Below are positions 1 through 62,942 of a stretch of DNA of 62,942 nt, in pieces (positions within the stretch are counted from its first letter, which is position 1; each line of letters begins with the position of its first letter). Both the position numbers and the translations under genes were made by a program. The stretch is from positions 1 through 62,942 of the IMG/VR virus record IMGVR_UViG_3300009152_000050; one strand, written 5' to 3'. The DNA is from a virus (taxonomy: Duplodnaviria > Caudoviricetes). The notes beneath the pieces are model-generated. The model searched no databases and was not told the origin of the DNA. It saw nothing but the letters and a program-made list of their open reading frames with translations.

Positions 1-123
1 GTAATTGGCCGTTAATTGGCCTCCACTCATCCTTATTAGTTACCACTCATCAATCTCTTTACACTTAAATATGGTTATTTAATAAAATAAATTTGGATAA
101 TTAAATAGGGTGTTGTATCTTTG
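1..123 (+). repeat. Left inverted terminal repeat (123 bp)
   Basis: 1-123 is the exact reverse complement of 62820-62942; the match breaks at 124/62819. Confidence 0.97.
92..123 (+). promoter_or_regulatory. Bacteroidota primary-sigma promoter inside the left ITR, firing inward
   Basis: TTTG (92-95), 20-nt spacer, TATCTTTG (116-123); matches the -33/-7 consensus. Confidence 0.8.
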
Positions 124-357
124 CTTTATCAATTTATCATTTAAAATATTTAATTATGAAATTCTTATTTGCACTAATAGAAAAAACCGAAGTAAATAAT
201 TTTAATAGCTGCTATGAAACAAGGGAAATGACCCCAACAGAAGCACAGCACATTAATGAAGATATGACACGATTAGTTTGGGTAATGTATCCAGAAAATT
301 AAGCAAAATTAATAATATTAAATTAATCAATCTTTAATCATATTAAAAATTAAAACT

Positions 358-543
358 ATGGACAAAAATACATTGTTATCAATTCCTTTAAGACAGGAAG
401 ATATAAATTTAATAACCTTTGCACTAAGGAGGGTGAAAGGTGAAATATTAAAATATGAGGCTGATAATCTCATGGCATATATTAATTTTGTAAATCTTGA
501 TCTAATTGCAGAAATGAAAGAACAGGACAAAATTACCGTTTAA
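358..543 (+). CDS. Small early hypothetical protein
   Basis: ATG ORF with A-rich upstream sequence, co-oriented with the early block. Confidence 0.6.
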   Translation: MDKNTLLSIPLRQEDINLITFALRRVKGEILKYEADNLMAYINFVNLDLIAEMKEQDKITV

Positions 544-629
544 ACCTCTTTTCTTACCGTTCATCACTTTAAACTATTGGCCTATTGATTAAAATTATAC
601 TTTTACTTTTTATTAAATAACCGTTTAAA

Positions 630-1103
630 ATGTCAGGCGCAGACTATAACAGGCGCACAAAAAAAATGACTACTACAATAGAAAAACTTACAAAGTTTGT
701 GAATCAACGTCCGGGTCTTGATTTTTGTAATTACGGGGATGTTTCTGCATATCGTAGAGAGAGCGCAGAAATTACAAGAGATAGGGCAGATTTTTTTGAA
801 CTACTTTCTTTTGCTTTCCGTAGGATTGAAAATTTAGAAAATGTATTAAATGACTATTTACAAAAAAATTCAGGACGCTTATCTTTAGATGATAAAGGGA
901 ATATAGATTATTGTACTGGGCAATATTTTTGCACAGAATACCGTCCGGCAGCTAACAGGGTGTTATCTAACCTTATATGGGCATCGTATAGGGATGAGAT
1001 AGAATATAATAGCCCTAATAATGTATATGCAGACGGAAACGCAATACGCAAAGCAATAAAGCGCAATGTATCACGTAGAATAGCAAAAAATTATTTTAAT
1101 TAA
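630..1103 (+). CDS. Early hypothetical protein (start may be the later ATG, MTTTIEK)
   Basis: 157-aa ORF with normal composition. Confidence 0.75.
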   Translation: MSGADYNRRTKKMTTTIEKLTKFVNQRPGLDFCNYGDVSAYRRESAEITRDRADFFELLSFAFRRIENLENVLNDYLQKNSGRLSLDDKGNIDYCTGQYFCTEYRPAANRVLSNLIWASYRDEIEYNSPNNVYADGNAIRKAIKRNVSRRIAKNYFN

Positions 1104-1367
1104 TCTATAAATAAACGTTTATGAATCAGTCCGAAAAAATAGATATTTCTATATTAGTTGTTGGCTTTTTTCTTATCATTATTTTGTTAGCAATTAATTA
1201 ATCAGCAACATACAACATATTAAATAAAACAATAATAACCATTTAAATTAAACATCATGAAAAAATTATTAAATGCTTTCCGTTCATTCTTTACCTTACA
1301 GGGCTTTAATGCCTATAATTTGTAAAGGGAATTAGCTGCAAAGGTATAGCCAGACAATCGAATTGTA

Positions 1368-1793
1368 TTGCAGCTACTAAAATTATTTATTAATCATTTA
1401 TTAAACACTTTAGCAATGTTACAAATTACAAAAAACATCATTAATTATGAAGATCAAAATTATTCTCATGCAGTAAACTATTCAGGTAGTTTATATAATT
1501 ACCCTATGACTTTAAATTATGGGGATAAGCACAAGAGAACAAAATATATATTATCATCCTGCACACAAGATATTGTTGAATTATGGCAGGACGGTATTTA
1601 TATATATGTTTTAGGGCAAAATAATGGACTTTCTTATATCTCATTAATGGAGATTGATACTGAAAAAAAAGAAGTAGTTGGAGAGGTATTTTTAAATGAA
1701 CAGGACTGCACAAGTGAGGATAATTTTAGTTATGGAATATTAGAGATGATGAGCGAAGATCAAATTAAAATACTTTGCCAATATATTTATTAA
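1368..1793 (+). CDS. Early hypothetical protein (true start probably at MLQITK)
   Basis: ORF in the early block. Confidence 0.65.
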   Translation: MQLLKLFINHLLNTLAMLQITKNIINYEDQNYSHAVNYSGSLYNYPMTLNYGDKHKRTKYILSSCTQDIVELWQDGIYIYVLGQNNGLSYISLMEIDTEKKEVVGEVFLNEQDCTSEDNFSYGILEMMSEDQIKILCQYIY

Positions 1794-1878
1794 AAATAGC
1801 TAAAGTAAAGGGAAAGTATAGTTATATTAGTACCTTTCTTTTTTAAAATTATTAACTAACATATAAATATATATAAAA

Positions 1879-2067
1879 ATGAAATACTACTTAGTAACTT
1901 TAAAATTTGATTACGGCAAAATTAGGATATTAACAACGGCCGAAAATGAACAGGCAGCAAAGGAAAAAGTATGTGCGGCCGAAAAATGCCCTCTTACTGC
2001 TGTTATTAATATTCACCAACATTCAGGAGCAGGGTATATGATAGAAAAAATCATAAACGTTTATTAA
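1879..2067 (+). CDS. Small early hypothetical protein
   Basis: ATG ORF, tightly packed. Confidence 0.65.
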   Translation: MKYYLVTLKFDYGKIRILTTAENEQAAKEKVCAAEKCPLTAVINIHQHSGAGYMIEKIINVY

Positions 2068-2088
2068 TTACCATTAAACTATACTACA

Positions 2089-2310
2089 ATGAGATACCAA
2101 ATAAAAAGAGAATGTTGGAATGAAAAAACATACAATGGGTATGAAGATGCTCCTTATTGGAGGATTGAAATTAAAGGGTTAAGTTTTGGACTAAATGATA
2201 ATGGTAAATTATGGGCTATTGGTAACTATTATCAAATAAAAGACTATATTGAAGATGTAGAGAATATTATAAAAGAATGTAAATTACCTATAAAAATATT
2301 AACCAACTAA
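2089..2310 (+). CDS. Small early hypothetical protein
   Basis: ATG ORF preceded by AAACTATACTAC. Confidence 0.65.
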   Translation: MRYQIKRECWNEKTYNGYEDAPYWRIEIKGLSFGLNDNGKLWAIGNYYQIKDYIEDVENIIKECKLPIKILTN

Positions 2311-2322
2311 AACTATACTATA

Positions 2323-2622
2323 ATGACAAAGAAACAATTTACAGCCTATGAAATAAGTAAGGCAAAGGATAATAAAATGAAAATGTTGATTAAAGAAGCA
2401 TTAAACAGATATGATGCAGACGAATTATTGGGATTTTTGACAGAAATTACTACCGGCAATAGTGAAGAATATTTAAAGGATAAAATGGTAAGTGAATTAA
2501 CATTGGCAGGATATTGTATATTTAAGCCAGAAATGACTACACAAGCTGATAAGCTAAAGGAATATGCAGAAACATATATCTTTCCTTATTATAATGAACA
2601 ACAATCAGCAATTCTATTTTAA
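2323..2622 (+). CDS. Early hypothetical protein
   Basis: ATG ORF preceded by AAACTATACTAT. Confidence 0.7.
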   Translation: MTKKQFTAYEISKAKDNKMKMLIKEALNRYDADELLGFLTEITTGNSEEYLKDKMVSELTLAGYCIFKPEMTTQADKLKEYAETYIFPYYNEQQSAILF

Positions 2623-2644
2623 TAACATATTAAATATTAAAGCC

Positions 2645-2800
2645 ATGAGTACACTAACTCAAATTAAGGCATTACAGGCGAAATTAGACAGTCTACCAAA
2701 AAAGCAGTACTATACCTGCAAAGCTAAAATAAATGCCCTAATAAGGCAGGAACAACGCAAAGCGAAGCAGTATAGCTACTATGAATGGCTGGGAAGGTAA
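2645..2800 (+). CDS. Small basic early protein (MSTLTQ...)
   Basis: 3' part of ORF 2564-2800; ATG at 2645 follows the repeated AACATATTAAATA motif. Confidence 0.55.
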   Translation: MSTLTQIKALQAKLDSLPKKQYYTCKAKINALIRQEQRKAKQYSYYEWLGR

Positions 2801-2927
2801 ACATATTAGATAATTAAATAATAAACCAATGGAAAAGAAAAAAGAAAACCTATTCATAATACTACTTATCATTGTATGTGTAGTGTTAATGATGATCTAA
2901 ATTAATTAATCTTAAAAACTAAATAAC

Positions 2928-3116
2928 ATGAAAAAAGAATTAAAACAAGCAATCGTTAATTGCATATTTGAAAATGAAAAACAATTTCAACTTATTAACT
3001 ATGTAAAGACCCCCTTTCGGGGATACATATATACCAGTCAAGGTAATTACCTTATTGGGGGTGAGGAAGTAGGAGAATTTATTGATAATGCGATAAAACT
3101 ATTAATTAACCGATAA
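2928..3116 (+). CDS. Small early hypothetical protein
   Basis: ATG ORF. Confidence 0.65.
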   Translation: MKKELKQAIVNCIFENEKQFQLINYVKTPFRGYIYTSQGNYLIGGEEVGEFIDNAIKLLINR

Positions 3117-3127
3117 AACTAAACAAA

Positions 3128-3457
3128 ATGACAAAGTACATATTACAAGACACAGAAGCAGGTAACGTTATCAATGAATTTATTTATTTAACCGATGCAG
3201 AAAATTCATTAAAGGAATTTGAAGAAACGGATAAATTAAATGGTGAATATACTCCTGATTTTTACGAAATAAAGGAAGTAAGAGAACCGGCCACATTGTT
3301 AACTGAAAACCAAAAAATATCATTGCAGCAATTTATATTCGCTAACCTTCTTATGGCTGATGAGATAGGACTGGGAGAAGTAAATGAATGTAGAGATACA
3401 GCACAATTCATAGTTGAAGAATGGGCAAATGATAATAACATCACATTTATTGATTAA
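3128..3457 (+). CDS. Acidic early hypothetical protein
   Basis: 109 aa, strongly D/E-rich. Confidence 0.7.
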   Translation: MTKYILQDTEAGNVINEFIYLTDAENSLKEFEETDKLNGEYTPDFYEIKEVREPATLLTENQKISLQQFIFANLLMADEIGLGEVNECRDTAQFIVEEWANDNNITFID

Positions 3458-3476
3458 CATTTTAAAAATTAAAAAA

Positions 3477-3704
3477 ATGAAAGAGCAATTTGAAATACTA
3501 AAAGGTTGGGAAAATTACATTGATGACTTTTTTGCTATTACAGTCTATGATTCCTATTTGACAATGCTTGGGAATTATTCAACCGAAAAATATCATAAAT
3601 ATTTGTCATTAGGGTTCGTATTTAAAGCAGAGATTAATGAGCCGTATGTTATGCTTAATGCGACAAAAGATTCTATAAGAATAACTCTTAAAATAGATTT
3701 ATAA
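3477..3704 (+). CDS. Small early hypothetical protein
   Basis: Internal ATG (MKEQF) of ORF 3414-3704. Confidence 0.6.
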   Translation: MKEQFEILKGWENYIDDFFAITVYDSYLTMLGNYSTEKYHKYLSLGFVFKAEINEPYVMLNATKDSIRITLKIDL

Positions 3705-3866
3705 TCACTAAAAATCTAATCTCATGCTAACAATAATAATCTTATTCAATGGTACAGGGAAGTATAAAGATATGGTAAAGATGCTATGTATAGCTTTACT
3801 TTTTGATTTATGCTATATTTTACCTCTGCTTTAAGCGATTAATAACATATTAAATAATTAAATAAC

Positions 3867-4055
3867 ATGAAAGAAACGAATTATATTATCTCCCCTATCA
3901 GCACTTATGATGATGATTTAGAGATGTTTTCAACTAAGATAGGACAGAAGGGGAAAGATATGCCACTACTGTATAGTACATGGGGGAAAACAGAACAGGA
4001 AAGCAGGATAAGGGCTGAATTACTAATTGATAACCTTTTAAATTTTAAACTATGA
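3867..4055 (+). CDS. Small early hypothetical protein
   Basis: ATG ORF; ATGA overlap with the next gene. Confidence 0.65.
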   Translation: MKETNYIISPISTYDDDLEMFSTKIGQKGKDMPLLYSTWGKTEQESRIRAELLIDNLLNFKL

Positions 4056-4249
4056 TTTGCAAAGAATATGATGAATTAACGCCAATAGAAAAAACTATCT
4101 TCATAGGTGAATTAGTCCATGCAGCTATGAATGATAGCGACCTATTTAGAATTTGCCAAAAGGTAGTAGATACTGCCATTGTAAAGGGGTTGTTTAATGG
4201 AGTGCAAATGATTCCTGACCCTATTGATAACCAAATAATACCAGAATAA
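4052..4249 (+). CDS. Small hypothetical protein
   Basis: Translationally coupled on both sides. Confidence 0.65.
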   Translation: MICKEYDELTPIEKTIFIGELVHAAMNDSDLFRICQKVVDTAIVKGLFNGVQMIPDPIDNQIIPE

Positions 4250-4539
4250 TGAAAAACTCAACGTTTGGTTTGCTGTTAATATTATTTTTCCTTATCTTGT
4301 ATCAAAATTACAACATGATATTACTTTCAATATTAGGCAGCCTAATTGGTATAGCCTCTATATATGCTCTTATTTCAGTTCTTAATATTAAGCGAAGTGA
4401 TGCAAAAAAGAAAAAGCAATTAGCAGAACAGAACCGGCTATTCTTTCAAAGACTAAGGGATAACGAAAGGTACAATGAGTTGTCCGATCTAAAAGATTGG
4501 GATTTAAACCAATATGATGATACATTTTCAAGTAATTAA
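4249..4539 (+). CDS. Small membrane protein
   Basis: Hydrophobic N-terminal segments. Confidence 0.6.
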   Translation: MKNSTFGLLLILFFLILYQNYNMILLSILGSLIGIASIYALISVLNIKRSDAKKKKQLAEQNRLFFQRLRDNERYNELSDLKDWDLNQYDDTFSSN

Positions 4540-4556
4540 CCATTAAAAAATAAAAC

Positions 4557-4832
4557 ATGACAGACATTTTAGAAACACTTGCAAAAACGTTTGAGCCATT
4601 ACCTACAATGGAGTTAGCTGCTATATGGTTAGAAAAGCCAGTAGTAACTAATGAAGGTAAGACAGTAAGACTTACAAAAGGCCATCAAGTATTAGTAGTA
4701 GATAATGAATTAACTGATATGATAGATGACCCTTCCCATCAAGTACTAAAAGTATTCGGTAAAAGTAATAGCGATTTCAGTATTTTGTTAGTGGATTTGA
4801 TTACATTTGATTTATTAACCATAAACCTTTAA
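4557..4832 (+). CDS. Hypothetical protein
   Basis: ATG ORF. Confidence 0.65.
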   Translation: MTDILETLAKTFEPLPTMELAAIWLEKPVVTNEGKTVRLTKGHQVLVVDNELTDMIDDPSHQVLKVFGKSNSDFSILLVDLITFDLLTINL

Positions 4833-4835
4833 AAA

Positions 4836-5096
4836 ATGGAGATTACACACACAAACGTAGGAAGTCCTAAATTAGCAGTAGGATATAAAGCAAATGTAAG
4901 AAGCAATACTGCACCAGAAATTGCGGAAACATTCACAGATGATAATGGAGAAGTACAGTACATACTATGTAATGGTAATACACAACCTAAAATAGTATAT
5001 GATGCTCTATGGAATCCAATAAAAGGTAAAGTAAACCTAAACAAACTATATAAAGGAGAAAACCCTGATAGAACTAAGCTATGGTATAAGGGATAA
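4836..5096 (+). CDS. Hypothetical protein; its TAA stop forms the first TAAC core of the cassette array
   Basis: ...AAG GGA TAA C at 5094-5097. Confidence 0.7.
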   Translation: MEITHTNVGSPKLAVGYKANVRSNTAPEIAETFTDDNGEVQYILCNGNTQPKIVYDALWNPIKGKVNLNKLYKGENPDRTKLWYKG

Positions 5097-5122
5097 CGTT
5101 TTGCGTATATACGAGGTACGCC
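5094..5122 (+). repeat. Truncated attC-like site A (left arm only)
   Basis: TAACGTTTTGCGTATA resembles the site D left arm (TAACGGTTTGCGTATA); no right arm found. Confidence 0.55.
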
Positions 5123-5148
5123 TTAACGAAATTATAAATTATAAACAA

Positions 5149-5349
5149 ATGGGAGATTACAGTTTCGATTTAAGACCACTAATTTGGTTAGGTGCATTTA
5201 TCATCCTTGCAATTTGGGGATGTTGGGAGTTGATTGATTGGTTATGGATAGACGATGCCATTCGTAGCACCAAACCAATTATACCCGAAATAGAATTGAT
5301 TATAAAAAATAATGTTGTAGATACTGTCTATGTGTATCGTCAGCCTTAA
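5149..5349 (+). CDS. Cassette 1: small membrane protein
   Basis: ATG at 5149, one TM segment; followed by TGCTTATAAC. Confidence 0.6.
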   Translation: MGDYSFDLRPLIWLGAFIILAIWGCWELIDWLWIDDAIRSTKPIIPEIELIIKNNVVDTVYVYRQP

Positions 5350-5356
5350 TTGCTTA

Positions 5357-5434
5357 TAACGTTTTCGGGCTTAGCGAAGTGGCTTTTGTGCGTTGGCTTG
5401 TGTGTCGGAAAGCCATTTTGCCAAACCCGTGTTA
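5357..5434 (+). repeat. attC-like hairpin B
   Basis: TAAC-gtttt-CGGGCTTAGCGAAGTGGCTTT ... AAAGCCATTTTGCCAAACCCG-t-GTTA. Confidence 0.85.
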
Positions 5435-5505
5435 TATGAAGTGCCGACTTATTTACGATAAAGCTCAATTGGAATACTAAACAGAAAAACAAAAAGAAAA
5501 AAAAC

Positions 5506-5688
5506 GTGGGAAATTTAAAAGTAAAAATAATTGATACCAATGGATTAAGTGAAGAAACTATATCCAAGATTGAAGATACTATGATTTATTTAGGTATGGA
5601 GCAAGTAGATGAATGTATGTTCTGCAAAATAAAGAATAGTAAAAACGAAGTATTAATGATATTCCCAGAAAGAATAATAAAACTATAA
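5506..5688 (+). CDS. Cassette 2 ORF a, hypothetical
   Basis: GTG-start ORF closely coupled to the next ORF. Confidence 0.5.
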   Translation: MGNLKVKIIDTNGLSEETISKIEDTMIYLGMEQVDECMFCKIKNSKNEVLMIFPERIIKL

Positions 5689-5690
5689 AT

Positions 5691-5954
5691 ATGGAAAACA
5701 CATTAAGTTTATTTGATGATTTAGAAAACGAATGGCAAAAAGAATGGAAGGATATGCCAGAGTTTATAACAAATAACAAAAAACCTTATCAGCAAATTAT
5801 TGTGTCATTTAAAAATTTTGATGATGTAAAAGAATTTGCAAAGAGATTAGGTTTAAATGTTACACCTAAAACAGATGCTTTATGGTTTCCAATGAAGGAT
5901 AAAGAAAGTGGATTACATTATGTAAATGATAATTGGAGTAAAGATGAAAAATAA
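5691..5954 (+). CDS. Cassette 2 ORF b, small partner of the TAGT-like glycosyltransferase
   Basis: W..MPEF...F...DD...F......T.KT..LWFP pattern recalled from proteins next to phage base-modifying GTs. Confidence 0.55.
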   Translation: MENTLSLFDDLENEWQKEWKDMPEFITNNKKPYQQIIVSFKNFDDVKEFAKRLGLNVTPKTDALWFPMKDKESGLHYVNDNWSKDEK

Positions 5955-6789
5955 ATACCCAATATTTATACCGACAAAAGGAAGGTTTAAAACACCACAG
6001 ACTATCAATATGTTTAAATCACATAATGTTGATTTTAGAATTGTTATAGAAAAACAAGAGTATGAGCAGTATTCTAAAATTATAGACAAATCAAAAATAA
6101 TAGTTGTTCCTCACCAAAACGAAGGATTGACTGTTACAAGGAATTGGATATGGGATTTTGCAGAAAATGAAGGACACGAAAAATTCTGGACATTTGACGA
6201 TAATATTGGTAGGGTTTACAGATGGAACAATAACACAAGATACCAATGTAAGGATGGAACATATTTAAAAGTAATTGAAGATTTTGCAGATAGATATAAT
6301 AACCTACACATAATTGGTATGAACTATATGTGTTTTTGTAAAAGTGGTGATAACATACCTCCATACTACCCTAATACAAGGATTTATAGTAATATGCTTT
6401 TACCGACAAATGTAAAACTATCTAATGGTGAAAAACTAAGAAACAAGTTGTTTTATAACGATGATACAGACCTTTGTTTAAGAGTTTTAAAGGATGGACT
6501 ACCTACTATACAAATCAATGCTTTTTTAATAGACAAGAGCCAAACAATGACAGTAAAAGGAGGGATGACAGATTACTATTTAAGTGATGAATGTAAAGGC
6601 AGATTAACATTTGCTGAAGAATTACAAAAGGCACATCCAGACGTAACGACTATAACTCAAAAGTTTGGGAGGTGGCATCACCACGTTAATTATAAACCTT
6701 TTAGAAAAAATAAGTTAATCCCAAAAGAAGGACTTATAATAAAAAAACAAGTCAATGAATATGGAATGGAACTTAAAAAAACTATTTAA
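5944..6789 (+). CDS. Cassette 2 ORF c: TET-associated/GREB1-like glycosyltransferase (putative DNA base modification)
   Basis: YPIFIPTKGR, TRNWIWD, FDDNI, YNDDTDL.LRVLKDG, KGGMT and GRWHHHVNY motifs. Confidence 0.75.
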   Translation: MKNKYPIFIPTKGRFKTPQTINMFKSHNVDFRIVIEKQEYEQYSKIIDKSKIIVVPHQNEGLTVTRNWIWDFAENEGHEKFWTFDDNIGRVYRWNNNTRYQCKDGTYLKVIEDFADRYNNLHIIGMNYMCFCKSGDNIPPYYPNTRIYSNMLLPTNVKLSNGEKLRNKLFYNDDTDLCLRVLKDGLPTIQINAFLIDKSQTMTVKGGMTDYYLSDECKGRLTFAEELQKAHPDVTTITQKFGRWHHHVNYKPFRKNKLIPKEGLIIKKQVNEYGMELKKTI

Positions 6790-6864
6790 AAGTGCGTTGG
6801 CTTTTTTCTTTTTGTTTTTCCTTCACGGATTTTCAATTGGAAACGGTCAGCAAGGCATTTCATA

Positions 6865-6990
6865 TAACGTTTTCGGGCTTGGCGAAGGCGGGGAGTTTAA
6901 CCACAAAAGTTTAATAGAATGACAGAAGATAATATAACCACAAATGTTCAATTGGAAAACGGAAGCCCCGCTTTTGCCAAACCCGTGTTA
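6865..6990 (+). repeat. attC-like hairpin C (loop contains the MTase start codon)
   Basis: TAAC-gtttt-CGGGCTTGGCGAAGGCGGGG ... CCCCGCTTTTGCCAAACCCG-t-GTTA; arms nearly identical to site B. Confidence 0.88.
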
Positions 6991-7629
6991 TGTGCTGGTG
7001 CGGTTTCAAAAGACGGAATTTCGTTAATAAACGGAGATTGTTTGCAAGCCTTACGAGGCTATGGCGATAATCATTTTAAGATAGCAATAGTTGACCCACC
7101 TTATGGAATTAATGCAGGTAAAATGACAATGGGAAGCGGTAAGCACAAATTTAGCAAAGACAAAGATTGGGATAGTGCAATACCAAGCGAAGAGTATTTT
7201 ACCGAATTATTTAGGGTGTCTGAAAATCAAATTGTGTGGGGTGGCAATTACTTTACTGAATTTTTACCGCCTACACCACATTGGCTTTTATGGGATAAGA
7301 AAAACCCAAATTTGAGCTTTGCTGAAGGTGAGTTGGCTTGGGTGCGAAAAGGTAAAAACCTGCGGATATTTCAACACTATTCAGCACAAGTTGAAGAAGG
7401 CGGCAAAATACACCCGACACAAAAGCCTGTAAAATTATACAGGTGGATATTAAACAACTACACAAGCGAAGGGGATTTGATTTTAGACACCCATTTGGGA
7501 AGCGGGTCAATCGCCATAGCCTGCCATCAAATGAAACGAAATTTAATAGCCTATGAGATTGATGAAGAATACTACCGAAAGGCTTGCAAACGATTTGAAG
7601 AACAAACTCGTCAAACTGCACTATGGTAG
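6919..7629 (+). CDS. Cassette 3: DNA methyltransferase, N6A/N4C beta class
   Basis: DPPY, HPTQKP, and D.HLGSGS motif I. Confidence 0.92.
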   Translation: MTEDNITTNVQLENGSPAFAKPVLCAGAVSKDGISLINGDCLQALRGYGDNHFKIAIVDPPYGINAGKMTMGSGKHKFSKDKDWDSAIPSEEYFTELFRVSENQIVWGGNYFTEFLPPTPHWLLWDKKNPNLSFAEGELAWVRKGKNLRIFQHYSAQVEEGGKIHPTQKPVKLYRWILNNYTSEGDLILDTHLGSGSIAIACHQMKRNLIAYEIDEEYYRKACKRFEEQTRQTALW

Positions 7630-7639
7630 CACTTGCACA

Positions 7640-7688
7640 TAACGGTTTGCGTATAAAAAATCGTTTTAATGTTTTTTATACGCTGTTA
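7640..7688 (+). repeat. attC-like hairpin D (short)
   Basis: TAAC-ggttt-GCGTATAAAAAA ... TTTTTTATACGC-t-GTTA. Confidence 0.85.
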
Positions 7689-7717
7689 GGTGTCTGGTTT
7701 TATTTAAAATTTGAGCG

Positions 7718-8233
7718 ATGGAAAAAATTATATTCTTAGATATTGACGGCGTTTTAGCAACTCCAAAATATTTGAAAGATGGACAATGGGCTTTAAACCC
7801 AGAAAAACAAAAACTGTTAGGTGAAATACTTACCCAAACAGATGCTAAAATTGTTTTATCTTCTTCATGGAGGTATGCGACTTTAGAAAAAACAAAAGAA
7901 CACATGGAAGCGGAAGGATTTTTGTTTAACGATAAATTGATTGGTGTTACAATTAGAGCATACCAATGGCTTGAACGTGGAACAGGGATACACTTATCAA
8001 TTCCAAGAGGTGTAGAGATAAAACAATGGGTTGATACTCATATTCATTCTGATAATGGTAAAAATTGGGAACGAAAGAAATTAGGCAAGGATTTTACCTA
8101 TGTGATATTAGATGATGAAAGTGATATGCTTTTGGAACACAGAAATAATTTTGTGCATACTAAAAGTGAAATAGGATTGACAGATGATGATGTTAGGAGT
8201 GCGGTGGCAATTTTAAATAAAACTTGCACCTAA
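7718..8233 (+). CDS. Cassette 4: HAD-family phosphatase (Swiss Army Knife RNA-repair-type HAD)
   Basis: FLDIDGV, LSSSWR, RG.EI..W and YVILDD motifs; stop TAA lies within the TAAC core. Confidence 0.85.
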   Translation: MEKIIFLDIDGVLATPKYLKDGQWALNPEKQKLLGEILTQTDAKIVLSSSWRYATLEKTKEHMEAEGFLFNDKLIGVTIRAYQWLERGTGIHLSIPRGVEIKQWVDTHIHSDNGKNWERKKLGKDFTYVILDDESDMLLEHRNNFVHTKSEIGLTDDDVRSAVAILNKTCT

Positions 8234-8285
8234 CGGGTATATGTAAACATTCTTTATAACTAAATGATAATTAAATAATTATGTT
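8231..8285 (-). other. Putative attI-like site (non-hairpin) at the 5' end of the recombinase
   Basis: Bottom strand reads ...ATATACCC-GTTAGGT; no hairpin partner; similar to 55766-55845. Confidence 0.6.
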
Positions 8286-9119
8286 ATGAATATCGGAAAG
8301 TATATACAGTTGTATTCCGAAGATTTACGATTGAAAAATTATGCTGAATCTTCTATTTCCAATTATGTATCACAGGTTAAATGTTTTTTAGAGCATTTTT
8401 CTGATGTAGCTACAAAGCCTTCTGAAATAAACGAAAGGCAAATAAAACAATGGCTACTTTCCGCTAATTCTATTAATGGAAGAAGGCATAGATTATCAGC
8501 ATTAAAGCTATTCTATTCGCTTACAGGTAAACAGCCGTTAAAATTTAAGCACATAGAATATCCTCGGTCAGAAAAAAAATTACCAATCGTTCTGTCTGTG
8601 GAAGAAGTACAGAAAATGTTTTCAGCGTGTTCTAATACAAAACACAAGTTAATATTGGCTATTTTGTACTCTTGCGGATTACGGGTTAGTGAATTGATAA
8701 GCCTTAAATGGAATAACATTGACAGGAGCAGGATGGTAATAAATATTATTGGAGCAAAAGGGAATAAAGACCGTCAAGTACCGTTACCTGAAATACTTAT
8801 TCCTTTATTAGAAAAATACTGGTATAAATACAAAACTAAAACATACATTTTAGAGGGGCAATTTAAAGATGTATATAGCAGCAGAAGTGTACTTGAAGTA
8901 GTTAAACAATTAGCAGAAAAAGCAGGGTTAAGGAAAGATGTTTGGACGCACTTAATTCGTCATTGCTATGGAACGCATCAGGTGGAAAGTGGAGTTGACA
9001 TAAATCTCATACAGAAAATACTTGGGCATAGCAATGTTAAGACAACTAATATCTATTTACATACCTCACATAACTTAATATCTCGTATTCAATCACCTTT
9101 AAATAGTATTAATTTATGA
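8286..9119 (+). CDS. Tyrosine recombinase, integron-integrase-like (no obvious IntI-specific insertion)
   Basis: LP.VLS.EEV, GLRVSE, KGNKDR, HLIRH, LGH..VKTT.IY, C-terminal IQSPL; 277 aa. Confidence 0.93.
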   Translation: MNIGKYIQLYSEDLRLKNYAESSISNYVSQVKCFLEHFSDVATKPSEINERQIKQWLLSANSINGRRHRLSALKLFYSLTGKQPLKFKHIEYPRSEKKLPIVLSVEEVQKMFSACSNTKHKLILAILYSCGLRVSELISLKWNNIDRSRMVINIIGAKGNKDRQVPLPEILIPLLEKYWYKYKTKTYILEGQFKDVYSSRSVLEVVKQLAEKAGLRKDVWTHLIRHCYGTHQVESGVDINLIQKILGHSNVKTTNIYLHTSHNLISRIQSPLNSINL

Positions 9120-9565
9120 AGCGACTACTAATTTTATTGTTATTAACATCTAAGTTATCTTATAGTCAAAAGTGGTGGAATATAACTAAGAATGATTTAC
9201 TGATAGTGGGAGTAGGTTTTGTAGGAGGTGGTGCAGATGCTTATAATCAACGTATCTTACATCATAAGTACGGAGCAGGAAAGCCATTTTGGGATTACTC
9301 TACATCGTATAAAAGGAAATATAAAGATTTTGAGAATGGAGATTTAAGAGCAGCATATCCCGGCAGTAAGACATGGTTAGTAATGACTACTGATGGCTAC
9401 CACCTTACAAGAGCAGTAGATAGGTTTCATTCATTATTTACGATTGGTATAACTGCGTATGAATGGAATGAATATAAAGGATGGGATAGGGTACTATTTA
9501 TTAGTAAGAAAGTACTACTGTCTGGCGTTAGTAATAGAATTGCATTTAATTTAATCTACAAATAA
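9116..9565 (+). CDS. Secreted/membrane hypothetical protein
   Basis: Signal peptide ending YSQ; overlaps the recombinase stop. Confidence 0.7.
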   Translation: MKRLLILLLLTSKLSYSQKWWNITKNDLLIVGVGFVGGGADAYNQRILHHKYGAGKPFWDYSTSYKRKYKDFENGDLRAAYPGSKTWLVMTTDGYHLTRAVDRFHSLFTIGITAYEWNEYKGWDRVLFISKKVLLSGVSNRIAFNLIYK

Positions 9566-9577
9566 ACCCACCTAATT

Positions 9578-10039
9578 ATGAAAGTTTTAATCACCCTCAA
9601 CCTAATTTTAATTTTATCAATCCCTTCATTTACCCAACCTTATTTTGGGATAGGATTGCAGAACAAAGGCTTTAATATGAGTTTAGGAATAGTCGCAGAT
9701 AATATTGATGCACAAATCAACTTTAAAACCCCATTAACATCGGCAGAAGAATCAAAGGTACTATCTCTTACTATTGGTAGAATGATTAATATAACCAATA
9801 ATGATGAAGATAACTACTCCATTACCCCCTTATTAGGAATAGGATGGAGTAAGTATCAAGATTTTAGCCAGTACGATTTAGATGATAAAGCAGCCATTAT
9901 AGACGTTAATAAGTTTAGTGGGGTATATGGCTTAGAAATCGGAAAAGATGCCCACGTTGGTCGCATATCGCTTATGGGAAGGTATTGTGATAGTAAGATG
10001 TACTATGGTGTAACAATGAGAGTATTTTTTAGCAGATAG
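9578..10039 (+). CDS. Putative small outer-membrane beta-barrel protein
   Basis: Signal peptide, alternating beta pattern, aromatic C-terminus YYGVTMRVFFSR. Confidence 0.6.
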   Translation: MKVLITLNLILILSIPSFTQPYFGIGLQNKGFNMSLGIVADNIDAQINFKTPLTSAEESKVLSLTIGRMINITNNDEDNYSITPLLGIGWSKYQDFSQYDLDDKAAIIDVNKFSGVYGLEIGKDAHVGRISLMGRYCDSKMYYGVTMRVFFSR

Positions 10040-10057
10040 CAGGTTGATTAGTAAATG

Positions 10058-10090
10058 AAAAGTCGGTTACGTATTGTAGCCGACTTTTTT
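10058..10090. terminator. Bidirectional intrinsic terminator at the convergence point
   Basis: AAAAGTCGGTTAC-gtatt-GTAGCCGACTTTTTT. Confidence 0.85.
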
Positions 10091-10592
10091 ATTTGCTGGT
10101 GTTCTTTAAAAATGACTTTAATCTATTGTATTGAAAATAAACATCTTTACCTGATTTTATGGCCTTTATTTCAGCATCATTCATCCCTACTTTTTTACAG
10201 AATGAAAGGGTATAAGTGTGCATTAGTTTAAGGTTATTCAGTCTTGCCCTTCCGTATTCTTCTTTTGCCTTTCCCTTTTCATCTATGGTAATTTCATCAA
10301 AGCCAAAATGATACATTCCAAAAGTAAATGGCAGTATCTTTCTTTCACACTTTACGGAAAAAAACAATTCAAAAGCACTACTATGTATCTCTCCTATTGC
10401 TGTTAATGTGCATTTTTCTGGGCAACTTTCAATCATGTTCTGAATAGTGTAAAATACTGATATATTACCCCCTACGCTATCTATATAAATGTCTTTTTTC
10501 TTTTGGCTTGTTTTTTCAGAATCATTCCATTCCTTTACAAACTTTTGCAAAAGGTCGTTATCCCCAAATCCATTTATAGATATGATGCTCAT
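10089..10592 (-). CDS. ClpP-like serine protease
   Basis: IYIDSVGG, IHSSAF and GMYH motifs. Confidence 0.7.
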   Translation of the reverse strand: MSIISINGFGDNDLLQKFVKEWNDSEKTSQKKKDIYIDSVGGNISVFYTIQNMIESCPEKCTLTAIGEIHSSAFELFFSVKCERKILPFTFGMYHFGFDEITIDEKGKAKEEYGRARLNNLKLMHTYTLSFCKKVGMNDAEIKAIKSGKDVYFQYNRLKSFLKNTSK

Positions 10593-10593
10593 T

Positions 10594-10761
10594 TTATTTA
10601 ATCTTAGGGTACATTTGCCTTTCCAATAATTTAATTTGTTCCTCCAATGGCATTATAACATTTTGCTTTATGTGTTTTGCTTCTCGGTGCTTTGCATTGT
10701 ACTCTCTTTCTGCTGCATCTTTTCTGTCGCAAAGTTCTTTATGTTTTTTATAGTTATCCAT
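10594..10761 (-). CDS. Small coiled-coil hypothetical protein (55 aa, not in ORF track)
   Basis: MDNYKKHKELCDRKDAAEREY...; fills the gap between neighbouring genes. Confidence 0.55.
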   Translation of the reverse strand: MDNYKKHKELCDRKDAAEREYNAKHREAKHIKQNVIMPLEEQIKLLERQMYPKIK

Positions 10762-10763
10762 TA

Positions 10764-11630
10764 TTATAATTTTTCTTTACGTGCTTGTTTTGACATACTC
10801 ATTTTTAGCTTAGTTTCATCTGTGTGTTTCCTCCCTGTGGATAGTTTTCTGAAATACTCTCTATATTCTGCGGAACGTGGAGGCATCTTTGTTCCAGTAT
10901 GAGCCTTTATAATTTTTTTTCTGCCTCTTTCTTTTATATCGTTAGGATGTTCAAGTATAAATAACCCATCTCTTGACTTAATTGGAGATAATATATTACT
11001 CCTTGTTAAGAAATATCCAGACGGATGCAGCCTTCTATTTATATAGCGGCTCATAGTACTCATACTTGTGTTAAAATAGTCCGCAATAGCCTGTAATGAC
11101 TTACAAGTAGTAATTAATATACCTGTTGTAGAATATACGTATATAACGCCTTTGTAATTAGGATTGCCTACTCCTTGATAATTTTCTATACATAACTTTC
11201 TTGAATCTTCTATTTGTTTAAGTGTTTTTGCCCTACCCTTACTCTTTTCAGACATTTTTTTCTTAGTAGCCTCTGTATGCTTTTTGCCCGTCCATGCTCC
11301 TTTTTTATTTCTCTCTGCCAACTTTGGATTTTTAATACCAAGTACCCCATCCCCTCCTTTTGTAAGATTAGCGAGTGTACCTCCATCACAAGACCGACCA
11401 TATATCTCTATAAACTCTATTTCTTTCTGTTTAGCTGTATCATAAGGTATATCTTGGAAAAGAATTTGTACATCTATTGGAGTTTTATTATAAATAGCCA
11501 TCCAATATTTGTTCCTATGTCTTGGGTCGTGATTGTACGCACGTTCATAATTAGGACTATCTCTTTTAGATATTCCTATATAAAATACTTTATTAGTATC
11601 AACCCTTATATGCCTATATACGTATGCCAT
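10764..11630 (-). CDS. GIY-YIG homing endonuclease with NUMOD3 repeats
   Basis: YVYRH...FYIGI, NLTKGGDG, and GKKHTEATKKKMS / GRKHTDETKLKMS. Confidence 0.88.
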   Translation of the reverse strand: MAYVYRHIRVDTNKVFYIGISKRDSPNYERAYNHDPRHRNKYWMAIYNKTPIDVQILFQDIPYDTAKQKEIEFIEIYGRSCDGGTLANLTKGGDGVLGIKNPKLAERNKKGAWTGKKHTEATKKKMSEKSKGRAKTLKQIEDSRKLCIENYQGVGNPNYKGVIYVYSTTGILITTCKSLQAIADYFNTSMSTMSRYINRRLHPSGYFLTRSNILSPIKSRDGLFILEHPNDIKERGRKKIIKAHTGTKMPPRSAEYREYFRKLSTGRKHTDETKLKMSMSKQARKEKL

Positions 11631-12802
11631 TAAAATAAATGAGTTAATCTTGCTACTTGCCCATGTTCGGGATGATGTATAAAAGCTTCTACTGCTTTTG
11701 GTGCGTGGGCGTAACCATTTCTATGATGCCAACTATCCGTACCTGACGGACTTCTTAATACTTCTACACATACACTCATATAGTCTTTACTTATTTTATG
11801 GTGCAGATCGTGGATATAAAAGTATCTATGTTTGCAGTTATTCCAATCTTTACTTTCATGTGCCATCAATAATGCTAAATCAGTCTGCTTTGCACCATCA
11901 CCATGAGTAGTGCCTATTAGGTTATTATGATAAACATAATATTTCCTGTGTGCGGTTGTAGCATTAAATGTGCATCCTTTATTATTCCTAAACCATGCCT
12001 CTAATGTTTGTGCTAACATAAATCCACTAACATAATCATGGTTACTGGGGTCATATTGTATATGTACTGGTGCAACTGTTAATAACATTTCAATACAATC
12101 AACAAGTAATTTCTTAGCAATCATAAAGGCATCATACCACATTAACTCTGTGTCTTGTGGTGTTCCGCTTGTAGTTAGGCTTTTAGCATTATCTGTATGT
12201 AGAATATCATTACCTATTACAAATAATATTTTTTCAATAGGGAAACCTTTTGCTTTCTGTATCAATCCTGCTACCCCTGATTTAACTCTATCTATTGCTA
12301 TTTGATGATTATATTCATCCCCTGTTTCAAATGATTTGCATAACTTCCCAATATGGACATCTGCGGGGTCAACTACTAATAAATGACCATCCGTTATTTT
12401 TGGGTATTTTATTACAGGGTATTTAGGGGAGTACTTTTGTATATCTGCAATTATTCTGTCTTTTAATTCCCAAAGATTTACTTTCTTATTACCTACGTGA
12501 ATAGAGAAATGCTCTCCTTTATACCAATAGTGATTAACGTCTTGAATGGGAATACCTTTTGATTCACATTCTTCATTTAATGCTCTGTGTTCCCCTGCGT
12601 ATTCTTCTGTGATTGATAACCCTGCTTTACATCCTAAACTAACCTTGCTTTTATCTAATGCGCCCCCTTCTCTTAATCTTTGTATTGCTGTTTTTACTGC
12701 GTTGTAAGTACTATCTATTATTTCAGCATACTGCGTTTTTGAAAGATTAGGATTGATAGATATTTGTTCTAAAAGTTTCTTTTGTAATGGAGTTATTTTC
12801 AT
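11630..12802 (-). CDS. Calcineurin-like metallophosphoesterase with N-terminal HTH
   Basis: DVHIGK, GNDILH, SNHD, THGD and HDLHH motifs. Confidence 0.85.
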   Translation of the reverse strand: MKITPLQKKLLEQISINPNLSKTQYAEIIDSTYNAVKTAIQRLREGGALDKSKVSLGCKAGLSITEEYAGEHRALNEECESKGIPIQDVNHYWYKGEHFSIHVGNKKVNLWELKDRIIADIQKYSPKYPVIKYPKITDGHLLVVDPADVHIGKLCKSFETGDEYNHQIAIDRVKSGVAGLIQKAKGFPIEKILFVIGNDILHTDNAKSLTTSGTPQDTELMWYDAFMIAKKLLVDCIEMLLTVAPVHIQYDPSNHDYVSGFMLAQTLEAWFRNNKGCTFNATTAHRKYYVYHNNLIGTTHGDGAKQTDLALLMAHESKDWNNCKHRYFYIHDLHHKISKDYMSVCVEVLRSPSGTDSWHHRNGYAHAPKAVEAFIHHPEHGQVARLTHLF

Positions 12803-12824
12803 AATTACGTTTTATATTTTAGGG

Positions 12825-13412
12825 TTAAATTTTATGTAAACATTTTAAAAATTTCCTTCCGTAACCTGCAATTAATTCTTTTTTATCTGTTCCATTAATT
12901 ATTTTCCTTGCGCCCTCCCAATCCTCAACTTTTGATGTAAAGTACATTTCTAAGCACCTCCCTGTAAAATCTCCGAAAGAACTTGCGCCCTTAGTCATTC
13001 CTTCAAATAGTATTTTTGTAGCTACTTTAACGTCTAATGCAAATTCTGGATTACCTAATAAATCAATGCCTAATAGTCTGCCTATTAGGTCATAATTTTC
13101 GTACCATGTAAGTTGTACGTAGCCTCTGCCAAAATATAATTTATCGGGAATTGTGTATTTTATTCCACTATGCTTTATTTTCTTACCGTATGATCTGCCT
13201 TTCCCTTTACCATATTCTTCTATTGGGAGCATTGTGTTTGCAGTTTCGTGCTTAGTGGTTGCCAGTATGTAAGCTAACCATCTTAGGTCTGTATATCCTG
13301 CGCCATCCCAATAGTTAATGATTGCATCTATACTATCTATCTGTTTTTGATTTAGTTTATTTAGTAACCCTTGCTCTCTTGCAGTTTTATAGAAAAATTG
13401 TTTATCTACCAT
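12825..13412 (-). CDS. Endolysin, GH19/lysozyme-like
   Basis: YILAT..HET, YFGRGYVQLTWYENY, ARKIINGTD. Confidence 0.9.
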   Translation of the reverse strand: MVDKQFFYKTAREQGLLNKLNQKQIDSIDAIINYWDGAGYTDLRWLAYILATTKHETANTMLPIEEYGKGKGRSYGKKIKHSGIKYTIPDKLYFGRGYVQLTWYENYDLIGRLLGIDLLGNPEFALDVKVATKILFEGMTKGASSFGDFTGRCLEMYFTSKVEDWEGARKIINGTDKKELIAGYGRKFLKCLHKI

Positions 13413-13494
13413 AACTTTTTATTTTCTGATACCCATGCCAAGTAGTACCCCAATGCTATTGCTAATATACATAGGAGTAATTGAGGCATCGTTG

Positions 13495-13692
13495 CTATCC
13501 TTTAGGGTTGCCTCCTTGTTGGTTGTACTTGTGGGCTATGTAGGCTATTGCGCCTACTACTAATACTACTCCTAATCCTAAAAATAAAGTAGATAAATTA
13601 TTTGTATCAGCATAATATCCGAAAGCAGTAAAGATTGATACGAAGCCTAATAATCCAACTAAGGAGGTGAGTGTGAATTGCCATCTTTTCAT
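13495..13692 (-). CDS. Small two-TM membrane protein (lysis cassette)
   Basis: Two hydrophobic helices. Confidence 0.65.
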   Translation of the reverse strand: MKRWQFTLTSLVGLLGFVSIFTAFGYYADTNNLSTLFLGLGVVLVVGAIAYIAHKYNQQGGNPKG

Positions 13693-14201
13693 GGTTTTAT
13701 AATTTTAATTAATTTTATAATATACGGAATTGAAAGGCCTATTGATACAATGATAAGCCATTTTATCCACTTATTTTTCTTTTCTATTTTATTTTCTAAT
13801 GCCACAATCACTAAGTCCTTATCAGTCAATTTCTTAGTTAATTTATTTATTTTATCAGTATCTTCCGTTGTGATGATTTTTGTGATAGTATTTGTTACCA
13901 ATTCGGGAACTTTCACCTTAATATATACTGGAACTTTTACCGCTACCGATGTTTCAAAACTATCTATCCTATACTGTATTGTGTCAGGGCATTGTACGTC
14001 AATAGTCTTATATAAGGTGTCTATTGTCTTTACTGAATCCACTTTAATAGCAGTACATGGGTAGTCTTTCCTTACTAATTCAGCTACCTTTTCTTCATTC
14101 TTATCTTTGGCTTTATTGTATAATTCTGCTGCCGTTTTGCATGACGTTAAACATATTACACATACTACTGCAAGTATTAAATAAAATAAATTCTTATTCA
14201 T
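13689..14201 (-). CDS. Putative unimolecular spanin
   Basis: Lipobox LTSC plus C-terminal TM helix, inside the lysis cassette. Confidence 0.65.
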   Translation of the reverse strand: MNKNLFYLILAVVCVICLTSCKTAAELYNKAKDKNEEKVAELVRKDYPCTAIKVDSVKTIDTLYKTIDVQCPDTIQYRIDSFETSVAVKVPVYIKVKVPELVTNTITKIITTEDTDKINKLTKKLTDKDLVIVALENKIEKKNKWIKWLIIVSIGLSIPYIIKLIKIIKP

Positions 14202-14213
14202 ATTACGATTTTT

Positions 14214-14486
14214 TTAAGGTTTTTCGCCTGTCTTTACTTCTTCTACTGCATCTACAACATTTTCTACTGCTTCTTCGTCATTAACTCCAAATAGTTTTGA
14301 AAGTGTTTTTGTTGCTAACATTATGAACCCTATCCACATTGCATAATCTTCACCAGTAAGATGAAGTTTTGGTGCGAATAAATTTGCAAATGCCAATGCG
14401 CCCATAAAAAAATAGAGAAGTGTATCTCTAATATCTTTTACTCTTTGTGGAGTAGTTTTTCTCATTTGACTTAATCCGAATCCCAT
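14214..14486 (-). CDS. Putative holin
   Basis: Two TMs, charged tail, near the endolysin. Confidence 0.6.
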   Translation of the reverse strand: MGFGLSQMRKTTPQRVKDIRDTLLYFFMGALAFANLFAPKLHLTGEDYAMWIGFIMLATKTLSKLFGVNDEEAVENVVDAVEEVKTGEKP

Positions 14487-14491
14487 AACTT

Positions 14492-14713
14492 TTAATTTTT
14501 AAATGCTTTTAATAATTCTTCAAAATTGTTAGTAATCATTTTTTCCATTATATCAAAACGCTTGTTGTAATAAATATCTCTGCTCTCGTACTGATTTAAT
14601 AGTTTACCGAACTTTCTCATTATTGCGTTTACCCTTAATGTTATGTACACTATAAATAAAGCCAGTACTATCATACATATAGAGCCTACTAATACTAATT
14701 CATTAACTGTCAT
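14492..14713 (-). CDS. Small membrane protein
   Basis: N-terminal TM. Confidence 0.6.
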   Translation of the reverse strand: MTVNELVLVGSICMIVLALFIVYITLRVNAIMRKFGKLLNQYESRDIYYNKRFDIMEKMITNNFEELLKAFKN

Positions 14714-14982
14714 TTCATTAGTGCTACGGATAGAGAAATAATAGTTAAAATCAAAAGCCCAAAACCTATAAATTTATAGATTCCAAGCCCCTCGTTTGCT
14801 ATTTTCTCTAACCGCCCTATGCGTTCTTCGTGATCTTTTACTTTTGTAGTTTCTAATTCCTTCAAGGAACTTGCGAATCCCTCTACTGCCTTTGAAAAGT
14901 GTTGCATATTAAGATTAGTTTCTCGGATTTCTCCACTCAACTGTATCATTATTTCTCTGTCTGTCTTAGGTTCTAATGCCAT
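14710..14982 (-). CDS. Coiled-coil protein with C-terminal TM (hemolysin/holin-like)
   Basis: DHEERIGRLEK followed by a TM. Confidence 0.6.
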   Translation of the reverse strand: MALEPKTDREIMIQLSGEIRETNLNMQHFSKAVEGFASSLKELETTKVKDHEERIGRLEKIANEGLGIYKFIGFGLLILTIISLSVALMK

Positions 14983-15061
14983 TCTATCAGGTTTAAAAGT
15001 ATAAGGTATCGTACGTCTTTTGTAAAGGTATAACTTATTTTTGTATTTAGCACTTATACCC

Positions 15062-15511
15062 CTATGCTCTATTAAATTGTTTCATTTTTCTTTGTACGTT
15101 AAAAACTCTTGATGCTACCCTCAACTCATTCACCCCCATCTTCTTCGCTATGTCCTTGTATTTTAGTCCGAAGTAACGATTTAGTAAAAACGCATCCTTG
15201 CATTTACTATCGTTTCTAAGGCTGTAAATAAAGTTCAAAACCCTATCCAACAACTCCCCACTATCGCTATCTCTGTTATCAATCACATCAAAATCCAAAT
15301 CAACTGCGCCGTTTCTTTTTCCCTTTCTGCAATGGTCTAAAAATACAGACCTCAAAACCATGTAATAATACCCTTCCTTTTCATCCAGCTTACCCGATGC
15401 CCACACTTTGATTAGCGTATCTTGTACCAATTCTTGAGGTAATAAATTATTGTTAGAACATAGAATCTTAGCATAGTTGTATAGAAATTTATTATCGTTT
15501 AAAATTTTCAT
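15062..15511 (-). CDS. ECF-type RNA polymerase sigma factor
   Basis: Region 2 ELVQDTLIKVW...FLDHCRK; region 4 GLKYKDIAKKMGV. Confidence 0.8.
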   Translation of the reverse strand: MKILNDNKFLYNYAKILCSNNNLLPQELVQDTLIKVWASGKLDEKEGYYYMVLRSVFLDHCRKGKRNGAVDLDFDVIDNRDSDSGELLDRVLNFIYSLRNDSKCKDAFLLNRYFGLKYKDIAKKMGVNELRVASRVFNVQRKMKQFNRA

Positions 15512-15918
15512 TCTTCAATGGCGTTGATTGAATGTCCTTTATCAATAGCATCAAGTAACTTATCCAATGCCCTACCCAATGGCTTCAATAACCCTAACCT
15601 TTTATTCTTACCCAATACGCTACTTATCGTTTCATCTTCACAACCAAATTGCCATCCGTTACTTTTGATTAATGCGATATTAAACAGTTTTGCACCAACT
15701 ACATTACCAAGTTGGTCTATGCTTATTGCAGTACGAAATAAGAACTCTGTACGACCTTTAAAAATTAAAGTGAATACAAAGCAAATCGGCAATAGTATTG
15801 CAGATATTAGTAAGGCTGATATTAGTAAGATTATATTTTTCACCACTCTGTTATCATGTTTCCAAATTGGCGAATCATTGCGTGAACATTTACATCTTTC
15901 GTTTCTGCCATTGCACAA
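15508..15918 (-). CDS. Conserved phage membrane protein (true start probably near 15843)
   Basis: AISIDQLGNV...DETISSVLGK...DKGH motif. Confidence 0.65.
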   Translation of the reverse strand: MCNGRNERCKCSRNDSPIWKHDNRVVKNIILLISALLISAILLPICFVFTLIFKGRTEFLFRTAISIDQLGNVVGAKLFNIALIKSNGWQFGCEDETISSVLGKNKRLGLLKPLGRALDKLLDAIDKGHSINAIEE

Positions 15919-16271
15919 AAGAAGTCATACTGCCCTGTGTAATTTACAAGAGGGTCGTAATCCAAAATATCAACACCGCTTTCATCTTGCCCGATAACAA
16001 TTTTAGCAATCGGGTAGCCGTTAGTGATGTCGCACATCGTTGAATTATCGGCAACTGTTTTCTTTGTGTAGTCGGGAACGAAAGATAGGTAAGTACCTTT
16101 TTTCCCATCAAGAAAACTAAAGTGCTGAACAGTCCACAATAGGGTTAAAGAAGCCGAATCTATCGAGTAATTCATACCCGACAAATAGGCTTCACGAAAT
16201 ATTTTTGTTCCGTCTATCTCAATCGCAGGAACTGATACTGTTACTTTTGGGGTTGTTAATTGTATAAACAT
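15840..16271 (-). CDS. Hypothetical protein, possibly fibre-associated
   Basis: Immediately downstream of the fibre-like gene. Confidence 0.6.
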   Translation of the reverse strand: MFIQLTTPKVTVSVPAIEIDGTKIFREAYLSGMNYSIDSASLTLLWTVQHFSFLDGKKGTYLSFVPDYTKKTVADNSTMCDITNGYPIAKIVIGQDESGVDILDYDPLVNYTGQYDFFCAMAETKDVNVHAMIRQFGNMITEW

Positions 16272-16281
16272 ATTTTAATTT

Positions 16282-19200
16282 TTAAAGTGATGTAATTATC
16301 TCCCATACTGCGCCTGTATAAATACATAATTTGTGTAGAGTTAAATCATACACAACCAAACCCTCCGCTGGTGTTGCAATAGCATTCTTCTGCGTTGTTG
16401 TCATACGTGGAGGAAGGAAGCCTTGTGTAGTGCTTTCTACTGTTAGTTTTGATGAGGTTACGTCTGTTGAAGTACCTACTAATACATTACCCGTACCGTT
16501 AAAAATCACCTTACCAACTGTTGTTTCTATTGCTCTAAAGTCTGCTGCTGCTGTAAGTGTAGGAGCAACATATAATCCTCTTGTTATTCCAGACGCTGTA
16601 CCTGTTTGGTTAAAGGTATTATTAATAGCAATGCCATTGAAAGCACCTGTTCCTGTTGTGGGAGCGTATGTGTCTAATGTGTTAATTGACCCCGATAACC
16701 CTCCTGTGGTTGAGTAAGAAGTTGAACTATTCGTAAATAATGAATAAGCCTGATTATTACTTCCTAACCCAGCAATAACTATACTTGTATTACTATTGCC
16801 CCCTGAAATATGAGCAGGACTACCACCTGAGCCAAATTGCAAAGAACCGCCCAACCCTGTACCTGCTGTAATCCTAACATTACCATCTTTTCTTACTCTG
16901 AAAATAGAGTTAGTGCCTACCAATAAGTCCATCAAATTACTACTTGCCCCACTTGCAGTATTAGTTACATTCAATTTTATCCCTGTAACATTCCCTGTTG
17001 TGTTCCATGTTTGCGATAAGTCCACTACACCTACTGCTGAACTTCCTGTTTGTGTTGTACCTGTACCTGATAGAAGCCCTGTGAAGGTTGGAGAGGCTGA
17101 TTGCAAGTCATTAACCCATGCACCACCTAAGTAAGTATCATTTGTATTTGTGGTTGTGTTGTAAACTGTTAGTCCTGTTGCTGGGGTAGCTATGGCATCA
17201 CGTTGTGTTGTTGTCATACGGGGGAGTAGAACGCCTTTGGTGGTCGATACTATATCCAATTTTGCGGAGGTATTATAAGTATCAGAATAAGTCCCTATAA
17301 TTACATTACCATTGCTTTTAATTCCGGCTAAGTAAGTTCCACTTCTGTCCCATATTCCATTATCTGCATACGTGCCGGCAGATCCTATAATAGTTAGTCC
17401 AAATGCCCCAGTCTGTAATGACGCTTGCGGATTTCCTGATCCACCTATTTGAACGCCATTAAATTTTCCAGAAAAAGAACTTATTAAACTTGAATTTAAG
17501 ACAGTTACACCATCATTCCTTATACCAAAATAATAACCTCCAGTATGGTCAAACATTGCAATATCAAGCTGTCCACTCCCTGCGTTACCTCCAACCATAT
17601 TTAGCCTGCTGGAAGATCCATATATTGATAATGGTTCGGCGCTGTTTACCCCTGTTTTAAAAACTAAGGCTCCGTTTATTCTTGCCGCATAATTTTTAAC
17701 CCCTGAAAATGCTCCATTGGTAAATGTTGGGTTAATATCTATGCCGACCAATGTGTCATTATTAGCTGTAGCTGTCATTATGGATGCTACATATAAACCT
17801 TTTGCTATTGCAAAAGATGGGGTGACCGATGGTGTGTAAGTAAAACTAGAACTTGCTCCAAACGCTCCCGCATTATTATATTGGATTTCCATTGTAGAAC
17901 CTGCTGGTGACCCACCCGCATAACTCGGTATATTCAATGCCCCTGTACCCTGATTAAAAGTTGCTGCCCCGCTTGTGCCTGTAGTGGTAAGGGTAACTAA
18001 GTTTTGTTTCAACGCCAATGCAGCGTTATTAACCACCTGTATTGAATCTGCCACCTTAGTTAATCTTCCCCTACTTGCAAATCCTGTGGTTGCTACTGAA
18101 TCGGATTTGTTTAACTTTAAGTTCGTAATGCTATCTGAATATACTTTTTGAATGTAGGATAAATTATCATAGTTAGCGGAGAAATTTTGATTTGAGTTAA
18201 TCCCTTTATTTAATGCATTCTCCCCTGAAACTACAATACCTGTTGAACCTATACTTAAATTTGAATTATTTAATGAACCACCATTAAAAGCAAGTCCTCC
18301 GGGATAAGTTGAATATTCACTCTTCCTAAAAGAAAGTTCATCGTTAAAAGGATTAACACTTATTTCGGCAGTAAAACCTCCATTATCAATTTCAATATCC
18401 CCTGTAACTGGCTTGCCTACTCTTGTTCCCGAAAGTGGAATCATCAAAGCAAGGCTATCCGACAACTCACTCCTCACACTATCAGCCTTTCTATCTACAT
18501 ATACTTTTTGGATGTATGTAAAGGGGGTATAATTAGGGGAATAATCTATTGTTCCTTTTATACCATACGAGCCTAGAGGCCCTTCTGCAATTTCAATCCC
18601 GCCCCTACTTGTACCCGAATTAAGGACTATACCTATATTATTAGATGCAGATAAAGCGACTGATGAATCGTCTAAATAAATATAATTGTTATAATCAGCA
18701 TCCCGTATAGCCACACCATAATCGCTTGTGAATACCAAATCCCCCGTTATCTTCTTATCAGGTCTTGTTCCCGCAAGTGGAATCATAAGCGCAAGGCTAT
18801 CTGATAGGGTGGTGGAATCAATGCCTCCACTTCCTATACTATCTTTTGCCGCATATCTTGTACCGTCTGATAATAAAAGTATAGTACTATCTCTCCCTGC
18901 ATTTTTACTATAACTAACTACATAAGGAGAAGTGCTGCCTCCCGCTTTATACCAAAAAGTATTGATACCATTTTTTACTTTATATAGGCTATCGTTACTT
19001 GCATAAACATCGGTTAGGTAGTTAGTGCTTCCTGTTGTTACGCCTCCATTAAGTGTCATGTAGTCAATATAAAATCCATTTGCATTAGTACCTGTTGCTG
19101 TAAACCTTACTCCGTCTATTGTACTTGGAAATGATGTACTTGCAAAATCAGTAAATGGTATAGATATATTTTGATATACCCCTGTTAACGATTTATTCAA

Positions 19201-20136
19201 TCCTTGCAATGAACTTAATAGCAATGGTGAGGTAACTGATACACCGCCACTTCTAAGGGTAACATAAATATTTGCAGTAGTAGCTAATGTGCTTTTTAGC
19301 CTTATAAAAAACTTTAAAGTGTTATAGGTAGTCGTAGAATAAGCAGTACCCGAATAGGTAATGCCTAATCTTGCCCCTGTTGTATTCCATGCGCCTATAT
19401 CTGTTGCCTTTACTCCTACGTATGGATTAAGAGTATTATCAAAGTTAGTTACTGCGCCTGTATATGCACCTGTATATTCTGGACTTCCAATATTCTCGTT
19501 CCATAGCACTACACTACTTACTCCTGATGGTGTTGTTGCTCCTGCACCTACTAAAACATTCGTAAGGTATAATTGACTTGATGGGTCAACTTGTGGTACT
19601 GCGGGGTCTGCTGCGGGTGTTCCTGTTAGTTTAAATATCTGCCCTAATGTATCTACCCCTATAACGTCTATTCTTGGTAGTGAAGGGTCTGCTGCGTCTA
19701 AGGTAATTGTTCCTGATGCTGAATTATAAGTATTGTTAGTTATGCAATAGATTGCTGCACTTACATCAAACTCTAATAAGCTATTCCATGTTACCACACC
19801 ACCACTTAATAATCCTGCACAAGTATTTGTACTACTTCCTGTACCATTACCTACAAATAACCACCTTGTAGCACTTATATTTCTTATCCATAAGGCATTA
19901 TCACTTGTAGTAAATATTTGAGAACCTGCGTAATACTTTAAATACGAATTAAGGTTAGCACTTGCCGTATCTGCGAATCTTGCATTTACAAAACCACTAT
20001 CGGCTTTTAATATACCTCTCGTTACTAATAAGTTATTAGCATTACCCTGCCATTGGGTATTTTGTGTAGGGTCTGTCTGCCCCATAGTTACAAATGAAAA
20101 TGCCATAAGGCATATCAGTAATAGTATTTTGTTCAT
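16282..20136 (-). CDS. Tail-fibre/adhesin-like protein with N-terminal signal peptide
   Basis: G/S/T-rich; two STT.G.L.PRMTTTQ..AIATPA.GL.VY repeats; two LSDSLALMIPL.GTR repeats. Confidence 0.7.
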   Translation of the reverse strand: MNKILLLICLMAFSFVTMGQTDPTQNTQWQGNANNLLVTRGILKADSGFVNARFADTASANLNSYLKYYAGSQIFTTSDNALWIRNISATRWLFVGNGTGSSTNTCAGLLSGGVVTWNSLLEFDVSAAIYCITNNTYNSASGTITLDAADPSLPRIDVIGVDTLGQIFKLTGTPAADPAVPQVDPSSQLYLTNVLVGAGATTPSGVSSVVLWNENIGSPEYTGAYTGAVTNFDNTLNPYVGVKATDIGAWNTTGARLGITYSGTAYSTTTYNTLKFFIRLKSTLATTANIYVTLRSGGVSVTSPLLLSSLQGLNKSLTGVYQNISIPFTDFASTSFPSTIDGVRFTATGTNANGFYIDYMTLNGGVTTGSTNYLTDVYASNDSLYKVKNGINTFWYKAGGSTSPYVVSYSKNAGRDSTILLLSDGTRYAAKDSIGSGGIDSTTLSDSLALMIPLAGTRPDKKITGDLVFTSDYGVAIRDADYNNYIYLDDSSVALSASNNIGIVLNSGTSRGGIEIAEGPLGSYGIKGTIDYSPNYTPFTYIQKVYVDRKADSVRSELSDSLALMIPLSGTRVGKPVTGDIEIDNGGFTAEISVNPFNDELSFRKSEYSTYPGGLAFNGGSLNNSNLSIGSTGIVVSGENALNKGINSNQNFSANYDNLSYIQKVYSDSITNLKLNKSDSVATTGFASRGRLTKVADSIQVVNNAALALKQNLVTLTTTGTSGAATFNQGTGALNIPSYAGGSPAGSTMEIQYNNAGAFGASSSFTYTPSVTPSFAIAKGLYVASIMTATANNDTLVGIDINPTFTNGAFSGVKNYAARINGALVFKTGVNSAEPLSIYGSSSRLNMVGGNAGSGQLDIAMFDHTGGYYFGIRNDGVTVLNSSLISSFSGKFNGVQIGGSGNPQASLQTGAFGLTIIGSAGTYADNGIWDRSGTYLAGIKSNGNVIIGTYSDTYNTSAKLDIVSTTKGVLLPRMTTTQRDAIATPATGLTVYNTTTNTNDTYLGGAWVNDLQSASPTFTGLLSGTGTTQTGSSAVGVVDLSQTWNTTGNVTGIKLNVTNTASGASSNLMDLLVGTNSIFRVRKDGNVRITAGTGLGGSLQFGSGGSPAHISGGNSNTSIVIAGLGSNNQAYSLFTNSSTSYSTTGGLSGSINTLDTYAPTTGTGAFNGIAINNTFNQTGTASGITRGLYVAPTLTAAADFRAIETTVGKVIFNGTGNVLVGTSTDVTSSKLTVESTTQGFLPPRMTTTQKNAIATPAEGLVVYDLTLHKLCIYTGAVWEIITSL

Positions 20137-20145
20137 AATTATCTT

Positions 20146-20691
20146 TTAAATTAATCTAAGAAAAGGAACTATAATAGTTTCCCCTGTGCTAAATGTATTT
20201 GTCCTTGTCATAGTACCCGACCCTGTATCAAATGTTACTTGTCCTTCTGATACTGTTTCTGTAACCCCTCCTGCTAATATATATACAAATTGTAACCCAC
20301 CAATAAACTGATTAAACTGAAATGTATTCTCTCCGTTAGTAGGTTGTCCTGTTGTTGGTGTTGCTGTTACTATAAAAGATAGTGCTGTGTAAACATATCC
20401 ACTTGGAGATATTGGAGATACAGAACCACCGCCACCGCCAGTTATAATTGCCAATGCCTTCAACCCTTCACCACCGCATAATTCCATTAGGTAATTACTT
20501 GTTCCTAATAAGGTTGTATCTGCACTATCATACTCATTCTGCCACCTTATAGCATCTGTTTCCATTGCTAACATTTGTGGTAGTCTTGGGTCTAATTTAG
20601 CACCAAATAACCCACTCTTTAATACTTTTGAAAGTGCTAAATAAGTAGATACATCACCTATTTGTATTTTATCTTCGGTAGTTAATGCCAT
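20146..20691 (-). CDS. Virion/tail structural protein
   Basis: Beta-rich, in the structural block. Confidence 0.55.
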   Translation of the reverse strand: MALTTEDKIQIGDVSTYLALSKVLKSGLFGAKLDPRLPQMLAMETDAIRWQNEYDSADTTLLGTSNYLMELCGGEGLKALAIITGGGGGSVSPISPSGYVYTALSFIVTATPTTGQPTNGENTFQFNQFIGGLQFVYILAGGVTETVSEGQVTFDTGSGTMTRTNTFSTGETIIVPFLRLI

Positions 20692-21209
20692 TAGAAAAAT
20701 AAGTTTTCATTATCTGTTAAATAAGTTGCTGAATCTATTGCTAATTGACTGTTACCTATATCCCCACCTATGCTTACTGCATTTTCAGCACTTATGATAT
20801 TAGTCCATAACTTAGCCTTATTATCATAGTAGTTCTTATCTTGTGTTACCCCCAAATTAGCTGCTTGAAATTGTGTAAGTGAGTAGTAAAAAGTCTTATT
20901 GTAAAGCGAAAATAATGTTAGTACTGTCTTAGTATATAAAACTGTACCCGATACATTTAACCAATCTACTCTTACATTTAAACAATAGTCCTTATCTAAG
21001 GCATCTATATCTATTGAAGCATCAGCGTAATCCCATGCTATATAGTTAGTAGTTGTTCCTGTTGGCACAAGATATGTACCATCATTTTTAATAAGATATA
21101 CCCTACGCTGCGTTACTAAAACATCACTACCTGTTGATGTATCTGTAACTGTTATTATACTTGGTAATCCTACTGTTTGAGAAGTAGTAAATAATGGAGT
21201 TAATGCCAT
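20691..21209 (-). CDS. Virion/tail structural protein
   Basis: Coupled to the next gene, in the structural block. Confidence 0.55.
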   Translation of the reverse strand: MALTPLFTTSQTVGLPSIITVTDTSTGSDVLVTQRRVYLIKNDGTYLVPTGTTTNYIAWDYADASIDIDALDKDYCLNVRVDWLNVSGTVLYTKTVLTLFSLYNKTFYYSLTQFQAANLGVTQDKNYYDNKAKLWTNIISAENAVSIGGDIGNSQLAIDSATYLTDNENLFF

Positions 21210-21225
21210 AGCTTTTATTTAATGT

Positions 21226-21233
21226 CAAATGTA
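21226..21233 (-). promoter_or_regulatory. Possible -7 promoter element
   Basis: TACATTTG 16 nt upstream of the ATG at 21209; no clear -33 box. Confidence 0.45.
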
Positions 21234-21286
21234 AAAATAAACCCCCACTTTTTAAGGTGAGGGAGTAGAAAGTTACTATAAGATTA

Positions 21287-24200
21287 TCAGTTTGTCATTA
21301 TCTGCATATATGGTGATATTTTAGGGATTTTAAATATCTGTTCAAACAAATCAGCCTTTGCATCAATAGTTGCCTGTGATGAAATACCTGACAACCACTT
21401 GTTCAATTCGGCAGAAGTAGCTTGGTCTGCTGTTTTTGGATTGAAAATATCTCCATCTACTATCATCTTTGTTTTCCCTGATATAAAATCTTCTATTTTA
21501 GATTTTATTTTTTTCCCTCTGGTTTTAGAAAATTCATAGTATTCATCTTCGGTAACGGGTCTATCTTCTCCTATTTTAGAATCAAATACCGTTAATGTAT
21601 TTTTATTTACAGGTGCTACCCATCCTTTTTTATCTAATAGGTACTTCCATACTGGGTCGGGGTTTTCTTTTGATTTCAATAAATCAACATCTTTTATAAC
21701 TTCATCCCCTAAAGAATTTATCCTATTATTTAAAAAATTTCGTGCAATAGGTATATCTTTTATTAATAATTGACCAAAGTTATTTGCCTCTTTTTGTGGT
21801 ATTCCAAACATCTGTTCTATCTTTTGTGCGCCTTGTGTATATAGATTAGGCATTAAGAAACTTTTAGCTGAATTTTTTATTGAGTTTGATAATATACTTG
21901 TTGCCTTATTACTATTATCGCTTGATATAGCTGCCATTATAGGTGCTGCTGATGAAACCCATGTCATATCAGTTATTAACTTCATGCTATTATACAATGT
22001 CAACCCTATTCTGTCTGTTAGTGTATCTTCATCTACGTCTTTATCGTATTCTTCGTGATCTCTAATACTTCCAATTACACCTAATCCAAATACCATTGGT
22101 GTTAGTTTATAGGAATAATAAGTATCTCCAATCTTAATACTAAATGGCTGCCATCCTTCTTCTATTAATTGTAGTTTTTTATCTATATTAGAAGGGCCAG
22201 CACCAGTTATTTGAATAATACCATTCTTAGATAACGCATAGGCTGTTGCCATAGTAGCTATACCTAAAGAAGCCTTTATTATTGTCTGCCTTCTTTCTTC
22301 TGGTGTCATTTCAATTCTTTTCCCTGATGCCTCTGATGCTAATAACCCTCTTTTCCCTACTGCACCCCTTACTAAGCCTATTGGACTAAAATCAAGTGAG
22401 TTATTTGCTACGTTTGTTATAATCCTCGTAAATGGCACTAAAAATCTTAAAGGCTTAGTACCTCCAACTTGTAAAGAATTGTCAAGGAATCCGCTTATAG
22501 CATCCGACAAAGCACCTAATGTACCTTCTGTATTATGGTTAAATGTTCCTTTTGCAGCAAATCCGTATGCCGCATCTGTCATTTCTTGTGGTCTTGACAT
22601 TTCCATTAACTCATAACGCCTTCTCATTGCAGCTATCCCCGTTAATTTCTCTTGCTTTATTTGTTCGTCTGCAATTTCTAATCTTTCTTTAGTATTAAAT
22701 AATAACTCATTTACTTTTTGATAAGTTTTCTTAGAAAGTGGGTTTTTAAGTCCGAGCATATTAGCTTCTTTATATGCTAATTGTGTTGCTCTCATTTCTT
22801 TTAACCCTTGAAATAAAAGTACATCTTCCGCTTTCATAGCCCTACCTACAAATTTAAACCAATTAGCAGGGTTTAATAATCCTCCCTTAAATCTTGTTCT
22901 TTCAAGAATATCAGGTATCTCAATTTTTGCAATATGGATAGGAGTTTCCCCTGTTACAAGTGTATGATACGCTTCTGATAATCCTTTAGTAAGTCCTTTG
23001 CTCATCCCTAACATTAAGAAGGGAACTGCTCTTGGATTACTAATAGCTTCAACTCCAGCAAAACTTAATGTATTATAAAAGGTAGATACAATATTTCTTA
23101 CATGAGTTGCATATCCTGATAATATATTAGCATACCAAACACCTTGCGCTACTTCCCCCCAATTAGTTCCTTTTAAATTTGCTCTGTATTTTAATAACTC
23201 TACTGTCGCATTTGTTTTAGGTGAACCTATTGGTGCTTCTTGTATTTTATTAGCTAATTCTATTATTTTTGCGGCCTCTGCTGGACTAACTTTGCCTATG
23301 CCTAACCTTTCTGCAATAACATCTAATAATTTGCCATTATCAAATGCCCCTAAATTAGAGAACTTAATTATTTCATCTTGAACTTGCCTTCTTTCTACTT
23401 TTGCTCCTGAAAGTTGCTTACTTTTTATTTTGTTTAATCTGCGTATTTCTCTATCTAATATATCCCCTTTTTTACGACTGGCTATATTATCAAATTCTGT
23501 TTGTATTTCTTTTGCTAATTGAGTAGCTTCTTCCTTTTCTAAACCTAATTTATCAATAAATTTATTTATCAAAGACTTTTTAGATTCTTCCTTTACTGTA
23601 TAATGTTCTTTTACTATTTTGTTTATTTCATTTTCAATATCTTTTACTCCCTTAGCTATTTTAACATCACCAGCTTTTAGTGCATGGGTTTGTGCTATAT
23701 CGTTTACATTTCTTATTACTTCATCATTAGGGGTTTTACCTGTTACTTCTTGTAAATGCTTTAATATTTTTTCTGCAATTATTTCAGCCCTCCCTATCCC
23801 CTCATCTAAATATGTTTTAGCCATATTACCAACAAATTCAATACCCTCCTTAGTTAAACCTATCCCAGCATATAAGTTTTTCCCTTTATCTGCTTGATAT
23901 TTTTTTAAAATATTGGCTCTTGCTTCTCTTGCTTTTGCAACTTTATCTTGTCCTTTTTTTGCTATTCTGCCATGTAATCTTTCTGCGGCTGATTTAGTTT
24001 TCCCTTTTTGAGTTATTTGTTCCGCTACAACATTATTAACCTCTTGTAAAGCATCACCTATTTTATCTACATCTTTTTTTATTTTAGTCTTAGCTTTATC
24101 CCCTTGCTTTTTCATATCTTTTACACTTGCTCTTAACTGCGCTTCGGGAGAAAGCCTTTCCCACATAGAAAATGCTTGTATTTGCTGCCCTGCATCAGTA

Positions 24201-27200
24201 GCTAATTTTTCTGTAACAAATGTTGCTGCTTCTATTGTTTTATCTAAATAATAATTCTTTGTAGCTTCATCAGGTGCGTTTTTAGCGTTGTCATTATATT
24301 TTTTAATAACAGCCTGCGCTATGGTAGCCCTAACTGCACCATTTACATTATTATTCCTATCCATTATTAAGCTAAAAGATTCATCAACACCTAACTTATT
24401 AATAGTTTCTTCTGCTTCCTTTGCAGACATAGCATTTGTCTGCTCTACATATTCTAATGTTTCTTTTACCTTTGCCTTAGATTCAGGACTTAAATCCTCT
24501 GTTTCAAGCATTTGCTTGGTAAATGCCCTTTCTTTCCCTTCTACCTTTGCTTCTTCCTCCATTTGCTTTAAAAGTTTTTCTCTTAAAGCATCTTCGGGTA
24601 GAGTTCCAAATTCTTTTGTGTTCCAGTTATCTTTAAAGTGTTTAATACCTGCTTCTACCGCCTCTTTTATATTTAAAGATGTAGCGTAAGTTGATTTTAT
24701 AACTTCGTTTGCTCCTGTTACTAAGTCTGCAATAGTTAAACCTTTTGTAGTAGCACCCCTTGTTGTCTTTGGGGTTAAGAAATCTATAAGGTCTTTAGCT
24801 GCCTTATCCGCTTTCTCATTAAACTCTTTTATCTTAATTTCTTTGGTTTTTAAAATGGCATTGGTAGTTTCTGCTGCTCCATCACCCATTGGTTCAGCAC
24901 CTTGTTGTACTCCTTCTTTAACTCCTTGTTCTTTGGGTTCTGTAATAGTCTTTGATATAGGTTCTGTAACTTCTGTTGTAGGTTCATTTATTTTTTCTTT
25001 TGGTTGTTCTTTTACTTCTACTACTCCCTCTTGTTTACCTTCTGTACCCTTTACTTCTTGGGTTTGTTCTTTAGATAGTAGGGATTGCTGAATTTTTTTT
25101 TGAATATCATTTAAGGATTCACCTTCTGCCACATTTATATCAATAACTTCTACATCAGGATTTTCTTTTTTAAAATCTTCAAGTGATTGTTTATTTCTAC
25201 GGCTATCCGAATTTTCAAAATCTCCAACTGTTACGTTTACGATTTTTTTAACACCTGCATCATTTACATCTTCATTAAAATTAGCCCAATCAGGAGTATG
25301 GTTTTTAATACGAATTACAGTATTCCCTTTACGTTTATACCCACTTGAACTTAATCCGTTAGCCTGTGTTAATTCAACTTCAAAATCCACAGCATTATCT
25401 TTCGACAAATCCATTTCTTTTAATGCAGGATTATTAACCACTCCACTTACTTGACTTTCTCCTTTGGGTAATTTATAAAATGTAACATCACTTTCTTGTC
25501 CAAATGATTCTGGGCTATAATCAGTACCATATCCTGCTTCTTCTAACTTCTTATTAAATTCTGTCTTATCATTAGCATCACCATATTTATCAACTATATC
25601 TTTTACATTTTGCGGTAATTCATCATACTCTATTACTTCTCCTTGTACCCTATCAGGTATAGTAGATACTACTTCTCCTTCTTTTATACCCGATATGGTA
25701 CTTACTTCTGTACTTAATTCTACTGGTTTAGATATTTCTTCTGCTGTACCTTCTATTATAGGAGGGGTAGGTTCTTTTAATGGTTCACCTGTTACTTCAT
25801 CAATTTCGTATTTTAATGGGTCGTTTGTTTTTGTAATATTTTCTATTTGCTTATTTAATGCCTCTATCTTTTGCTCGTATAGTGGACGCTGTGTTTCATC
25901 CTTAGTTTCCATTTCTGCAATAAGATTATCCTTTGCTTGTATAAGCCCTGCTACTGACGCTTTTGCTTCTGGTGTAAGCCCTTCGGCTGTTTTAGCTAAT
26001 GCCTCTTTATATCCATCAATGCTTTCTATTACTTGTTCAGTAGCACCTTTTGGTATATTACCTTGTTGTTCGTTTGCTGATAATACCTCTCTTATATTTT
26101 CAGTTGGAACATCTTTTAGCGCATTTTTATATGAAGATAATAAAGCCTTTGGCATTTTGACAGCACCCGTTACAGCACTTGTAATACCATGTAATATCAT
26201 TCCTACTGTTGCGTTTTCTTCAAAAGATTTTAAAGTGGCTGATGCTATATCTTCTGCCTTTGTATTATACCCCTCTATATTACCTTCTATTTGCTCTCCT
26301 GCTGTAACACCTGCGGTAGTAGCACCCATTTTAAGCCCCGCCTTAATAGTTCCTTTTGCAAAGTCTTTTATGATATTTTTACTTTCTGCTGTTATAGGGG
26401 CTTTCATTAATCCCCCGCTTCCTCTCATAAACACCATATTCTCTACTAAACCTCCAATTCCCCCTACAATAGTTCCCGATTCTTTTGCCTGTTTCATCAA
26501 GTCTAACTCATTAGCATTAGGGTTCTGCTGTTTTAGTATATTAAAACGTCTAAGGGTTTCATTCGTTGCCCCCTGATTCTGCATATCATATGCAGTCATA
26601 GCAAATGCTGTTACTGCCGGTAATCCTGCTAATGATGCCCCCGCTGTTTCTGGTGCTGCTGCTACCATTGCAGTACCAGCCATTGTTCCTATTGTAGCTT
26701 TTGCTAAAAATGGCCCTGCGCCTCCTAAAAAAGTACCTGCGCCTTGATCTCTTTCATCTAAGTATTCATCTGTTGGTCTTTCTGCTGCCTTTCTATTAGC
26801 AAACTCTACTTGCTGCTCGGTAGTCATGGTATTAGTAAAATCATCAGCTTCATCATTACCATTTACGGCTTCATTCCATCCTTTACTTACCCCTTCCCAA
26901 AAACCTATTGTTCTATCCAATCCTAATACTCCATCTTTACTATGATAAGTAGCATCGCCATTATCTACTAATTTCTGTATTTTTTGTCTTTGTTCATTAT
27001 ATAATGGAGTACCCTTTGGTGCTTTAATTCCCATTATTTTTAATTTCTTTTCGGTAGTATTATCTATGGCTATTTGTTCTTTCTCTTTTATCTTTTCGCC
27101 CCTTTTAATGCTTTCTTTTATTTCTATTTCTGTCAATGGTTTAGATACAGAAGTGCTTGCTGCGACATTGGATATATTTATTTTTTCAGGCTTATACTCC

Positions 27201-27709
27201 GATTTCCGCTTTCTTTTTGAGAAAGAAAGTGGGCTATTCATTTCAAATTCAGATTGCTCTACCCTTTTACCACCTCCCATAATAGGATTAGGCTGTTGTT
27301 GTTGTGTAGGGTATTGCCCAAAAGCACTTATATCATCTTTCATACCCCATGATATTCCTTCTGCTTTTACGCCTAACTTGGTTGATAAATTTGCATACTC
27401 GGACGCTTCACTTTGAGTTAATCCAGTTGTAATGTTGGCCTTATCCCATAATTCTGTAAAGCGTTTCTTTTCTGCGTAAGCCCCATTTTTAGGGATTGGT
27501 GCAATCGTAGGGAAATCTTCTTCACCAAAATCTACTTGGTCTTTATAAACAGGGTATTTAGCTATAATCTTATCAGTAAGTATTTTGTCATCAATATCTT
27601 TATAAACAGGATATTTTGCCTTTATTTTTTGCGCAAAATCCTTTACACTTACTTTTACAGGTGGTTCTTGTTGACCATTCTGTTCGTTATTTATTATATT
27701 ATCTTCCAT
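21287..27709 (-). CDS. Large internal virion/ejection protein (polyvalent-like)
   Basis: 2140 aa, helical; N-terminal AKYPVYKD repeat; C-terminal PFTR...GWQPFSIKIGDTYYSY. Confidence 0.7.
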   Translation of the reverse strand: MEDNIINNEQNGQQEPPVKVSVKDFAQKIKAKYPVYKDIDDKILTDKIIAKYPVYKDQVDFGEEDFPTIAPIPKNGAYAEKKRFTELWDKANITTGLTQSEASEYANLSTKLGVKAEGISWGMKDDISAFGQYPTQQQQPNPIMGGGKRVEQSEFEMNSPLSFSKRKRKSEYKPEKINISNVAASTSVSKPLTEIEIKESIKRGEKIKEKEQIAIDNTTEKKLKIMGIKAPKGTPLYNEQRQKIQKLVDNGDATYHSKDGVLGLDRTIGFWEGVSKGWNEAVNGNDEADDFTNTMTTEQQVEFANRKAAERPTDEYLDERDQGAGTFLGGAGPFLAKATIGTMAGTAMVAAAPETAGASLAGLPAVTAFAMTAYDMQNQGATNETLRRFNILKQQNPNANELDLMKQAKESGTIVGGIGGLVENMVFMRGSGGLMKAPITAESKNIIKDFAKGTIKAGLKMGATTAGVTAGEQIEGNIEGYNTKAEDIASATLKSFEENATVGMILHGITSAVTGAVKMPKALLSSYKNALKDVPTENIREVLSANEQQGNIPKGATEQVIESIDGYKEALAKTAEGLTPEAKASVAGLIQAKDNLIAEMETKDETQRPLYEQKIEALNKQIENITKTNDPLKYEIDEVTGEPLKEPTPPIIEGTAEEISKPVELSTEVSTISGIKEGEVVSTIPDRVQGEVIEYDELPQNVKDIVDKYGDANDKTEFNKKLEEAGYGTDYSPESFGQESDVTFYKLPKGESQVSGVVNNPALKEMDLSKDNAVDFEVELTQANGLSSSGYKRKGNTVIRIKNHTPDWANFNEDVNDAGVKKIVNVTVGDFENSDSRRNKQSLEDFKKENPDVEVIDINVAEGESLNDIQKKIQQSLLSKEQTQEVKGTEGKQEGVVEVKEQPKEKINEPTTEVTEPISKTITEPKEQGVKEGVQQGAEPMGDGAAETTNAILKTKEIKIKEFNEKADKAAKDLIDFLTPKTTRGATTKGLTIADLVTGANEVIKSTYATSLNIKEAVEAGIKHFKDNWNTKEFGTLPEDALREKLLKQMEEEAKVEGKERAFTKQMLETEDLSPESKAKVKETLEYVEQTNAMSAKEAEETINKLGVDESFSLIMDRNNNVNGAVRATIAQAVIKKYNDNAKNAPDEATKNYYLDKTIEAATFVTEKLATDAGQQIQAFSMWERLSPEAQLRASVKDMKKQGDKAKTKIKKDVDKIGDALQEVNNVVAEQITQKGKTKSAAERLHGRIAKKGQDKVAKAREARANILKKYQADKGKNLYAGIGLTKEGIEFVGNMAKTYLDEGIGRAEIIAEKILKHLQEVTGKTPNDEVIRNVNDIAQTHALKAGDVKIAKGVKDIENEINKIVKEHYTVKEESKKSLINKFIDKLGLEKEEATQLAKEIQTEFDNIASRKKGDILDREIRRLNKIKSKQLSGAKVERRQVQDEIIKFSNLGAFDNGKLLDVIAERLGIGKVSPAEAAKIIELANKIQEAPIGSPKTNATVELLKYRANLKGTNWGEVAQGVWYANILSGYATHVRNIVSTFYNTLSFAGVEAISNPRAVPFLMLGMSKGLTKGLSEAYHTLVTGETPIHIAKIEIPDILERTRFKGGLLNPANWFKFVGRAMKAEDVLLFQGLKEMRATQLAYKEANMLGLKNPLSKKTYQKVNELLFNTKERLEIADEQIKQEKLTGIAAMRRRYELMEMSRPQEMTDAAYGFAAKGTFNHNTEGTLGALSDAISGFLDNSLQVGGTKPLRFLVPFTRIITNVANNSLDFSPIGLVRGAVGKRGLLASEASGKRIEMTPEERRQTIIKASLGIATMATAYALSKNGIIQITGAGPSNIDKKLQLIEEGWQPFSIKIGDTYYSYKLTPMVFGLGVIGSIRDHEEYDKDVDEDTLTDRIGLTLYNSMKLITDMTWVSSAAPIMAAISSDNSNKATSILSNSIKNSAKSFLMPNLYTQGAQKIEQMFGIPQKEANNFGQLLIKDIPIARNFLNNRINSLGDEVIKDVDLLKSKENPDPVWKYLLDKKGWVAPVNKNTLTVFDSKIGEDRPVTEDEYYEFSKTRGKKIKSKIEDFISGKTKMIVDGDIFNPKTADQATSAELNKWLSGISSQATIDAKADLFEQIFKIPKISPYMQIMTN

Positions 27710-27712
27710 AAT

Positions 27713-29119
27713 TTATAAATCTAATTCTAATGGATTATTTTCTGTTTTTGTTTTAGGTGCTGCCCCTACTTGTGTTCTTTTTAACTGCCCCTTGTTCATT
27801 TTAGTAGTAACCCCACCTATCCTTGAAAACTTATTAGCAAGTGCTTCATCCCTATCTACTTGCCTACCTGCTGCATCAAATAATGCTCCGTTTTCTATTT
27901 TTAAATATAATTTGCCGTTCCTGATTATTGGCGGTACTTTATATTGTCCTCTTGCATCCATCTTCCCTATCAAGTCCTCTGTTTCTGCGGCAGATAACCC
28001 TTCAAGGCTTGCTAATTTTTCGGTTTCTGTTGTTGTTGGGCTAAGCGGATTATTAGGATTGCTACCATATACCACTTTAGGCAAATCTACTACATTAACA
28101 GCTACAACATCATAAGGGTCTGTTACTTGGTTTAATATAGCACTTAATCTCCTGTTTTTATTTTGTTCAGATATTGTTTGCTTCTCTAATGCGTTTTTAC
28201 GCCTTATTTCTATTAGTTCTTTTTTAAGTTTTTGTGCATAGTTAGGGTCTGTAACCTTTACTTCTTGCATTGATTCTTTTGTTCTTAAAATAGCGTCTGC
28301 TTGTGCGGCTTGTTTTGGGGTTTCTATTACTTTATCCTTTCCGTAAACCTCTTGATAAGCATCATTAGCTTGTGTCATAAAGGTTTTATCTGTCATTAAA
28401 TTTTTGTAATGCTTTCTTGCTATTTTACTACCCTCAAATAAATTCCCTGCATTTGTCGCAATAGACTGTATAGATTCAGGTGCATATCCCATTGGAATAA
28501 ATACACTTCCTGTTACTTCATCTACTCTTGCATTTTTTTCATCGTATGTAGGCTTTGATTTTCCTATTGCTGCGTTAAAAAATTGTGTTTGCTTTTGAGG
28601 GTCAAAGTCAGGTATTGCTTTTGACGTATCTGCCCATCCATATTCACTAACTCCATCATCTTTATAAGATGCAGGGTCATATATTGACCTATGTATTTTA
28701 TCTATAATTGGCAAATCTTCTTCTTCGGGGTTATATGTACCTTCAAACTTAGCCTTACCCATTTCTAATTCTGTCTTTGCTCTTGCTTTTGATTGCGCTA
28801 TTTTATTTAAAATGGATTGGTATTTACTCATATACTGCTGCTGTGGCATACCTCCACTCTTAATGTTTCTCTTATCAGCCATTGCGTCAATCTTCCACTG
28901 CTCAATATCTCTTAATATCCCTCCGTTTTCACTTTCTAAATCTTGTTTTCTAACTCCTGCTGTATTTAGGCTATCCCCTAATTTATTATAGTATTGGTTT
29001 AATGCTTCATCCTGTGCATTTTTTTGTGCTTGTGCTTTTTGCAAAGCCACTCTATAAGGAGTAGTATCAAATATACCTTGACCGCCTGAATATAATGTAG
29101 AAGGATTAATTAATGCCAT
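27713..29119 (-). CDS. Putative internal virion/ejection protein
   Basis: Position and helical Q/K/A-rich composition. Confidence 0.55.
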   Translation of the reverse strand: MALINPSTLYSGGQGIFDTTPYRVALQKAQAQKNAQDEALNQYYNKLGDSLNTAGVRKQDLESENGGILRDIEQWKIDAMADKRNIKSGGMPQQQYMSKYQSILNKIAQSKARAKTELEMGKAKFEGTYNPEEEDLPIIDKIHRSIYDPASYKDDGVSEYGWADTSKAIPDFDPQKQTQFFNAAIGKSKPTYDEKNARVDEVTGSVFIPMGYAPESIQSIATNAGNLFEGSKIARKHYKNLMTDKTFMTQANDAYQEVYGKDKVIETPKQAAQADAILRTKESMQEVKVTDPNYAQKLKKELIEIRRKNALEKQTISEQNKNRRLSAILNQVTDPYDVVAVNVVDLPKVVYGSNPNNPLSPTTTETEKLASLEGLSAAETEDLIGKMDARGQYKVPPIIRNGKLYLKIENGALFDAAGRQVDRDEALANKFSRIGGVTTKMNKGQLKRTQVGAAPKTKTENNPLELDL

Positions 29120-29151
29120 TTTTTTATTTATTTTAATATCCGAATTAAACT

Positions 29152-29718
29152 TTATACTACTGGGGTGTCAGTTTTTTTGAATTGACCAGCCATTCCTGCA
29201 ACATCACTTAACCCTCCAAATATGTTTTGCAATCCCATATTTTTAGTTCTTGCTGCTTGTCCTGCTTTTGCTGCAAGTAGGTTATACTTCATTTCAAATG
29301 GGTATTTCTGCTCTTGTGTTTTCATACCTGCTGCTTGTCCTAATCTACTAAGGTCTTGTCCTTGTTGTTGTTCTGCTTGTGCTGCTGCTCTTGCACTTGC
29401 ATCATTAGAGCCTTGTACTAAGCCACCAATAGTAGCTAATCCACCCCTTCTGTTTTGTGATGCACCTATTCCTGTCGCTAAGTTACGACCTATTTGATTA
29501 GTTTGTTGTCTATATGCAGCACTATTATATGCGTTTGGGTCATATTTAGCTAATGCCTTGTTGTAGAAATCCATTATAGATTCATTAGGCTTATAGGTAT
29601 CTGCAAACCTTTCTAATTTACGATTGGCTTTCTTTTCGCCACTAAATAATGTTTGAAGCCCACCACCTATTGTTTTTAATGCTCCCGAAGCTAATGATGC
29701 GATTGTTAACGGATCCAT
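29152..29718 (-). CDS. Putative small ejection (pilot) protein
   Basis: MDPLTIASL.. G/A/Q-rich, typical of podoviral ejection proteins. Confidence 0.6.
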   Translation of the reverse strand: MDPLTIASLASGALKTIGGGLQTLFSGEKKANRKLERFADTYKPNESIMDFYNKALAKYDPNAYNSAAYRQQTNQIGRNLATGIGASQNRRGGLATIGGLVQGSNDASARAAAQAEQQQGQDLSRLGQAAGMKTQEQKYPFEMKYNLLAAKAGQAARTKNMGLQNIFGGLSDVAGMAGQFKKTDTPVV

Positions 29719-29738
29719 AATGATTTATTTTTATTATT

Positions 29739-32700
29739 TTATCTATTATTTAATGCTGAATCAGTAAACCTTAAACTTACTATATTCAAAGATACTAAAT
29801 TACTTGCATTTGCGTTATTCATTTTTATCTTTATCCAATCTCCTTTTAATGTGCTACCCCCTTCTATCCCTCCTATGCTATTACTATCTCTTAAAAGTGC
29901 TGCACACCACTTACCTTCTAATGGCTTAAAATCTTCTGCTACAAGGTTACTTTGTTGTGGTGTAGTGCCATAACTCATTAATGATGTTTCTATTTCAGGA
30001 CAACTCCATACATTACTTGACTTTTCTTCATAAGCTAAGAATGACTTAACCGCCCCTGATGCTTGGTTAAATACTGGTGTTATACTGCTTTCGTACTGCA
30101 CTCCATAAAAATTATTATACGTGCTGCTATCATGTGTGTATAATGCACCATTTTTAAAACTTACAAATAGAGTTCCCAATGTAGTCATCATTTCGGGTTG
30201 CAATGAAATAAAGCTATCAAATGTATTACTTTCTTCGTCAAATATTAAGGTTGCTGCTGCATCTGTTCCTGTTGCTTCTAATGCTACTACATAGTTGTTT
30301 AGTCTTTGGTCAAATGCTCCATAAACTTTATAATTACCTGTTCTTAGTGGTAGCTTTTCTGTTGCCCATGAGTTTATTTTATAAGTTACAGATATAGGGT
30401 TTAGTCCATCATTACTTATCCTACAAACCTCTCCTACTACGTTAGTAGTAAAGTAATCCGCAAAGTTATAAGATGCTAAACTTTCAGCGTGTTCACCTAT
30501 CCCTTTATTACCTGCATAGTATTGTATAGGGTTAAGTAACTTATCTGTAACTACTAATAGTTGTGTACCGTCTGCGTTCTTTGAAATCTGATTAAAGATA
30601 GGTACACTACCCACCTTAAACTTTTGGAAAACACGAATATATCTATCCCTTGTTTTTACTCTCATTATATCTCCTGCACTTAGATCATATTCATCAAAGT
30701 TTAATGGAAAGAACCGATTTAACCCATTGATATTAGTATTAGGTTGAAACGCTTGTCCAAATCTTACCATTGCAGAATAGTATGCTCTCCTTGCATTTTC
30801 ATCTACTATATTAGGTCTGCCATCTATACTGTTTACTGCACTTATATAAAAATCTACAAGGTTTCTGTCAAGTACATTAAATGTTTGAGTAGAAGATATG
30901 CCTGTTTCTGCTACTTTTAAATTCCTTTGCCTAAAATAAGCATCACCATTGTAAAAATTAAATTCGGCAGGTACTTTTGTAGCTATATCTTGGTCGGTTA
31001 CTTGTCCAGCATGATACCTTGTGCTTAGTGTTGGATTTAATATTCTATATTCTTCTCCAAACTCATAATATACTTGATTTTCGCTACCCGCTAATTGTTG
31101 TGAAGGTCTGTATATCTGAATTACAAAATTATCAGAAGTAAATAAACCATCATTAAATGGAGATGATTTTCTTGTTTTTACAAACGTACCCGGCACAGGA
31201 ACTCCATTAATTTTAGGGTCAACCACAAGTCCTTCTATTGCCGCATCGTATGTATCGTTAAAGACTACATCAGTAAACACATTCCTTATTAACCTTAATC
31301 TATCCCCGTCTTGAAATGTATAACTTAATACTGCTGCTGTTGTTGGAAATTTATCCTGATTTAATTTGATGTTACTTACATCATAATATAGATAATTATC
31401 TTCCGCTTTATTAACTGCTACTGTAACCCAATACAAATAATTTGTATTTTCTTTTGTCAATACCCATTGATAGCTATATGCCCAATCGGGAGGGGTATGA
31501 TATATTTTAGAATTGATATATGGTAATAAAACTTCTTGACTAACATTTTCTGCATAGGCAGGGAAAGTTACTTTGCTATTATAAAGCACTCCATTAGTTT
31601 TGCCTTTTTGGTCAAAATATACAAGTCCTATTCTTCTTTCAGTAGAGAATGGAAATGTAGCTATTGAATTTGTAGTAGCGGATGATGCAGGTGCAGAAAT
31701 ATCTAAAGCAGAAAAAGCATACACAGTAGTATAATAGAAAAACCTAACCATACCAATAGCGGGATTTGATAAGAAGCTAACATCAGCTATCCCTATTGCA
31801 ATAATACTTGCTTGTATCTTTGTTGCTACTGTGGTAGCTGTATCTCCTGCTACTGTGGTTACGGATGCAGCATCAAGTATAGCACTATCAGACAACCTTC
31901 TTAGTTTTATTTTTACTGTTGTACCTACTGCTGGTAATCCTGTAAATGTAACTTGATACTCTCTCCCAATGATAAGAATTGGCCCTAAATCAACTAATGC
32001 CCCACTAAGACTTCCTGTGGAAGTTCCACCCCCGGCTGCTATTGTATCTACTTGTATATTTACATTTGGCTCTAAATCTCTATTATACCCTTCTGTTATT
32101 CCCCAATATGTTAATACATTACCATTTGCAAGTTCTTGTGCATTTGCCTTTTCGGGTACTGCGTCAAACAATAAAATACTTTCAGAAATATCAATATTTG
32201 GATATACCCCATCATTGTAAAATGAATAAGGGAAATCTACATTTTCTACAAATACACCACTTGGTTCTACTAATGTAGTAGTGTTATATTCATAAAGTGC
32301 AATATCAAATAATAGGTATAATGTACCTTGTACATTTGTTGCAAGTGATATTCCTAATGCTCCAGCACTTACCGCTAATGCTGTTGCTACTGTATTTGCA
32401 TTATCTCCCGCTATTGTGGTATAGGTGGCTGCTGTTACTATTGCATTGTCAGATAATCTTTTAAACTTAATTGTTACTACTGTACCTGCTTTTGGTAATC
32501 CTCTAAATTCATAAGCATAAGTAGTTGTTAATGGTAGTTCCGCATATACTGTTGCCTCTACTGTAAATGCAGTATTAATACTTTCTACTAATACAAAATC
32601 ACTCCAATCATTACTTTTTTCTACAAAGGACATTCCTAATTCTACTGCCTTTACATTTTTACTGCCACTATTCAATGATAGTCTTACTACGTTATTATTT

Positions 32701-33413
32701 GTAATTACGCTTGTATAAGTATCAGTTAAGATATTTACAGGCAATGGAACTGCGCTTATTGGACTAAATGTACTTTTTTCAAGGTCATCATATACGTATC
32801 TATACTTAAATCTAAATAGTTTATTTCTTAAATTATTTGCCCTTCTATCTACATCATTACCATAAAGATTACTTGGTGGTGATAGTGGAGGCATTTTTGC
32901 TACATCAATAATATTCCTTTCTACGGGTGTGTACATCCCCGCTTTAAAACTTTGAATATTTAATCCCGTTGGCCTACCTAAGCTATCTAAGAAATAAAGT
33001 AAATCACCTTCTGTTTCTCTTGGTAATACGTTTATGCTTGTTATCTTTTCGTGTTGTGTAAATCCTAAAATATCTACACTTCCTGTATCTGTTAAGTTTT
33101 CAAGTATAGGGGTAATTGTCCTTGTTGTGTTATTGTATTCTAAAATTAAATGCAGATTAGTGCTATTCCATACAAAGTAGATAATAGTATTTCTTAGTGT
33201 ATTAGGGTATGCTCCTATAACTTTATTTGTTCCTGCTGGTAATGTATAATCTACTAACTGATTACCTACTATATTTGTTATTACTAAATCATTAGAACCC
33301 TCTACTGCATCCTTAGTAATATTAAGTGCATCTATATATGCGTTTGGTTGTACCCTATATGGGCTATCATCCAAATTAAGTCCTGCACTAAAATCACTTT
33401 TTATACTTTGCAT
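29739..33413 (-). CDS. Tail stabilisation/nozzle protein
   Basis: 1224 aa beta-rich; GLNLDDSP...YIDALN start; KPLEGKW...G.W C-terminus. Confidence 0.7.
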   Translation of the reverse strand: MQSIKSDFSAGLNLDDSPYRVQPNAYIDALNITKDAVEGSNDLVITNIVGNQLVDYTLPAGTNKVIGAYPNTLRNTIIYFVWNSTNLHLILEYNNTTRTITPILENLTDTGSVDILGFTQHEKITSINVLPRETEGDLLYFLDSLGRPTGLNIQSFKAGMYTPVERNIIDVAKMPPLSPPSNLYGNDVDRRANNLRNKLFRFKYRYVYDDLEKSTFSPISAVPLPVNILTDTYTSVITNNNVVRLSLNSGSKNVKAVELGMSFVEKSNDWSDFVLVESINTAFTVEATVYAELPLTTTYAYEFRGLPKAGTVVTIKFKRLSDNAIVTAATYTTIAGDNANTVATALAVSAGALGISLATNVQGTLYLLFDIALYEYNTTTLVEPSGVFVENVDFPYSFYNDGVYPNIDISESILLFDAVPEKANAQELANGNVLTYWGITEGYNRDLEPNVNIQVDTIAAGGGTSTGSLSGALVDLGPILIIGREYQVTFTGLPAVGTTVKIKLRRLSDSAILDAASVTTVAGDTATTVATKIQASIIAIGIADVSFLSNPAIGMVRFFYYTTVYAFSALDISAPASSATTNSIATFPFSTERRIGLVYFDQKGKTNGVLYNSKVTFPAYAENVSQEVLLPYINSKIYHTPPDWAYSYQWVLTKENTNYLYWVTVAVNKAEDNYLYYDVSNIKLNQDKFPTTAAVLSYTFQDGDRLRLIRNVFTDVVFNDTYDAAIEGLVVDPKINGVPVPGTFVKTRKSSPFNDGLFTSDNFVIQIYRPSQQLAGSENQVYYEFGEEYRILNPTLSTRYHAGQVTDQDIATKVPAEFNFYNGDAYFRQRNLKVAETGISSTQTFNVLDRNLVDFYISAVNSIDGRPNIVDENARRAYYSAMVRFGQAFQPNTNINGLNRFFPLNFDEYDLSAGDIMRVKTRDRYIRVFQKFKVGSVPIFNQISKNADGTQLLVVTDKLLNPIQYYAGNKGIGEHAESLASYNFADYFTTNVVGEVCRISNDGLNPISVTYKINSWATEKLPLRTGNYKVYGAFDQRLNNYVVALEATGTDAAATLIFDEESNTFDSFISLQPEMMTTLGTLFVSFKNGALYTHDSSTYNNFYGVQYESSITPVFNQASGAVKSFLAYEEKSSNVWSCPEIETSLMSYGTTPQQSNLVAEDFKPLEGKWCAALLRDSNSIGGIEGGSTLKGDWIKIKMNNANASNLVSLNIVSLRFTDSALNNR

Positions 33414-33685
33414 TATACTGGAGATTGTTCGGGTTCAGTTAATATAATTTTATTTTCATCAAGCAACGAATACTGCACATTTTGTATAATGATAACAGGA
33501 TTTGTTAAAGACTGTGGGTACAATATCCTATCTCCAACACTATACCCCAATGTATTAAAGTTCTTTTCTTCTATATACCCAAAAGTTAATAAATCAGAAT
33601 TTATAGGTAATGATATATTATATACACTTGCAGTTGGTGTAACTACAAGGTATGGCGGCTTTAAGTATATCTGTATTGGTAGCAT
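33413..33685 (-). CDS. Small hypothetical protein (possibly GroES-like fold)
   Basis: SVGDRILY motif; coupled on both sides. Confidence 0.5.
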   Translation of the reverse strand: MLPIQIYLKPPYLVVTPTASVYNISLPINSDLLTFGYIEEKNFNTLGYSVGDRILYPQSLTNPVIIIQNVQYSLLDENKIILTEPEQSPV

Positions 33686-34455
33686 TAAGTTTTAACTGTT
33701 AGTCTTGTACTTTCTAATGATGATTGATAACCGTCTTGTATTGAAAGTGGCTTATACCTAAGAACTGCCAATCGCCTTTCGTTATAATAATCATGCCTAC
33801 GATCTCTCTTATCCCCTAATGTACCCCTTCTGCTATTCGGTAGGCTTATTATATCTTTCCATCTTAGATAGGCTATAATCGCTTCCCTAAAGTGTATAGG
33901 TAGGAAGTAAGCCTCTCCCTCCTTTGGACTTGAAATGTATTCCAATATAAGATACTCGTACTTAAATGTTTCATTAAGTAATATAACTCCGTTTGCATTA
34001 TCAATTTTAAAACTCCCCACGAATGGCGCACCACTTGGTAATCCGTAAAGATTTCCAAAAGTACCATTATCATAGTAGTTATAAAATACTCCGCTTTGTG
34101 GGTTATAAATATTAGAAAGGCTATTATCTTGTGTTTTTGCAATTCTATCAGGTAATAAGTCAGCGTATGTTGTTAGTTTATTATTATAGTTAAGTGTTAC
34201 TACTTCACCTTTATCATTTAGTACTCCTACTTTTGAATAATTAAGATAATCACCGGGTAGTGTTACTGTAAGGTTTGAATTAATAGGTAGCTTTACAGAT
34301 TTAACCGAATAAAAGAAATCTAATCCTAATTCATCTAATGCTCTAAATGCCAAATTGAAGCACTTAAAATACTTATGCACTCCTTGTTCGGATTCATCAA
34401 GATAAAAGTTTATACATTCATCTAAATCTACCCATTGACGATTTTGTGTTGACAT
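33685..34455 (-). CDS. Tail ring/tubular structural protein
   Basis: LPGDYLNYSKVG...EAIIAYLRW; position. Confidence 0.65.
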   Translation of the reverse strand: MSTQNRQWVDLDECINFYLDESEQGVHKYFKCFNLAFRALDELGLDFFYSVKSVKLPINSNLTVTLPGDYLNYSKVGVLNDKGEVVTLNYNNKLTTYADLLPDRIAKTQDNSLSNIYNPQSGVFYNYYDNGTFGNLYGLPSGAPFVGSFKIDNANGVILLNETFKYEYLILEYISSPKEGEAYFLPIHFREAIIAYLRWKDIISLPNSRRGTLGDKRDRRHDYYNERRLAVLRYKPLSIQDGYQSSLESTRLTVKT

Positions 34456-34470
34456 TTCTCGCTTTTAGTT

Positions 34471-34737
34471 TTAATTAAGTGCTATAATGGCGACATCTTC
34501 CATCATATAAAATAGTTCTCCATCACATTCAATAGGCATACCCCAACCATGTACCCTATAACCAATATCACCTTTCTTTAACTTCATAGGTCTTTTACTT
34601 GTTCCGTTACCTACTGCCACTACTTCTACTTTATCTCCTTCCTTTACTAAGTTATCAGGAATATACAAACCACTTAATGTTGTATTTGTTCCCATAAACG
34701 CTTTTACTACTATCTTGTTTCCTATTGGCTTGACCAT
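34471..34737 (-). CDS. groES: GroES-like co-chaperonin
   Basis: KPIGNKIVVK, SGLYIPD, VVAVGNG, LKKGD motifs. Confidence 0.85.
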   Translation of the reverse strand: MVKPIGNKIVVKAFMGTNTTLSGLYIPDNLVKEGDKVEVVAVGNGTSKRPMKLKKGDIGYRVHGWGMPIECDGELFYMMEDVAIIALN

Positions 34738-35039
34738 AATACAGGTATTGTGTTTGTAAAGTTTTTTATATCCTGAAATTCATCTTCAATATTATCAAAG
34801 TAAATATCAGCATTTAACATTTGTAAAGTTTCTAATTTAGGTTTATGCGAACAATAAAAAACGCTATGCTCACTCATCCTAATTTTATCAAGTACTGGCT
34901 TTAATGCTTTTTTATTAAAATCATTATCTGTTCTTGCCGTTACTATATAAACTTCGTTTCCCTCTCTTATCAGTTTTTTTGCCAATGCTTGTAACCTAAT
35001 GTCATCAAGCGTTCCGTCATAATCAAAACATACTATCAT
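34722..35039 (-). CDS. Small HAD-superfamily phosphatase
   Basis: FDYDGTL, IVTAR, K, YFDN. Confidence 0.8.
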   Translation of the reverse strand: MIVCFDYDGTLDDIRLQALAKKLIREGNEVYIVTARTDNDFNKKALKPVLDKIRMSEHSVFYCSHKPKLETLQMLNADIYFDNIEDEFQDIKNFTNTIPVLWSSQ

Positions 35040-35042
35040 AAA

Positions 35043-35678
35043 TTATGTTGTCTTAATTGCTCCCGAACCATCATTTGCTGAATCCTCTGCCTGATTCCTT
35101 TCAAGTATTAATAATTTAGAACAATAATCTATAATTACAGGTATATAATCATCGGGTACAATTAATTCACTTGTTAAGTCAGAACTATTGCCACCGCTAA
35201 TCATTGTAACACTTGCAGTATATTCACTCATTAATATAGGAGTAAGTACTTTTGCATAGTTTCCTTCCACGTAATAAAGAACTTTATTGGGTACTCGCCT
35301 CATACCATTTACATACCCTGTTTGATTTGTAGATAAAGGTATTGCATCTATTGATACTTTGTTTAGTGTACTCTTAAATCTTATATTAGAAATACCTTCA
35401 TTCTTCCCTACTGCTGTTGGTATTTGTGGGAGTTCAAACTTCCATAAGAAGTTTTCGTCTTGCGTAATGGCTATACTTTTAAATGTAGTATAAAAACTAT
35501 TGTTTACATAGCCTACTCCATCTAATTGTATTGCCTCTTTGTAGTTTTGCTTTACTGCTAATGCTAACCCTTGATTTATATAAATATTAATCAGGTTATC
35601 AGTTATTTGTGAATCCTGTGTAGGTTGCCCATTATGGACTAACCTTGATATTTGCTCTATTAAATTTTGACGAACCAT
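35043..35678 (-). CDS. Tail ring/adaptor structural protein
   Basis: Position; VPDDYIPVIIDY C-terminus. Confidence 0.6.
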   Translation of the reverse strand: MVRQNLIEQISRLVHNGQPTQDSQITDNLINIYINQGLALAVKQNYKEAIQLDGVGYVNNSFYTTFKSIAITQDENFLWKFELPQIPTAVGKNEGISNIRFKSTLNKVSIDAIPLSTNQTGYVNGMRRVPNKVLYYVEGNYAKVLTPILMSEYTASVTMISGGNSSDLTSELIVPDDYIPVIIDYCSKLLILERNQAEDSANDGSGAIKTT

Positions 35679-35699
35679 TTTTGTACCTTTAAAGTGTCA

Positions 35700-36368
35700 T
35701 TATTGACCTGTATTTTTAATTTCATTGCTATATGCAATAACCTGATTCATTTGCAAATTTAAGCCAACTAATTGTAATGCCCTAACTATTATTTCTAAAA
35801 TTGAAACGTCATCCCATACAGGGTCAATACTATGTACTGCACTATAAACCCTTCTGCCATTACTATCAAGTACATAACCCCAATATATTGAAGGTGGCGT
35901 TTTTACATAACTCATTTTAGCTTGTGCTATTGTTGTTGGGGCAAACTCAAAACCTGTATCTTTTAGCATATAGATAGGATTGGTTGCTACGGGGTCTATC
36001 TTACTATTGTATGCAGAATACCATCTATCTTGGTCAACAAATCTTATTCTACTATACCCATATACACCCCACATACTATCTGTCTGTACATAATCAGCAG
36101 GATAAGGGGAAAATCCAGCACCATTGACGTTTAATGTGTACCCATAAATTACAGGTGTTAAGCGTTGTCTAACTACTGAATTTTGCCCTAATTCTACCCT
36201 TGCTACTGGCCTTCCAGCTTGGTACTGCTGTAAACTACCTAATAAAAATGAAACATAACTGTTTTGGGCTAAGTTTGACACACGATTAAATTCCTCGCTT
36301 GTTAAATACCCATTTTGAGATTTGTTTACGGCAAACTGCATCAACAAATACATATCATTTACAGTCAT
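35700..36368 (-). CDS. Tail ring/adaptor structural protein
   Basis: NKSQNGYLTSEEFN..AQ motif; position. Confidence 0.65.
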   Translation of the reverse strand: MTVNDMYLLMQFAVNKSQNGYLTSEEFNRVSNLAQNSYVSFLLGSLQQYQAGRPVARVELGQNSVVRQRLTPVIYGYTLNVNGAGFSPYPADYVQTDSMWGVYGYSRIRFVDQDRWYSAYNSKIDPVATNPIYMLKDTGFEFAPTTIAQAKMSYVKTPPSIYWGYVLDSNGRRVYSAVHSIDPVWDDVSILEIIVRALQLVGLNLQMNQVIAYSNEIKNTGQ

Positions 36369-36378
36369 GTTCTTTTTT

Positions 36379-37260
36379 TTATTTAACTACATTATTTAAT
36401 TGTTCTAAGAAAACTCTCCCTTCATCACTATTTGTCATTGCAAGTTCTACTAAATATTCTTGTGGTTTTCTTGATGCAGGTATTTTACCGATCATTCCAC
36501 CATTTGCCCATGATACATTTCCGTTTCCACCACCTAAATCAATCTTAGCATCTAATATCGCTTTTTTAACTAAGTACGCTACTTCTACTTCTTTTGAATT
36601 TAGATTTTGCTGAAACTTTTTAGGATCACGTTTTGCAAATAACATCAATTCCCTTCTTATTCCATCGTCTGTTTTAGGCTGTCCTAATTCATCATAGAAA
36701 ATAATACCAAAGAAGTTAGCTAATTTTCTTGCCTTACCGATTTCCATTTTACTTGCTTCAATAGCCATATCCATTTCAAGCATTTCTTTATCAAGTGCTA
36801 CTTGTTGTTGTTTTGCAGGGTTGTATTCAAAAAACTCATTTTTGCTACCGCCTCTGCGTGAAGGATTGTCTAACAAGTGTCTGCAATTATTAATAAAATC
36901 TAAGGTTAAAGAATCCCAATCTGGTACTCTTAAAACCCCACCTTCAAACTGCAAAGAACGTCTATTATTTCTAACATAGTCTTTATCTTTTAAAGTTTCT
37001 ACTAAGTCTGTTGCCCAAATACTATTTGCACCTGAAAGAAGCCATATCCTTTCCATTTTACCTGTTGTGGGATTTATTACATCATCTATCCCATCTATAT
37101 AAACTCTACCTTTTCTTTTGGTGTTTACTAATTTATAGATAATCCATTTTGTTTCGTTACTCTTTGAATTTTCTTCTGCTAAACGAGTAATTTCATTTGA
37201 TATATCTAATCCGTTTTGTGTGCCATTCATTGAATTTTGCACATCTTTTATTTTTGCCAT
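36379..37260 (-). CDS. Conserved capsid-adjacent hypothetical protein
   Basis: Follows the MCP; FAKRDPKKF motif. Confidence 0.6.
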   Translation of the reverse strand: MAKIKDVQNSMNGTQNGLDISNEITRLAEENSKSNETKWIIYKLVNTKRKGRVYIDGIDDVINPTTGKMERIWLLSGANSIWATDLVETLKDKDYVRNNRRSLQFEGGVLRVPDWDSLTLDFINNCRHLLDNPSRRGGSKNEFFEYNPAKQQQVALDKEMLEMDMAIEASKMEIGKARKLANFFGIIFYDELGQPKTDDGIRRELMLFAKRDPKKFQQNLNSKEVEVAYLVKKAILDAKIDLGGGNGNVSWANGGMIGKIPASRKPQEYLVELAMTNSDEGRVFLEQLNNVVK

Positions 37261-37311
37261 TTTTATTTATTTACTTTATGAATTTAATTCTCCTTCATCC
37301 CGAAGGCGTTT

Positions 37312-37346
37312 AAAAGAAGCACCCTCACGTTTTAAGCAAGGGTGCT
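37312..37346 (-). terminator. Terminator after the major capsid gene
   Basis: AGCACCCT...AGGGTGCT stem followed by TCTTTT on the minus strand. Confidence 0.6.
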
Positions 37347-37357
37347 ATCATATTTAA

Positions 37358-38785
37358 TTATGAACTTGTAACCTGAATAAACTGGTTAGCAGCTACTACT
37401 CTAACACCACGATAACAAACCATTTCAACATGATCTCTTAAAGTTCCGTCAGTTGGATTCAAAGAACCACCACCCCACTGCCATACACGAATACCATTAC
37501 CAGTTGTACCACCACGTTGAGGTTGTTGATACATAACTGTGATATTTTTGTAAGACTTAGTGCTGTCTTTGCTATCTCTTGAAGAACCTTGTGGGCAGAT
37601 AATACCATAGTTACGGAACGCATCAGTTGTTGGTGTTTTACCAGTTGTAACCTCTGTATTGAACTGTGAGTATTTCTTAACTCCGAATCTGTAACCATCA
37701 ATCATAATGCTTTGTACACCATAGTTGATATTTGCTTCTTCGGATTTTTCGTTGCTACCCCATACCCATGCACCTGCTGGGAACTCTTTAAAGATACCAT
37801 CAGAGAAGTTTTGACGTTGGTAAATATCTTGCAACCAAAGGTTATCTTTAGCGCAACCATTTACGTCCATGATACGAGTAATCTCATGCAATTTTGCAAT
37901 ATCCAAAGTACCCGGAGTGTAAGTTACATTTTCTCCACCTGCCTCAATTTGAGAAATGAAACCTTGTGTACCTACTGAATTGCTAAGTCCTGTGTTATTT
38001 TGAATATCACCACGCATTAATTTTTGCTCAATGTTATTCTTATAACGAGTGTTTGCTTTTACAAGTCCTTTCAAAGTGAAATAACTTGTTCCAGCTTGTC
38101 CACCACCTGCCATTTCAGAACCGCTTACACCACTATTGTAGTAAACTTCGGTCATTTCTGCAAGGTCAGTAGCACTCCATGATTCTCTCATTTCGGTAAC
38201 TGTACCTGTGTACTTTTTATCTAAATGAATCAATGGCTCAATAGAACTTGATGCTTCACCTACGTCCATGTTACCACCGAAAATCAATACTTCACTTGCC
38301 AATAGATTCAAAGAACCTGCTGATACAAATGCTTGTGTAGATTGCTTAGGTCTAACTGTGAAAGTAAATGCACTTGGAGTAGTATCATCTACTGCAAGGA
38401 TAACACCTTCTACGTTACTTGATGCAACTCTTACTGTTTCACCTGCTCTTAATGGAGATTCAGTTGTAGAGAAATAATCGGCTGCTGCGATAGACAAAGT
38501 AACTGTTGCTCCTGCTGCTGGTGCTACCACCGCAGTAAGGTTAGTTACGGCTACCATCAATTTACCTCTGTTCTCAAACCAAAAGAAATCTCTGTTTTTT
38601 ACTTCTTCCATGCCGCCATATGTCGCAAGCCACATGAAAAATTCTTCACTACCGTACTTTTCAACATATTTGTTGTAGTACTGTGGGGTCAATAACTGTA
38701 AGTCAGAGATTAACGCCCGATTCACTCCACCTTCTACGCTAATTGCGCCCGGTTGGAGGATGTTACTGGTTGGGATTCCTGCCAT
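37358..38785 (-). CDS. Major capsid protein
   Basis: 475 aa, downstream of portal and scaffold; F.W.E motif; followed by a terminator. Confidence 0.8.
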   Translation of the reverse strand: MAGIPTSNILQPGAISVEGGVNRALISDLQLLTPQYYNKYVEKYGSEEFFMWLATYGGMEEVKNRDFFWFENRGKLMVAVTNLTAVVAPAAGATVTLSIAAADYFSTTESPLRAGETVRVASSNVEGVILAVDDTTPSAFTFTVRPKQSTQAFVSAGSLNLLASEVLIFGGNMDVGEASSSIEPLIHLDKKYTGTVTEMRESWSATDLAEMTEVYYNSGVSGSEMAGGGQAGTSYFTLKGLVKANTRYKNNIEQKLMRGDIQNNTGLSNSVGTQGFISQIEAGGENVTYTPGTLDIAKLHEITRIMDVNGCAKDNLWLQDIYQRQNFSDGIFKEFPAGAWVWGSNEKSEEANINYGVQSIMIDGYRFGVKKYSQFNTEVTTGKTPTTDAFRNYGIICPQGSSRDSKDSTKSYKNITVMYQQPQRGGTTGNGIRVWQWGGGSLNPTDGTLRDHVEMVCYRGVRVVAANQFIQVTSS

Positions 38786-38830
38786 TTTAATAAATTTAAT
38801 TTTTTTAAAAAATAATTGTTGTTTTTACAA

Positions 38831-39976
38831 TTAGTTTGACCAAAAAAAGTCTTGCATCTTTTGGGTATCTGTTTTATCACCCTCTGGACTAAATGCTTTT
38901 TGACCATTCCCTCCACCTACATTAATATTACTTGCTTTTTTACGATACTCTACTAATCTCTTAGCAACACCATCGTTTACAAATTTCTGTGATATTTTAT
39001 CATCACTTTCAAGTTTTGCAATATCTCTCACCATCTGATTTACGTTTAATGTATTGTCAGCGTTCACCCATCTTTCGGCAAAAATTGCGTTTACATTAAA
39101 ATCGTTCTCTGCAAATGATTTAAGTTTGTCAGTAACATTTTTCTTTTCTTCTTCTGATAAGGTATAGCTTAGGGGTATAGCGACATCTTCGTCTTTATAC
39201 TCCATATTAAACCCTTCAAATGAATTAATAGATGAATCTACACTTTGCAAATAGTTCGCTACAAATTTCTTACCTGCTACCAATTCTTCTTGGGTAGGTT
39301 CTACACTTGTTTCTGCTTTTTGCGATATATTAGGAAGTACTAATTCCGATTTGTATTTATCTAATTCAGGCTTTAATAATTTCGCCTCAATTAATAATTC
39401 TTTTTTAGCATCACTCAAATCACTTTCCCACTTTGATTTCCTTTCAGCAAACTCATCATCAGTTTCCTCAAATGTTTGACTTGGTTCTGCTGGTAATGCG
39501 AATTGCTTATTATACTTATAGTCAATTTCTTCGGGAGTTAAGTCCTTATACTTTTGTTGCATACCAAACTTTATAATTTCGGTTGCTGTACTTTCATTAA
39601 CCTCTGACGTTGTAAGTCTTTCTACTCTTTTCTTTTCGTTTAAAAAAGTGAATAGTTCATCCTCTTTTCCATCTTTTACGTACTCAAAGAACTTTTTGCT
39701 TGTTTCATTAGCAAATTCCAAATCTTTAGGTGCTGCATCTTTTAATTTACGCAACTCATCTATTTCAGATTTTGCGCTTGCCCAGTCCTTAAACCCTAAT
39801 TCTTTTTCAAGATAGGTATTGGCATCTACTATTTCTTCTTCTTGTTTTGTTTCTGCAACCTGTTCGGTTGTTTGCAAGGTAGGAGCATCTTGCCCCGCAG
39901 CACTTTCAGTCCAACTTCCTTCGTCAAAAGGATTGGCTAATTGTTGCTGTTCTTGCGTTTGTGTTGTTTCTTCCAT
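38831..39976 (-). CDS. Capsid scaffolding protein
   Basis: Acidic, helical, immediately upstream of the MCP. Confidence 0.65.
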   Translation of the reverse strand: MEETTQTQEQQQLANPFDEGSWTESAAGQDAPTLQTTEQVAETKQEEEIVDANTYLEKELGFKDWASAKSEIDELRKLKDAAPKDLEFANETSKKFFEYVKDGKEDELFTFLNEKKRVERLTTSEVNESTATEIIKFGMQQKYKDLTPEEIDYKYNKQFALPAEPSQTFEETDDEFAERKSKWESDLSDAKKELLIEAKLLKPELDKYKSELVLPNISQKAETSVEPTQEELVAGKKFVANYLQSVDSSINSFEGFNMEYKDEDVAIPLSYTLSEEEKKNVTDKLKSFAENDFNVNAIFAERWVNADNTLNVNQMVRDIAKLESDDKISQKFVNDGVAKRLVEYRKKASNINVGGGNGQKAFSPEGDKTDTQKMQDFFWSN

Positions 39977-39992
39977 TTTTGTTTATTTATAT

Positions 39993-40415
39993 TTAAGATA
40001 ACATAAGCAAGTAATTAAATTTTGCCCCTGTTCCGCTAAGACTTTGTGCTATGTTTTCAATATCACAATACCCTTTTTCTTCACCAAATTCTTCTAACTT
40101 ATATGCAAAATCCATTATCTCTTTTGCTAATTTCTTAGATACCGAATTTGAATATTCAGGGATAGCTTCAAGTTTTATTTCCCCAATCATTTTCCCTTGA
40201 TACCCTTGTATTTTTTCACTTACCTCATCCTTTACTCCTACCAATTCATTATACAGAAAATCTAATGCTTTATGTTCTGCAAAAGAAGTAGTGCTTAGAT
40301 GAAACTTGTGGGCTGCATCGTGAAAATAAAATAATTTACTTTGTATGGATTCAGGGGTAAGCGTTGTCTTTGGTTCTTCTGAATCCTCTTTTTTGGAAAC
40401 TTTTAAGAGTGCCAT
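39993..40415 (-). CDS. Ferritin/Dps-like protein
   Basis: HKFHL.T.SFAEHKALD.LY..L....D...E...G motif. Confidence 0.7.
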   Translation of the reverse strand: MALLKVSKKEDSEEPKTTLTPESIQSKLFYFHDAAHKFHLSTTSFAEHKALDFLYNELVGVKDEVSEKIQGYQGKMIGEIKLEAIPEYSNSVSKKLAKEIMDFAYKLEEFGEEKGYCDIENIAQSLSGTGAKFNYLLMLS

Positions 40416-40416
40416 A

Positions 40417-40758
40417 TTATGATATTTTAGCTAACATTATAATAATTTTACTTGCTGCTGCTGATGTACCACCAAACTTTAAATACCTACCAGCAACATT
40501 TATTTTATACAACCCTGCTGCATCAACGGCTGTTACTGCTGTATTAGTTGATAGCTTAGTAGCATATACGGCAGTAAAGTTTGCTGCTGTGGTATAGTTA
40601 CCATCAGTAGTACCTTGTACATCACCACTATCATTAGTAGATGTAATACTTATTGTTCCTGTTGGTGCAACAAATTGTGCTACTACATAATCATAGTTAG
40701 ATACATCAATAACGAAAGCGTTGCTTACGAAAACTGGTTGGATATATTGTGCTAACAT
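40417..40758 (-). CDS. Small beta-rich structural protein
   Basis: T/A-rich, between portal and scaffold. Confidence 0.55.
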   Translation of the reverse strand: MLAQYIQPVFVSNAFVIDVSNYDYVVAQFVAPTGTISITSTNDSGDVQGTTDGNYTTAANFTAVYATKLSTNTAVTAVDAAGLYKINVAGRYLKFGGTSAAASKIIIMLAKIS

Positions 40759-40781
40759 AGTTTTATTTTTTTATTTAGTGT

Positions 40782-43211
40782 TTACATTACTTGTTGTTGT
40801 CCTTGCATTTGCTCTTGTTCCATTCCTTCTTGTGGTTGTTGCTCTTGCATTTGTTCTTGTCCTTCTTGTTGCCCCTGTTGTTGTTCTTGCTGCATTTGTT
40901 GTTGTTGCATTTGCTCTAATACTTGCTGTTGTATTTGTTCGTTTTGTATAGATGCTGGCAATGCTACATTCTGAATAACCGCTTGTGCTAATGCTTGTAA
41001 TTCTACCGGCATTGGTAGTCCTTGCTCATATATCTTCATTATAGAAGCTAAAACTGTATTTTTATTTTGGTACTCTCCGGTTGTTTTTGTTTTCTGTAAT
41101 TCAATATCCCCTTTTACTGATTCAGTTTCTTGCTTTGATTTTTCTGCTGCTTGTGCCGATGCTATTTGTCCTTCTATTGTAGCTTTTTGATTTTGCGCTG
41201 CTGTTTCTTGTTGGCTTTTTAGCATTTTTCTTTGCCCTTGCCTATACAATGTTTCAGCTAATTTCACATCCTCCTTTGCTACTCTTATTAATTGGAATGG
41301 GTCAATAAATAAAACAAGTTCAGGTGTTGATACCATTGCTTGATTAAGTAATGCCTCAAATTTCATTATCTCTTGGCCATCAGGTAAAAATCTAACATTG
41401 GTGTTAAATATTCTACTTGCTACTTCCTCTTGATTTATTAATCTTCTATAAACATCTGCGCCATGAGTTACACTATCCTTTAGTAAACAAGATATTTTCC
41501 TTGCAGTATCTTTCATACATTCAGCATAAGCTAAATACATATAATCGGTTGCATTTGCAGCTACGTCTTGTGATGTGGCTACGTTACCTTGTGTTACTCT
41601 TGGTTGTAATGCACTTGCCGCTAAATTCGGGTCTTCACCTAATTCATCCCTTAGCACTTGATAATGGAATCTATACAACTCCATTAAGGCTTGCATCTGT
41701 GGTAAAAACCCTGCATTTGCAAGTTCTGTAATTGGTACAGGTACAGGATTTCCTTCTGCATCTGTTCCGTTATAATACAAATCACCTACTTGTTCGTATA
41801 GTTGTTTGTAGTCTATTGTTTTATTCTTATCTCCTAATCCGTAATCTATATTTTGTAATGCAGTTACATTTATTGCAGCACCTACTGGTTTCATCTTAGC
41901 TACAAGTTGCTGTATCTTTAACCTTGCTAAAATCATTTGATCGGCAGGTTCTTCTATCTTTTCAGGCACAGCTATATTTCTCATTTCATAGCTTTGGTAC
42001 ATATAGAATGAATAAGAAAACTCTGCGTTACCTACTTCTTTAGGGTCTTGTGGTCTAATCATGTTTTGCTTCAATCCCCACTCTAACATATAGTCAGTAT
42101 CTTTCACATACACACCACGATAGATATTCCACATTCTATCTTCTTCCGCTTTTTCATTATCACCCCTTTTTTCTGAAACTCCTTTTTTTACAATAGTGCT
42201 TTTATTCTTTTTTGTTGTTACTACTGTATATGGCTCGCTATCTACTGTTTTAATTTCAAACTCATAAATATCAACATTCCATTCATCATAAGGTCTTGTA
42301 TAAATAGCTGCCCATTGGTCAAGCCATGTAATCTTATCGCCTAATTGATATTCTTTTGCAGTTGCAGCTATTCTAAATAAATCTTCTTCTGTTAGTTTAC
42401 CACCAAATTGCTTACCATACTTTTTACGTAGTTCGCTTATCTTCATTGCCCTAACTCTACCTCTAAATGTGGTATCTCTAAAATCAGGAAACTCACTATA
42501 TGAATAAAAAGCATTTTCAGGTTTAACCCATTCAACATGAATAACTCCATACTCATCCATCCACGTATAAGTACCTACAAATCCTACTTCCGCACTATCA
42601 TGTAGCATTTTTTCTTTCATAACAGTAAACCAACTGCATGAATCTAATACTTCATTAGTACCCATTTCATACTTAATTTCTTCTGGTAGTCTTTGGAATT
42701 GAGTAACCCATAAATTAAGTTCTTCTTTATCGGCAGGAATTGAAGTGTTTTGTGGAATCATTTGCACCCCTGATTCAGCCTGTAATTGTTCTAACATGGC
42801 TCTATTATCCATGATAAACTCTATGTTCTCGTATTCGTCTTGCTTTTGTTTTACTGAAAGTGAATCGGTAGCATTTACTACTATCTTTTCATTTCGGTTC
42901 ATCCATCGGCCTACTAATCCTGATACAATCCTGTTTACTATTCTAATGCTTTGCCAGTTAATATTTGCATAGTTAGTCTTTCCGTTAAATTCCATTAAGT
43001 CCTGAAATTTCTTCATATTAATTTTGCCATTGGCAGAATTTCTATTTTGCTTAAACCTACTGTTTCTTGCAAAATAATACCCTCCAATGCCTCCATTAAC
43101 TGTACTAACGATGTACTTAGCCAAATCTAAGCCCGTATTATCTTCGGATTTCTTAGCAATGCTATTATTTGATAACTGAAATTCTTTTAGTATTTGTTGG
43201 TTTTGCTCCAA
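40782..43211 (-). CDS. Portal protein
   Basis: 809 aa downstream of terL; Q-rich C-terminus. Confidence 0.8.
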   Translation of the reverse strand: MEQNQQILKEFQLSNNSIAKKSEDNTGLDLAKYIVSTVNGGIGGYYFARNSRFKQNRNSANGKINMKKFQDLMEFNGKTNYANINWQSIRIVNRIVSGLVGRWMNRNEKIVVNATDSLSVKQKQDEYENIEFIMDNRAMLEQLQAESGVQMIPQNTSIPADKEELNLWVTQFQRLPEEIKYEMGTNEVLDSCSWFTVMKEKMLHDSAEVGFVGTYTWMDEYGVIHVEWVKPENAFYSYSEFPDFRDTTFRGRVRAMKISELRKKYGKQFGGKLTEEDLFRIAATAKEYQLGDKITWLDQWAAIYTRPYDEWNVDIYEFEIKTVDSEPYTVVTTKKNKSTIVKKGVSEKRGDNEKAEEDRMWNIYRGVYVKDTDYMLEWGLKQNMIRPQDPKEVGNAEFSYSFYMYQSYEMRNIAVPEKIEEPADQMILARLKIQQLVAKMKPVGAAINVTALQNIDYGLGDKNKTIDYKQLYEQVGDLYYNGTDAEGNPVPVPITELANAGFLPQMQALMELYRFHYQVLRDELGEDPNLAASALQPRVTQGNVATSQDVAANATDYMYLAYAECMKDTARKISCLLKDSVTHGADVYRRLINQEEVASRIFNTNVRFLPDGQEIMKFEALLNQAMVSTPELVLFIDPFQLIRVAKEDVKLAETLYRQGQRKMLKSQQETAAQNQKATIEGQIASAQAAEKSKQETESVKGDIELQKTKTTGEYQNKNTVLASIMKIYEQGLPMPVELQALAQAVIQNVALPASIQNEQIQQQVLEQMQQQQMQQEQQQGQQEGQEQMQEQQPQEGMEQEQMQGQQQVM

Positions 43212-43266
43212 AATTTGTACTTTGAGATAATTTTCATAAAACTACTATTAGTTTTGAATTTTTATC

Positions 43267-43297
43267 TTTGTTACGTTAAAAAGTTATATTAACTTTG
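43267..43297 (+). promoter_or_regulatory. Bacteroidota promoter for an antisense small gene
   Basis: TTTG, 19-nt spacer, TAACTTTG. Confidence 0.7.
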
Positions 43298-43311
43298 ATA
43301 AACTTTTGTCT

Positions 43312-43479
43312 ATGGCAATAATGCAAATAAAAAGGATGCCCGATGATATATCCCTATATCTCAAACAAATTCAGAAAGAAATAAAAGAAAAAAAAGGGAT
43401 AAAACAATTCTCCTTAGAATTAACCGCAATAAGTATAATCAGAGAACACAAAGATGATAAAGAAAAAAAGCAACCTTAA
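43312..43479 (+). CDS. Small Arc/ribbon-helix-helix-like DNA-binding protein (55 aa, not in ORF track)
   Basis: MAIMQIKRMPDDISLYLKQIQ...SLELTAISII; has its own promoter. Confidence 0.6.
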   Translation: MAIMQIKRMPDDISLYLKQIQKEIKEKKGIKQFSLELTAISIIREHKDDKEKKQP

Positions 43480-45539
43480 TAGTTGCTTTGTATTCCGTTG
43501 TTTTCATAAAGTTTTATAAGTGGTGTGGTCATCGGTGGCGGCACTCTTACTGGTTCAATCAATACTGATATTAACATCAAGAACGAAACTACTGTATCAT
43601 AACTTGTCCTATCGTATGGGTCAAATAATAATGAGTTCCTTAATAGTTCTATGTAGTCAATCATATTACAATGATGCTCAAAATAAGATATACCATTATC
43701 AAGTTGCTTAGTAAGGCTAAATGGCGTTATTGGTGTTCCTCTATATCTTTCCGCTGTACTTCTTTTTGTAGGGTCAATAAGACTTAATGGGTACTTACCT
43801 AAGTAACCTCTTTTACCCCTATCTTTAAAATACCCATCATAATCATCTGCTGTATGCTCATAATAAACTAAATACCCCCAATATTCTGCTGCTAATAATA
43901 CTTGGTTATGCAGCATATCTTTTTCCGAAGGTCTGCCATATAAATGCCCTATTGGTCTGCCTGTATTATTTGGGTTATTAATATCAAACCTTCTACCTAT
44001 CCATGCTGATGCTTTTGACCCATATTTTCTACCTCCCTGACTGTTTGAGTAGCTATCTACTGTTATAGCACCATCATTAATATTGGCTGGTATTCTTTGT
44101 CCGTTATTTATTGTGTATTTATTATCTCTACCCCTTTCAGGCATAGATGTCATTTTCCAATGAAAACTTGTTTCTGATGCGTTAATATCTCTCCACGCTA
44201 CTACTTGGTCATCTTTCCTATAATAAATAATATCTCTTGTTACAATAGGTGAATCTTCTAATTCTTTTATTCTTTTGTTTATATTAAATGAGTTAAAGGC
44301 ACAACCAGTATTGGCTGCTTCAAACATTTCTTGAACTGTGCAAGGGTTCATCCTTATTTCTTCCTCTAATAAATCTCCTGCAAGTCCTTTTCTTCTGCTT
44401 TGGATATAAACTCTTGCCCCTGCCTTAATATCTTCTTCTGAAATCTCACTTACTGTATCTCCCGATATTGGGTCTTTTACTACCCATTTATCTACTAAAT
44501 ATTTGTATTGTTCATCGGTTGGTTCATCAATAACACTCATACCATACTTATCAATAAAACCTTCATAGTTATCATATGCAGGTGTAAAGTATGTTACAAG
44601 TCTATTTGGTGTCTTTTTTCCTCCTGTCTTAAATTGGTCTGCGCCATCCCATATCTTTTTAAATTCAGCACCACCACCCTTTGTCATTTCGTTTACAGTA
44701 GAGGGCATTTCTACCCATCCTACTCTCTTAGCACCCTTAACAAGTGTCTTACTTATAATACCCCAAAACTTTGATGCAGGTACGTCAAGAGGTAATTTAC
44801 CAAACTCATCCAATAAAATACGGCTCATTCTACCTCTATCATAAGCGTTCAATACTGGCGCACGATAGTTTATCTTAGAACGTAACCCTTTTGCATTAGG
44901 GTTATTTTTATCAATCTTTGCGGCAAATACCAATTCAGTTACACTACCCTCTCTATTTAATTGTCTTGGCTTTAAAAATACTGGTAACTGATTATAGCCA
45001 AATGCAGCCATATCGGTAAATGTATCTCTACTATCAATATTTGTTTTTGAAACTAACCCGCAATTACTATTGGTAAAAAATATACACTCATAAATAAGGT
45101 TTGCGGTTGCCTGTGATGACGCACCCTCCCTTCTTTTCTTACCTCTTGCTACTCCTAAACACCACAATACATTTTCCCAAAAATCTAAAAATAAAAAATA
45201 CCTTCTATCTGCATCACGATAGTCTGCATAAATATCATCTTCCAATTTCCAGTAAGATAAATAAAAATAATTCTTCCCTGTAATTTTTATTTTTTGACCA
45301 TTATTCAAAAATGTAAATCCTTCTTTACACCTTTTTACTTCTTCAATAGCATATTTAGATTGAATGTCATTTAATAGTGCATTACCATCTACATCTTTAT
45401 TAATTAAATTGAAATATTCTGGAAGTTCTTTTCTTCGCCAATACTGCATAGAAGGGGTGTCAGGATAACCCCAATCTTCAATATATTCATCATAATTTAT
45501 TGGTATTAACGAGCCGTAAATTTCTATATTTTTAAGCAT
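43476..45539 (-). CDS. terL: Terminase large subunit
   Basis: KKRREGAS Walker A-like, ILLDEFGK Walker B, C-terminal RNaseH-like acidic motifs. Confidence 0.88.
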   Translation of the reverse strand: MLKNIEIYGSLIPINYDEYIEDWGYPDTPSMQYWRRKELPEYFNLINKDVDGNALLNDIQSKYAIEEVKRCKEGFTFLNNGQKIKITGKNYFYLSYWKLEDDIYADYRDADRRYFLFLDFWENVLWCLGVARGKKRREGASSQATANLIYECIFFTNSNCGLVSKTNIDSRDTFTDMAAFGYNQLPVFLKPRQLNREGSVTELVFAAKIDKNNPNAKGLRSKINYRAPVLNAYDRGRMSRILLDEFGKLPLDVPASKFWGIISKTLVKGAKRVGWVEMPSTVNEMTKGGGAEFKKIWDGADQFKTGGKKTPNRLVTYFTPAYDNYEGFIDKYGMSVIDEPTDEQYKYLVDKWVVKDPISGDTVSEISEEDIKAGARVYIQSRRKGLAGDLLEEEIRMNPCTVQEMFEAANTGCAFNSFNINKRIKELEDSPIVTRDIIYYRKDDQVVAWRDINASETSFHWKMTSMPERGRDNKYTINNGQRIPANINDGAITVDSYSNSQGGRKYGSKASAWIGRRFDINNPNNTGRPIGHLYGRPSEKDMLHNQVLLAAEYWGYLVYYEHTADDYDGYFKDRGKRGYLGKYPLSLIDPTKRSTAERYRGTPITPFSLTKQLDNGISYFEHHCNMIDYIELLRNSLLFDPYDRTSYDTVVSFLMLISVLIEPVRVPPPMTTPLIKLYENNGIQSNY

Positions 45540-46071
45540 ATATCAAATTAGTCCAATTATTATCTCTGCCATTTAACATACCGACAAGTGTCTTGTATTT
45601 AATATCATAGGCTTTAGCGGCATCTTTAACACAATCATAAAAAACACCATTTTCTATATTTAAAACTATTTTAGCTGTTTTGCTTTCTCCACCACATTTC
45701 CCATAAGAATAGTGATTTTTCCCTTTCGGGATAAGATTATTTATTCTTCTATGGTTTGCATCTTCTTGTGGTGTTGCCCACTCTAAATTTGATAAATTAT
45801 TATTTATTTTATTTGCATCTATATGATTAACTTGTGGCTTATTTTGCGGATTTTCAATAAATGCAATAGCTACAAGTCTATGTATTTTCATACACTTTAC
45901 TTTACCCCCGATAAAAAGGGATACTTCATGGTATCCGTAAGCGTCTATTTTTGGTTTTAATATAAATACATCTGACTTATTACCAGTTTTATTAAACCTC
46001 TTAAACGACATGACATCCCCATTAATGTTTACCTTATAATGACCTTCGTAACCATTTATATCTTTCCACAT
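45532..46071 (-). CDS. NUMOD4-HNH homing endonuclease
   Basis: WKDINGYEGHYKV, HRLVA.AFI.N, VNHID.NK.NN...NLEW. Confidence 0.92.
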   Translation of the reverse strand: MWKDINGYEGHYKVNINGDVMSFKRFNKTGNKSDVFILKPKIDAYGYHEVSLFIGGKVKCMKIHRLVAIAFIENPQNKPQVNHIDANKINNNLSNLEWATPQEDANHRRINNLIPKGKNHYSYGKCGGESKTAKIVLNIENGVFYDCVKDAAKAYDIKYKTLVGMLNGRDNNWTNLIYA

Positions 46072-46073
46072 AA

Positions 46074-46385
46074 TTAATCTCTTTTAGTTGCTACCGTTTC
46101 AATGAATGGTCTGCGTTCTACATCTTTCTTTTCATTACCTGTAACTCCTGCAATATCCCCTAATGTTTTTACTGCTGTTGCGATTGATGCTGCATCTTGC
46201 CAGATTACTTTTAGCCTATCAAAAGTTTTATCTTTGGCATCATCTATACTCATAGTACCTAAATTGTTTTTATTCATAATGTCAGCCATTTCATTCATCT
46301 TTCTATTAAGAGAATAATATAACTTGGCTGCGCCATCATTTTCATACATATTTATTGTCGCTTGCAGTTCTTCGTTTGATGCCAT
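46074..46385 (-). CDS. Probable terminase small subunit
   Basis: Small helical protein upstream of HNH/terL (positional call). Confidence 0.45.
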   Translation of the reverse strand: MASNEELQATINMYENDGAAKLYYSLNRKMNEMADIMNKNNLGTMSIDDAKDKTFDRLKVIWQDAASIATAVKTLGDIAGVTGNEKKDVERRPFIETVATKRD

Positions 46386-46389
46386 AAAT

Positions 46390-46965
46390 TTATTTTTGCT
46401 TAATAATTAATCCTTGCCCAGTTCCTAAGTCTATACATATTTCAGGCTTATCTGCAAGAAACTCCCATACTGCCTTTGGGCATCCTTGTGTAGTTTCAAA
46501 CTGAAAGTCATCTAAGAGGATAACACCACCAACTACCATTTTATCGTAAAAGTAATTAAGGCAATCCATAGTGGAACTGTAAATATCTACATCTAAATGT
46601 ACCATGCCAAATGTATGCCCATCTAATAAGTGTTTAGCATCATTAAAGTCATTTTTAATAACTTGGCAATTAGAGAACTTAGATAAGAATTGGGAAACAT
46701 CTTCATAAGACGTATCTGCAAAATCACCTTTGTTATGCCAATCTATTGACTTATCTGTTTCAGGCATACCCTCAAAAGTATCTATACAAAATACTAAGTC
46801 TTTGGCAATACTATTAATTAAATAAGCAGAACCACCTTTATAAACGCCTACTTCTGCGATTGGTAAGTCAGCATACTGTTTTACCAATTCTGATATAATA
46901 GATAGCCTTTGTTTATTAATTAAAGTCCTTCCATCAATTTGTGATATAATATCATCTATACTCAT
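46390..46965 (-). CDS. TylF/MycF-like sugar O-methyltransferase
   Basis: EVGVYKGGS, DTFEGMP, VHLDVDIY.ST, GGVILLDD. Confidence 0.88.
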   Translation of the reverse strand: MSIDDIISQIDGRTLINKQRLSIISELVKQYADLPIAEVGVYKGGSAYLINSIAKDLVFCIDTFEGMPETDKSIDWHNKGDFADTSYEDVSQFLSKFSNCQVIKNDFNDAKHLLDGHTFGMVHLDVDIYSSTMDCLNYFYDKMVVGGVILLDDFQFETTQGCPKAVWEFLADKPEICIDLGTGQGLIIKQK

Positions 46966-46977
46966 AGTATCTAAAAG

Positions 46978-47532
46978 TTATTTTGATGCAATAACGGGTG
47001 CGGCAGATGCAACCTTTGCTTGATTTTCTGCCGCTTCTGCTGCATATCTATCGTTTAATAGATTAGAAAAAACATTCATAAAATTAGGGTGTATCTCATT
47101 AAATTTAGGGTCATTAAGTCCTGACTTATATTTTCCTCCTGTTAGGTATTCTTTATTAGCCATTATTTCAAGTGGAGTTCTGATACCTTTTGCTCTTGCT
47201 TTTGCTAACATTTCTTTAATTGCAGCTTGTTTCCACATACCCTGTTGCTTTAGTATATTAGCAGTTTCAGCTTTATTACCCATTTGGTTAGCTAAATTAG
47301 GTGATGATGTTAATGCTGATGATGCAGAAGTAACTAATTGGTCTGCATTAACAAGCCCTCTCCTTGATAGGTCTTTTGCTATGTCTATTGTATTACCTTG
47401 TGGAATCCAATTAGCAAACCTTTCTAATTGTTCTGTTGTTAGTGGGGTAGAATTACTAACTGGTGTTCCTGCTGTTGGAGTACCTTTAACTTCTAATTTC
47501 TTTTTTGCTGCTAATAGTTTATTTTCAGGCAT
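46978..47532 (-). CDS. Hypothetical protein
   Basis: 184-aa ORF in the operon. Confidence 0.65.
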   Translation of the reverse strand: MPENKLLAAKKKLEVKGTPTAGTPVSNSTPLTTEQLERFANWIPQGNTIDIAKDLSRRGLVNADQLVTSASSALTSSPNLANQMGNKAETANILKQQGMWKQAAIKEMLAKARAKGIRTPLEIMANKEYLTGGKYKSGLNDPKFNEIHPNFMNVFSNLLNDRYAAEAAENQAKVASAAPVIASK

Positions 47533-48208
47533 AATCGTTTATTTTTTTTGCATTATTTAATGAAAGTCCTACCAAAAGTACGGAATTTTTTACTTTTTTG
47601 GTTAAATACCCATCAACCGCTATAATTTCTTCTCTTTCATTTTCTTCATCACCAAAATGCCTTACTCTTATTTTTCTTTCCTCCTTGCCACTATCTCCTT
47701 GATATATTATTTCATAATCACTTGCTTTTAATGTGTGAACAACCTTACCTTTCAACTTGCCGCTTGTAATATACAATACGTCTTTTATCGGACTTGGCTG
47801 CACTCCTTCAAGCGTTCCTGTATATGGTTCATATACTCTTAACGCAGTTTCAAATCCCTTTATTGGTTTCCACTCTTTGCCGTTCCCTTCCCTCCATAAA
47901 TAACATTCTAAGTAAGGTATGCTATAATAAGTTTCAGACGTTTCACGTGAAAAATCACTTAAAAACACTTTATTACTATCATGTATTGAGTTATGATGTA
48001 TTAGAACTTGTGAGCCTTTTGGCAGTCCATCTGCCGATACTACTTCTGCATTTACTGGCATAGTTTCCCTTTGGTTTAAGTTCTCTATGTTCCTTTCTAA
48101 TATTATCTTAGTTCCATTGTCAAAGGTATGACTGTTCTTTAAGTTTAAGTCTATCTTAATCAATACCCTGTTTTCTGTATGTTTCATTTGTTTAATTTTG
48201 ATACCCAA
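47525..48208 (-). CDS. GroES-like tandem-domain protein
   Basis: NRVLIK...AEVVS....KGSQVLIHHN pattern. Confidence 0.5.
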   Translation of the reverse strand: MGIKIKQMKHTENRVLIKIDLNLKNSHTFDNGTKIILERNIENLNQRETMPVNAEVVSADGLPKGSQVLIHHNSIHDSNKVFLSDFSRETSETYYSIPYLECYLWREGNGKEWKPIKGFETALRVYEPYTGTLEGVQPSPIKDVLYITSGKLKGKVVHTLKASDYEIIYQGDSGKEERKIRVRHFGDEENEREEIIAVDGYLTKKVKNSVLLVGLSLNNAKKINDYA

Positions 48209-48939
48209 TCTTTTAAATAAATAGGTAATGGTTTATGAATTTTTACCAAATCCGCTTCCGTAAATCCCCAATCTTTCCAATCAAATTCTTCTTTTAAATC
48301 GGCACGTTTATCATACTCTATTTGAAATATATTACCTTGTATTTCTTTTATCTTGGCAATATGCTTTTTACTATCCCTGATAAAGCCACAATGCCAAATT
48401 TCAATTTTATTGATAAAGTTTAAATTAGAATTACTTAGTATAGATTCACCATCATTGTATGACCTATAACAAGTTTTAGTAAGTCTATTTACTATTGTAC
48501 TGACAGGCGATCTATCTTGTCTTACATTCAACATATGGTTTTCATCTGCCCATAAATTATGCCTTGTTACACAATATCCTTCTTCTCCTAATTCAACTGC
48601 TTGTCTTATATGCGGTATGCTATCTTCATGGATTGATTCGTCAGATTGGCAAAGAAAACAATACTCATATCCATCAATTTGTGCTTGATTAATTGCTATG
48701 TTTTGGAAATAAGACAACTTCTCTCTACCTTGTATTTTACCCCACTCGTCTTTATTGCAAACTATTAAAGTTATACCTCCAATAGCTTTTAGTAATTCTA
48801 ATGTTTCATCTTCCCCCTCAACATAACATACATAAACAACATCACAAAATGCCTTCATTGAATTAATAGATGCTTCTATACAATAATCAAACAAAATTGC
48901 ATTGCGAACAAAACACACTCCAGCTAACTTTTTACTCAT
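48184..48939 (-). CDS. Glycosyltransferase, GT2-like (GT-A fold)
   Basis: FVRN...DY, QSDE (DxD-like), IWHCGF. Confidence 0.75.
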   Translation of the reverse strand: MSKKLAGVCFVRNAILFDYCIEASINSMKAFCDVVYVCYVEGEDETLELLKAIGGITLIVCNKDEWGKIQGREKLSYFQNIAINQAQIDGYEYCFLCQSDESIHEDSIPHIRQAVELGEEGYCVTRHNLWADENHMLNVRQDRSPVSTIVNRLTKTCYRSYNDGESILSNSNLNFINKIEIWHCGFIRDSKKHIAKIKEIQGNIFQIEYDKRADLKEEFDWKDWGFTEADLVKIHKPLPIYLKDWVSKLNK

Positions 48940-48945
48940 ACCTTT

Positions 48946-49458
48946 TTAAGTTTTTTGCGCAACGATGTAAAAAGAATATTTGTCATCCCCTATGTGTTCT
49001 CCATATTCTACTAATTCAAATAATTTTGGTAAATTTTGACCTTTGTAATCTTTCCCTTCACCGCAAAATGCTTGTTTAAAATAAAACATAAAGTCTGCAA
49101 AATTATAATCTCTCATGTGTTCTGTGTTTTCTTTATTCATATAAAATCTACCATCAGGTAAATATAAAATAAGTAACCCTCCCTCAATAAGTAATTCACG
49201 CCAACTTTCTAATGCTTCTGTGTCGTTTCTTAAATGCTCTAAAACATGGCTTGAATATACCACATTAAACGGAAGCAAATTACTTAATTTATCTACTAAA
49301 TGAACAAGTCCATCTACCTCTATATCAGCACCAATAGAACCTCTGCCGTCTATACCTATTGCTTGTGGGCATACTTTATCATTACCGCAACCGATGTCTA
49401 ATATTTTACCTTGTAAATATTTTGTAAGTATAGGTCTTATTTTTTCAGTTTCACTCAT
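48946..49458 (-). CDS. Class I SAM-dependent methyltransferase
   Basis: ILDIGCG, VYSSHVLEHL, GGLLILYLPD. Confidence 0.88.
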   Translation of the reverse strand: MSETEKIRPILTKYLQGKILDIGCGNDKVCPQAIGIDGRGSIGADIEVDGLVHLVDKLSNLLPFNVVYSSHVLEHLRNDTEALESWRELLIEGGLLILYLPDGRFYMNKENTEHMRDYNFADFMFYFKQAFCGEGKDYKGQNLPKLFELVEYGEHIGDDKYSFYIVAQKT

Positions 49459-50867
49459 ATTTTTAATAGTTTATTTGATTTTTCTATAATAAAAAATTCA
49501 CCATGAGAGCAGCAAGGAGGTCTTTCTTTATCATAAATACACTCTACCCCCGTAGTTCCACAGACTGAATGATAACAATTTTTATACTCTTGGCTTGGAC
49601 ACTCCCCTTGTACTACTCCTATTTTTTCAAAGTTACTATATCTCAATGTTAAATCAACACTTCCTGATAATATTACTGTTGGTGTACCTAATGCTACTGA
49701 TATTTGAGCAACTCCCGAATCTAAAGCTATTACTAAGTCAGCACCTTTACACATATACATAAGTAAATCTTTAGTAGGGCAGTTATAGTGTGGTGCTATA
49801 TGTTCTATTGGGTTATTGCCTACTTGAAATACAAGGTAGCCTATTTTTTGGTAGTAAGCAACTATTAATGCCCAATTAACTCCATAGCTATTTCGGTGGG
49901 GCATATTTAAATTATCGTAATGAATTAGTATATACTTTTGGAATATCTTTTGATGTGGTTCTTGGTGCATATAAAGCCTTGAATTACGTAGTTCTCCATC
50001 ACTTATCCCTGCCATTTCGTAATAAGACTTTAATACAAGTTGTTTAGGCTTTATTTCGTAAGCCATATCAAGATTGATAACCTTAATTGGTTTTATCTTA
50101 GGATTCATTTGAGATATGTGCTTCAAAAAATATGGATATTGCAAAAACAACTTCATATCATCTAAAGGTATATCTAATACTACTTGGTAATTATTTTTTG
50201 CAAAATATTCTACTACTGGCTCTGCCATAATAATATCGCCTGTTGCACCCAACCTCTTTATAACTATATGCTCTCTGAATGGCTGCCAAAAAAATGAGTG
50301 AAATCCCAACGTCCGTTGATATGGCTCTCTTAATTCAAATGAAAATCTTTCTGCAACTTCAATAGGCGCAAACACTATGTTGTGTTTCTTTTCAAGATAT
50401 GCTCCATATAATCGGCAAATTGCATCATCTTCTTGTTCTGTTACATCTATAAAATCATCAGTACCTAACGCTTCTAATAACTTTTTTGACCTAATAGAAA
50501 ATCCTCCATTACCTACTGCTCTTTCGCTATCAGGATAGTTCCATGCTCCCCCAATATAGTCAAATTCTAAAAACTCTTTTCCCCACATTTCTTCACAAAT
50601 AGGGTAGCCATCGTGTTGTATTACTAAGCAATAGTCTGTGGTTATATACTTCCACAATTCCTTTATCATAAAATAGCTATACTCATTCTTGCTTTTTATC
50701 TTTTGTATAACTATTGTTTCTGCTTCATCAATATTAATATCTACATCGGTAAAAAATATTGTCCTTGCTGGATTTAGTATTTTTAATGTTTTATTAATAG
50801 CTAAAACCGCTTTTCCTTGATTTACGCAATCAACTATAACTACTGTTACATTATTTAGATTTACCAT
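49455..50867 (-). CDS. DUF5672-like GT-A domain fused to a GT9 (heptosyltransferase-like) domain
   Basis: IQHDGY, DYIG, GNGGFSIRS, EDD; RLGATGDII, ALDSG..Q...ALGTP. Confidence 0.8.
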   Translation of the reverse strand: MVNLNNVTVVIVDCVNQGKAVLAINKTLKILNPARTIFFTDVDINIDEAETIVIQKIKSKNEYSYFMIKELWKYITTDYCLVIQHDGYPICEEMWGKEFLEFDYIGGAWNYPDSERAVGNGGFSIRSKKLLEALGTDDFIDVTEQEDDAICRLYGAYLEKKHNIVFAPIEVAERFSFELREPYQRTLGFHSFFWQPFREHIVIKRLGATGDIIMAEPVVEYFAKNNYQVVLDIPLDDMKLFLQYPYFLKHISQMNPKIKPIKVINLDMAYEIKPKQLVLKSYYEMAGISDGELRNSRLYMHQEPHQKIFQKYILIHYDNLNMPHRNSYGVNWALIVAYYQKIGYLVFQVGNNPIEHIAPHYNCPTKDLLMYMCKGADLVIALDSGVAQISVALGTPTVILSGSVDLTLRYSNFEKIGVVQGECPSQEYKNCYHSVCGTTGVECIYDKERPPCCSHGEFFIIEKSNKLLKI

Positions 50868-51252
50868 TGGTTAAAATTTTCGTTGTAGAAAACCCTTTTA
50901 TTCTTTTAAAGTATTTTATTTCTTTTGCGTATTCGCCACCTATTATTTTTTTACCTTCCCAATCACTACCTACTACCATTACATCAGGAGAGTATTTTTT
51001 TATCATTTCTGCCAGTTCTTCATCAGAGTTAAATACTTGTACCATACCTACCCCTTTTATGCTCATAAGGTTTGATACCCTTTGTTCTTGTGTATGGAAT
51101 GGCCTATCTACTCCTTTCATTTCTTTTACTCTTTCATCTGAATCTACTGCCATAGATAAAAACCCTCCTAATGTTCTTGCATACTTTATTAACTCAAAAT
51201 GTGCATGAGTTAGTACGTCAAATGTTCCGTTTACCCAAACTGTTTTTATCAT
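50851..51252 (-). CDS. Nucleotidyltransferase, RfaE/HldE domain II-like
   Basis: NGTFDVLTHAH, DSD..V...KG..RP, VGSDW, GFSTT. Confidence 0.88.
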   Translation of the reverse strand: MIKTVWVNGTFDVLTHAHFELIKYARTLGGFLSMAVDSDERVKEMKGVDRPFHTQEQRVSNLMSIKGVGMVQVFNSDEELAEMIKKYSPDVMVVGSDWEGKKIIGGEYAKEIKYFKRIKGFSTTKILTNGKSK

Positions 51253-51253
51253 A

Positions 51254-51607
51254 TTAATCTCCTTTTATTATTCTGTAACTGTCAGATTCAAAATGTTGTG
51301 TACTAAACTCATACAATTCAGAATCTTCTATTGCTTCCATTTGGTGAATAAGTCCAACTGGAATGTGGAATATATCACCTTCTTGTAGTATGAAAAAATT
51401 AGCTTTTTCTACATTTTCATCATATCCACATCTTAGTATCATTTTACCTTTTGATAGTCTAAATGTTTCGTCTTTTATTTTGTGCTTATGAAAACTGCAT
51501 TTTTTACCTTTATCAAAGTAAAGTATCTTTCCGCAATATTTATCATTGTTTACTATCCATTCTTCTTTTCCCCAACCTTTGATATGTATTTCTGCTTCTT
51601 TTCTCAT
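51254..51607 (-). CDS. Cupin sugar isomerase (D-lyxose/mannose-6-P isomerase-like)
   Basis: KGWGKEEWI, CSFHKH..KDETF, FSTQHFESDSYR. Confidence 0.8.
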   Translation of the reverse strand: MRKEAEIHIKGWGKEEWIVNNDKYCGKILYFDKGKKCSFHKHKIKDETFRLSKGKMILRCGYDENVEKANFFILQEGDIFHIPVGLIHQMEAIEDSELYEFSTQHFESDSYRIIKGD

Positions 51608-52347
51608 ATCGTTGTTACTCCTTTTTTTGCAACTACTTGGGCTGCAATTTTGTTTGCAAATATAATTGAGTTTTTAATATCCTTAGTTTTCAAATACTTA
51701 GTTACTAATGCAGCTAAGAATGTATCTCCTGCACCTGAAAGGTCTTGTATCTTTACTTCTACTCCTTTAAAGTTTTCCCCATTGTAGTCGCATCCGTCTT
51801 TCCCTTTTGTTATTATTAATTGATCTCGCCAGTTTATTTCGGATGCCCCATTTAGTTCAGACTTACTCCATTCGTGTTCATTTATTTTTACAAAAGTAAA
51901 CCCTTGCGCCCATTCCCCTAATGGTGTTTTTGTATCTAAGAATGATAGTTTTGAATCATCAGCAATGCGTTCCATATCCCACTTAGTTAGAAATCCTTTT
52001 GCATAATCACTTACCACTACTGCATCAAAGTCATTGTAATCATGGTCATTAAACATAAACTTACCATTGCCGTCTATTGGTTCATCTACTCTTAGTAATG
52101 TATAGTTAGACTTTTCATCTACAAATCTTGCTTTTTGTGGTTTTGCTTTATTGGTATCGTATGTTATTTTTATGGTTTTATCTAATGCCTTAATATTAGC
52201 AACTACATTACCAGCCATCCCTTCATTTTCACTAAAATATTCAACATCTAATATAGCAGTAGGACATTCGGGGGATATTCTATTAACCTTGCCATAATAA
52301 AATCTATCAATACATGAATCACCTATTACAAGTATTTTATAAGACAT
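51604..52347 (-). CDS. PfkB-family sugar kinase, RfaE/HldE domain I-like
   Basis: VIGD...D...G...RISPE, GMAGNV, SDYAKG, DLSGAGDTF. Confidence 0.9.
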   Translation of the reverse strand: MSYKILVIGDSCIDRFYYGKVNRISPECPTAILDVEYFSENEGMAGNVVANIKALDKTIKITYDTNKAKPQKARFVDEKSNYTLLRVDEPIDGNGKFMFNDHDYNDFDAVVVSDYAKGFLTKWDMERIADDSKLSFLDTKTPLGEWAQGFTFVKINEHEWSKSELNGASEINWRDQLIITKGKDGCDYNGENFKGVEVKIQDLSGAGDTFLAALVTKYLKTKDIKNSIIFANKIAAQVVAKKGVTTI

Positions 52348-53146
52348 ATTTTTCTTTTAATTGGTTAAAATATAATGTTAGAGCATCTTGATAAATAAAA
52401 GCATATCCATTAAATCCATTTGGCATAGTATTCGGGAACTGTGAACAAACTTCTAATACTCTTGGAACTTTCAGGGCATTTGATAAATGGAAACATAAAC
52501 TTTGATTACCTAAAAAGAAAGCGCAATTATCTATAATTTTAGCTAATTCTAAAAAATCTTTTATTGGATAATATTCAATGTTTAAATCCCATTTTTTGTT
52601 AAATAACTTATGTTCCTCTGGCGTTCCCACAAATATAATATCTTTTTCACTATCTTTCAAAAAATAATATTGTATGTACGGGTTTCTGTATCTATCGGTA
52701 AAATTTATGACTATTTTATTATTAAAATGACCATATTCAGATTCATAAATGGATAGCCATTCTTCTGATAAATCACAAGCTAATTGTGGAAACACAAACC
52801 AACTCCAACTAAATATATCTCCATAAGGCATTGGTATATACTTTCTATCTCTTGTTATTTGAAAATCTAAATCTACCGCTTCCCCTTTCCATACCCTAAA
52901 TGATTCTATATAATTTTGTGATTCTATTAGTGGCTTCATTAAGTCAAATGTTTCCTGATTGAAACATACTTGTTGTCCTTCATGTTTTATTGGATGATCT
53001 GCACCTTCATAATAAAAAGCGGGAAAGTTAATGTATTGGTATATAGTAGTCTTAATTCTTGTTTCTCTATATAATTTTTTAAGTCCGGGCAGTATTGTAA
53101 TTAAATCCCCTGAATTATAATGATGTAATATTTTATAACTATTCAT
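52337..53146 (-). CDS. GT9-like (GT-B) glycosyltransferase
   Basis: SGDLI, DFLELA.II....FFLGNQS. Confidence 0.7.
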   Translation of the reverse strand: MNSYKILHHYNSGDLITILPGLKKLYRETRIKTTIYQYINFPAFYYEGADHPIKHEGQQVCFNQETFDLMKPLIESQNYIESFRVWKGEAVDLDFQITRDRKYIPMPYGDIFSWSWFVFPQLACDLSEEWLSIYESEYGHFNNKIVINFTDRYRNPYIQYYFLKDSEKDIIFVGTPEEHKLFNKKWDLNIEYYPIKDFLELAKIIDNCAFFLGNQSLCFHLSNALKVPRVLEVCSQFPNTMPNGFNGYAFIYQDALTLYFNQLKEKYVL

Positions 53147-53209
53147 TAAATTTATTTTGTTTTTATATAATTTTACTCTATTATTTTTTAAAAACTAAAC
53201 TTTCTTACT

Positions 53210-53458
53210 ATGGCACAAATTTTTGCAGCATCCATTTACGGAGCAAACAAAAACGATTGGAACACACCGCAAGGTACTCAAATGGGTTTTTCTACCCAAA
53301 ATGTAATCATTAGGCAAATTGACGGAGGCACTACCGCTTATTCAGGAGTTAACTGTGTAAGTCAAATTCAGTTGTTACCAACTGCTCCATCACCAATTCA
53401 GCCTGTTTATTACAGTCCTTTGACTGTTGCAGCTTTAATTGTTTTGGCTAACGCTTAA
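53210..53458 (+). CDS. Small hypothetical protein, possibly structural
   Basis: Isolated plus-strand ORF followed by a terminator. Confidence 0.65.
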   Translation: MAQIFAASIYGANKNDWNTPQGTQMGFSTQNVIIRQIDGGTTAYSGVNCVSQIQLLPTAPSPIQPVYYSPLTVAALIVLANA

Positions 53459-53476
53459 TTATTAAATTTTGTTTTC

Positions 53477-53508
53477 AAAAAAGCCTCTATTTATTTAGGG
53501 GCTTTTTT
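53477..53508. terminator. Bidirectional terminator
   Basis: AAAAAAGCCTCTA...TAGGGGCTTTTTT between convergent genes. Confidence 0.8.
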
Positions 53509-54101
53509 AGTTTCTGTTCAATTATTTTTAGTCTTGCCCTGTAATCTATTAAAAGTTGCTTTAGTTCATCAGTTCCTATTTTCTCTACTTCTCTGCTTCT
53601 TTCTTTTAATTGCTCTACTATTCCTGTGTGTTCTTTTTCAAGTTGTTCTGCATATTTTTGTAGGTTTCCATCAAGGTACTGGTTGCATTTTTTACAGCCG
53701 GCACGTAAATTAAATCTTATATCAAACCTTACCCCCATGTGCTTTCTTGATATAAAGTGCATATTGTCTGCCATCGTAAAGTGTACCTTAGTGCCACATA
53801 TATAACAGTTTAAATAGCCTTTATCATCTGATGCCATTATACGTACTATGCGACTTGTGATAGTATCAAGTTCTTCTATTAAGTTATTGCGATTTTCTGC
53901 TAACTCTTTTTGATTATCTGATACATGAGGTAATGTTCTTATTCTATTCCTTTCCGATGCTCTGTCTATCTGTTGCTTTATCTTATTGTTCTTATGGCAG
54001 TTGTATAAACAAAATAAATCTTTACCCACTTTAACACAAGCTACATTCTTATCTCCACATTGAGAACAATTACCAATTTTATGTTTAGGAAGTAGGCTCA
54101 T
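53487..54101 (-). CDS. ninG: NinG/Rap-like endonuclease
   Basis: CYICG, HFISR.H..VRFD..N...GC..CN....GN. Confidence 0.8.
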   Translation of the reverse strand: MSLLPKHKIGNCSQCGDKNVACVKVGKDLFCLYNCHKNNKIKQQIDRASERNRIRTLPHVSDNQKELAENRNNLIEELDTITSRIVRIMASDDKGYLNCYICGTKVHFTMADNMHFISRKHMGVRFDIRFNLRAGCKKCNQYLDGNLQKYAEQLEKEHTGIVEQLKERSREVEKIGTDELKQLLIDYRARLKIIEQKLKKPLNK

Positions 54102-54115
54102 GTATTATGTTTTAT

Positions 54116-54147
54116 CAAAAATATAAATAGTTAATGTAATTACCAAA
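54116..54147 (-). promoter_or_regulatory. Leftward Bacteroidota promoter
   Basis: Minus strand: TTTG, 20-nt spacer, TATTTTTG. Confidence 0.65.
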
Positions 54148-54193
54148 TTAATTTTACTACATTAAAAATATTTTTTTAGTTCAATTAAAGTTA

Positions 54194-54201
54194 TATATTT
54201 G
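54194..54201 (+). promoter_or_regulatory. Rightward -7 element (divergent pair)
   Basis: TATATTTG 4 nt before the ATG at 54206. Confidence 0.6.
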
Positions 54202-54205
54202 TGTC

Positions 54206-54349
54206 ATGACAGAAAAAAGCACAAAGGGTAGAAAGCCATTACCCGATAAAGAAAAGAAAGTACCTGTTACTGTATGGGTAAAATCAAAAAATGCACTAAT
54301 TATTACAATAGAGTGTATTAAAATAGCTAATCAGTATGATAAAGATTAA
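54206..54349 (+). CDS. Small RHH-like DNA-binding protein (47 aa, not in ORF track)
   Basis: MTEKSTKGRKPLPDKEKKVPVTVWVK. Confidence 0.6.
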   Translation: MTEKSTKGRKPLPDKEKKVPVTVWVKSKNALIITIECIKIANQYDKD

Positions 54350-54575
54350 AGTAGAAAAACCAGATAACCATTGCTTACCTCTGCCTACAAGAATACATAG
54401 GTTATCGGATAGTGTAGAGTTGGTATTAGTTGCTAAAAAGCCTAAATCTATAAAACAACAAGTTGACCTATATACCTACAAGTACCTTAATGGAATATTA
54501 AAAGATAGTACAGTAGATTATACAGAAGATGAAATAGTAAAGCAGTTAAAGAACTATTGGAGAGAAAGTATTTAA
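54336..54575 (+). CDS. Hypothetical protein
   Basis: Overlaps the preceding ORF. Confidence 0.6.
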   Translation: MIKIKVEKPDNHCLPLPTRIHRLSDSVELVLVAKKPKSIKQQVDLYTYKYLNGILKDSTVDYTEDEIVKQLKNYWRESI

Positions 54576-54595
54576 TCATTTAAAACCATAAAAAC

Positions 54596-54736
54596 ATGAA
54601 AAAATTATTCAGAAAAATTATTGCAATATACAATCGTTGTAGATACTGCGGAAGAACAATAGAAGATACTGGTGCTGGTTCTGAACCAAGACCTAATATG
54701 TGTGAAAGATGTTTTGAAAACGGAGGGGATGAATAA
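54596..54736 (+). CDS. Small zinc-finger protein (46 aa); its stop codon forms a TAAC core
   Basis: CRYC...CERC; GAA TAA C at 54734. Confidence 0.55.
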   Translation: MKKLFRKIIAIYNRCRYCGRTIEDTGAGSEPRPNMCERCFENGGDE

Positions 54737-54823
54737 CGAATGGTGCTATGAGCAGGTTTGCCTTGCAGAAATGTTCAAATTTAGCACAAATTTTATTGGC
54801 AAACTTGCTTATAGCACGTGTTA
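54734..54823 (+). repeat. attC-like hairpin F
   Basis: TAAC-gaatg-GTGCTATGAGCAGGTTTGCC ... GGCAAACTTGCTTATAGCAC-gt-GTTA. Confidence 0.85.
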
Positions 54824-54883
54824 TACGCTGGCACGGGTGATTTAGAAGAATGTTTAATTGGAATACGGTAAAAAAGAAAATAA

Positions 54884-55672
54884 ATGCGAAGCGAGGGGAA
54901 AATAGAATTGTTTAATGAGGACTGTATGCTAACTATGAAACGGATAGCATCAGGGACGGTTGATTTGATATTGACTGACCCGCCATATAACACAACGCAA
55001 TGTGAATGGGAATATGATATTGATTTAACGGCTTTATGGGCTGAATGGCAAAGGATATTGAAGCCCAATGGAGTAATATGTGTTTTTGCAGATGAACCAT
55101 TTACAAGCCGTTTAATCGTTTCAAAATTGGATTGGTTTAAAATTAGGATTACTTGGGATAAAATGACTGGCTCAAACTTTTTGAATGCTAAAAAAATGCC
55201 GTTAAAACAAACTGAAGATGTAGTAATTTTTTCAGGCGTTAAAAATGGGCAATACACTTACAACCCGATTTTAACTGATAAACCTAAACACAATATAAGA
55301 CCCGTTGGAAATAGAAAGCCAAGTGTAAATAATACTACATACGGACAACACAGCGGACAATATTCAGCGGATTACGACCCAACAAAGAACTATCCGACAA
55401 ACTTACTTTCAATAATGGCAAAGCAAGATGAATGTAATAGCGTGAACCGATGGCATCCAACTCAAAAACCTACAGAGATTATGCAATGGCTTGTAAAGAC
55501 ATTTAGCAACCAACACGAAATTGTTTTTGATGGATATAGTGGAAGCGGAGTAACTGCCATTGCTTGTGAAATTGAAAATAGAAACTTTATAGGAAGTGAA
55601 TTGAATGAGGAATATTACAAAAAAGCATTACAACGAATTAAAGATGAAACAGCACAACTTAAAATATTTTAA
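54884..55672 (+). CDS. DNA methyltransferase, N6A/N4C beta class (cassette cargo)
   Basis: TDPPY, HPTQKP, DGYSGSG. Confidence 0.92.
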   Translation: MRSEGKIELFNEDCMLTMKRIASGTVDLILTDPPYNTTQCEWEYDIDLTALWAEWQRILKPNGVICVFADEPFTSRLIVSKLDWFKIRITWDKMTGSNFLNAKKMPLKQTEDVVIFSGVKNGQYTYNPILTDKPKHNIRPVGNRKPSVNNTTYGQHSGQYSADYDPTKNYPTNLLSIMAKQDECNSVNRWHPTQKPTEIMQWLVKTFSNQHEIVFDGYSGSGVTAIACEIENRNFIGSELNEEYYKKALQRIKDETAQLKIF

Positions 55673-55867
55673 TGGTTTTGAAAAAACCAACAGAAGCGTG
55701 GGGCATTTATTTTCTTTTTTACTTCCACAAAAGTTCAATTGGAACACGGATGTAGTGCTTGCGTATAACATAAAATATGTACGTTTCCTTTGTAATTAAT
55801 TAATTTAAAGCTACTTATGATATGTTTCCTGAACGTATCGGTAGTCTTATTCAGTAAACTATAAACT

Positions 55868-56140
55868 ATGACACAAATTTCAGCAATCGCATTATCACTA
55901 TTAAATGGTGAAACATTAAGTATTATGGATGGGTACAGAAAGTTTGCCTGTTCTAATTTACCAAGAGAAATATCAAGAGGTATAGAGCAAAAGTTTGGGG
56001 TAAGAGTAGAAAGAACTCCCACTAAATTTATTTCAAGATACGGGCAGTCTGGCTCTTATCATAAATACCACCTACTTAATTCAGATCAAAATAAAGACGG
56101 AATAAAAAAAATGAAAGAATATATAAAAGAAAATATTTGA
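55868..56140 (+). CDS. Winged-HTH-like small protein
   Basis: LLNGETLSIMD...NLPREISR pattern. Confidence 0.6.
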   Translation: MTQISAIALSLLNGETLSIMDGYRKFACSNLPREISRGIEQKFGVRVERTPTKFISRYGQSGSYHKYHLLNSDQNKDGIKKMKEYIKENI

Positions 56141-56167
56141 TTGTATTGTTTTTTCCCTTTATCTTTG
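56136..56167 (+). promoter_or_regulatory. Promoter of the replication operon
   Basis: TTTG, 20-nt spacer, TATCTTTG. Confidence 0.7.
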
Positions 56168-56170
56168 ATT

Positions 56171-56292
56171 TGCGAAAACCTAAAAATGAAATTATACAAA
56201 TACATAACATTTTTTATACACAGCTAATCCGCTGCGGTTAATCTTTCTTACGCCTTCTTGCGTACGGGGTTTTCGCAGCCGCAGCGGATAGG
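56171..56292 (+). promoter_or_regulatory. Structured leader with two pairings and a 13-codon uORF
   Basis: TGCGAAAACC/GGTTTTCGCA and ATCCGCTGCGG/CCGCAGCGGAT. Confidence 0.55.
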
Positions 56293-56307
56293 CTTATTTT
56301 TATTATT

Positions 56308-56835
56308 ATGGCTAAACGACTTACCGATTCGGAAAAATGGAATGACGATTGGTTTATATCATTAGATAATGATTACCGAATCATTTGGATATGGTTACTT
56401 GATAATTGCAGCCATGCTGGTATCTGTAAAAGGAGCATGAAATTGTTAAATATGATGTGTAATACCAATATTACGGAGGAAGAATTATTAAAGCAAATGG
56501 AAGAAAGGGTTGTTTTAGTAGATAATAACTGGTTCATTCCCAAGTTTTTAAAATTTCAATACGCAAATTTGCATAGCGATAGACCTGTAATTGTTTCGGT
56601 AGTAAAAGAGTTAGTTAAATTAGGTTATGATAAATTAATTCCTGAATCATTTGGTAATGATTACTTAATGATTAAGGATAAAAGTAAGGATAAGGATATT
56701 AGTATTGTTAAACATAAAAAAAACGAAAATGGAAAATTTAGCGGAAACTTTAAATCACAGGGGGAAGAATTTTTCTTTGGCAGAATTGAAAAAGGATTTG
56801 AAAAATTTAGGGAAAGTAGAGTGTCTGGTGATTGA
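56308..56835 (+). CDS. Replication initiator/replisome-organiser-like protein
   Basis: MAKRLTDSEKW.DDWF..L, LLDNCSHAGI, WFIPKFLKFQY. Confidence 0.7.
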   Translation: MAKRLTDSEKWNDDWFISLDNDYRIIWIWLLDNCSHAGICKRSMKLLNMMCNTNITEEELLKQMEERVVLVDNNWFIPKFLKFQYANLHSDRPVIVSVVKELVKLGYDKLIPESFGNDYLMIKDKSKDKDISIVKHKKNENGKFSGNFKSQGEEFFFGRIEKGFEKFRESRVSGD

Positions 56836-57223
56836 TGCAAGATTAGAAGGAAAAACATTTTCCCAAATGTCGGAGGAAGAATTAGTAGTAGCAGTAGATC
56901 AAATAATTTTAAGGAGTAGTGCAGAAATTGGGTGCGACCTTCCTTTTACAGAAATGTTTTCAAATGTACTTTCAGAACAAATAATATTATTTATTAATAA
57001 TTGCGGGTACGAAAATTATACTTTAAGGGAAGTGTTATTATCTTTTCAGATTAACCTAATACACCCATTACCAAAATATTTAGCAGTAGAATTACATGAA
57101 GTTATTTTTTCAGGTCGTTGTGTAAACGTAAGTTTTATATCCAAGACTTTGAGTAATTATAAGGAGATAAGGCATCAACTTGACAGGAAATTACAAAACT
57201 TTATAGACGGCTATCAGCAATAA
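56729..57223 (+). CDS. Replication-associated hypothetical protein
   Basis: ATG (MENL) between initiator and primase-helicase. Confidence 0.6.
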   Translation: MENLAETLNHRGKNFSLAELKKDLKNLGKVECLVIDARLEGKTFSQMSEEELVVAVDQIILRSSAEIGCDLPFTEMFSNVLSEQIILFINNCGYENYTLREVLLSFQINLIHPLPKYLAVELHEVIFSGRCVNVSFISKTLSNYKEIRHQLDRKLQNFIDGYQQ

Positions 57224-57245
57224 TGTACCATTAAAACATTAAAAG

Positions 57246-59312
57246 ATGAATTGTGAAAATTTATTAGAATTTGATGGCCTACAATTTATGCCAGTAAAAA
57301 ACAATAAGCAACCTATTGTAAAAGGGTGGCAAACGTATAATGGCAAACACAATTTAAGTAATTGCGATGCAGTAGGGATTGTATGTGGTTCATTAAGTGG
57401 AGGGTTAGAGGTTATTGACGTAGATAGCAAATATGATTTAGTTGGTAATTTGTTTGAAAACTATAAAAGATTAATTCATTCTACTAACCCAGATTTATTA
57501 GCTAAACTTGTTGTACAGAAAACAAAGGGTGGTGGGTATCATTTAATTTACCGATGTAGTCAAATTTCGGGAAACCTAAAATTAGCAAACAGGCAAACTA
57601 CCGAAGAAGAAAAACAAGATACTTACAACAAAACATATCAAGCTGAAATACTAAATGGCGATGACGCTGCCGCAGTAACAAGGGCTAAGAAAGCGTCTGT
57701 AAACGACAAGGTAAGGGTATTGTTAGAAACAAGGGGGCAGGGAGGATTTATAATGTGCTACCCGTCTAAGGGGTATGAAATAATACATGGTGATTATTAT
57801 TCTATAAGTGAAATTAGTCCTGATGAAAGAGAAACATTACATAGTATAGCAAGGCAGTTTAATACGGTTGTAGATGAAGTAGTAATACCAAAAACTGCAC
57901 AAATTAAAACTAAAGGGGTATCATCATTTGAAGATTATAATAATCGTGGGGATGTGGTTCAATTACTTCAAAACAACGGATGGAAAGTAGTATCTCAAAA
58001 AGGAAGAAAAACTATATTCATAAGACCCGGCCAAACTACTGCGCAAACTTCGGGTAATTACGATCACGATAGAAAATGGTTTAGTGTGTTTACTACAAGC
58101 ACCGAATTTGAACCAGAAAAAGCATATTTACCTTACGCTGTTTTTGCAATTTTAGAATGTAATAAAGATTTTTCAGTAGCAAGTAAAAAATTATACGAAT
58201 TAGGATTTGGCGAAAGGGAAGAATCGGCTATAAAAGAAAAAGCACAAAGTACAAGACAAATATCTTCAAGAGTAAATTCTGATGATGAAGATTATTCATT
58301 TTTAGCAAAACCCGAAGATTACGATGACTACCTACAATCTGTAAGGGATGGAACATTGGTACAAGGATTAACAACAGGCATACCTTCTCTTGATAATTAT
58401 TTTGTATTTAAAGAGGGTAATATGGTTATGACTAATGGTCATGATAACGCAGGTAAGAGTGTAGTGGTGTGGTACTTAGCTTTACTTTCTGCAATGTATC
58501 ATAATTGGAATTGGATAATTTTTGCAAGTGAAAATACGATTGGAGGCTTTATGCGAAAGATGATTCAGTTCTATGTAGGTAAGCCATTAAACGGAAAGTT
58601 TGCAATGAGTGATAGTGAATACCATACTGCAAAAAAGTTTATTGAGAGCCACTTTTCATCAATAAAGGCAGAGGAAGATATGTATAACTATAAAGATATT
58701 ATCAATATGGTTAAAAAGGCATCTAAGGTAAAAAAGTATCATTCTGTAATGATAGACCCCTACAATGGTTTAAAGATTGATTTAAGCGGTTTTAGTAAGT
58801 TAAGTACACATGAGTACCATTATGAAGCATTAAGCGATTTAAAGCTATACGGAAAGAAGAATAACATAGGTATTTGGGTAAACCACCATGCGGTAACGGC
58901 TGCATTAAGGCAAAAGGATGGAGAAAAAAAATATCCAGTAGCACCACAAAAAGCAGATACAGAGGGTGGAGGTAAGGTAGGTAATAAAACAGATGACTTT
59001 CTAACTATTCACAGGGTTACGCAGCACCCTACCGAATGGATGGTTACAGAATTACACGTTAGAAAAATAAAAGATACAGATACAGGAGGCAGGGTTACTC
59101 CAATAGATTCACCTGTAAAGTTAGAAATGTATAAAAATGGGTGTGCTTTTTTAGAAAGATTAGAAATGGGTGGAAATCCGATTGACCCAATTCATTCGTG
59201 GCACATGAGTAAAGAATTAAAACAGACTGAATTACCGGCAATAAAGGAAGAACCAAGCGTAACTAATTGGATGCCTATGGCTGATGCTAATGGCGAAGCA
59301 ATAAACTTTTAA
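57246..59312 (+). CDS. Primase (Prim-Pol type)-helicase (DnaB/SF4-like) fusion
   Basis: K.P....WQ, VIDVD, TKGGGYH, ETRGQGG; Walker A GHDNAGKS, IDPYN. Confidence 0.88.
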   Translation: MNCENLLEFDGLQFMPVKNNKQPIVKGWQTYNGKHNLSNCDAVGIVCGSLSGGLEVIDVDSKYDLVGNLFENYKRLIHSTNPDLLAKLVVQKTKGGGYHLIYRCSQISGNLKLANRQTTEEEKQDTYNKTYQAEILNGDDAAAVTRAKKASVNDKVRVLLETRGQGGFIMCYPSKGYEIIHGDYYSISEISPDERETLHSIARQFNTVVDEVVIPKTAQIKTKGVSSFEDYNNRGDVVQLLQNNGWKVVSQKGRKTIFIRPGQTTAQTSGNYDHDRKWFSVFTTSTEFEPEKAYLPYAVFAILECNKDFSVASKKLYELGFGEREESAIKEKAQSTRQISSRVNSDDEDYSFLAKPEDYDDYLQSVRDGTLVQGLTTGIPSLDNYFVFKEGNMVMTNGHDNAGKSVVVWYLALLSAMYHNWNWIIFASENTIGGFMRKMIQFYVGKPLNGKFAMSDSEYHTAKKFIESHFSSIKAEEDMYNYKDIINMVKKASKVKKYHSVMIDPYNGLKIDLSGFSKLSTHEYHYEALSDLKLYGKKNNIGIWVNHHAVTAALRQKDGEKKYPVAPQKADTEGGGKVGNKTDDFLTIHRVTQHPTEWMVTELHVRKIKDTDTGGRVTPIDSPVKLEMYKNGCAFLERLEMGGNPIDPIHSWHMSKELKQTELPAIKEEPSVTNWMPMADANGEAINF

Positions 59313-59315
59313 CTT

Positions 59316-59519
59316 ATGGAATGGTTAGCTATAAAACACTATGAGTATGATTTAATCTTTGTTCAAAGTAGAGAAGGTAGGGATATAGTTTTAAATTATT
59401 ATGTAGAAAATGGGATAACTATAAATACAGTAGTTTTAAGAGTTTTTAATAGCGAAGAAGAAGCAACAAAATACTGCAACAATATTAACCAAATAACAAA
59501 CCTAATCAAGAATTTATGA
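59316..59519 (+). CDS. Hypothetical protein
   Basis: Coupled ORF. Confidence 0.6.
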   Translation: MEWLAIKHYEYDLIFVQSREGRDIVLNYYVENGITINTVVLRVFNSEEEATKYCNNINQITNLIKNL

Positions 59520-59872
59520 GTAATCACAAAAACATTACAGAACAAGAAAGCATCCATTGTTTAAACGCATTATTAGTAGGATGTGAGTTTTTAGAACTAT
59601 TGGATAAGGTAAAAGAGTTTACTATTTTTAGGCATGGACTGAAACAAAAAGTAAACAATTTATTACCTGAATTAGAAAAACATTGCGACCAATTAGAACT
59701 AATTACAGGCACAGACGATACTATTATGTTTACCTTAATGGATAGAAAAGAACTTATGAAAAGTATTAGTTGTTTAAGACCTGAATACAAACTAGGTTTG
59801 GCTGAACTACTAAATCAATTTAATAATGCTCCAGAACTTGTATTGCACAGAAACGGAGTTAAAATAGCATAA
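59516..59872 (+). CDS. Hypothetical protein
   Basis: Coupled ORF. Confidence 0.65.
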   Translation: MSNHKNITEQESIHCLNALLVGCEFLELLDKVKEFTIFRHGLKQKVNNLLPELEKHCDQLELITGTDDTIMFTLMDRKELMKSISCLRPEYKLGLAELLNQFNNAPELVLHRNGVKIA

Positions 59873-59875
59873 ATT

Positions 59876-60064
59876 ATGGAAAAGTTATTCCCTGATGATG
59901 GAAAGGTATTAGTAGATACATGGTACAAAGAAAAAATGGAAAATTTAAGATATAAATGGAATCCACCAATTCTATTAAAAAAAATATGGGAAGAAATGGA
60001 TAAAAGTATTGTTAACCCTAAAGGCGAAATAAAAGATAAAAACAATGGAAACACTAACAGATAA
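59876..60064 (+). CDS. Hypothetical protein
   Basis: Coupled ORF. Confidence 0.55.
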   Translation: MEKLFPDDGKVLVDTWYKEKMENLRYKWNPPILLKKIWEEMDKSIVNPKGEIKDKNNGNTNR

Positions 60065-60413
60065 GATAATACTGGATATTAAAAAGAACAGACGTAAGTA
60101 CCATGTAGTACTTCACAATGGAAAAACATACGACTATTGCACTATGGATAAAGAAAGGGAGCAATGTATAAAAGATTTATTTGAATTATTCCATGACCAG
60201 CCAACTATGACTATATTTGAAAATGGTGAAATAGTATTTGAGATAAAAAAGAAACTTACTGTAATGAAAATATTAAATCGTGAAAATAAGGACATATACG
60301 AAACCTTAGAAGAAGCTATGGAGGCAACAGGTAAAACACGAAATATGGTTATATCCCATATACGAAATCATCCTCGTAGTTGGAGTAAATTAGAAAGAAT
60401 TATTTGTGAATAA
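60045..60413 (+). CDS. Hypothetical protein with NUMOD1-like C-terminal HTH
   Basis: IYETLEEAMEATGKTRNMVISHI. Confidence 0.6.
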   Translation: METLTDKIILDIKKNRRKYHVVLHNGKTYDYCTMDKEREQCIKDLFELFHDQPTMTIFENGEIVFEIKKKLTVMKILNRENKDIYETLEEAMEATGKTRNMVISHIRNHPRSWSKLERIICE

Positions 60414-60452
60414 AAGTTATTACCTTAGCACTATGAAAAAATAAAAAATATT

Positions 60453-60770
60453 ATGACAGTAGCACAAATGCGCCAATTATGCAATAAGAAACCTACCGAT
60501 ATGTCATGGAACGATTTTGACAATTTAGAATTAGTAGCACTTACAGATATAGCAATAGAGTTCATAAGTGAATTTAAAGATAAGCATGGAGTAATGAACA
60601 TAGAGTGTGATTGTGGTGAATGTGATGGCAATAAAAAGGTATTTGCACTATTAACAGAAGATGCCTTTGAAGAACTTTACCCACCAGAAGAAATAGACGA
60701 AATAACAGCGCAAGAAGAACTGATTATCTTTGCAACAGAGGATGAAGAACTTAGGCTGAACCTAAATTAA
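60453..60770 (+). CDS. Acidic hypothetical protein
   Basis: ORF before a terminator. Confidence 0.65.
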   Translation: MTVAQMRQLCNKKPTDMSWNDFDNLELVALTDIAIEFISEFKDKHGVMNIECDCGECDGNKKVFALLTEDAFEELYPPEEIDEITAQEELIIFATEDEELRLNLN

Positions 60771-60794
60771 AGTTTTGTTGATTAGTTATAGATT

Positions 60795-60826
60795 ACCCCT
60801 TACCGTTTCTACGGAGAGGGGTTTTT
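60795..60826 (+). terminator. Intrinsic terminator ending the replication operon
   Basis: ACCCCT.CCGT-loop-ACGG.AGGGGT followed by TTTT. Confidence 0.75.
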
Positions 60827-60852
60827 CATTTCACAAGTAGCTTAATGCTAAC

Positions 60853-60880
60853 AAAAAAGCCACCTAATAATAAGGTAGCT
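60853..60880 (-). terminator. Terminator for the right-end early genes
   Basis: Minus strand GCTACCT...AGGTGGC followed by TTTTTT. Confidence 0.6.
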
Positions 60881-60922
60881 AATTTGCCTTTGACAAGTCA
60901 GGAAAGATGTATTGCTTAAAGT

Positions 60923-61123
60923 TTAATTACACTTAGGTTTACAAATTTCTACAAGTTGATTCATTATTTCACTACTTCTACCTCCCCAATACATTTCACA
61001 TTTATTATCTGCATAAGGAGGCTTAATAAACCACGATTGACGTTCTGATACTGGTGCAGTAAATCTATAACAAGTTTCTTTTAATGGGCAATCAATACCC
61101 TTGCATTTACTTATATCTGCCAT
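60923..61123 (-). CDS. Small Cys-rich phage protein
   Basis: DISKC.G..CPLKE.CYRF. Confidence 0.7.
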   Translation of the reverse strand: MADISKCKGIDCPLKETCYRFTAPVSERQSWFIKPPYADNKCEMYWGGRSSEIMNQLVEICKPKCN

Positions 61124-61126
61124 TGT

Positions 61127-61507
61127 TTAAAGTTTAATTTCTAATTCAGTTCCTGTTAATGCGAATATTAAATTTTGAAGTTGGTGGAGATATTTAACTG
61201 TTGTATAAAAGCACGAATTGTACCATTCATTATCATTTATGCGTATGCGACCAACTTTATACAATGGCGATAAATACCCGCCAAAATTATCGTTTGCTTT
61301 CTCAAAACCACACTTTTCTAACAGTTCTGCCGTAAGAGGCATGGTTCTATAATACTTATCGAAATGCTCTTTATTATTCAAGCAGCACTCAATATCTTGC
61401 AAGTCTATTTTATTCTTCACCCAAAAGCCGGGGTCAGATTTTTTCATATTATCTTCAATATAATATTCACAGTAGTTTCCTAATCTTAGTTCATTTGCTG
61501 CTATCAT
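61127..61507 (-). CDS. Conserved Bacteroidota-phage hypothetical protein
   Basis: ELRLGN...PLT.ELL.K.GF...YLHQLQNL.FALTG.EL. Confidence 0.75.
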   Translation of the reverse strand: MIAANELRLGNYCEYYIEDNMKKSDPGFWVKNKIDLQDIECCLNNKEHFDKYYRTMPLTAELLEKCGFEKANDNFGGYLSPLYKVGRIRINDNEWYNSCFYTTVKYLHQLQNLIFALTGTELEIKL

Positions 61508-61509
61508 TG

Positions 61510-61734
61510 TTATTTCTTTTTAAATTGTTCAATCAATTCATTAAAATTATCTTCTCCTGTTAATTGAAAGTTTCTACCTGTTTCAAAAGATAACTTCATA
61601 TCTTCCTCACTATACATTCTACTATTTTGTTCATGTTCACATTCATTCCATACTTTTATTAATGCTTGACAAACGCTTACACTATTTGGAAAGGCTGTTG
61701 TTTCTTGTATTTCTTTAATTCTGTCTGCTGTCAT
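61510..61734 (-). CDS. Hypothetical protein
   Basis: RMYSEED...EQFKKK phage motif. Confidence 0.7.
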   Translation of the reverse strand: MTADRIKEIQETTAFPNSVSVCQALIKVWNECEHEQNSRMYSEEDMKLSFETGRNFQLTGEDNFNELIEQFKKK

Positions 61735-61848
61735 GTTTTTTGTTTTTAAATGTTAATAATTCCAACCCATACCTGTTAACCCTGTTATAGGGCAGCAGTA
61801 CTTTTTAAATGTTGCTTATTACCCACAAAAAGGGGTTATATGTTGAAT

Positions 61849-62325
61849 TTAAGCAACATTATTGGTTATTTTAAGGTTAATGATAGATTCTTTTAACTTA
61901 TCAATTTCAACTTCTTGCGATAATTTAAATAGTCTGGGATGGTGTCCTAATGGGCAACTTCCCCTTTCTAAGTCTAATATTTGTTTATTAATGCTGTTTA
62001 TTTTTATTTCAAGTTGCTCTTTAGTTAATTTTATATTTTCAGGAGGGGTAAATTCGGTAATAGGTGATTCTAAAATGTTTGTAGGTAATTCTATATATTC
62101 TATATTTTTAACTACATCTTTAATTACTTTACCTTTTTCTTTTTTATTAAAAGATGGTAGCTTTTGCCCTTTCCCCTTTGCGATTAACCAAAATTCAGGT
62201 TTCCTACCTTTCGCAACCATTCTGCATAAAGCGGTTCTACAAGCGGTGGAACAAGTAATCTTTGATTCAGTACCCTTAACCTCTTTTCCGCAAACCAAAC
62301 AAATTTTATTAGTCATTCTTGCCAT
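61849..62325 (-). CDS. Zinc-finger early protein
   Basis: CLVCG...CSTACR; ATG downstream of a promoter. Confidence 0.7.
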   Translation of the reverse strand: MARMTNKICLVCGKEVKGTESKITCSTACRTALCRMVAKGRKPEFWLIAKGKGQKLPSFNKKEKGKVIKDVVKNIEYIELPTNILESPITEFTPPENIKLTKEQLEIKINSINKQILDLERGSCPLGHHPRLFKLSQEVEIDKLKESIINLKITNNVA

Positions 62326-62343
62326 TGTAACAGTTTTGAAACA

Positions 62344-62374
62344 CAAATGTAACAAATAAAATCATAAATACAAA
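62344..62374 (-). promoter_or_regulatory. Bacteroidota promoter
   Basis: Minus strand: TTTG, 19-nt spacer, TACATTTG. Confidence 0.7.
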
Positions 62375-62519
62375 AATATTTTCGTGTTTTTTTTTAAAAA
62401 AATAAAAAATAAAATAACCAAAAAATCATTTGGCGCATTTTAAAGCCTATTTAAGCCAAAAAATATAAAAGTAAGGTAATCTATCCAAAAAGATATTTGA
62501 AAGCAATTTTGATATGTTT

Positions 62520-62732
62520 CTATTTGCCACAGCGTACTTTATCTGCTAATTCACCTAACCATTCGTTAAACATCTTATGTAAATTCAATCCGTACCTATC
62601 TCTAACAGCGTCTAAATCTTCTTTTTCACAAGTAGCATTATATGTTGCGGACTGCTTAAATACTCGTGGACGCCCACCCCCAAAGGCTTTTCCGCCATTG
62701 TTTACCCTTCCATCTTTTTTTGTTTCTTTCAT
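62520..62732 (-). CDS. Small DNA-binding-like early protein
   Basis: GGGRPR motif; first gene after the right ITR promoter. Confidence 0.6.
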   Translation of the reverse strand: MKETKKDGRVNNGGKAFGGGRPRVFKQSATYNATCEKEDLDAVRDRYGLNLHKMFNEWLGELADKVRCGK

Positions 62733-62819
62733 CTTTTAAGTTTTAGTTGGTTAAATATTTAATAGATAGTAAAAGTATAATGTATATTCAATAGGCTATT
62801 TAATCCCCCTATTGAAGAC

Positions 62820-62942
62820 CAAAGATACAACACCCTATTTAATTATCCAAATTTATTTTATTAAATAACCATATTTAAGTGTAAAGAGATTGATGAGTGG
62901 TAACTAATAAGGATGAGTGGAGGCCAATTAACGGCCAATTAC
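62820..62942 (-). repeat. Right inverted terminal repeat with inward promoter
   Basis: Exact reverse complement of 1-123. Confidence 0.97.

What the first reader, a model, noticed from the sequence alone, without database searches (positions are those of the whole stretch)
5431..8234. Each cassette's two ends are complementary to each other, with a conserved mismatch
Seen: cassette 2 starts GTTATATGAAGTGCC (5431) and ends GGCATTTCATATAAC (6868), 14/15. Cassette 3 starts GTTATGTGCTGGTGC (6987) and ends GCACTTGCACATAAC (7643), 13/15. Cassette 4 starts GTTAGGTGtctgGTTTTATTTAAAATT (7685) and ends AATTTTAAATAAAACttgCACCTAAC (8234). The solo cassette starts GTTATACGCTGGCAC (54820) and ends GTGCTTGCGTATAAC (55769). 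The sequences differ between cassettes but co-vary within each, and a CTGG-opposite-CTTG bubble recurs about 9-11 nt from the core. Inference: each unit forms a circle in which the hairpin stem extends across the core, with much longer outer arms than the 7-bp R box of attC. The bubble may be a recognition determinant.
Basis: partly seen in the sequence, partly recalled or inferred. Interest (0 to 1): 0.85.

Follow-up and report, generated by a model that had tools for sequence, protein, structure and literature searches.

The report
Self-pairing ends of phage gene cassettes
A complete phage genome carries an integron-like row of mobile gene cassettes whose two ends pair over exactly 15 bases with one fixed G-T mispair, next to a recombinase that lacks the extra domain integron enzymes are thought to need for such folded sites.

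Summary
In the window and 82 related viral contigs, the 15 bases after a junction hairpin (GTT+12) pair with the 15 bases before the next one (12+AAC). 42 of 71 unique cassettes reach at least 9 of 12 matches, against 0.5% of 4968 non-cognate pairs. Pairing stops sharply at base 15. Position 11 is G opposite T in 41 of 42. The same G-T sits in the inner hairpin stem.

The units are integron-like cassettes. Identical copies in different contexts run from AAC|G (upstream hairpin included) to the next AAC. A conserved attI-like site (AAC + TAyTATATGTA) lies about 51 nt before a 277-aa Xer/IntI-like recombinase. That recombinase lacks the IntI-specific (I2) region. Arrays beside bona fide IntI pair over about 8, partly 12, bases and have no fixed mispair.

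The same rule holds in Pedobacter and Fusibacter arrays with I2-less recombinases. In Pedobacter the wobble strand is antisense to the genes, which argues against an RNA role.

Best reading: the excised cassette reconstitutes a long folded-DNA site with two G-T-marked arms. Recombination itself is not shown.

Verdict: new variant of the integron kind, high interest.

The parts
5095..5122 (+). Remnant of a junction hairpin (AAC, GTTTT spacer, left stem arm only) ahead of decayed cassette 1
   Evidence: Read. The left arm resembles full hairpins in L036 and L074. No right arm or GTT start arm was found.
5346..5360 (+). End arm of cassette 1 (12+AAC, T at position 11); it has no surviving start arm
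5358..5433 (+). Junction hairpin J1: AAC, 5-nt spacer, imperfect 21-bp stem, loop, 1 nt, GTT. It belongs to cassette 2.
   Evidence: unit boundaries
5431..5445 (+). Start arm of cassette 2 (GTT+12, G at position 11)
5484..5502 (+). Leader strand of a second helix of cassette 2; pairs with 6802-6820
   Evidence: score 19; the 99th percentile of 1122 non-cognate pairs is 14
5506..6789 (+). Cargo of cassette 2: ORFs of 60 and 87 aa, and a TET-associated glycosyltransferase (5926-6789)
   Evidence: PF20691, 110 bits
6802..6820 (+). Tail strand of the second helix of cassette 2
6854..6868 (+). End arm of cassette 2 (12+AAC, T at position 11); pairs 14/15 with 5431-5445
6866..6989 (+). Junction hairpin J2 (long-loop class, 118 nt between AAC and GTT); belongs to cassette 3
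6987..7001 (+). Start arm of cassette 3
6919..7629 (+). Cargo of cassette 3: N6/N4 DNA methyltransferase. The listed ORF start lies inside J2; the true start may be later.
7629..7643 (+). End arm of cassette 3; 13/15 with 6987-7001 (T-T at position 10, G-T at 11)
7641..7687 (+). Junction hairpin J3 (short class, 12-bp stem, loop TCGTTTTAATG); belongs to cassette 4
7685..7711 (+). Start arm of cassette 4 (8 bp, TCTG bubble, 15 bp)
7718..8233 (+). Cargo of cassette 4: HAD_SAK_2 domain protein
   Evidence: PF18143, 84.6 bits
8209..8234 (+). End arm of cassette 4; abuts the attI-like site
8235..8285 (+). attI-like site and leader (GGGTATATGTAAAC... up to the start codon)
   Evidence: AAC + 2-6 nt + TATGTA (at most 1 mismatch) in 64 of 66 unique upstream regions, mostly 51-52 nt before the ATG
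8286..9119 (+). 277-aa tyrosine recombinase, Xer/IntI-like, without the IntI-specific region
54735..54822 (+). Junction hairpin JS1 of the solo cassette
54820..54834 (+). Start arm of the solo cassette
54867..54887 (+). Leader strand of the second helix of the solo cassette; pairs with 55703-55723
   Evidence: score 21
54884..55672 (+). Cargo of the solo cassette: N6/N4 DNA methyltransferase
55703..55723 (+). Tail strand of the second helix of the solo cassette
55755..55769 (+). End arm of the solo cassette (13/15 with 54820-54834)
55770..55857 (+). Second attI-like site (ATAAAATATGTACG) and leader, plus a roughly 40-nt stub like the 5' end of a recombinase gene
   Evidence: homologous site in L011. 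That the stub is a gene remnant is judged by eye.

Best explanation
The window is a complete phage genome that carries an integron-like cassette platform. Each mobile unit has four parts in order: a junction hairpin (C/G after the AAC, 5-nt spacer, imperfect stem, loop, stem, 1-2 nt); then GTT plus a 12-nt start arm; then cargo gene(s); then a 12-nt end arm ending in AA(C). Units are exchanged by a crossover inside the conserved AAC(G). New units enter at a conserved attI-like site directly upstream of a Xer/IntI-like tyrosine recombinase gene. When a unit is excised and closed, its end arm and start arm flank its own hairpin. Together they form one long folded site. Its outer arm is 15 bp. 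Then comes an asymmetric bulge (5 nt against 1-2 nt). Then comes an inner arm of about 18-22 bp and a variable loop. Both arms carry a G-T mispair, sometimes with a neighbouring T-T or a bulged T. The G always lies on the strand that runs 5' to 3' away from the AAC/GTT junction. The mispair lies at bp 11 of the outer arm and 17-19 nt after AAC in the inner arm. I infer that the strand carrying AAC-G, which is the + strand here, folds as single-stranded or extruded DNA. I infer that each arm binds one recombinase monomer. I infer that the mispairs and the bulge mark the right strand and block a second strand exchange, doing the job that extrahelical bases and the I2 helix do in classical integrons. 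Shown here: the pairing, its exact length, the fixed mispair, unit boundaries to within 4 nt, the attI-like site, and the missing IntI region. Inferred: folding in vivo, which strand is used, monomer placement, and any catalysis.
For: Pairing and co-variation. Positions 5-9 and 12-15 match in 0.88-1.00 of 42 cassettes, against 0.25-0.51 for non-cognate pairs. From position 16 the values are 0.12-0.33 against 0.22-0.27. Position 11 is G/T in 41 of 42. Window scan.

Inner stem: 84 of 118 unique hairpins have a G(5' arm)-T(3' arm) mispair, and 79 of those 84 lie 17-19 nt after AAC. Of 245 stem mispairs, 134 are G-T in this polarity and 11 are in the reverse polarity.

Hairpin strand bias: 158 sites on the recombinase strand against 35 on the other.

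Unit boundaries: of 39 homologous-cargo pairs, 24 share both hairpins, 11 share only the upstream one, 0 share only the downstream one, and 4 share neither. Three 100%-identical copies in L022, and the pair L059/L061, are identical from AAC|G to the next ...AACG and differ outside.

attI: 64 of 66 regions carry it, and 63 of those 64 have T at position 11 upstream. The identical 67-nt leader in L052, L057, L059 and L060 follows four different last cassettes.

Recombinase: NCBIfam XerA_Arch scores 199.5 bits (cut-off 220). TIGR02249 matches profile positions 5-179 and 244-314 only. Against IntI4 (2a3v), query 11-177 aligns with chain 10-179 and query 201-273 with chain 245-318, so 65 IntI4 residues face 23 here. 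R133, K158, H222, R225, H248 and Y257 are invariant in 16 sequences.

Strand: G follows AAC in 90% of 120 hairpins on the + strand. Bouvier 2009 (PMC2727003, passages read) says the base after AAC of the recombined bottom strand is G in most attC sites. With DNA parameters the + strand fold is more stable in 40 of 42 reconstituted sites, mean -25.9 against -21.8 kcal/mol.

Same rule with I2-less recombinases in cells: Pedobacter L092 has 4 of 6 consecutive hairpin intervals pairing over 15 nt, and Fusibacter L093 also follows it. In L092 the ORFs lie on the strand opposite to the wobble strand.

Control: 50 attC pairs beside bona fide IntI pair at 0.70-1.0 for positions 1-8, 0.32-0.54 for 9-12, and at null level from 13, with no fixed mispair.
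Against: No circle, excision product or recombination junction was observed. Read laying had only assembled contigs, not raw reads.

In the array, the outer arm of each junction is built from the ends of two different cassettes. It pairs over little more than GTTA/TAAC (non-cognate mean 4.19 of 12). How excision works is therefore unexplained.

21 of 71 intervals show no end pairing, and 8 of them have no sign of a missed junction.

Hairpin stems of one type stand before unrelated cargo (window J1 and J2). Contigs from other metagenomes show the same stems with other loops or other flanks on the GTT side. Exchange is therefore not always at AAC.

The cognate-versus-array energy gap is biased, because I folded only the 42 units already chosen for pairing ends.

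The top-versus-bottom energy difference follows almost by definition from G-T against C-A mispairs.

Classical IntI arrays also pair beyond 7 bp, so 'longer arm' is a difference of degree.

My hairpin finder demands AAC and GTT and ungapped stems, so the sample is shaped by that template.
Confidence: 0.72

Rival explanations
1. The structures act in RNA. The intercistronic hairpins would be processing or termination signals of a long phage transcript. Pairing of each cistron's 5' and 3' ends would stabilise or regulate the message. The G-T mispairs would be G-U pairs.
For: In the phage the wobble-compatible strand is the sense strand of all cassette ORFs. Hairpins lie between genes. A second leader/tail helix exists in 7 of 34 cassettes.
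Against: In Pedobacter L092 the same 15-bp/G-T rule lies on the strand antisense to the cassette ORFs. Identical units end exactly at AAC. A conserved AAC-attI site sits beside a recombinase gene in 64 of 66 loci. No Rfam family matches (1 match, a plant snoRNA at E 0.95). An RNA role in addition to the DNA role is not excluded.
Confidence: 0.07
2. The site is used as ordinary double-stranded DNA. The recombinase would read each arm as duplex, and G at start position 11 against A at the mirrored end position would simply be two different half-site sequences that set direction. The co-variation would be a by-product of how cassettes are created.
For: The recombinase is Xer-like and lacks the I2 region. 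The literature ties I2 to single-strand recombination (PMC7790495, passages read). The conserved bases are few: TAAC, G after AAC, and T/G at position 11.
Against: Nine arm positions vary freely among cassettes yet match within a cassette. A duplex-reading model does not predict this. The same mispair polarity recurs in the inner stem, 134 against 11. Pairing ends sharply at 15 bp.
Confidence: 0.12
3. Each GTT...AAC unit is a small transposon-like element with 15-bp terminal inverted repeats, moved by a transposase into hairpin targets.
For: The ends are inverted repeats. The units carry single accessory genes.
Against: No transposase was found among the cassette proteins or neighbours scanned (10 proteins). 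Identical copies include the upstream hairpin and end at AAC, not at GTT. No target duplication is seen. Units always lie in one orientation in rows that end at a conserved site beside a tyrosine recombinase.
Confidence: 0.03
4. Chance or common descent: the matching ends are coincidental, or are inherited copies of one repeat.
For: Many loci are close relatives. 23 of 94 intervals were duplicates and were removed.
Against: All four bases occur at the variable arm positions while the partners match. Non-cognate pairs reach 9 of 12 in 0.5% of cases. Shuffled windows give 0.1 hits against 3 observed.
Confidence: 0.01

Closest known systems
Classical integrons (IntI, attI, attC cassettes)
   Same: A tyrosine recombinase gene lies next to a conserved insertion site. 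There is a row of cassettes in one orientation. The sites are imperfect hairpins of very variable length, bounded by AAC and GTT. G follows AAC on one strand. Unit boundaries lie at that triplet. A cassette's first bases pair with the bases before its own AAC. These points rest, and on the anatomy in PMC2727003 passages.
   Different: The recombinase lacks the IntI-specific region. The outer arm is a fixed 15 bp with a fixed G-T at bp 11, against about 8 (to 12) bp and no fixed mispair in my control. The stem irregularities are mainly G-T mispairs, not two or three extrahelical bases. The spacer is asymmetric, 5 nt against 1-2 nt. In the phage the hairpin precedes its gene and the genes read towards attI. 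The host is a phage genome.
CALINs in phages, notably Polaribacter phage P12002L (Qi et al. 2023, PMC9892861; outline, section 3.4 and passages read)
   Same: P12002L (NC_028924) has the same kind of hairpins on the gene strand between its DNA methyltransferase genes. One methylase is framed by GTTGTATGTCTGGTGC / GCACTTGCATACAAC, the bubble type of window cassette 4. The paper reports that one P12002L attC was recombined by IntI1 in E. coli.
   Different: P12002L has no relative of this recombinase. The best matches in 50,697 phage records are at most 34% identical, in other phages. The passages I read mention neither long arms, a fixed mispair nor an I2-less recombinase. I could not see the supplements or the figure sequences, so I cannot say whether their attC2 is one of the hairpins I found.
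Xer recombination of folded single-stranded phage DNA (CTX phage, IMEX elements), as summarised in PMC7790495 (passages read)
   Same: A Xer-type enzyme without I2 acts on a hairpin that mimics a duplex site with two arms and an imperfect centre. This fits the long, nearly fully paired arms and the central bulge seen here.
   Different: Here the element encodes its own recombinase and holds rows of exchangeable cassettes at an attI-like site. No dif-like sequence was identified. The likeness is one of proposed mechanism and was not tested.
Archaeal XerA / NCBIfam NF040815 'site-specific tyrosine recombinase/integron integrase'
   Same: It is the best family match (199.5 bits) and the closest solved structures (4a8e, 5hxy).
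   Different: The score is below the family cut-off of 220. In a quick tree the phage proteins group with array-associated cellular proteins and, across a 99% SH-aLRT branch, with bona fide IntI rather than with 62 other Xer-like proteins.

Membership tests
Integron | Integrase with the IntI-specific additional domain (I2 region near patch III) | tested here: not met
   TIGR02249 scores 167.6 bits against a cut-off of 265. Profile positions 180-243 are unmatched. 65 residues of IntI4 face 23 here.
Integron | Tyrosine recombinase fold with the catalytic R-K-H-R-H-Y residues | tested here: met
   PF00589 scores 124 bits. R133, K158, H222, R225, H248 and Y257 are invariant in 16 sequences. Their catalytic role is read from the alignments to XerA and IntI4.
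Integron | Conserved attI next to the integrase gene, at the end of the cassette row | tested here: met
   AAC + TAyTATATGTA-like motif in 64 of 66 unique upstream regions, mostly 51-52 nt before the ATG. Function as an insertion site is inferred from four different last cassettes at an identical leader.
Integron | attC: imperfect inverted repeat bounded by ...AAC and GTT..., variable length, G after AAC on the recombined strand | tested here: met
   158 sites in 83 sources. The distance between AAC and GTT ranges from 39 to about 146 nt. G follows AAC in 90%.
Integron | Two or three extrahelical bases on one arm of the L stem | tested here: inconclusive
   G-T mispairs dominate, 134 of 245 stem mispairs. 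A bulged T occurs in the TCG/CA class and in the short-loop class. My stem scoring was ungapped.
Integron | Cassette boundary at the conserved triplet (G|TT, equal to AA|C on the other strand) | tested here: met
   Identical copies share sequence from AAC|G to ...AACG. Resolution is 4 nt.
Integron | Gene followed by its own attC; genes read away from attI | tested here: not met
   In the phage the co-inherited hairpin lies upstream of the gene, 11 cases against 0, and the genes read towards attI. The feature is met in Pedobacter L092.
Integron | Score of the sites with the attC covariance model of IntegronFinder or HattCI | not testable with these tools
   That model is not in Rfam. An Rfam scan of 4900-8400 found nothing relevant.
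Integron | Recombinase-dependent excision and integration of cassettes | not testable with these tools
   Only comparative traces are available.
Xer/dif-type site (including folded IMEX sites) | Two arms of about 11 bp in inverted order around a 6-8 bp central region, read by Xer-type enzymes without I2 | tested here: inconclusive
   An I2-less Xer-like enzyme is present. The folded site has two long arms around an AAC/GTT-plus-bulge centre. Arm sequences are not conserved and no dif-like consensus was found.
Terminal-inverted-repeat transposon / MITE | Transposase, target-site duplication, scattered copies bounded by the repeats | tested here: not met
   No transposase among the 10 proteins scanned. 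Unit limits are at AAC and include the hairpin. Copies occur only in oriented rows.

The most novel reading that the evidence does not exclude
These I2-less recombinases and their sites are a sister, or early, form of the integron. They recombine folded single-stranded hairpins without the I2 helix. Instead they use long duplex-like arms marked by G-T mispairs, in the manner of Xer acting on folded phage DNA. If so, hairpin-cassette recombination predates or is independent of I2. Many 'integrase-less' attC clusters in Bacteroidota, some Firmicutes and phages would then have a cognate enzyme that current integron finders miss. Phages would own a working gene-capture platform for anti-restriction genes.
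Probability: 0.4. Interest if true: 0.92.

Novelty: new variant of a known kind. Interest (0 to 1): 0.82.

Why it matters
The integron field defines integron integrases by the I2 additional domain and treats it as the feature that enabled recombination of folded attC hairpins. It also notes a lack of intermediates (PMC7790495 and PMC9668308, passages read).

Here an I2-less relative sits beside a conserved attI-like site and rows of attC-like hairpins. This is seen in at least 126 viral contigs and in at least two bacterial genomes. The sites follow a different and very regular structural rule.

That gives a concrete, testable candidate for how hairpin recombination can work without I2. It may explain some 'CALIN' clusters. 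It also points to phages shuffling DNA-modification genes (methyltransferases, a glycosyltransferase) as cassettes.

The fixed G-T at bp 11 of a 15-bp arm is a simple handle for mutagenesis.

Tried and rejected
Orthologue idea. I first took L013 6421-7442 to be an orthologue of window cassette 3 with compensatory arm changes. One search showed that only the arms are alike, so the claim is dropped. A search for compensatory changes among homologous cassettes gave no usable class-I pairs.

Rfam. The scan of 4900-8400 at E up to 1 gave one irrelevant match. The DUF1874 motif mentioned as attC-like in PMC5737381 (passages) did not match.

Related records. DNA search of 5000-9200 against phage records found only methylase-gene similarity. 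A plasmid protein search did not surface IntI1, so I took the classical control from genomes instead.

Classical control. My first general attC finder was too strict and I relaxed it. Four of the 12 control regions gave 0-1 sites and add nothing.

Sequencing runs. All four runs laid (X2, X3, X4, X7) are assembled contigs. No circle junction or start/end information can be drawn from them. The joints listed (for example 5504 to 6783) have sides under 30 letters at a likeness setting of 90, and may come from other organisms. X1 may be the source sample.

Tree. The careful tree did not finish in 300 s. Only the quick tree (SH-aLRT, midpoint root for drawing) is reported.

Prior descriptions. I looked for an I2-less integron-like system, or 15-bp arms, with searches, and found none in the held library. 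Subscription papers and supplements were not visible.

Full report
WHAT THE WINDOW IS. The 62,942-base window is a whole virus record with inverted terminal repeats, rated complete. Its only DNA-level relatives among isolated phages are methylase genes of Flavobacterium, Nonlabens and Tenacibaculum phages. Small + strand genes fill 0.6-10 kb and 54-63 kb, and a large - strand block lies between them.

THE OBSERVATION. A blind scan of the window was run for a GTT+12 word and a 12+AAC word 100-3500 nt apart that are complementary. It required G at 11 opposite T and allowed at most one other mismatch. It finds exactly the three ungapped pairs on the + strand and none on the - strand. Shuffled windows give 0.1. 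Cassette 4 pairs over 8 bp, then a TCTG/TTG bubble, then 15 bp.

ANATOMY OF THE JUNCTIONS. Between cassettes lie hairpins of the form ...AAC, 5-nt spacer, imperfect stem, loop, stem, 1-2 nt, GTT.... These are J1 5358-5433, J2 6866-6989, J3 7641-7687 and JS1 54735-54822. A half hairpin remains at 5095-5122. After cassette 4 there is no hairpin. Instead comes GGGTATATGTAAAC and then, 52 nt after the AAC, the start of a 277-aa tyrosine recombinase gene on the same strand.

RELATIVES. The recombinase has 126 relatives among 155 candidate stretches in the viral collection, of which 80 loci were kept. I scanned the window and 82 viral loci (1.17 Mb) with my own finder, which requires AAC, a 4-6 nt spacer, an ungapped stem of score at least 9.5, 0-3 nt, then GTT. 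I left out L019 (23% identity) and the window duplicates L001 and L002. The scan found 158 hairpins on the recombinase strand and 35 on the other. Many of the 35 are the same palindromic sites. One window hit inside a structural gene (40525-40581) was dropped as a likely chance match.

I defined cassettes only by consecutive hairpins 40-4000 nt apart: 94 intervals, 71 of them unique. For each I compared GTT+12 after one hairpin with the reverse complement of 12+AAC before the next.
- 42 of 71 match at 9 or more of the 12 variable positions, against 0.5% of 4968 non-cognate pairs.
- Eight more match once a single extra base is allowed. In seven the extra base is on the start side, typically N9-TCG-N4 opposite N9-CA-N4.
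- Of the other 21, 13 have a partner for one or both ends inside the interval, meaning a junction my finder missed. Eight have none.

Per position, in the 42 ungapped cases:
- Positions 5-9 and 12-15 use all four bases but match their partner in 88-100% (null 25-51%).
- Position 16 and beyond are at null level.
- Position 11 is G at the start and T at the end, both read on the + strand, in 41 of 42.
- Position 10 is A-T, or in 13 of 42, T-T.

The arm is therefore 15 bp, not 'about 15'. The conserved irregularity is one G-T mispair.

THE INNER STEM FOLLOWS THE SAME RULE. In 84 of 118 unique hairpins the stem holds a G (5' arm) opposite T (3' arm). In 79 of those 84 it lies 17-19 nt after AAC, with 4-8 pairs beyond it. 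Of 245 stem mispairs, 134 are G-T in this polarity and 11 are in the reverse polarity. The short-loop class (loop TCGTTTTAATG, as in J3) carries the same TCG/..TG arrangement as the bulged arm class. In both arms the G lies on the strand that runs 5' to 3' away from the AAC/GTT junction, so the arrangement has a rough two-fold symmetry.

WHAT THE MOBILE UNIT IS. Among 39 pairs of cassettes with homologous cargo, 24 share both flanking hairpins, 11 share only the upstream one, none share only the downstream one, and 4 share neither. The 11 are not independent, because L059 and L062 are near copies, as are L061 and L063. Three 100%-identical copies in one array (L022) and an identical cassette in L059 and L061 show the limits directly. 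Identity begins right after ...AAC, at G. It runs through the hairpin, the start arm, the gene and the end arm. It stops after the next ...AACG. The unit is thus hairpin + gene + end arm, and the exchange point lies within AACG.

AN ATTI-LIKE SITE. In 64 of 66 unique upstream regions the recombinase gene is preceded by AAC followed by a TAyTATATGTA-like motif (variant ATAAAATATGTA), mostly 51-52 nt before the ATG. The 15 nt before that AAC look like a cassette end arm, with T at position 11 in 63 of 64. Loci L052, L057, L059 and L060 share an identical 67-nt leader but have four different last cassettes. The window's 'solo' cassette ends at 55769 against ATAAAATATGTACG, the variant motif. The homologous place in L011 holds at least two cassettes. 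The solo cassette is therefore a one-cassette array at a second attI-like site.

THE RECOMBINASE.
- Best family is NCBIfam XerA_Arch at 199.5 bits, below the 220 cut-off. The integron-integrase model TIGR02249 gives 167.6 bits against a cut-off of 265.
- That model matches only profile positions 5-179 and 244-314.
- Against the solved IntI4, 65 residues (180-244) face 23 residues here. This is where, from established knowledge (Messier and Roy 2001; MacDonald et al. 2006, as cited in PMC7790495 and PMC9668308), the IntI-specific I2 region lies.
- The catalytic set is invariant in 16 family members.
- No isolated phage has a relative above 34% identity.
- In a quick tree of 96 proteins, the phage proteins, four array-associated cellular proteins and 11 bona fide IntI lie together on one side of a branch with 99% SH-aLRT support, opposite 62 other Xer-like proteins. 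The tree uses SH-aLRT only, and the midpoint root is for drawing only. L182 was left out, as were proteins outside 240-340 aa and all but 14 phage rows. Within that side, the I2-less proteins form a group (92) next to IntI plus L094 (87).

WHICH STRAND.
- The + strand has G after AAC in 90% of 120 hairpins. The other strand would have A, because T precedes GTT in 88%.
- Bouvier et al. 2009 state that the base after AAC of the recombined bottom strand is G in most attC sites (PMC2727003, passages).
- Reconstituted sites fold more stably as the + strand in 40 of 42 cases, mean -25.9 against -21.8 kcal/mol. This largely restates G-T against C-A.
- The cognate site is 7.9 kcal/mol more stable than the junction as it stands in the array (42 of 42). 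However, I folded only units already selected for pairing ends.
- If cleavage follows the usual rule, with the arm 5' of the cut, then boundaries at end arm-AA|C also point to the + strand. That step is inference.

CONTROL WITH TRUE INTEGRONS. I fetched 12 regions next to genes that pass the IntI cut-off, from 74 positive genomes of 201 searched. The two genomes flagged unpublished were not used. I found attC sites with a gapped finder. Across 50 consecutive pairs, cognate ends match at 0.70-1.0 for positions 1-8, at 0.32-0.54 for 9-12 (null 0.23-0.33), and at null level from 13. No position carries a fixed mispair. Pairing beyond the 7-bp box is therefore not unique to the phage system. The fixed 15-bp length and the G-T are.

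THE SAME RULE IN CELLS. Among cellular genomes the only close relative (59%) is a phage-like contig (L086). It has three hairpins and two cassettes whose ends pair. More distant relatives at 34-40% identity lie next to arrays in Pedobacter glucosidilyticus DSM 23534 (L092), Fusibacter sp. 3D3 (L093) and a Crocinitomicaceae MAG (L089). Their recombinases also skip the IntI region. L092 and L093 cassette ends follow the 15-bp rule, for example GTTAGGCACAGTTAT against GTTAGGCACAATTAT; L089 shows only one hairpin, at its contig edge. L092 has an AAC|TAGTAAATAT site next to the recombinase. There the cassette genes lie on the strand opposite to the wobble strand. Each gene is followed by its hairpin and reads away from attI, which is the classical layout. 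This speaks against an RNA-level reading of the G-T pairs. It also shows that the phage arrays have their genes inverted relative to the site polarity.

WHAT IS IN PRINT. Qi et al. 2023 report attC clusters without an integrase in phages, among them Polaribacter phage P12002L. They report that one of its attC sites was recombined by IntI1 (PMC9892861: outline, section 3.4 and passages read). I find the same hairpin type there, and a methylase framed by a 16/15-nt pairing with the TCTG bubble. There is no relative of this recombinase in it. Escudero et al. 2020 state that I2 confers single-strand recombination, is found in no other protein, and that intermediates are lacking. They discuss folded CTX phage DNA as a Xer substrate (PMC7790495, passages). 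Ghaly et al. 2022 define IntI by the additional domain (PMC9668308, passages). Five searches found no description of an I2-less recombinase tied to attC-like arrays, or of 15-bp arms with a fixed mispair.

MECHANISM PROPOSED. On excision the unit closes. Its two private arms clamp around its own hairpin and create a long folded site with two G-T-marked arms around an AAC/GTT centre with a 5-nt bulge. A recombinase lacking I2 would bind each nearly duplex arm as Xer enzymes bind dif arms. The mispairs and the bulge would distinguish the productive strand and prevent a second exchange. The single exchange at AA|C with the attI-like site would then be resolved by replication, as in integrons. Shown here: the structure rules, the boundaries, the site and the enzyme features. 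Inferred: everything about binding and chemistry.

OPEN PROBLEMS. In the array the outer arm is non-cognate and pairs over only about GTTA/TAAC, so how excision works is open. Hairpin stems of one type precede unrelated cargo. Contigs of other metagenomes show the same stems with other loops and other sequence after GTTA (contigs only, weak joints). The role of the second leader/tail helix (7 of 34 cassettes) and of the direct TTCAATTGGAA-like motif (6 matches, 3.19 expected by chance, so not significant as a word) is unknown.

Noticed in passing
window 55770-55857; L011 8340-8480 (minus strand): There is a second attI-like site (AAC|ATAAAATATGTACG) with a leader like that of other loci, followed by a roughly 40-nt stub. 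In L011 the homologous place encodes a 28-aa ORF (MNVSEHMTVFIQEMKRRNYSQNTSNIII) that by eye resembles the recombinase N-terminus. This looks like a second platform whose recombinase gene was deleted. The window holds 1 cassette there and L011 at least 2.
   Followed up: partly
window 5484-5502 with 6802-6820; 54867-54887 with 55703-55723; 7035-7052 with 7579-7596: A second helix of 15-21 bp joins leader and tail about 50 nt from each cassette end. It is above the 99th percentile of non-cognate pairs in 7 of 34 cassettes. In cassette 3 both strands of the helix lie inside the methylase coding sequence.
   Followed up: partly
window 5464, 6832, 6947, 54853, 55734 (+ strand): A TTCAATTGGAA-like word stands in the same orientation in the leader and tail of cassette 2 and of the solo cassette, and in the loop of J2. 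As a word it is not enriched (6 found, 3.19 expected), but its placement between arm and second helix recurs, and L013 6421-7442 has a similar pair.
   Followed up: partly
L092 (Pedobacter glucosidilyticus DSM 23534) 10860-16903; L093 (Fusibacter sp. 3D3) 11077-18289: These are bacterial arrays of near-identical hairpins next to I2-less recombinases. They follow the same 15-bp/G-T end rule. Pedobacter has one gene per cassette in the classical order, and its recombinase points towards the array. Fusibacter has repeated roughly 220-nt units.
   Followed up: partly
L166 (Polaribacter phage P12002L) 29150-32300 and 38880-39244, minus strand: An isolated virulent phage without this recombinase keeps the same hairpins and one well-paired cassette (methylase 31326-32126). 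Other junctions there look decayed.
   Followed up: partly
loci: 18 of 83 viral sources have their contig end within 600 nt upstream of the recombinase gene. This suggests assemblies break in the array because populations differ in cassette content.
   Followed up: no
L187-L198 (arrays beside bona fide IntI): In classical arrays the cognate pairing of cassette ends often runs to 9-12 bp, frequently ending in ...TCAN / ...CAT. That is longer than the textbook 7-bp box.
   Followed up: partly
window 5253-5554 and 6763-6913: Contigs of wastewater and lake metagenome runs X3, X4 and X7 pile up on the hairpins and on the leader and tail of cassette 2, but not on its cargo. A 1677-nt contig of X4 matches only 7682-8236 (cassette 4) with unlike sequence on both sides. 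These are contigs only, laid at a likeness setting of 90.
   Followed up: partly
window 600-5100: A long run of small + strand ORFs upstream of the array has no detectable hairpins or pairing ends. Whether these are decayed cassettes was not examined.
   Followed up: no

Follow-up and report, generated by a model that had tools for sequence, protein, structure and literature searches.

We report that a 62,942-nt stretch of phage DNA (the whole of the sequence analyzed here, referred to below as the window) probably carries an integron-like cassette system in which a tyrosine recombinase without the IntI insertion acts on the folded plus strand of hairpins without extrahelical bases. The element looks like a bacterial integron, but with a simpler enzyme and a different hairpin. 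A first-pass annotation had proposed a distinct recombinase/site pair, and sequence comparison bears this out: the hairpin-less TAAC site lies ~60 nt upstream of the recombinase gene in 17 of 17 homologues (56-71% identity), the upstream region contains hairpins at all 12 loci where it extends over at least 0.7 kb, TAAC is where cassette content changes, and the IntI insertion is missing from the enzyme. No description of such a phage system was found in the literature searched (open-access papers and bioRxiv).

A structure scan for TAAC, a 4-5 nt spacer, stem, loop, stem, a 1-2 nt spacer and GTTA recovered four hairpins in the window, all on the plus strand and none on the minus strand, while 100 dinucleotide-preserving shuffles of the window yielded no such hairpin. 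These four, together with a half hairpin, are:

Site A, 5094-5151, plus strand: half hairpin consisting of TAAC, gtttt, a left arm and an ATG-containing loop, without a right arm.
Hairpin B, 5357-5434, plus strand: TAAC-gtttt, 21-bp stem, 22-nt loop, t-GTTA.
Hairpin C, 6865-6990, plus strand: TAAC-gtttt, 20-bp stem, 72-nt loop, t-GTTA.
Hairpin D, 7640-7688, plus strand: TAAC-ggttt, perfect 12-bp stem, 11-nt loop, t-GTTA.
Hairpin F, 54734-54823, plus strand: TAAC-gaatg, 20-bp stem, 35-nt loop, gt-GTTA.

The annotation had described asymmetric spacers next to the core (gtttt/t, gtttt/t, ggttt/t and gaatg/gt) and bulge-free stems of 12-21 bp, and the scan and the minimum-energy DNA folds agree on both counts: the stems measure 21, 20, 12 and 20 bp, are ungapped, and contain 1x1 mismatches only, with no single-base bulges. 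The stem imperfections are also those claimed, G.T making up two of the four in hairpin B (with one C.A and one A.C), two of the three in hairpin C (with one C.A) and both of those in hairpin F, which lies outside the region 5357-7688 treated in that annotation. The fold of hairpin D has a z-score of -4.27, and a hairpin nearly identical to F is found at 6335-6424 of locus L011. The half hairpin of site A is completed in other metagenomes: contigs of X3, X4 and X7 match the window to 5151 and then supply the absent right arm and GTT, and contigs of X4 break at 5093, the edge of the site. The scan requires the TAAC/GTTA core; independently of it, TAAC precedes the matching arm in 91 of 129 matches to a right-arm 19-mer. 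As a window-wide signal, ATAACGKTTT with one mismatch is not enriched (20 found vs 18.2 expected), and only its four exact copies, which are clustered, count as meaningful.

Comparison across loci reveals a strand asymmetry in these hairpins. A census of pairs in 31 hairpins counted 52 G.T or T.G vs 9 A.C or C.A, and 318 distinct hairpins from viral loci gave 630 vs 144, with a G.T at the seventh base pair from the apex in 176 and at the tenth in 131, a 5' spacer of 5 nt in 214, a 3' spacer of 1 nt in 220, and 20 bp as the commonest stem length. This larger census is mostly one family picked with a 19-mer, so that its rows are not independent. The strand with G.T at these fixed positions, or wobble strand, is the one bearing the 5-nt spacer, and across loci L001-L016 and L019 hairpins lie on the recombinase strand in 24 cases and on the opposite strand in one. 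Fold energy is lower for the plus strand in 27 of 31 hairpins (Wilcoxon p 1.8e-5), with a small gap between the means (-13.96 vs -12.38 kcal/mol). The earlier inference that the enzyme acts on the folded plus strand receives indirect support from the wobbles, from this difference in stability, from the polarity of the crossover and from the antisense wobble strand of bacterial relatives (both described below); the use of a single strand and catalysis by the 277-aa enzyme are only inferred.

The hairpins bound mobile cassettes, as judged from the alignment of related loci. Each cassette may be read as a spacer, the hairpin, GTTA, an end y, the gene or genes, an end y' and TAAC. The genes carried in the window are:

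Cassette 1, 5435-6864, plus strand: ORFs 5506-5688 and 5691-5954, and a TET-associated glycosyltransferase at 5926-6789 (Pfam TAGT, 1.8e-31).
Cassette 2 gene, 6919-7629, plus strand: N6/N4 DNA methyltransferase (Pfam N6_N4_Mtase, 2.3e-21), its ATG (6919) lying in the loop of hairpin C.
Cassette 3 gene, 7718-8233, plus strand: HAD_SAK_2 phosphatase-like protein (Pfam, 1.1e-23).
Lone-cassette gene, 54884-55672, plus strand: second N6/N4 DNA methyltransferase, an ORF with a DPPYN motif and one of 4 N6_N4 members.

The two ends of a cassette are complementary to each other: those of cassette 1 (5431-5445 and 6854-6868) match at 14 of 15 positions, with a further inner inverted repeat (5484-5519 and 6785-6820), and those of cassette 3 pair between 7685-7711 and 8209-8234. 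Across loci, 19 of 22 pairs of adjacent hairpins have reverse-complementary facing flanks, the right flank of the first matching the left flank of the second at 6 or more of 8 bases, and the other 3 fail this test; by the same measure, the two flanks of a single hairpin are complementary in only 1 of 31. Among 221 distinct end pairs, positions 9, 10 and 11, which were not used in selecting the pairs, are Watson-Crick in 199, 196 and 164 respectively, and position 7 is T.G in 191. Hairpins without a partner end in the retrieved stretch (85 of 308) may reflect the shortness of some stretches.

Related phage contigs carry differing cassettes between a common backbone and the recombinase gene, and homology between them stops exactly at TAAC. 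Positions 8208-8524 of L005, for instance, match 2806-3124 of L010 at 89.7%, the homology running from one TAAC to the next, after which L010 has four more cassettes. This crossover point maps to the 5' TAAC of the wobble strand, matching in polarity the bottom strand of integrons. Pairwise comparison of loci with one hairpin type finds similarity downstream of the hairpin in 75 pairs vs upstream in 15. Other metagenomes were compared with the window through assembled contigs only, not raw reads, and contigs of X3, X4 and X7 do not cover the phage backbone at 4000-5000 and 8400-10000, which is not evidence of its absence. Contigs of X3 and X4 cover 6981-7602 of cassette 2 with 0-3 differences, and a 1677-nt contig of X4 carries 7682-8236 (the HAD cassette) with 35 differences amid otherwise unlike sequence. 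Hairpin D is flanked differently in X3, with breaks at 7640 and 7688, and is separable from both of its neighbors, while hairpins B and C have arms in common but not cargo; breakpoints therefore do not fall solely at the 5' TAAC.

The array in the window adjoins a recombinase gene and a hairpin-less, attI-like site, and a second such site follows the lone cassette:

First attI-like site, 8223-8245, plus strand: cassette end, TAAC (8231-8234), GGGTA, then TATGTA.
Tyrosine recombinase, 8286-9119, plus strand: 277 aa, with KGNKDR and HLIRH and the residues R133, K158, H222, R225, H248 and Y257.
Second attI-like site, 55751-55860, plus strand: cassette end, TAAC (55766-55769), then ATAAAATATGTA.

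Comparison of two loci with nearly identical recombinases identifies TAAC-N5-TATGTA as a point of cassette insertion: relative to L007, L010 has ~3.4 kb of extra cassettes placed exactly between y'-TAAC and ATAGAATATGTA. A duplex dif-type site has two inverted arms of ~11 bp on either side of a 6-8 bp spacer; by eye, no inverted arm was seen at TAAC-N5-TATGTA. Downstream of the second site lies a remnant of a recombinase gene, its first ~15 codons (from the ATG at 55817); both were recognized by alignment with the region upstream of the recombinase gene in L016, L012 and L009.

IntI carries an extra domain, the I2 alpha-helix, between the KGxKDR strand and HxLRH. The first-pass annotation had suspected that the phage enzyme lacks this insertion, and indeed ~42 residues of IntI1, a Vibrio IntI and VchIntIA have no counterpart in it. 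IntI1 (L236) and the Vibrio IntI (L237), both taken from plasmid records, have 31+11 residues beyond the 277-aa enzyme (alignment A6); phmmer places query residue 177 at residue 179 of the VchIntIA chain (2a3v) and query residue 201 at 245; the Foldseek alignment to 2a3v takes 322 columns for 277 residues; and the TIGR02249 profile scores 167.6 bits, under its cut-off of 265, with a match split in two stretches. The six catalytic residues (R, K, H, R, H, Y) are kept and are invariant in 16 homologues, and the enzyme has an SPL(D) motif at its C-terminus in common with IntI. Its top profile match is archaeal XerA (NF040815; 199.5 bits, under the curated cut-off of 220), XerD (165 bits vs 329.6) and XerC (158.3 vs 335.15) also falling below theirs, and its nearest folds are XerA first and VchIntIA second. 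A tree from a quick search has IntI, the phage enzymes and the bacterial enzymes associated with hairpins on one side of a branch with support 99, across which lie 27 Bacteroidota Xer-like proteins. Sampling was thin (only two IntI, no proteobacterial XerC/D and no archaeal XerA), and we therefore claim no sister relation. The family is abundant, with 3921 protein clusters in metagenomes at E 1e-30 or better. A pattern-based search of one genome from each of 185,579 species returned, among the best 80 of at least 600 matches, one relative at 59% identity (L019, itself a phage-like contig), the next at 40% or less, and none at 41-58%. No canonical IntI scored above cut-off in three bacterial genomes and 14 control genomes.

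IntI recombines the folded bottom strand of attC, and the exchange is resolved by replication. By analogy, we propose that head-to-tail cassettes, upstream of the Xer/IntI-related 277-aa recombinase, would move as follows. Once free, and presumably circular, a cassette would have a single site, in which y'-TAAC and GTTA-y pair over 15 bp as an "R" stem whose T.G wobble is fixed; an asymmetric internal loop of 5 nt/1 nt would link this to an "L" stem of ~20 bp with G.T wobbles at fixed positions and a variable loop at its tip. The recombinase would bind this structure on the folded plus strand, cleave within or beside the 5' TAAC, and exchange the cleaved strand with the hairpin-less TAAC-N5-TATGTA, ~50 nt upstream of the recombinase start codon, or with another hairpin, the junction then being resolved by replication as for attC x attI. 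The exact bond cleaved, the circular intermediate and the replicative resolution are, like the single-stranded substrate, inferences that have not been shown.

Xer recombinases act on duplex DNA, at dif or at plasmid pdif modules, and the phage enzyme could likewise work on duplex TAAC core sites or on an extruded cruciform, with the hairpin arms as accessories and no choice of strand. Its best profile and fold matches, XerA, XerD and XerC, are duplex recombinases, it lacks the IntI element that reads extrahelical bases, and the gene-adjacent site has no hairpin. We nonetheless regard this as unlikely: the cassette ends covary at their variable positions 9-11, which indicates a need for base pairing rather than recognition by protein, the wobbles are fixed on one strand, the 50-130 bp from TAAC to GTTA far exceed a duplex central region, and the left arm, as read from the sequences, does not repeat the y' arm in inverted form.

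Among 39 cassette ORFs, 9 encode DNA methyltransferases and one encodes Lar; this richness in DNA-modification genes suggests a store of genes against host restriction. In phage arrays the 41 cassette ORFs are without exception encoded on the wobble strand and point to the insertion site and recombinase gene, 15 of the 41 start within the hairpin loop, and the hairpin and an A-rich leader are conserved ahead of different genes. The promoter-stem-loop cassettes of T4-type phages have been proposed to be shuffled by homologous or illegitimate recombination. In the same way, the hairpins could be RNA-level regulatory modules (5'-UTR structures, with long-range cistron-enclosing stems as possible processing signals) between whose repeats such recombination shuffles cassettes, with no part for the recombinase. 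Because the phage wobble strand is also the mRNA strand, G.U pairing in RNA would fit the phage data alone, and hairpins are common in records without a recombinase. We consider this reading quite unlikely. Bacterial arrays beside insertion-less relatives of the enzyme (Pedobacter, L025; Crocinitomicaceae, L022; a Fulvitalea plasmid, L238; Fusibacter, L026), on which no paper was found, place the wobbles on the other strand: in L025, L022 and L026 the fixed stem positions show 37 A.C and 3 G.T when read on the ORF strand, and in Pedobacter, Fulvitalea and Fusibacter the cassette genes run antisense to the wobble strand, which favors folded DNA over RNA. In addition, breakpoints fall exactly at TAAC rather than being scattered over the conserved arms, the TAAC core recurs in the hairpin-less site by every recombinase gene, a scan for intrinsic terminators, marked by a G+C-rich stem with a run of T after it, flagged no hairpin, and 4500-9500 of the window had no Rfam match at E up to 1.

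Finally, it is very unlikely that the recombinase is a lysogeny integrase with TAAC-N5-TATGTA as its attP and that another enzyme, such as one of the host, moves the cassettes: a phage integrase gene does normally adjoin its attachment site, hairpins do occur without the enzyme and relatives at 35-40% identity exist in Bacteroidota genomes, but cassettes insert exactly at TAAC-N5-TATGTA, its TAAC core is common to the hairpins, and in species genomes, where a lysogeny integrase would be expected in prophages bounded by hybrid attachment sites, the best 80 of at least 600 matches show the gap in identity described above despite the thousands of metagenome clusters.

The proposed folded-strand cassette system shares with integrons a tyrosine recombinase gene adjoining a hairpin-less insertion site, head-to-tail cassettes each with one imperfect palindrome of 50-130 nt, a conserved AAC/GTT core with a cassette start that is complementary to the inverse core found at the other end of that cassette, entry of new cassettes beside the recombinase gene, favored folding of one strand, and the C-terminal SPL(D) motif. 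In attC, extrahelical bases mark the strand that is recombined; the phage stems have none and carry fixed G.T wobbles instead, the central spacer is 5/1 nt vs the roughly symmetric bubble of attC, and the "R" stem has 15 bp. Integron cassette genes are promoterless and read away from attI, with a promoter at attI/intI, whereas the phage cassette genes face the insertion site, with the hairpin at their 5' end and often a start codon inside it. The present element further differs in being carried by a phage and in having an enzyme without the IntI insertion, under the TIGR02249 cut-off.

Other systems are alike in part. XerA resolves chromosome dimers at a duplex dif site; it is the top profile and fold match (PDB 5hxy, 4a8e) and of similar length, but the phage enzyme scores under the cut-off and no dif-like site or role is evident. 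In Acinetobacter plasmids, pdif modules have inverted recombinase-binding arms on either side. Like these and the T4-type stem-loop cassettes, the phage array consists of small modules with repeated short boundaries in hypervariable regions, but it ends with a dedicated recombinase gene, long hairpins sharing a fixed 4-nt core form its boundaries, and its module ends pair with each other. Integration of the CTX phage resembles the proposed system in its Xer-type enzyme without the IntI insertion and in its one-strand exchange between folded phage strand and duplex site. In the CTX phage, Xer is host-encoded and the whole phage is integrated at dif, unlike the phage-encoded enzyme and small arrayed cassettes described here. 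CTX integration by XerCD uses a folded single strand (PMC3442271). The four bacterial arrays come closest in hairpin anatomy, with mismatches at the same stem positions and enzymes lacking the same ~42 residues; they differ in lying downstream of the recombinase gene, in having cassette genes opposite the wobble strand, and in enzymes that have 100-190 extra N-terminal residues and 32-40% identity to that of the phage.

Integron integrases are held to have gained single-strand recombination through the I2 helix reading extrahelical bases (PMC4792948; PMC7790495). An abundant I2-less relative tied to attC-like hairpins with another strand mark would make this account directly testable. It is possible, though we advance it only tentatively, that a large insertion-less IntI-like lineage of phages and bacteria, in which I2 was never present or was lost, recombines folded single-stranded hairpins and selects the strand by fixed G.T wobbles and the 5/1 spacer instead of extrahelical bases, the phage version being a "counter-defence integron" that would store and exchange DNA methyltransferases and other anti-restriction genes. 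In that case the recombination of hairpins would predate the insertion thought to enable it, or be independent of it. Phages would thereby have a cassette-capture system, and the cargo suggests fast exchange of anti-restriction genes. This would mirror the stores of defence genes reported in chromosomal integrons (10.1101/2024.07.02.601686). The small recombinase and compact structured site could also serve as a tool.

A search of phage records found no related array, the one similarity being that of methyltransferase to Flavobacterium phages. One hairpin type by itself is present in at least 119 viral contigs. A recombinase homologue accompanies B/C-type hairpins in only 2 of 15 long viral records, and in none of the 4 rated complete; as with CALINs among integrons, many arrays thus stand without a recombinase, which indicates that sites are maintained, and may be moved, in the absence of a recombinase in cis.

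Our best reading is that the window carries an integron-like cassette system of phages, which has bacterial relatives and a recombinase without the IntI insertion, and whose hairpins bear fixed wobbles and a 5/1 spacer where extrahelical bases would be. Catalysis by this enzyme, use of single-stranded DNA, a circular intermediate and replication-based resolution are inferred. A structure scan found four hairpins of a shared build (TAAC, a 4-5 nt spacer, stem, loop, stem, a 1-2 nt spacer, GTTA), all on the plus strand and none on the minus strand:

5357-5434, plus strand, hairpin B, spacers gtttt/t, 21-bp stem
6865-6990, plus strand, hairpin C, spacers gtttt/t, 20-bp stem
7640-7688, plus strand, hairpin D, spacers ggttt/t, 12-bp stem
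54734-54823, plus strand, hairpin F, spacers gaatg/gt, 20-bp stem
8286-9119, recombinase ORF, 277 aa, Phage_integrase and SAM_4 domains

The anatomy described in the first-pass annotation, an asymmetric loop next to the core and a stem without single-base bulges, was borne out: no hairpin of this build appeared in 100 dinucleotide-preserving shuffles of the window, the four stems are ungapped, and their minimum-energy DNA folds contain single mismatches and zero one-base bulges. Its count of stem imperfections, most of them G.T, also agreed with our pair count. Hairpin F lies 47 kb beyond the range covered there (5357-7688). No hairpin of the window resembles an intrinsic terminator in a terminator scan or matches an Rfam family. 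At 5094-5151 lies half a hairpin, made up of TAAC, the spacer, the left arm and a loop whose ATG opens a small membrane-like ORF; in three other metagenomes, contigs carry the missing right arm and GTT after 5151. A motif, TTCAATTGGAA(A)ACGG, is repeated at 5460-5477, 6824-6860 and 6939-6975 and also near 54850 and 55730, 25-30 nt inward of cassette ends and within the loop of hairpin C.

The recombinase had been proposed to lack the insertion specific to IntI, and both alignment and structure prediction uphold this. It is missing 31+11 residues that are present in IntI1 and Vibrio IntI (reference sequences taken from plasmid records), its residues 177-201 lie opposite chain residues 179-245 of VchIntIA (2a3v), and in its AlphaFold model (mean pLDDT 77.8) a loop of just 16 residues occupies the position of the insertion. 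The closest folds to this model are XerA, then VchIntIA. Among curated profiles, the best match is archaeal XerA (199.5 bits), followed by the integron integrase TIGR02249 (167.6 bits, split in two stretches), XerD and XerC, each scoring under its own cut-off. R133, K158, H222, R225, H248 and Y257 are unchanged across 16 homologues, and a C-terminal SPL motif is common to IntI and the phage recombinase. The protein family comprises 3921 clusters at E 1e-30 or better, of which the named ones are called only XerD.

Sixteen viral contigs encode homologous recombinases (56-71% identity), and all of them, like the window, have, ~60 nt before the start codon, a site without a hairpin, in which a cassette end leads into TAAC, a gap of 5-7 nt and, in 16/17, T(A/T)TGTA. 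Hairpins of the same build lie upstream of the gene in 12/12 loci with at least 0.7 kb of upstream sequence; across these sixteen contigs and a further phage-like contig, the recombinase strand carries 24 hairpins and the opposite strand 1. In the window, the flank to the right of GTTA is the reverse complement of the flank to the left of the next TAAC (5431-5445 against 6854-6868, 14/15; 7697-7711 against 8209-8223, 15/15). Adjacent hairpin pairs follow this rule, at 6 or more of 8 bases, in 19 of 22 cases, versus 1/31 for a hairpin's own two flanks; low-scoring matches far from arrays (L003 7983, L006 14689, window 14282) were left out of these counts. In a wider set of 221 distinct end pairs, positions 9, 10 and 11, which played no part in selecting the pairs, are Watson-Crick in 199, 196 and 164, and position 7 is T.G in 191. 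Since the ends of one cassette are complementary, in a free cassette they would pair into a 15-bp stem beneath the hairpin. A lone cassette of the same form (54734-55769) terminates at another copy of the site (55751-55860), where TAAC-ATAAAATATGTA is followed by a remnant of a recombinase gene, roughly its first 15 codons, and then by unrelated sequence; a second recombinase locus seems to have decayed here, behind this methyltransferase cassette.

Comparison of related contigs delimits the mobile unit. L005 8208-8524 and L010 2806-3124 are 89.7% identical, with homology bounded by the TAAC left of the hairpin and by the next TAAC, and the next hairpin of L005 is found four cassettes further along in L010. 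L007 and L010 encode nearly identical recombinases and are alike on both sides; L010 has ~3.4 kb of extra cassettes precisely between y'-TAAC and ATAGAATATGTA. These breakpoints define the unit as spacer, hairpin, GTTA, y, genes, y', TAAC (y and y' being the complementary ends of one cassette), and the second comparison implies insertion at the site beside the recombinase gene. Where loci share one hairpin type, sequence is alike downstream of the hairpin in 75 pairs of loci versus upstream in 15, although these pairs are not mutually independent. In contigs of other metagenomes, the HAD cassette (7682-8236) and hairpin D have different surroundings. Within the three-gene cassette lies another, inner inverted repeat (5484-5519/6785-6820); combined with the cassette ends, it makes each end imperfectly complementary over ~70 nt. 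Contigs from two other metagenome runs (X3, X4) carry "empty" forms, with the ends joined and little or nothing between (5443 to 6856, 5504 to 6785). Some hairpins of L010 and L011 are merely ~25 nt apart, and three identical hairpins ~380 nt apart in a Fusibacter array (L026 13239-14167) suggest tandem duplicate cassettes.

The stems are asymmetric between strands. In 31 hairpins selected independently of sequence, we counted 455 Watson-Crick, 52 G.T/T.G, 9 A.C/C.A and 13 other pairs; in 318 distinct hairpins, a set dominated by one family, 5148, 630, 144 and 115. Counting from the apex of these 318, the 7th pair is G.T in 176 and the 10th pair in 131. With DNA parameters, the plus strand folds more stably in 27/31, by a mean of just 1.6 kcal/mol. 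Taken alone, these phage data would fit an RNA structure, the wobble strand being also the coding strand for all 41 of 41 cassette ORFs. However, bacterial relatives, with enzymes of 32-40% identity that likewise lack the IntI insertion, have their arrays downstream of the recombinase gene in each of four cases:

L025 9389-10810, recombinase, Pedobacter genome
L022 9695-10819, recombinase, Crocinitomicaceae MAG
L026 9545-10786, recombinase, Fusibacter genome
L238 7503-8810, recombinase, Fulvitalea plasmid

Their hairpin is a mirror image of the phage one (TAAC, 1 nt, stem, loop, stem, 5 nt, GTTA), and their ORF strand holds 37 A.C versus 3 G.T at the same stem positions as in the phage hairpins, so the wobbles track site geometry rather than the direction of transcription. 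As far as a comparison of sequences can, the bacterial relatives decide the question in favour of folded DNA over RNA. These bacterial recombinases have 100-190 added N-terminal residues missing from the phage enzymes, which matched no family in an NCBIfam scan (E up to 1e-10). In 15 of the 41 phage ORFs (arrays L005-L016 and the window), the ATG lies in the hairpin loop and the frame reads through the right arm; the same hairpin and an A-rich leader precede differing genes in L128, L132, L148, L156, L161 and L195.

Read from its other strand, the phage array has the layout of an integron: an attI that ends in G|TTA, followed by cassettes whose palindromes lie on their far sides. Mapped in this way, the plus strand of the window corresponds to the bottom strand of attC, and the crossover falls in its 5' AAC. 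The system shares with integrons the core and end rule, a site next to the gene and the use of that site for insertion, but it has no IntI insertion, no extrahelical bases and a different cassette orientation, and we therefore set it apart from integrons. PMC4792948 sets out what the extrahelical bases and the I2 helix do. We found no published description of such a system in open-access papers or bioRxiv; the IntegronFinder 2.0 preprint lists a single complete integron for each of Bacteroidetes and Firmicutes, and a 2026 survey of Acinetobacter phages did not find integron elements.

At least 119 viral contigs contain one particular 19-base arm sequence; a full hairpin is present at 91/129 of its occurrences, and the left flanks comprise 72 distinct 8-mers. 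Just 2 of 15 long records with this hairpin, and 0/4 of those rated complete, encode a recombinase homologue. Such arrays resemble attC clusters without an integrase, but the absence of a recombinase in cis also makes the connection of the sites to this enzyme less secure.

The window, a whole IMG/VR record of 62,942 bp, is rated 100% complete, and a perfect 123-nt inverted terminal repeat (1-123 and 62820-62942) could mark real genome ends or be an assembly artefact. At the DNA level it resembles named phages only in a methyltransferase gene, which has matches in phages of Flavobacterium and other Bacteroidota. Among 39 cassette ORFs, four encode C5 methyltransferases, four N6/N4 methyltransferases and one Dam, and other cargo includes Lar, two HAD_SAK_2 proteins, a TET-associated glycosyltransferase and a PAPS-reductase domain protein.

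Follow-up and report, generated by a model that had tools for sequence, protein, structure and literature searches.

We propose that the long inverted repeats around the gene cassettes of a Bacteroidota phage are the two halves of one long cassette hairpin, separated when recombination inserted the cassette. We give this reading a probability of about 60%. The evidence shown for it is the anatomy of the cassettes, a change of pairing partner at GTTA, the linkage between hairpin and cassette, a TAAC-to-TAAC replacement, and the recurrence of one scaffold with many different cargos.

The window, that is the whole stretch of 62,942 bp analysed here, is a complete 62.9-kb phage genome with a Bacteroidota host and a G + C content of ~33%. 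No close relative was matched among the deposited phages; only the methyltransferase genes gave matches, with 65-70% identity. Integron-like gene cassettes were found at two places: a row of four units (5097-8234), located beside a gene for an Xer-like tyrosine recombinase, and a solo cassette (54738-55769, including its hairpin). Each unit starts with a hairpin (G..stem-loop-stem..GTTA), followed by the cargo and a terminal ..TAAC. The genome also has 123-bp terminal repeats. These were considered as a sign of strand-displacement replication, a source of single strands. A PHROGs scan of the 20 larger ORFs gave no DNA polymerase, and therefore the terminal repeats were not tied to this type of replication.

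Anatomy of the cassettes and the recombinase

The preliminary description had reported two perfect inverted repeats around cargo genes, and both are present. The first, of 19 bp, is GAAAAACAAAAAGAAAAAA at 5484-5502, with its exact reverse complement at 6802-6820; it encloses, as proposed, the ORFs of cassette 2 (5506-5688, 5691-5954 and 5926-6789). The second, of 20 bp, is GTAAAAAAGAAAATAAATGC at 54868-54887, with its exact reverse complement at 55703-55722. It likewise brackets the solo methyltransferase (54884-55672), its left arm overlapping the ATG at 54884. These two are the sole perfect inverted repeats of at least 16 bp within 3 kb in the whole 62,942-bp window. In block shuffles a perfect 19-mer inverted repeat within 3 kb appeared in 0/200 cases, and a 16-mer in 21/200. 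Further perfect repeats, absent from the preliminary description, are a 15-bp one in cassette 4 and a 13-bp one in cassette 3. Also absent from it was an outer repeat, running from the GTTA start to the TAAC end, which occurs in all four intact cassettes.

The array boundary, cassettes, hairpins, cassette 2 ends and motifs located below, as well as the recombinase gene and the attI-like sites, all lie on the + strand. The left array boundary is an ATAAC (5093-5097), whose TAA is the stop codon of the ORF at 4836-5096; contigs from other samples start matching here, at 5093 and 5096. Cassette 1 (5098-5360) is degenerate. Of its hairpin just the 5' arm (GCGTATATACGAGGTACGCCT) is present, followed by a small membrane-type ORF (ATG 5149 to 5349) and a TTATAAC end. 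The full form of its hairpin was found in L048, plus loose contig ends at 5151.

Cassette 2 is headed by hairpin E1 (5356-5435; ATAAC-GTTTT-stem-loop-stem-T-GTTAT), with GTGCGTTGGCTT in its loop (5388-5399). The outer left end GTTATATGAAGTGCC (5431-5445) pairs at 14/15 positions with the outer right end GGCATTTCATATAAC (6854-6868), the sole exception being the conserved G.T at position 11. The terminal TAAC of the right end is the start of the next unit, and loose contig ends from other samples lie at 6863 and 6864. The left spacer holds CAATTGGAA (5466-5474), and the left arm of the inner repeat (5484-5502) stops 3 nt short of the GTG start at 5506. The cargo (5506-6789) comprises a 60-aa ORF, an 87-aa ORF and a 287-aa TET-associated glycosyltransferase (TAGT; PF20691, E 1.8e-31). 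Directly past the stop codon follows the 3' scaffold motif GTGCGTTGGCTT (6792-6803), which overlaps the start of the right inner arm (6802-6820), and then CAATTGGAA in the right spacer (6834-6842).

The loop of hairpin E2 (6864-6991) contains ATG 6919 and CAATTGGAA (6949-6957), the latter translated as Q-L-E of a methyltransferase leader. E2 heads cassette 3 (6987-7643), with an N6_N4 methyltransferase (ORF 6919-7629). Its outer ends (6987-7001 / 7629-7643) match at 13/15 positions, and its 13-bp perfect inner repeat (7040-7052 / 7579-7591) lies within coding sequence. Hairpin E3 (7639-7689), with the loop TCGTTTTAATG, heads cassette 4 (7685-8234), which encodes a HAD_SAK_2 protein (7718-8233); the outer ends are GTTAGGTG / CACCTAAC, and the 15-bp inner repeat is at 7697-7711 / 8209-8223. 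At the second place, hairpin E5 (54733-54824), in whose ATAAC the TAA is the stop codon of the ORF 54596-54736, heads the solo cassette (54820-55769) with its N6_N4 methyltransferase. The outer ends (54820-54834 / 55755-55769) match at 13/15 positions, and between them and the 20-bp inner repeat are motifs at 54855 and 55736.

The recombinase (8286-9119, 277 aa) is Xer/IntI-like, with a Pfam Phage_integrase domain (E 5.7e-36) and SAM-like N-terminal domains; its translation has what we take to be the R..K..HxxR..H..Y motifs. It is without the IntI-specific insertion: TIGR02249 integrase_gron matched in two separate stretches, with 167.6 bits vs a cut-off of 265. The IntI4 structure 2a3v also aligned in two stretches (best, query 201-273 to chain 245-318), so ~45 residues are missing from the recombinase. 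The best NCBIfam match was recomb_XerA_Arch (199.5 vs a cut-off of 220), which places the protein below both NCBIfam cut-offs.

Between the last cassette and the recombinase lies an attI-like site, CTAAC GGGTA TATGTA (8230-8245), whose TAAC precedes the recombinase start by 55 nt. In 16 of 17 loci the pattern TAAC-N5-8-(A/T)TGTA was found at a distance of 53-56 nt upstream of the recombinase, always after the last cassette. A second attI-like site, ATAAC ATAAAA TATGTA (55765-55781), adjoins the solo cassette and is nearly identical to the recombinase-side site of three relatives (L009, L019, L021). Of the ten recombinase relatives whose upstream sequence was long enough, eight had co-oriented hairpin rows there. 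A relative of the recombinase was encoded in 5/37 virus records having a 23-base hairpin arm, and in 2/23 of those at least 90% complete. Most carriers would need the enzyme supplied in trans.

Pairing, folding and movement of the cassettes

Hairpins of the type xTAAC-stem-loop-stem-GTTAx number four in the window, all on the + strand, and 0-2 per shuffle (10 shuffles). Across loci we recognized 271 distinct stem families of the same architecture, conserved in shape and not in sequence. The median span was 120 nt, the 5' gap was 5 nt in 208/293 and the 3' gap 1 nt in 208/293; the finder itself demands TAAC and GTTA, and many loci were chosen via one 23-mer or one 18-mer, so these counts are conditional on finder and locus choice and include related, non-independent sequences. 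Stretches with the exact 23-mer hairpin arm numbered more than 126 from viruses and more than 121 from Bacteroidota genomes. With all mismatches penalised alike, the stem families had 317 G.T + T.G vs 103 C.A + A.C, and therefore the sense strand folds better.

Past GTTA, the bases pair with the far end of the same cassette. At positions 5-9 after GTTA, 84-89% paired with the bases before the own TAAC (n = 178 cassettes), and further in 67% at position 10 and 67-80% at positions 12-15. Pairing with the flank across the same hairpin was 24-61% overall, equal to random partners, and 34-61% at positions 5-9. At position 11 a G stood opposite T in 140/180. End-to-end complementarity thus changes partner exactly at GTTA.

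Beyond position 15, a perfect repeat of at least 12 bp (inner stem) was found in 25 of the 123 cassettes longer than 320 nt, vs 0.5% with shuffled partners; for repeats of at least 16 bp the same cassettes gave 11 vs 0. Twenty of the 25 inner repeats sit 35-60 nt from both ends, with a mean A + T of 0.79 vs 0.67 overall. Their sequences differ from cassette to cassette, and several are within the coding sequence of methyltransferase cassettes. An inner repeat of this length is present in only about one fifth of the cassettes, so the inner stem is not essential.

When the ends were joined in silico, each of the four window cassettes gave a closed junction that folded as one hairpin (-44.8, -52.0, -28.9 and -50.4 kcal/mol), compared with -31.7 and -26.0 kcal/mol for non-cognate ends and -35.5 kcal/mol for the array context. 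The cognate junction was more stable than the non-cognate one in 139/161 cassettes (mean -34.4 vs -27.7) and more stable than the array context in 135/159.

The hairpin precedes the cargo ORF, on its 5' side, often with the start codon inside it, and is associated with the cassette that follows. In the scaffold family of cassette 2, the upstream hairpin arm was TTGCCAAACCCG in 40/65 contexts (entropy 2.37 bits), while the downstream hairpin was of the same family in 5/48 and lacking in 15/48 (entropy 5.3 bits).

Indirect signs of movement came from comparison with other contigs. The relative L342 aligns with the window up to 54737 (87.9% identity) and resumes exactly at 55770 (85.7%). Between these breakpoints it has 496 unrelated bases, another hairpin and cassette among them, vs 1032 in the window; read from the two sequences, the difference is an exact TAAC-to-TAAC replacement. 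In comparison run X6, the unit 6865-7643 stood in another context, between an unrelated left end and an unrelated hairpin. Contigs from other samples ceased matching at 5435, 6863/6864, 6990, 7643 and 5093. Some of these breaks (5435, 6990) fall just past GTTA and not at TAAC, which means either that exchange happens on that side too or that other processes are involved. Joints were seen at the edges of the inner repeats (5503->6785, 5509->6788 and 7712->8212, the last in run X2), as well as a joint 5435->6864 in contigs from other samples; all have unread letters between their sides and are not countable as empty forms. The predicted joined empty solo site gave two matches, both in unrelated coding contexts. 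The comparison runs consist of assembled contigs, which cannot show circle junctions.

From these data we infer the following course of events. A free cassette would be a circle, in which right end, hairpin and left end form one long imperfect hairpin. At its base would lie the inner A/T-rich stem (the 19-20-bp repeats), then a spacer of ~35 nt per arm, here holding the near-palindromic TTCAATTGGAA. Above the spacers would come a 15-bp stem, including TAAC/GTTA and the conserved G.T at position 11, and in the upper part a 5x1 internal loop, a stem of ~20 bp and the loop. The hairpin would fold from single-stranded DNA on the sense strand, and be recombined, by the adjacent recombinase, with either a TAAC..TATGTA site or a second hairpin. 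The crossover is predicted at the AAC of the 5' arm, in the middle of the stem, 65-85 nt above the base. On integration the lower part of the 5' arm would go to the right end of the cassette and everything else to the left end. A mid-stem crossover would therefore split the ends and give nested terminal inverted repeats around the cargo. The lower stem might stabilise or mark the closed cassette as substrate, or hold the two ends together, which is a guess. Several observations speak against this course of events: the recombinase is missing from most records with the 23-base hairpin arm, lacks the IntI-specific insertion and falls below both NCBIfam cut-offs; some contig breaks lie just past GTTA; and the one family member examined in a published test (below) gave no confirmed junction with IntI1.

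The shared scaffold and its motifs

The preliminary description had interpreted the repeats and some short motifs as a shared scaffold into which different genes were placed. The same scaffold does enclose other genes. The left-end 18-mer of cassette 2 was found in 71 IMG/VR stretches, representing 65 distinct contexts, of which 48 had both ends. These 48 two-ended cassettes are 379-1457 nt long and contain 38 ORF clusters (blastp clustering of 87 ORFs of at least 45 aa). By Pfam, the cargo includes N6_N4 and MT-A70 methyltransferases, Mom, PAPS_reduct, GNAT and the TAGT glycosyltransferase of the window. An empty scaffold, searched in IMG/VR as inner repeat, 1-30 nt, inner repeat, gave 0 matches. 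The scaffold idea thus stands in so far as different genes occur in one scaffold; against it, no empty scaffold was found and the motifs are restricted to one family. A trace of cassette construction, as suggested, is a less simple explanation of the inverted repeats than the basal stem of a recombination hairpin, split in two in each cassette.

The recurring motif sites were as described, with CAATTGGAA at 5466, 6834, 6949 and 55736 and TAATTGGAA at 54855. ACGG, said to follow usually, does so directly or one base on in four of the five copies, the exception being 5466. GTGCGTTGGCTT is indeed at 5388 and 6792 (0.10 expected with at most one mismatch). By count the motif is not in excess over background: AATTGGAA occurs 10 times on both strands vs 5.92 +/- 2.49, and 10 was reached in 8/100 shuffles. 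Its placement is non-random, five of the ten copies lying in cassette ends or in a hairpin loop. AATTGRAA was found in 43/48 left and 43/48 right ends of the cassette 2 scaffold family, vs 7/118 and 3/118 in other cassettes, and a GTGCG-type motif in 37/48 right ends of the family, with a related pattern in 5/118 right ends elsewhere. The CAATTGGAA and GTGCGTTGG motifs are a property of this scaffold family and not universal. CAATTGGAA was accordingly rejected as a universal cassette signal, being restricted to one scaffold family and not significant by its count in the window. TAACGTTTT with one mismatch was also discarded as a signal, since it is at chance level in the window (37 vs 36.7 expected); only its three exact copies, at 5094, 5357 and 6865, matter.

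Scaffolds are mosaic. In L153, L164 and L198 the outer end is retained and the inner repeat is a different one; in L035 it is the outer end that differs, next to an unchanged inner repeat. The long ends might also serve as a standard adaptor, offering a start context (..AGCG ATG G..), a stop context (..T TAA AAGTGCGGTGGC..) and pairing stems, with unrelated ORFs loaded precisely between start and stop by a capture step; we put this forward tentatively and think it rather improbable. To our knowledge, the origin of classical integron cassettes is an open question. If the adaptor reading were true, the phage cassettes would let the making of integron-type cassettes be seen in an extant system. 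A lox-like model, with variable arms and a conserved GCGRTGG spacer into which the cargo integrated, was dropped because there is no empty site and because the arms vary while the spacer is constant, the reverse of a protein-binding site.

Other explanations and related systems

The pairing of the cassette ends could serve in RNA. The untranslated 5' and 3' ends of a cassette transcript would pair as a panhandle, and the inter-cassette hairpins would be processing or stabilising structures, all protecting or regulating early anti-restriction messages. Cassettes would then move by any available recombination, and selection on the RNA would keep the pairing. The sense-strand bias of the stems (317 vs 103) agrees with this as well as with a stem in DNA, and so does the position of the arms: between left inner arm and start codon lie 3 nt in 28 of the 35 scaffold family members measured, the left arm covers the ATG of the solo methyltransferase, and the right arm begins 13-30 nt past the stop codon. 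The G-rich motifs beside the stems stay on the sense strand with A-rich and with T-rich left arms alike, and 32/37 carrier records are without the recombinase. However, several methyltransferase cassettes have both arms in coding sequence, ~50 nt from the ends, where ribosomes would open them, and the region 4800-8400 gave no Rfam 15 family, with one match at chance level (E 0.98). RNA pairing alone also leaves unexplained the TAAC..TATGTA at a fixed 55 nt, the replacement between the window and L342, and the linkage of hairpin and downstream cassette. We consider an RNA role unlikely, with a small but appreciable chance of being right; it could coexist with a split hairpin in DNA.

Site-specific recombination might not be involved at all, if hairpins and scaffolds were conserved regulatory modules and homologous recombination between them shuffled the cassettes. 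The extreme conservation of the hairpin arm in viruses and Bacteroidota would offer the homology, and both the mosaic scaffolds and the exchange of loops between identical arms (joints 6892->6967) point the same way. Several breaks share TAAC alone, however, and four bases are insufficient for homologous exchange. The flanks of the window and L342 meet unrelated inserts at TAAC on both sides, the unit 6865-7643 stood between unrelated neighbours, and the fixed site beside the recombinase gene is left unexplained. On this evidence, homologous shuffling as the full account is quite improbable.

Perfect 15-20-bp inverted repeats directly around the cargo, with contig joints at their inner edges, could also suggest MITE-like non-autonomous transposons that brought the cargo into the cassette. 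This reading is very improbable and already largely refuted: there is no target-site duplication, the flanks outside the inner repeats not being direct repeats; the repeat sequence varies by cassette, where a transposon family would keep its ends; the cargo ORFs scanned gave no transposase family match; some repeats lie within cargo coding sequence; and cargo-free joined ends were not found in IMG/VR. An IS200/IS605-type or rolling-circle mechanism, considered because insertion is 3' of a tetranucleotide, was set aside, as no local hairpin is present at the right end and the array is adjoined by a tyrosine recombinase that has a site of its own. Chance matching of low-complexity A/T tracts, conceivable for A/T-rich arms in a ~33% G + C genome where at least one 14-mer inverted match arose in 83/100 shuffles, is refuted by the two perfect repeats of at least 19 bp in the window vs 0/200 shuffles and by the same placement in 25/123 cassettes on other contigs vs 0.5% in controls.

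The split-hairpin reading connects the phage cassettes with integrons, which consist of an IntI integrase, an attI site and attC-bounded gene cassettes, each cassette being an ORF with a short attC. As in integrons, a tyrosine recombinase gene lies beside a primary-type site and a row of co-oriented cassettes, and the cassette sites form imperfect hairpins that vary in sequence and keep their shape, with inverse ..AAC / GTT.. cores. The crossover, here inferred, would take place in the strand that folds better, at the AAC/GTT triplet of its 5' arm, and the bases beyond the crossover pair with the cassette's own far end. With the strand flipped, the order is also the same: a recombinase reading outward, the putative primary site, and cassettes with hairpins on the far side. 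The phage system differs in its recombinase, which is without the IntI-specific insertion, in its phage host and in its DNA-modification cargo. Its hairpin is 5' of the cargo ORF, often holding the start codon, whereas the integron attC is 3' of the ORF. Below the crossover, pairing extends over 15 to ~85 nt, compared with ~6 in classical cassettes, which accounts for the length of the terminal repeats.

The pdif modules of Acinetobacter plasmids, moved by XerC/XerD at simple 28-bp duplex sites, are similar in that inversely oriented Xer-type sites bound cargo modules and many cargos occur between the same ends. In contrast to these, the phage sites are long hairpins, with one cargo orientation and a fixed difference between left and right (5x1 loop, G.T at position 11). 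The PeSL (promoter-stem-loop) cassettes of T4-type phages, whose exchange has been proposed as homologous, resemble the phage cassettes in having repeated stem-loop modules that flank small accessory genes in plastic early regions. The phage cassettes, however, break on a 4-base core beside a recombinase gene with its own site.

Virulent phages with CALINs, that is attC clusters without integrase, were described by Qi et al. 2023 (PMC9892861), in which a hairpin of the window's family in Polaribacter phage P12002L is called an attC site. In this phage we found hairpins of the family beside methyltransferase and Mom genes. The oligonucleotide P12002L_attC1 from the same article is a family member with the same loop as hairpin E3, and was the sole site of six without a confirmed IntI1 junction. 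In the portions of the article covered here, the P12002L sites, found by IntegronFinder and HattCI, are treated as ordinary attC, and the hairpin family, the Xer-like recombinase, the adjoining site and the paired cassette ends are not described ('Xer' count 0).

Together, these results suggest that a large cassette pool, present in Bacteroidota phages and genomes, appears to use a much longer recombination hairpin that is cut mid-stem, and as a result long nested inverted repeats would frame every integrated cassette. The pool carries DNA methyltransferases, Mom, a glycosyltransferase and similar anti-restriction genes, and in 48 cassettes the same ends surround no fewer than 38 kinds of ORF. 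The nested repeats are a simple sequence signature for locating such cassettes and their boundaries, and their mutable stems allow tests of hairpin length and of the closed form. The finding bears on the rapid exchange of counter-defence genes by phages, and on whether integron-type chemistry can be done by a plain Xer-like enzyme that has no IntI insertion.

Inverted repeats and paired cassette ends

The window, a whole record of 62,942 bp in IMG/VR, is bounded by perfect inverted terminal repeats of 123 bp (1-123 and 62820-62942); IMG/VR lists it as having such repeats and as 100% complete. The repeats may mark the real ends of the genome or result from assembly, and none of the 20 larger ORFs scanned was recognised as a DNA polymerase. 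Encoded proteins include a portal, a large terminase and virion proteins, and the methyltransferase genes are similar to those of Flavobacterium, Nonlabens and Tenacibaculum phages. The cassettes and their repeats lie in the rightward early region.

The preliminary description had reported two perfect inverted repeats, of 19 bp (5484-5502/6802-6820) and 20 bp (54868-54887/55703-55722), five copies of (C/T)AATTGGAA (near 5466, 6834, 6949, 54855 and 55736) and two of GTGCGTTGGCTT (near 5388 and 6792), all of which we confirmed in the sequence. Nowhere else in the genome did a perfect inverted repeat with arms less than 3 kb apart reach 16 bp, and none of 200 block shuffles produced a perfect 19-mer inverted pair. 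For AATTGGAA, the count was ordinary (10 vs 5.9 expected) and the placement of the copies was remarkable. Three features had been missed: a 15-bp inner repeat around the HAD gene (7697-7711/8209-8223), a 13-bp inner repeat (7040-7052/7579-7591) within the coding sequence of the methyltransferase at 6919-7629, and an outer repeat in every window cassette, with GTTA at the start and TAAC at the end. The 19-bp and 20-bp repeats are the window’s best instances of a general inner stem.

Four of the five CAATTGGAA copies lie in an open frame that translates them as Q-L-E (5379-5480, 6792-6914, 6919-6990, 55725-55765), and the remaining one has TAA instead of CAA. Short ORFs crossed the scaffolds, for example a putative 40-aa ORF from GTG 6792. 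The loop of E2, the hairpin heading cassette 3, had a direct repeat (6901-6926/6938-6963, spacing 37 nt), in which the actual leader and ATG occupy the first copy and the CAATTGGAA motif the second. This second copy was similar to the right-end spacers of both cassette 2 and the solo cassette.

The set scored for end pairing comprised 336 hairpins and 181 cassettes, a cassette being the DNA from one hairpin to the next. It was drawn from the window and fetched loci via fixed cores and two seed sequences, and included related sequences. Positions 5-9 after GTTA were complementary to the bases before the TAAC of the same cassette in 84-89% (n = 178), with 67% at position 10 and 67-80% at positions 12-15. 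Pairing with the flank across the same hairpin was at the level of random cassettes (24-61%), and thus the partner switches exactly at GTTA. Position 11 was Watson-Crick in 4%, a left G facing a right T in 140/180; such a fixed wobble or mismatch could serve to tell one strand, or one end, from the other. In the window, this G/T was found at 5441/6858, 6997/7633 and 54830/55759.

Beyond position 15, perfect inner repeats of at least 12 bp were present in 25 of the 123 cassettes longer than 320 nt vs 0.5% of shuffled pairings, and those of at least 16 bp in 11 of the 123 vs none. They lay 35-60 nt from both ends in 20/25, were A/T-rich (0.79 vs 0.67) and were most frequent in cassettes of 600-1000 nt (17/45). 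Their sequences varied between cassettes, with an A-rich or T-rich left arm, and in several methyltransferase lineages both arms fell within the coding sequence, with different codons each time. Pairing kept across different arm sequences and codons is covariation, so the inner-stem pairing itself, judged from sequence, appears to be under selection. Besides the window methyltransferase, embedded stems were seen in related methyltransferases of loci L023, L032, L060 and L080, in the N- and C-terminal coding parts. Residues as well as codons differed per lineage, and the protein sequence seems to bend to preserve the pairing.

Hairpins, cassette units and the site beside the recombinase

The hairpins lie between cargo genes and consist of xTAAC, ~5 unpaired bases, an imperfect stem of ~20 bp, a loop, the return stem, ~1 base and GTTAx. 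Strong hairpins were found at 5356-5435, 6864-6991, 7639-7689 and 54733-54824, all on the + strand, while ten shuffles gave 0-2. The first array hairpin (5098-5148) is truncated, having kept its 5' arm and lost its 3' arm; in contigs from other samples (X3 and X7) the missing arm continues at 5151, giving the intact form. Flavobacterium phage hemulen6-1 had three hairpins ahead of three successive methyltransferase genes, with the start codon in each loop.

The 11-nt loop TCGTTTTAATG (7661-7671) recurred on differing stems (L159, L173, L202, L207, L209), and is also in the published P12002L_attC1 oligonucleotide (PMC9892861). A few further loop types, each distinct, likewise recurred with different stems, and loops behave like independent swappable modules. 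In the commonest hairpin type (L022-L147), the frame from an ATG in the loop crosses the 3' arm and enters the bodies of different genes. Two frames were used (..QPFCQTRV.. or ..HFAKPVL..), with 1-nt changes in loop length preserving frame; the conserved element is therefore the nucleic acid, not the peptide.

The upstream hairpin ended in TTGCCAAACCCG in 40 of the 65 contexts with the cassette 2 left end (entropy 2.37 bits). Downstream of cassette-2-type cassettes (n = 48), the hairpin belonged to the TTGCCAAACCCG family in 5, was absent in 15 and was one of numerous other types in 28 (5.3 bits). Uniform upstream and diverse downstream hairpins indicate that the unit is a hairpin plus the following cassette, ending in TAAC. 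In the relative L342, the match to the window ended at 54737, on the C of TAAC (87.9% identity), and resumed at 55770, immediately beyond the cassette’s final TAAC (85.7%); between these flanks it had 496 unrelated bases vs 1032 in the window, among them another hairpin and another small cassette whose ends pair. At this site of the solo cassette, L342 begins with a hairpin-less unit of 103 nt (2406-2508) that ends in ATATAAC and encodes a hydrophobic peptide of 22 aa; the hairpin cassette comes after it.

In DNA from other samples, available as assembled contigs only, matches to the window stopped at 5093, 5435, 6863/6864, 6990 and 7643, and one contig carried 6865-7643 (hairpin and methyltransferase, TAAC to TAAC) amid unrelated flanks. 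Since matches also ended directly after GTTA (5435, 6990), either exchange extends beyond the TAAC side or further processes contribute.

Directly after the cassette row lies a tyrosine recombinase of 277 aa (8286-9119; Pfam Phage_integrase), which belongs to the Xer/IntI group, scores under both NCBIfam cut-offs and has no IntI insertion. It had 16 relatives in IMG/VR. Ten of these had ~0.8 kb or more of DNA upstream, and 8 of the ten showed co-oriented hairpin rows there, the exceptions being L016 and L019. TAAC, 5-8 bases and (A/T)TGTA stood 53-56 nt before the recombinase start in 16/17 loci, with a near-match at the same position in L016. In the window, this site (8230-8245) follows the last cassette of the row, and a near-identical second one (55765-55781) abuts the end of the solo methyltransferase cassette.

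Read on the other strand, the arrangement resembles a classical integron, with an outward-reading recombinase gene, a primary site and cassettes with far-side hairpins. The ORFs, however, run in the opposite direction here, so each hairpin heads its gene.

Proposed closure of the cassette

We propose that the unit closes on itself, the right-end TAAC being joined to the G of the hairpin in the same unit. Right end, hairpin and left end would then form one continuous imperfect hairpin, with the A/T inner repeat as basal stem, two CAATTGGAA copies opposite each other (TTCAATTGAA being its own reverse complement) and the GTTA../..TAAC repeat as the stem below a 5x1 internal loop. With DNA parameters, the closed junctions of the four window cassettes had predicted folds of -44.8, -52.0, -28.9 and -50.4 kcal/mol, compared with -31.7 and -26.0 for foreign ends and -35.5 in array context. 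Among 161 cassettes, the cognate junction was more stable in 139, and better than the array context in 135/159.

On the reactive strand of attC sites, crossover takes place at the AAC of the 5' arm. The same crossover here would cut the closed hairpin 65-85 nt above its base, and insertion into a TAAC site would leave the lower 5' arm beyond the cargo, at the far end. Such a mid-stem crossover with insertion would yield exactly the nested terminal repeats observed. The circle, its single-stranded form and the enzymatic steps are proposed from sequence patterns.

The stems may instead function in RNA, possibly together with a DNA role. The left arm adjoins or overlaps start codons, and most carriers lack the recombinase. 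The stem pairs also favour the sense strand (G.T plus T.G 317 vs C.A plus A.C 103 in 271 stem families, unbiased scoring), a bias consistent with folding of that strand as DNA or, just as well, as RNA. A role in DNA is favoured by the arms that lie within coding sequence, by the fixed site adjoining the recombinase and by the exact TAAC-to-TAAC replacement.

Spread, scaffold family and cargo

The exact 23-base 5' arm of E1 and E2 (hairpins of cassettes 2 and 3) occurred in more than 126 virus stretches and more than 121 genome stretches (Flavobacterium, Chitinophaga, Saprospiraceae, Pedobacter, Daejeonella, Chryseobacterium and others). Among the 121 genome loci listed, ~40 of them only a few hundred bases long, 36 had at least two same-strand hairpins and 9 a recombinase relative nearby. 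Only 5 of 37 virus records carrying the arm encoded such a relative, and only 2 of 23 with at least 90% completeness. Among the matches listed (L219-L339), the arm was common to several Bacteroidota classes; a few arm-bearing contigs were binned as Ignavibacteria, Balneolales, Patescibacteria or Alphaproteobacteria. Chromosomal arrays of 5-8 hairpins were seen in L252/L253 and in L292 (Daejeonella oryzae).

Qi et al. 2023 (PMC9892861) described attC clusters without integrase in virulent phages; the P12002L_attC1 oligonucleotide given there is a member of this hairpin family, and of the six sites it alone lacked a confirmed junction with IntI1. A full-text literature search found no paper on the hairpin family, its recombinase, the adjoining site or the paired cassette ends.

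The ends of cassette 2 form a widely shared standard, the left 18-mer being found in 71 IMG/VR stretches (65 distinct contexts), 48 with a matching right end. The conserved left part extends through the inner arm up to ..AGCG ATG G, and the right part from about ..T TAA AAGTGCGGTGGC through the other arm. Cassette length varied with cargo (379-1457 nt). AATTGRAA was present at 43/48 left and 43/48 right family ends vs 7/118 and 3/118 in other cassettes, and a GTGCG(G/T)TGG-type motif at 37/48 right ends, with a related pattern at 5/118 right ends elsewhere; by this restriction, the motifs are family marks and not general signals. The scaffolds were mosaic as well: three members combined the same outer end with another inner repeat, which itself also occurred with a different outer end.

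The idea of a shared scaffold holding different genes was borne out, as the 87 ORFs of the 48 complete cassettes fell into 38 clusters. Cargo-free scaffolds, which the preliminary description had suggested looking for, were absent from IMG/VR. Of 18 representatives scanned, 11 had no Pfam match; the others included N6_N4 and MT-A70 methyltransferases, Mom-family, PAPS-reductase-like and GNAT proteins. The window member carries a TET-associated glycosyltransferase (5926-6789) and two small ORFs. Judged from sequence, this cargo may point to glycosylation of hydroxymethylated bases by such phages.
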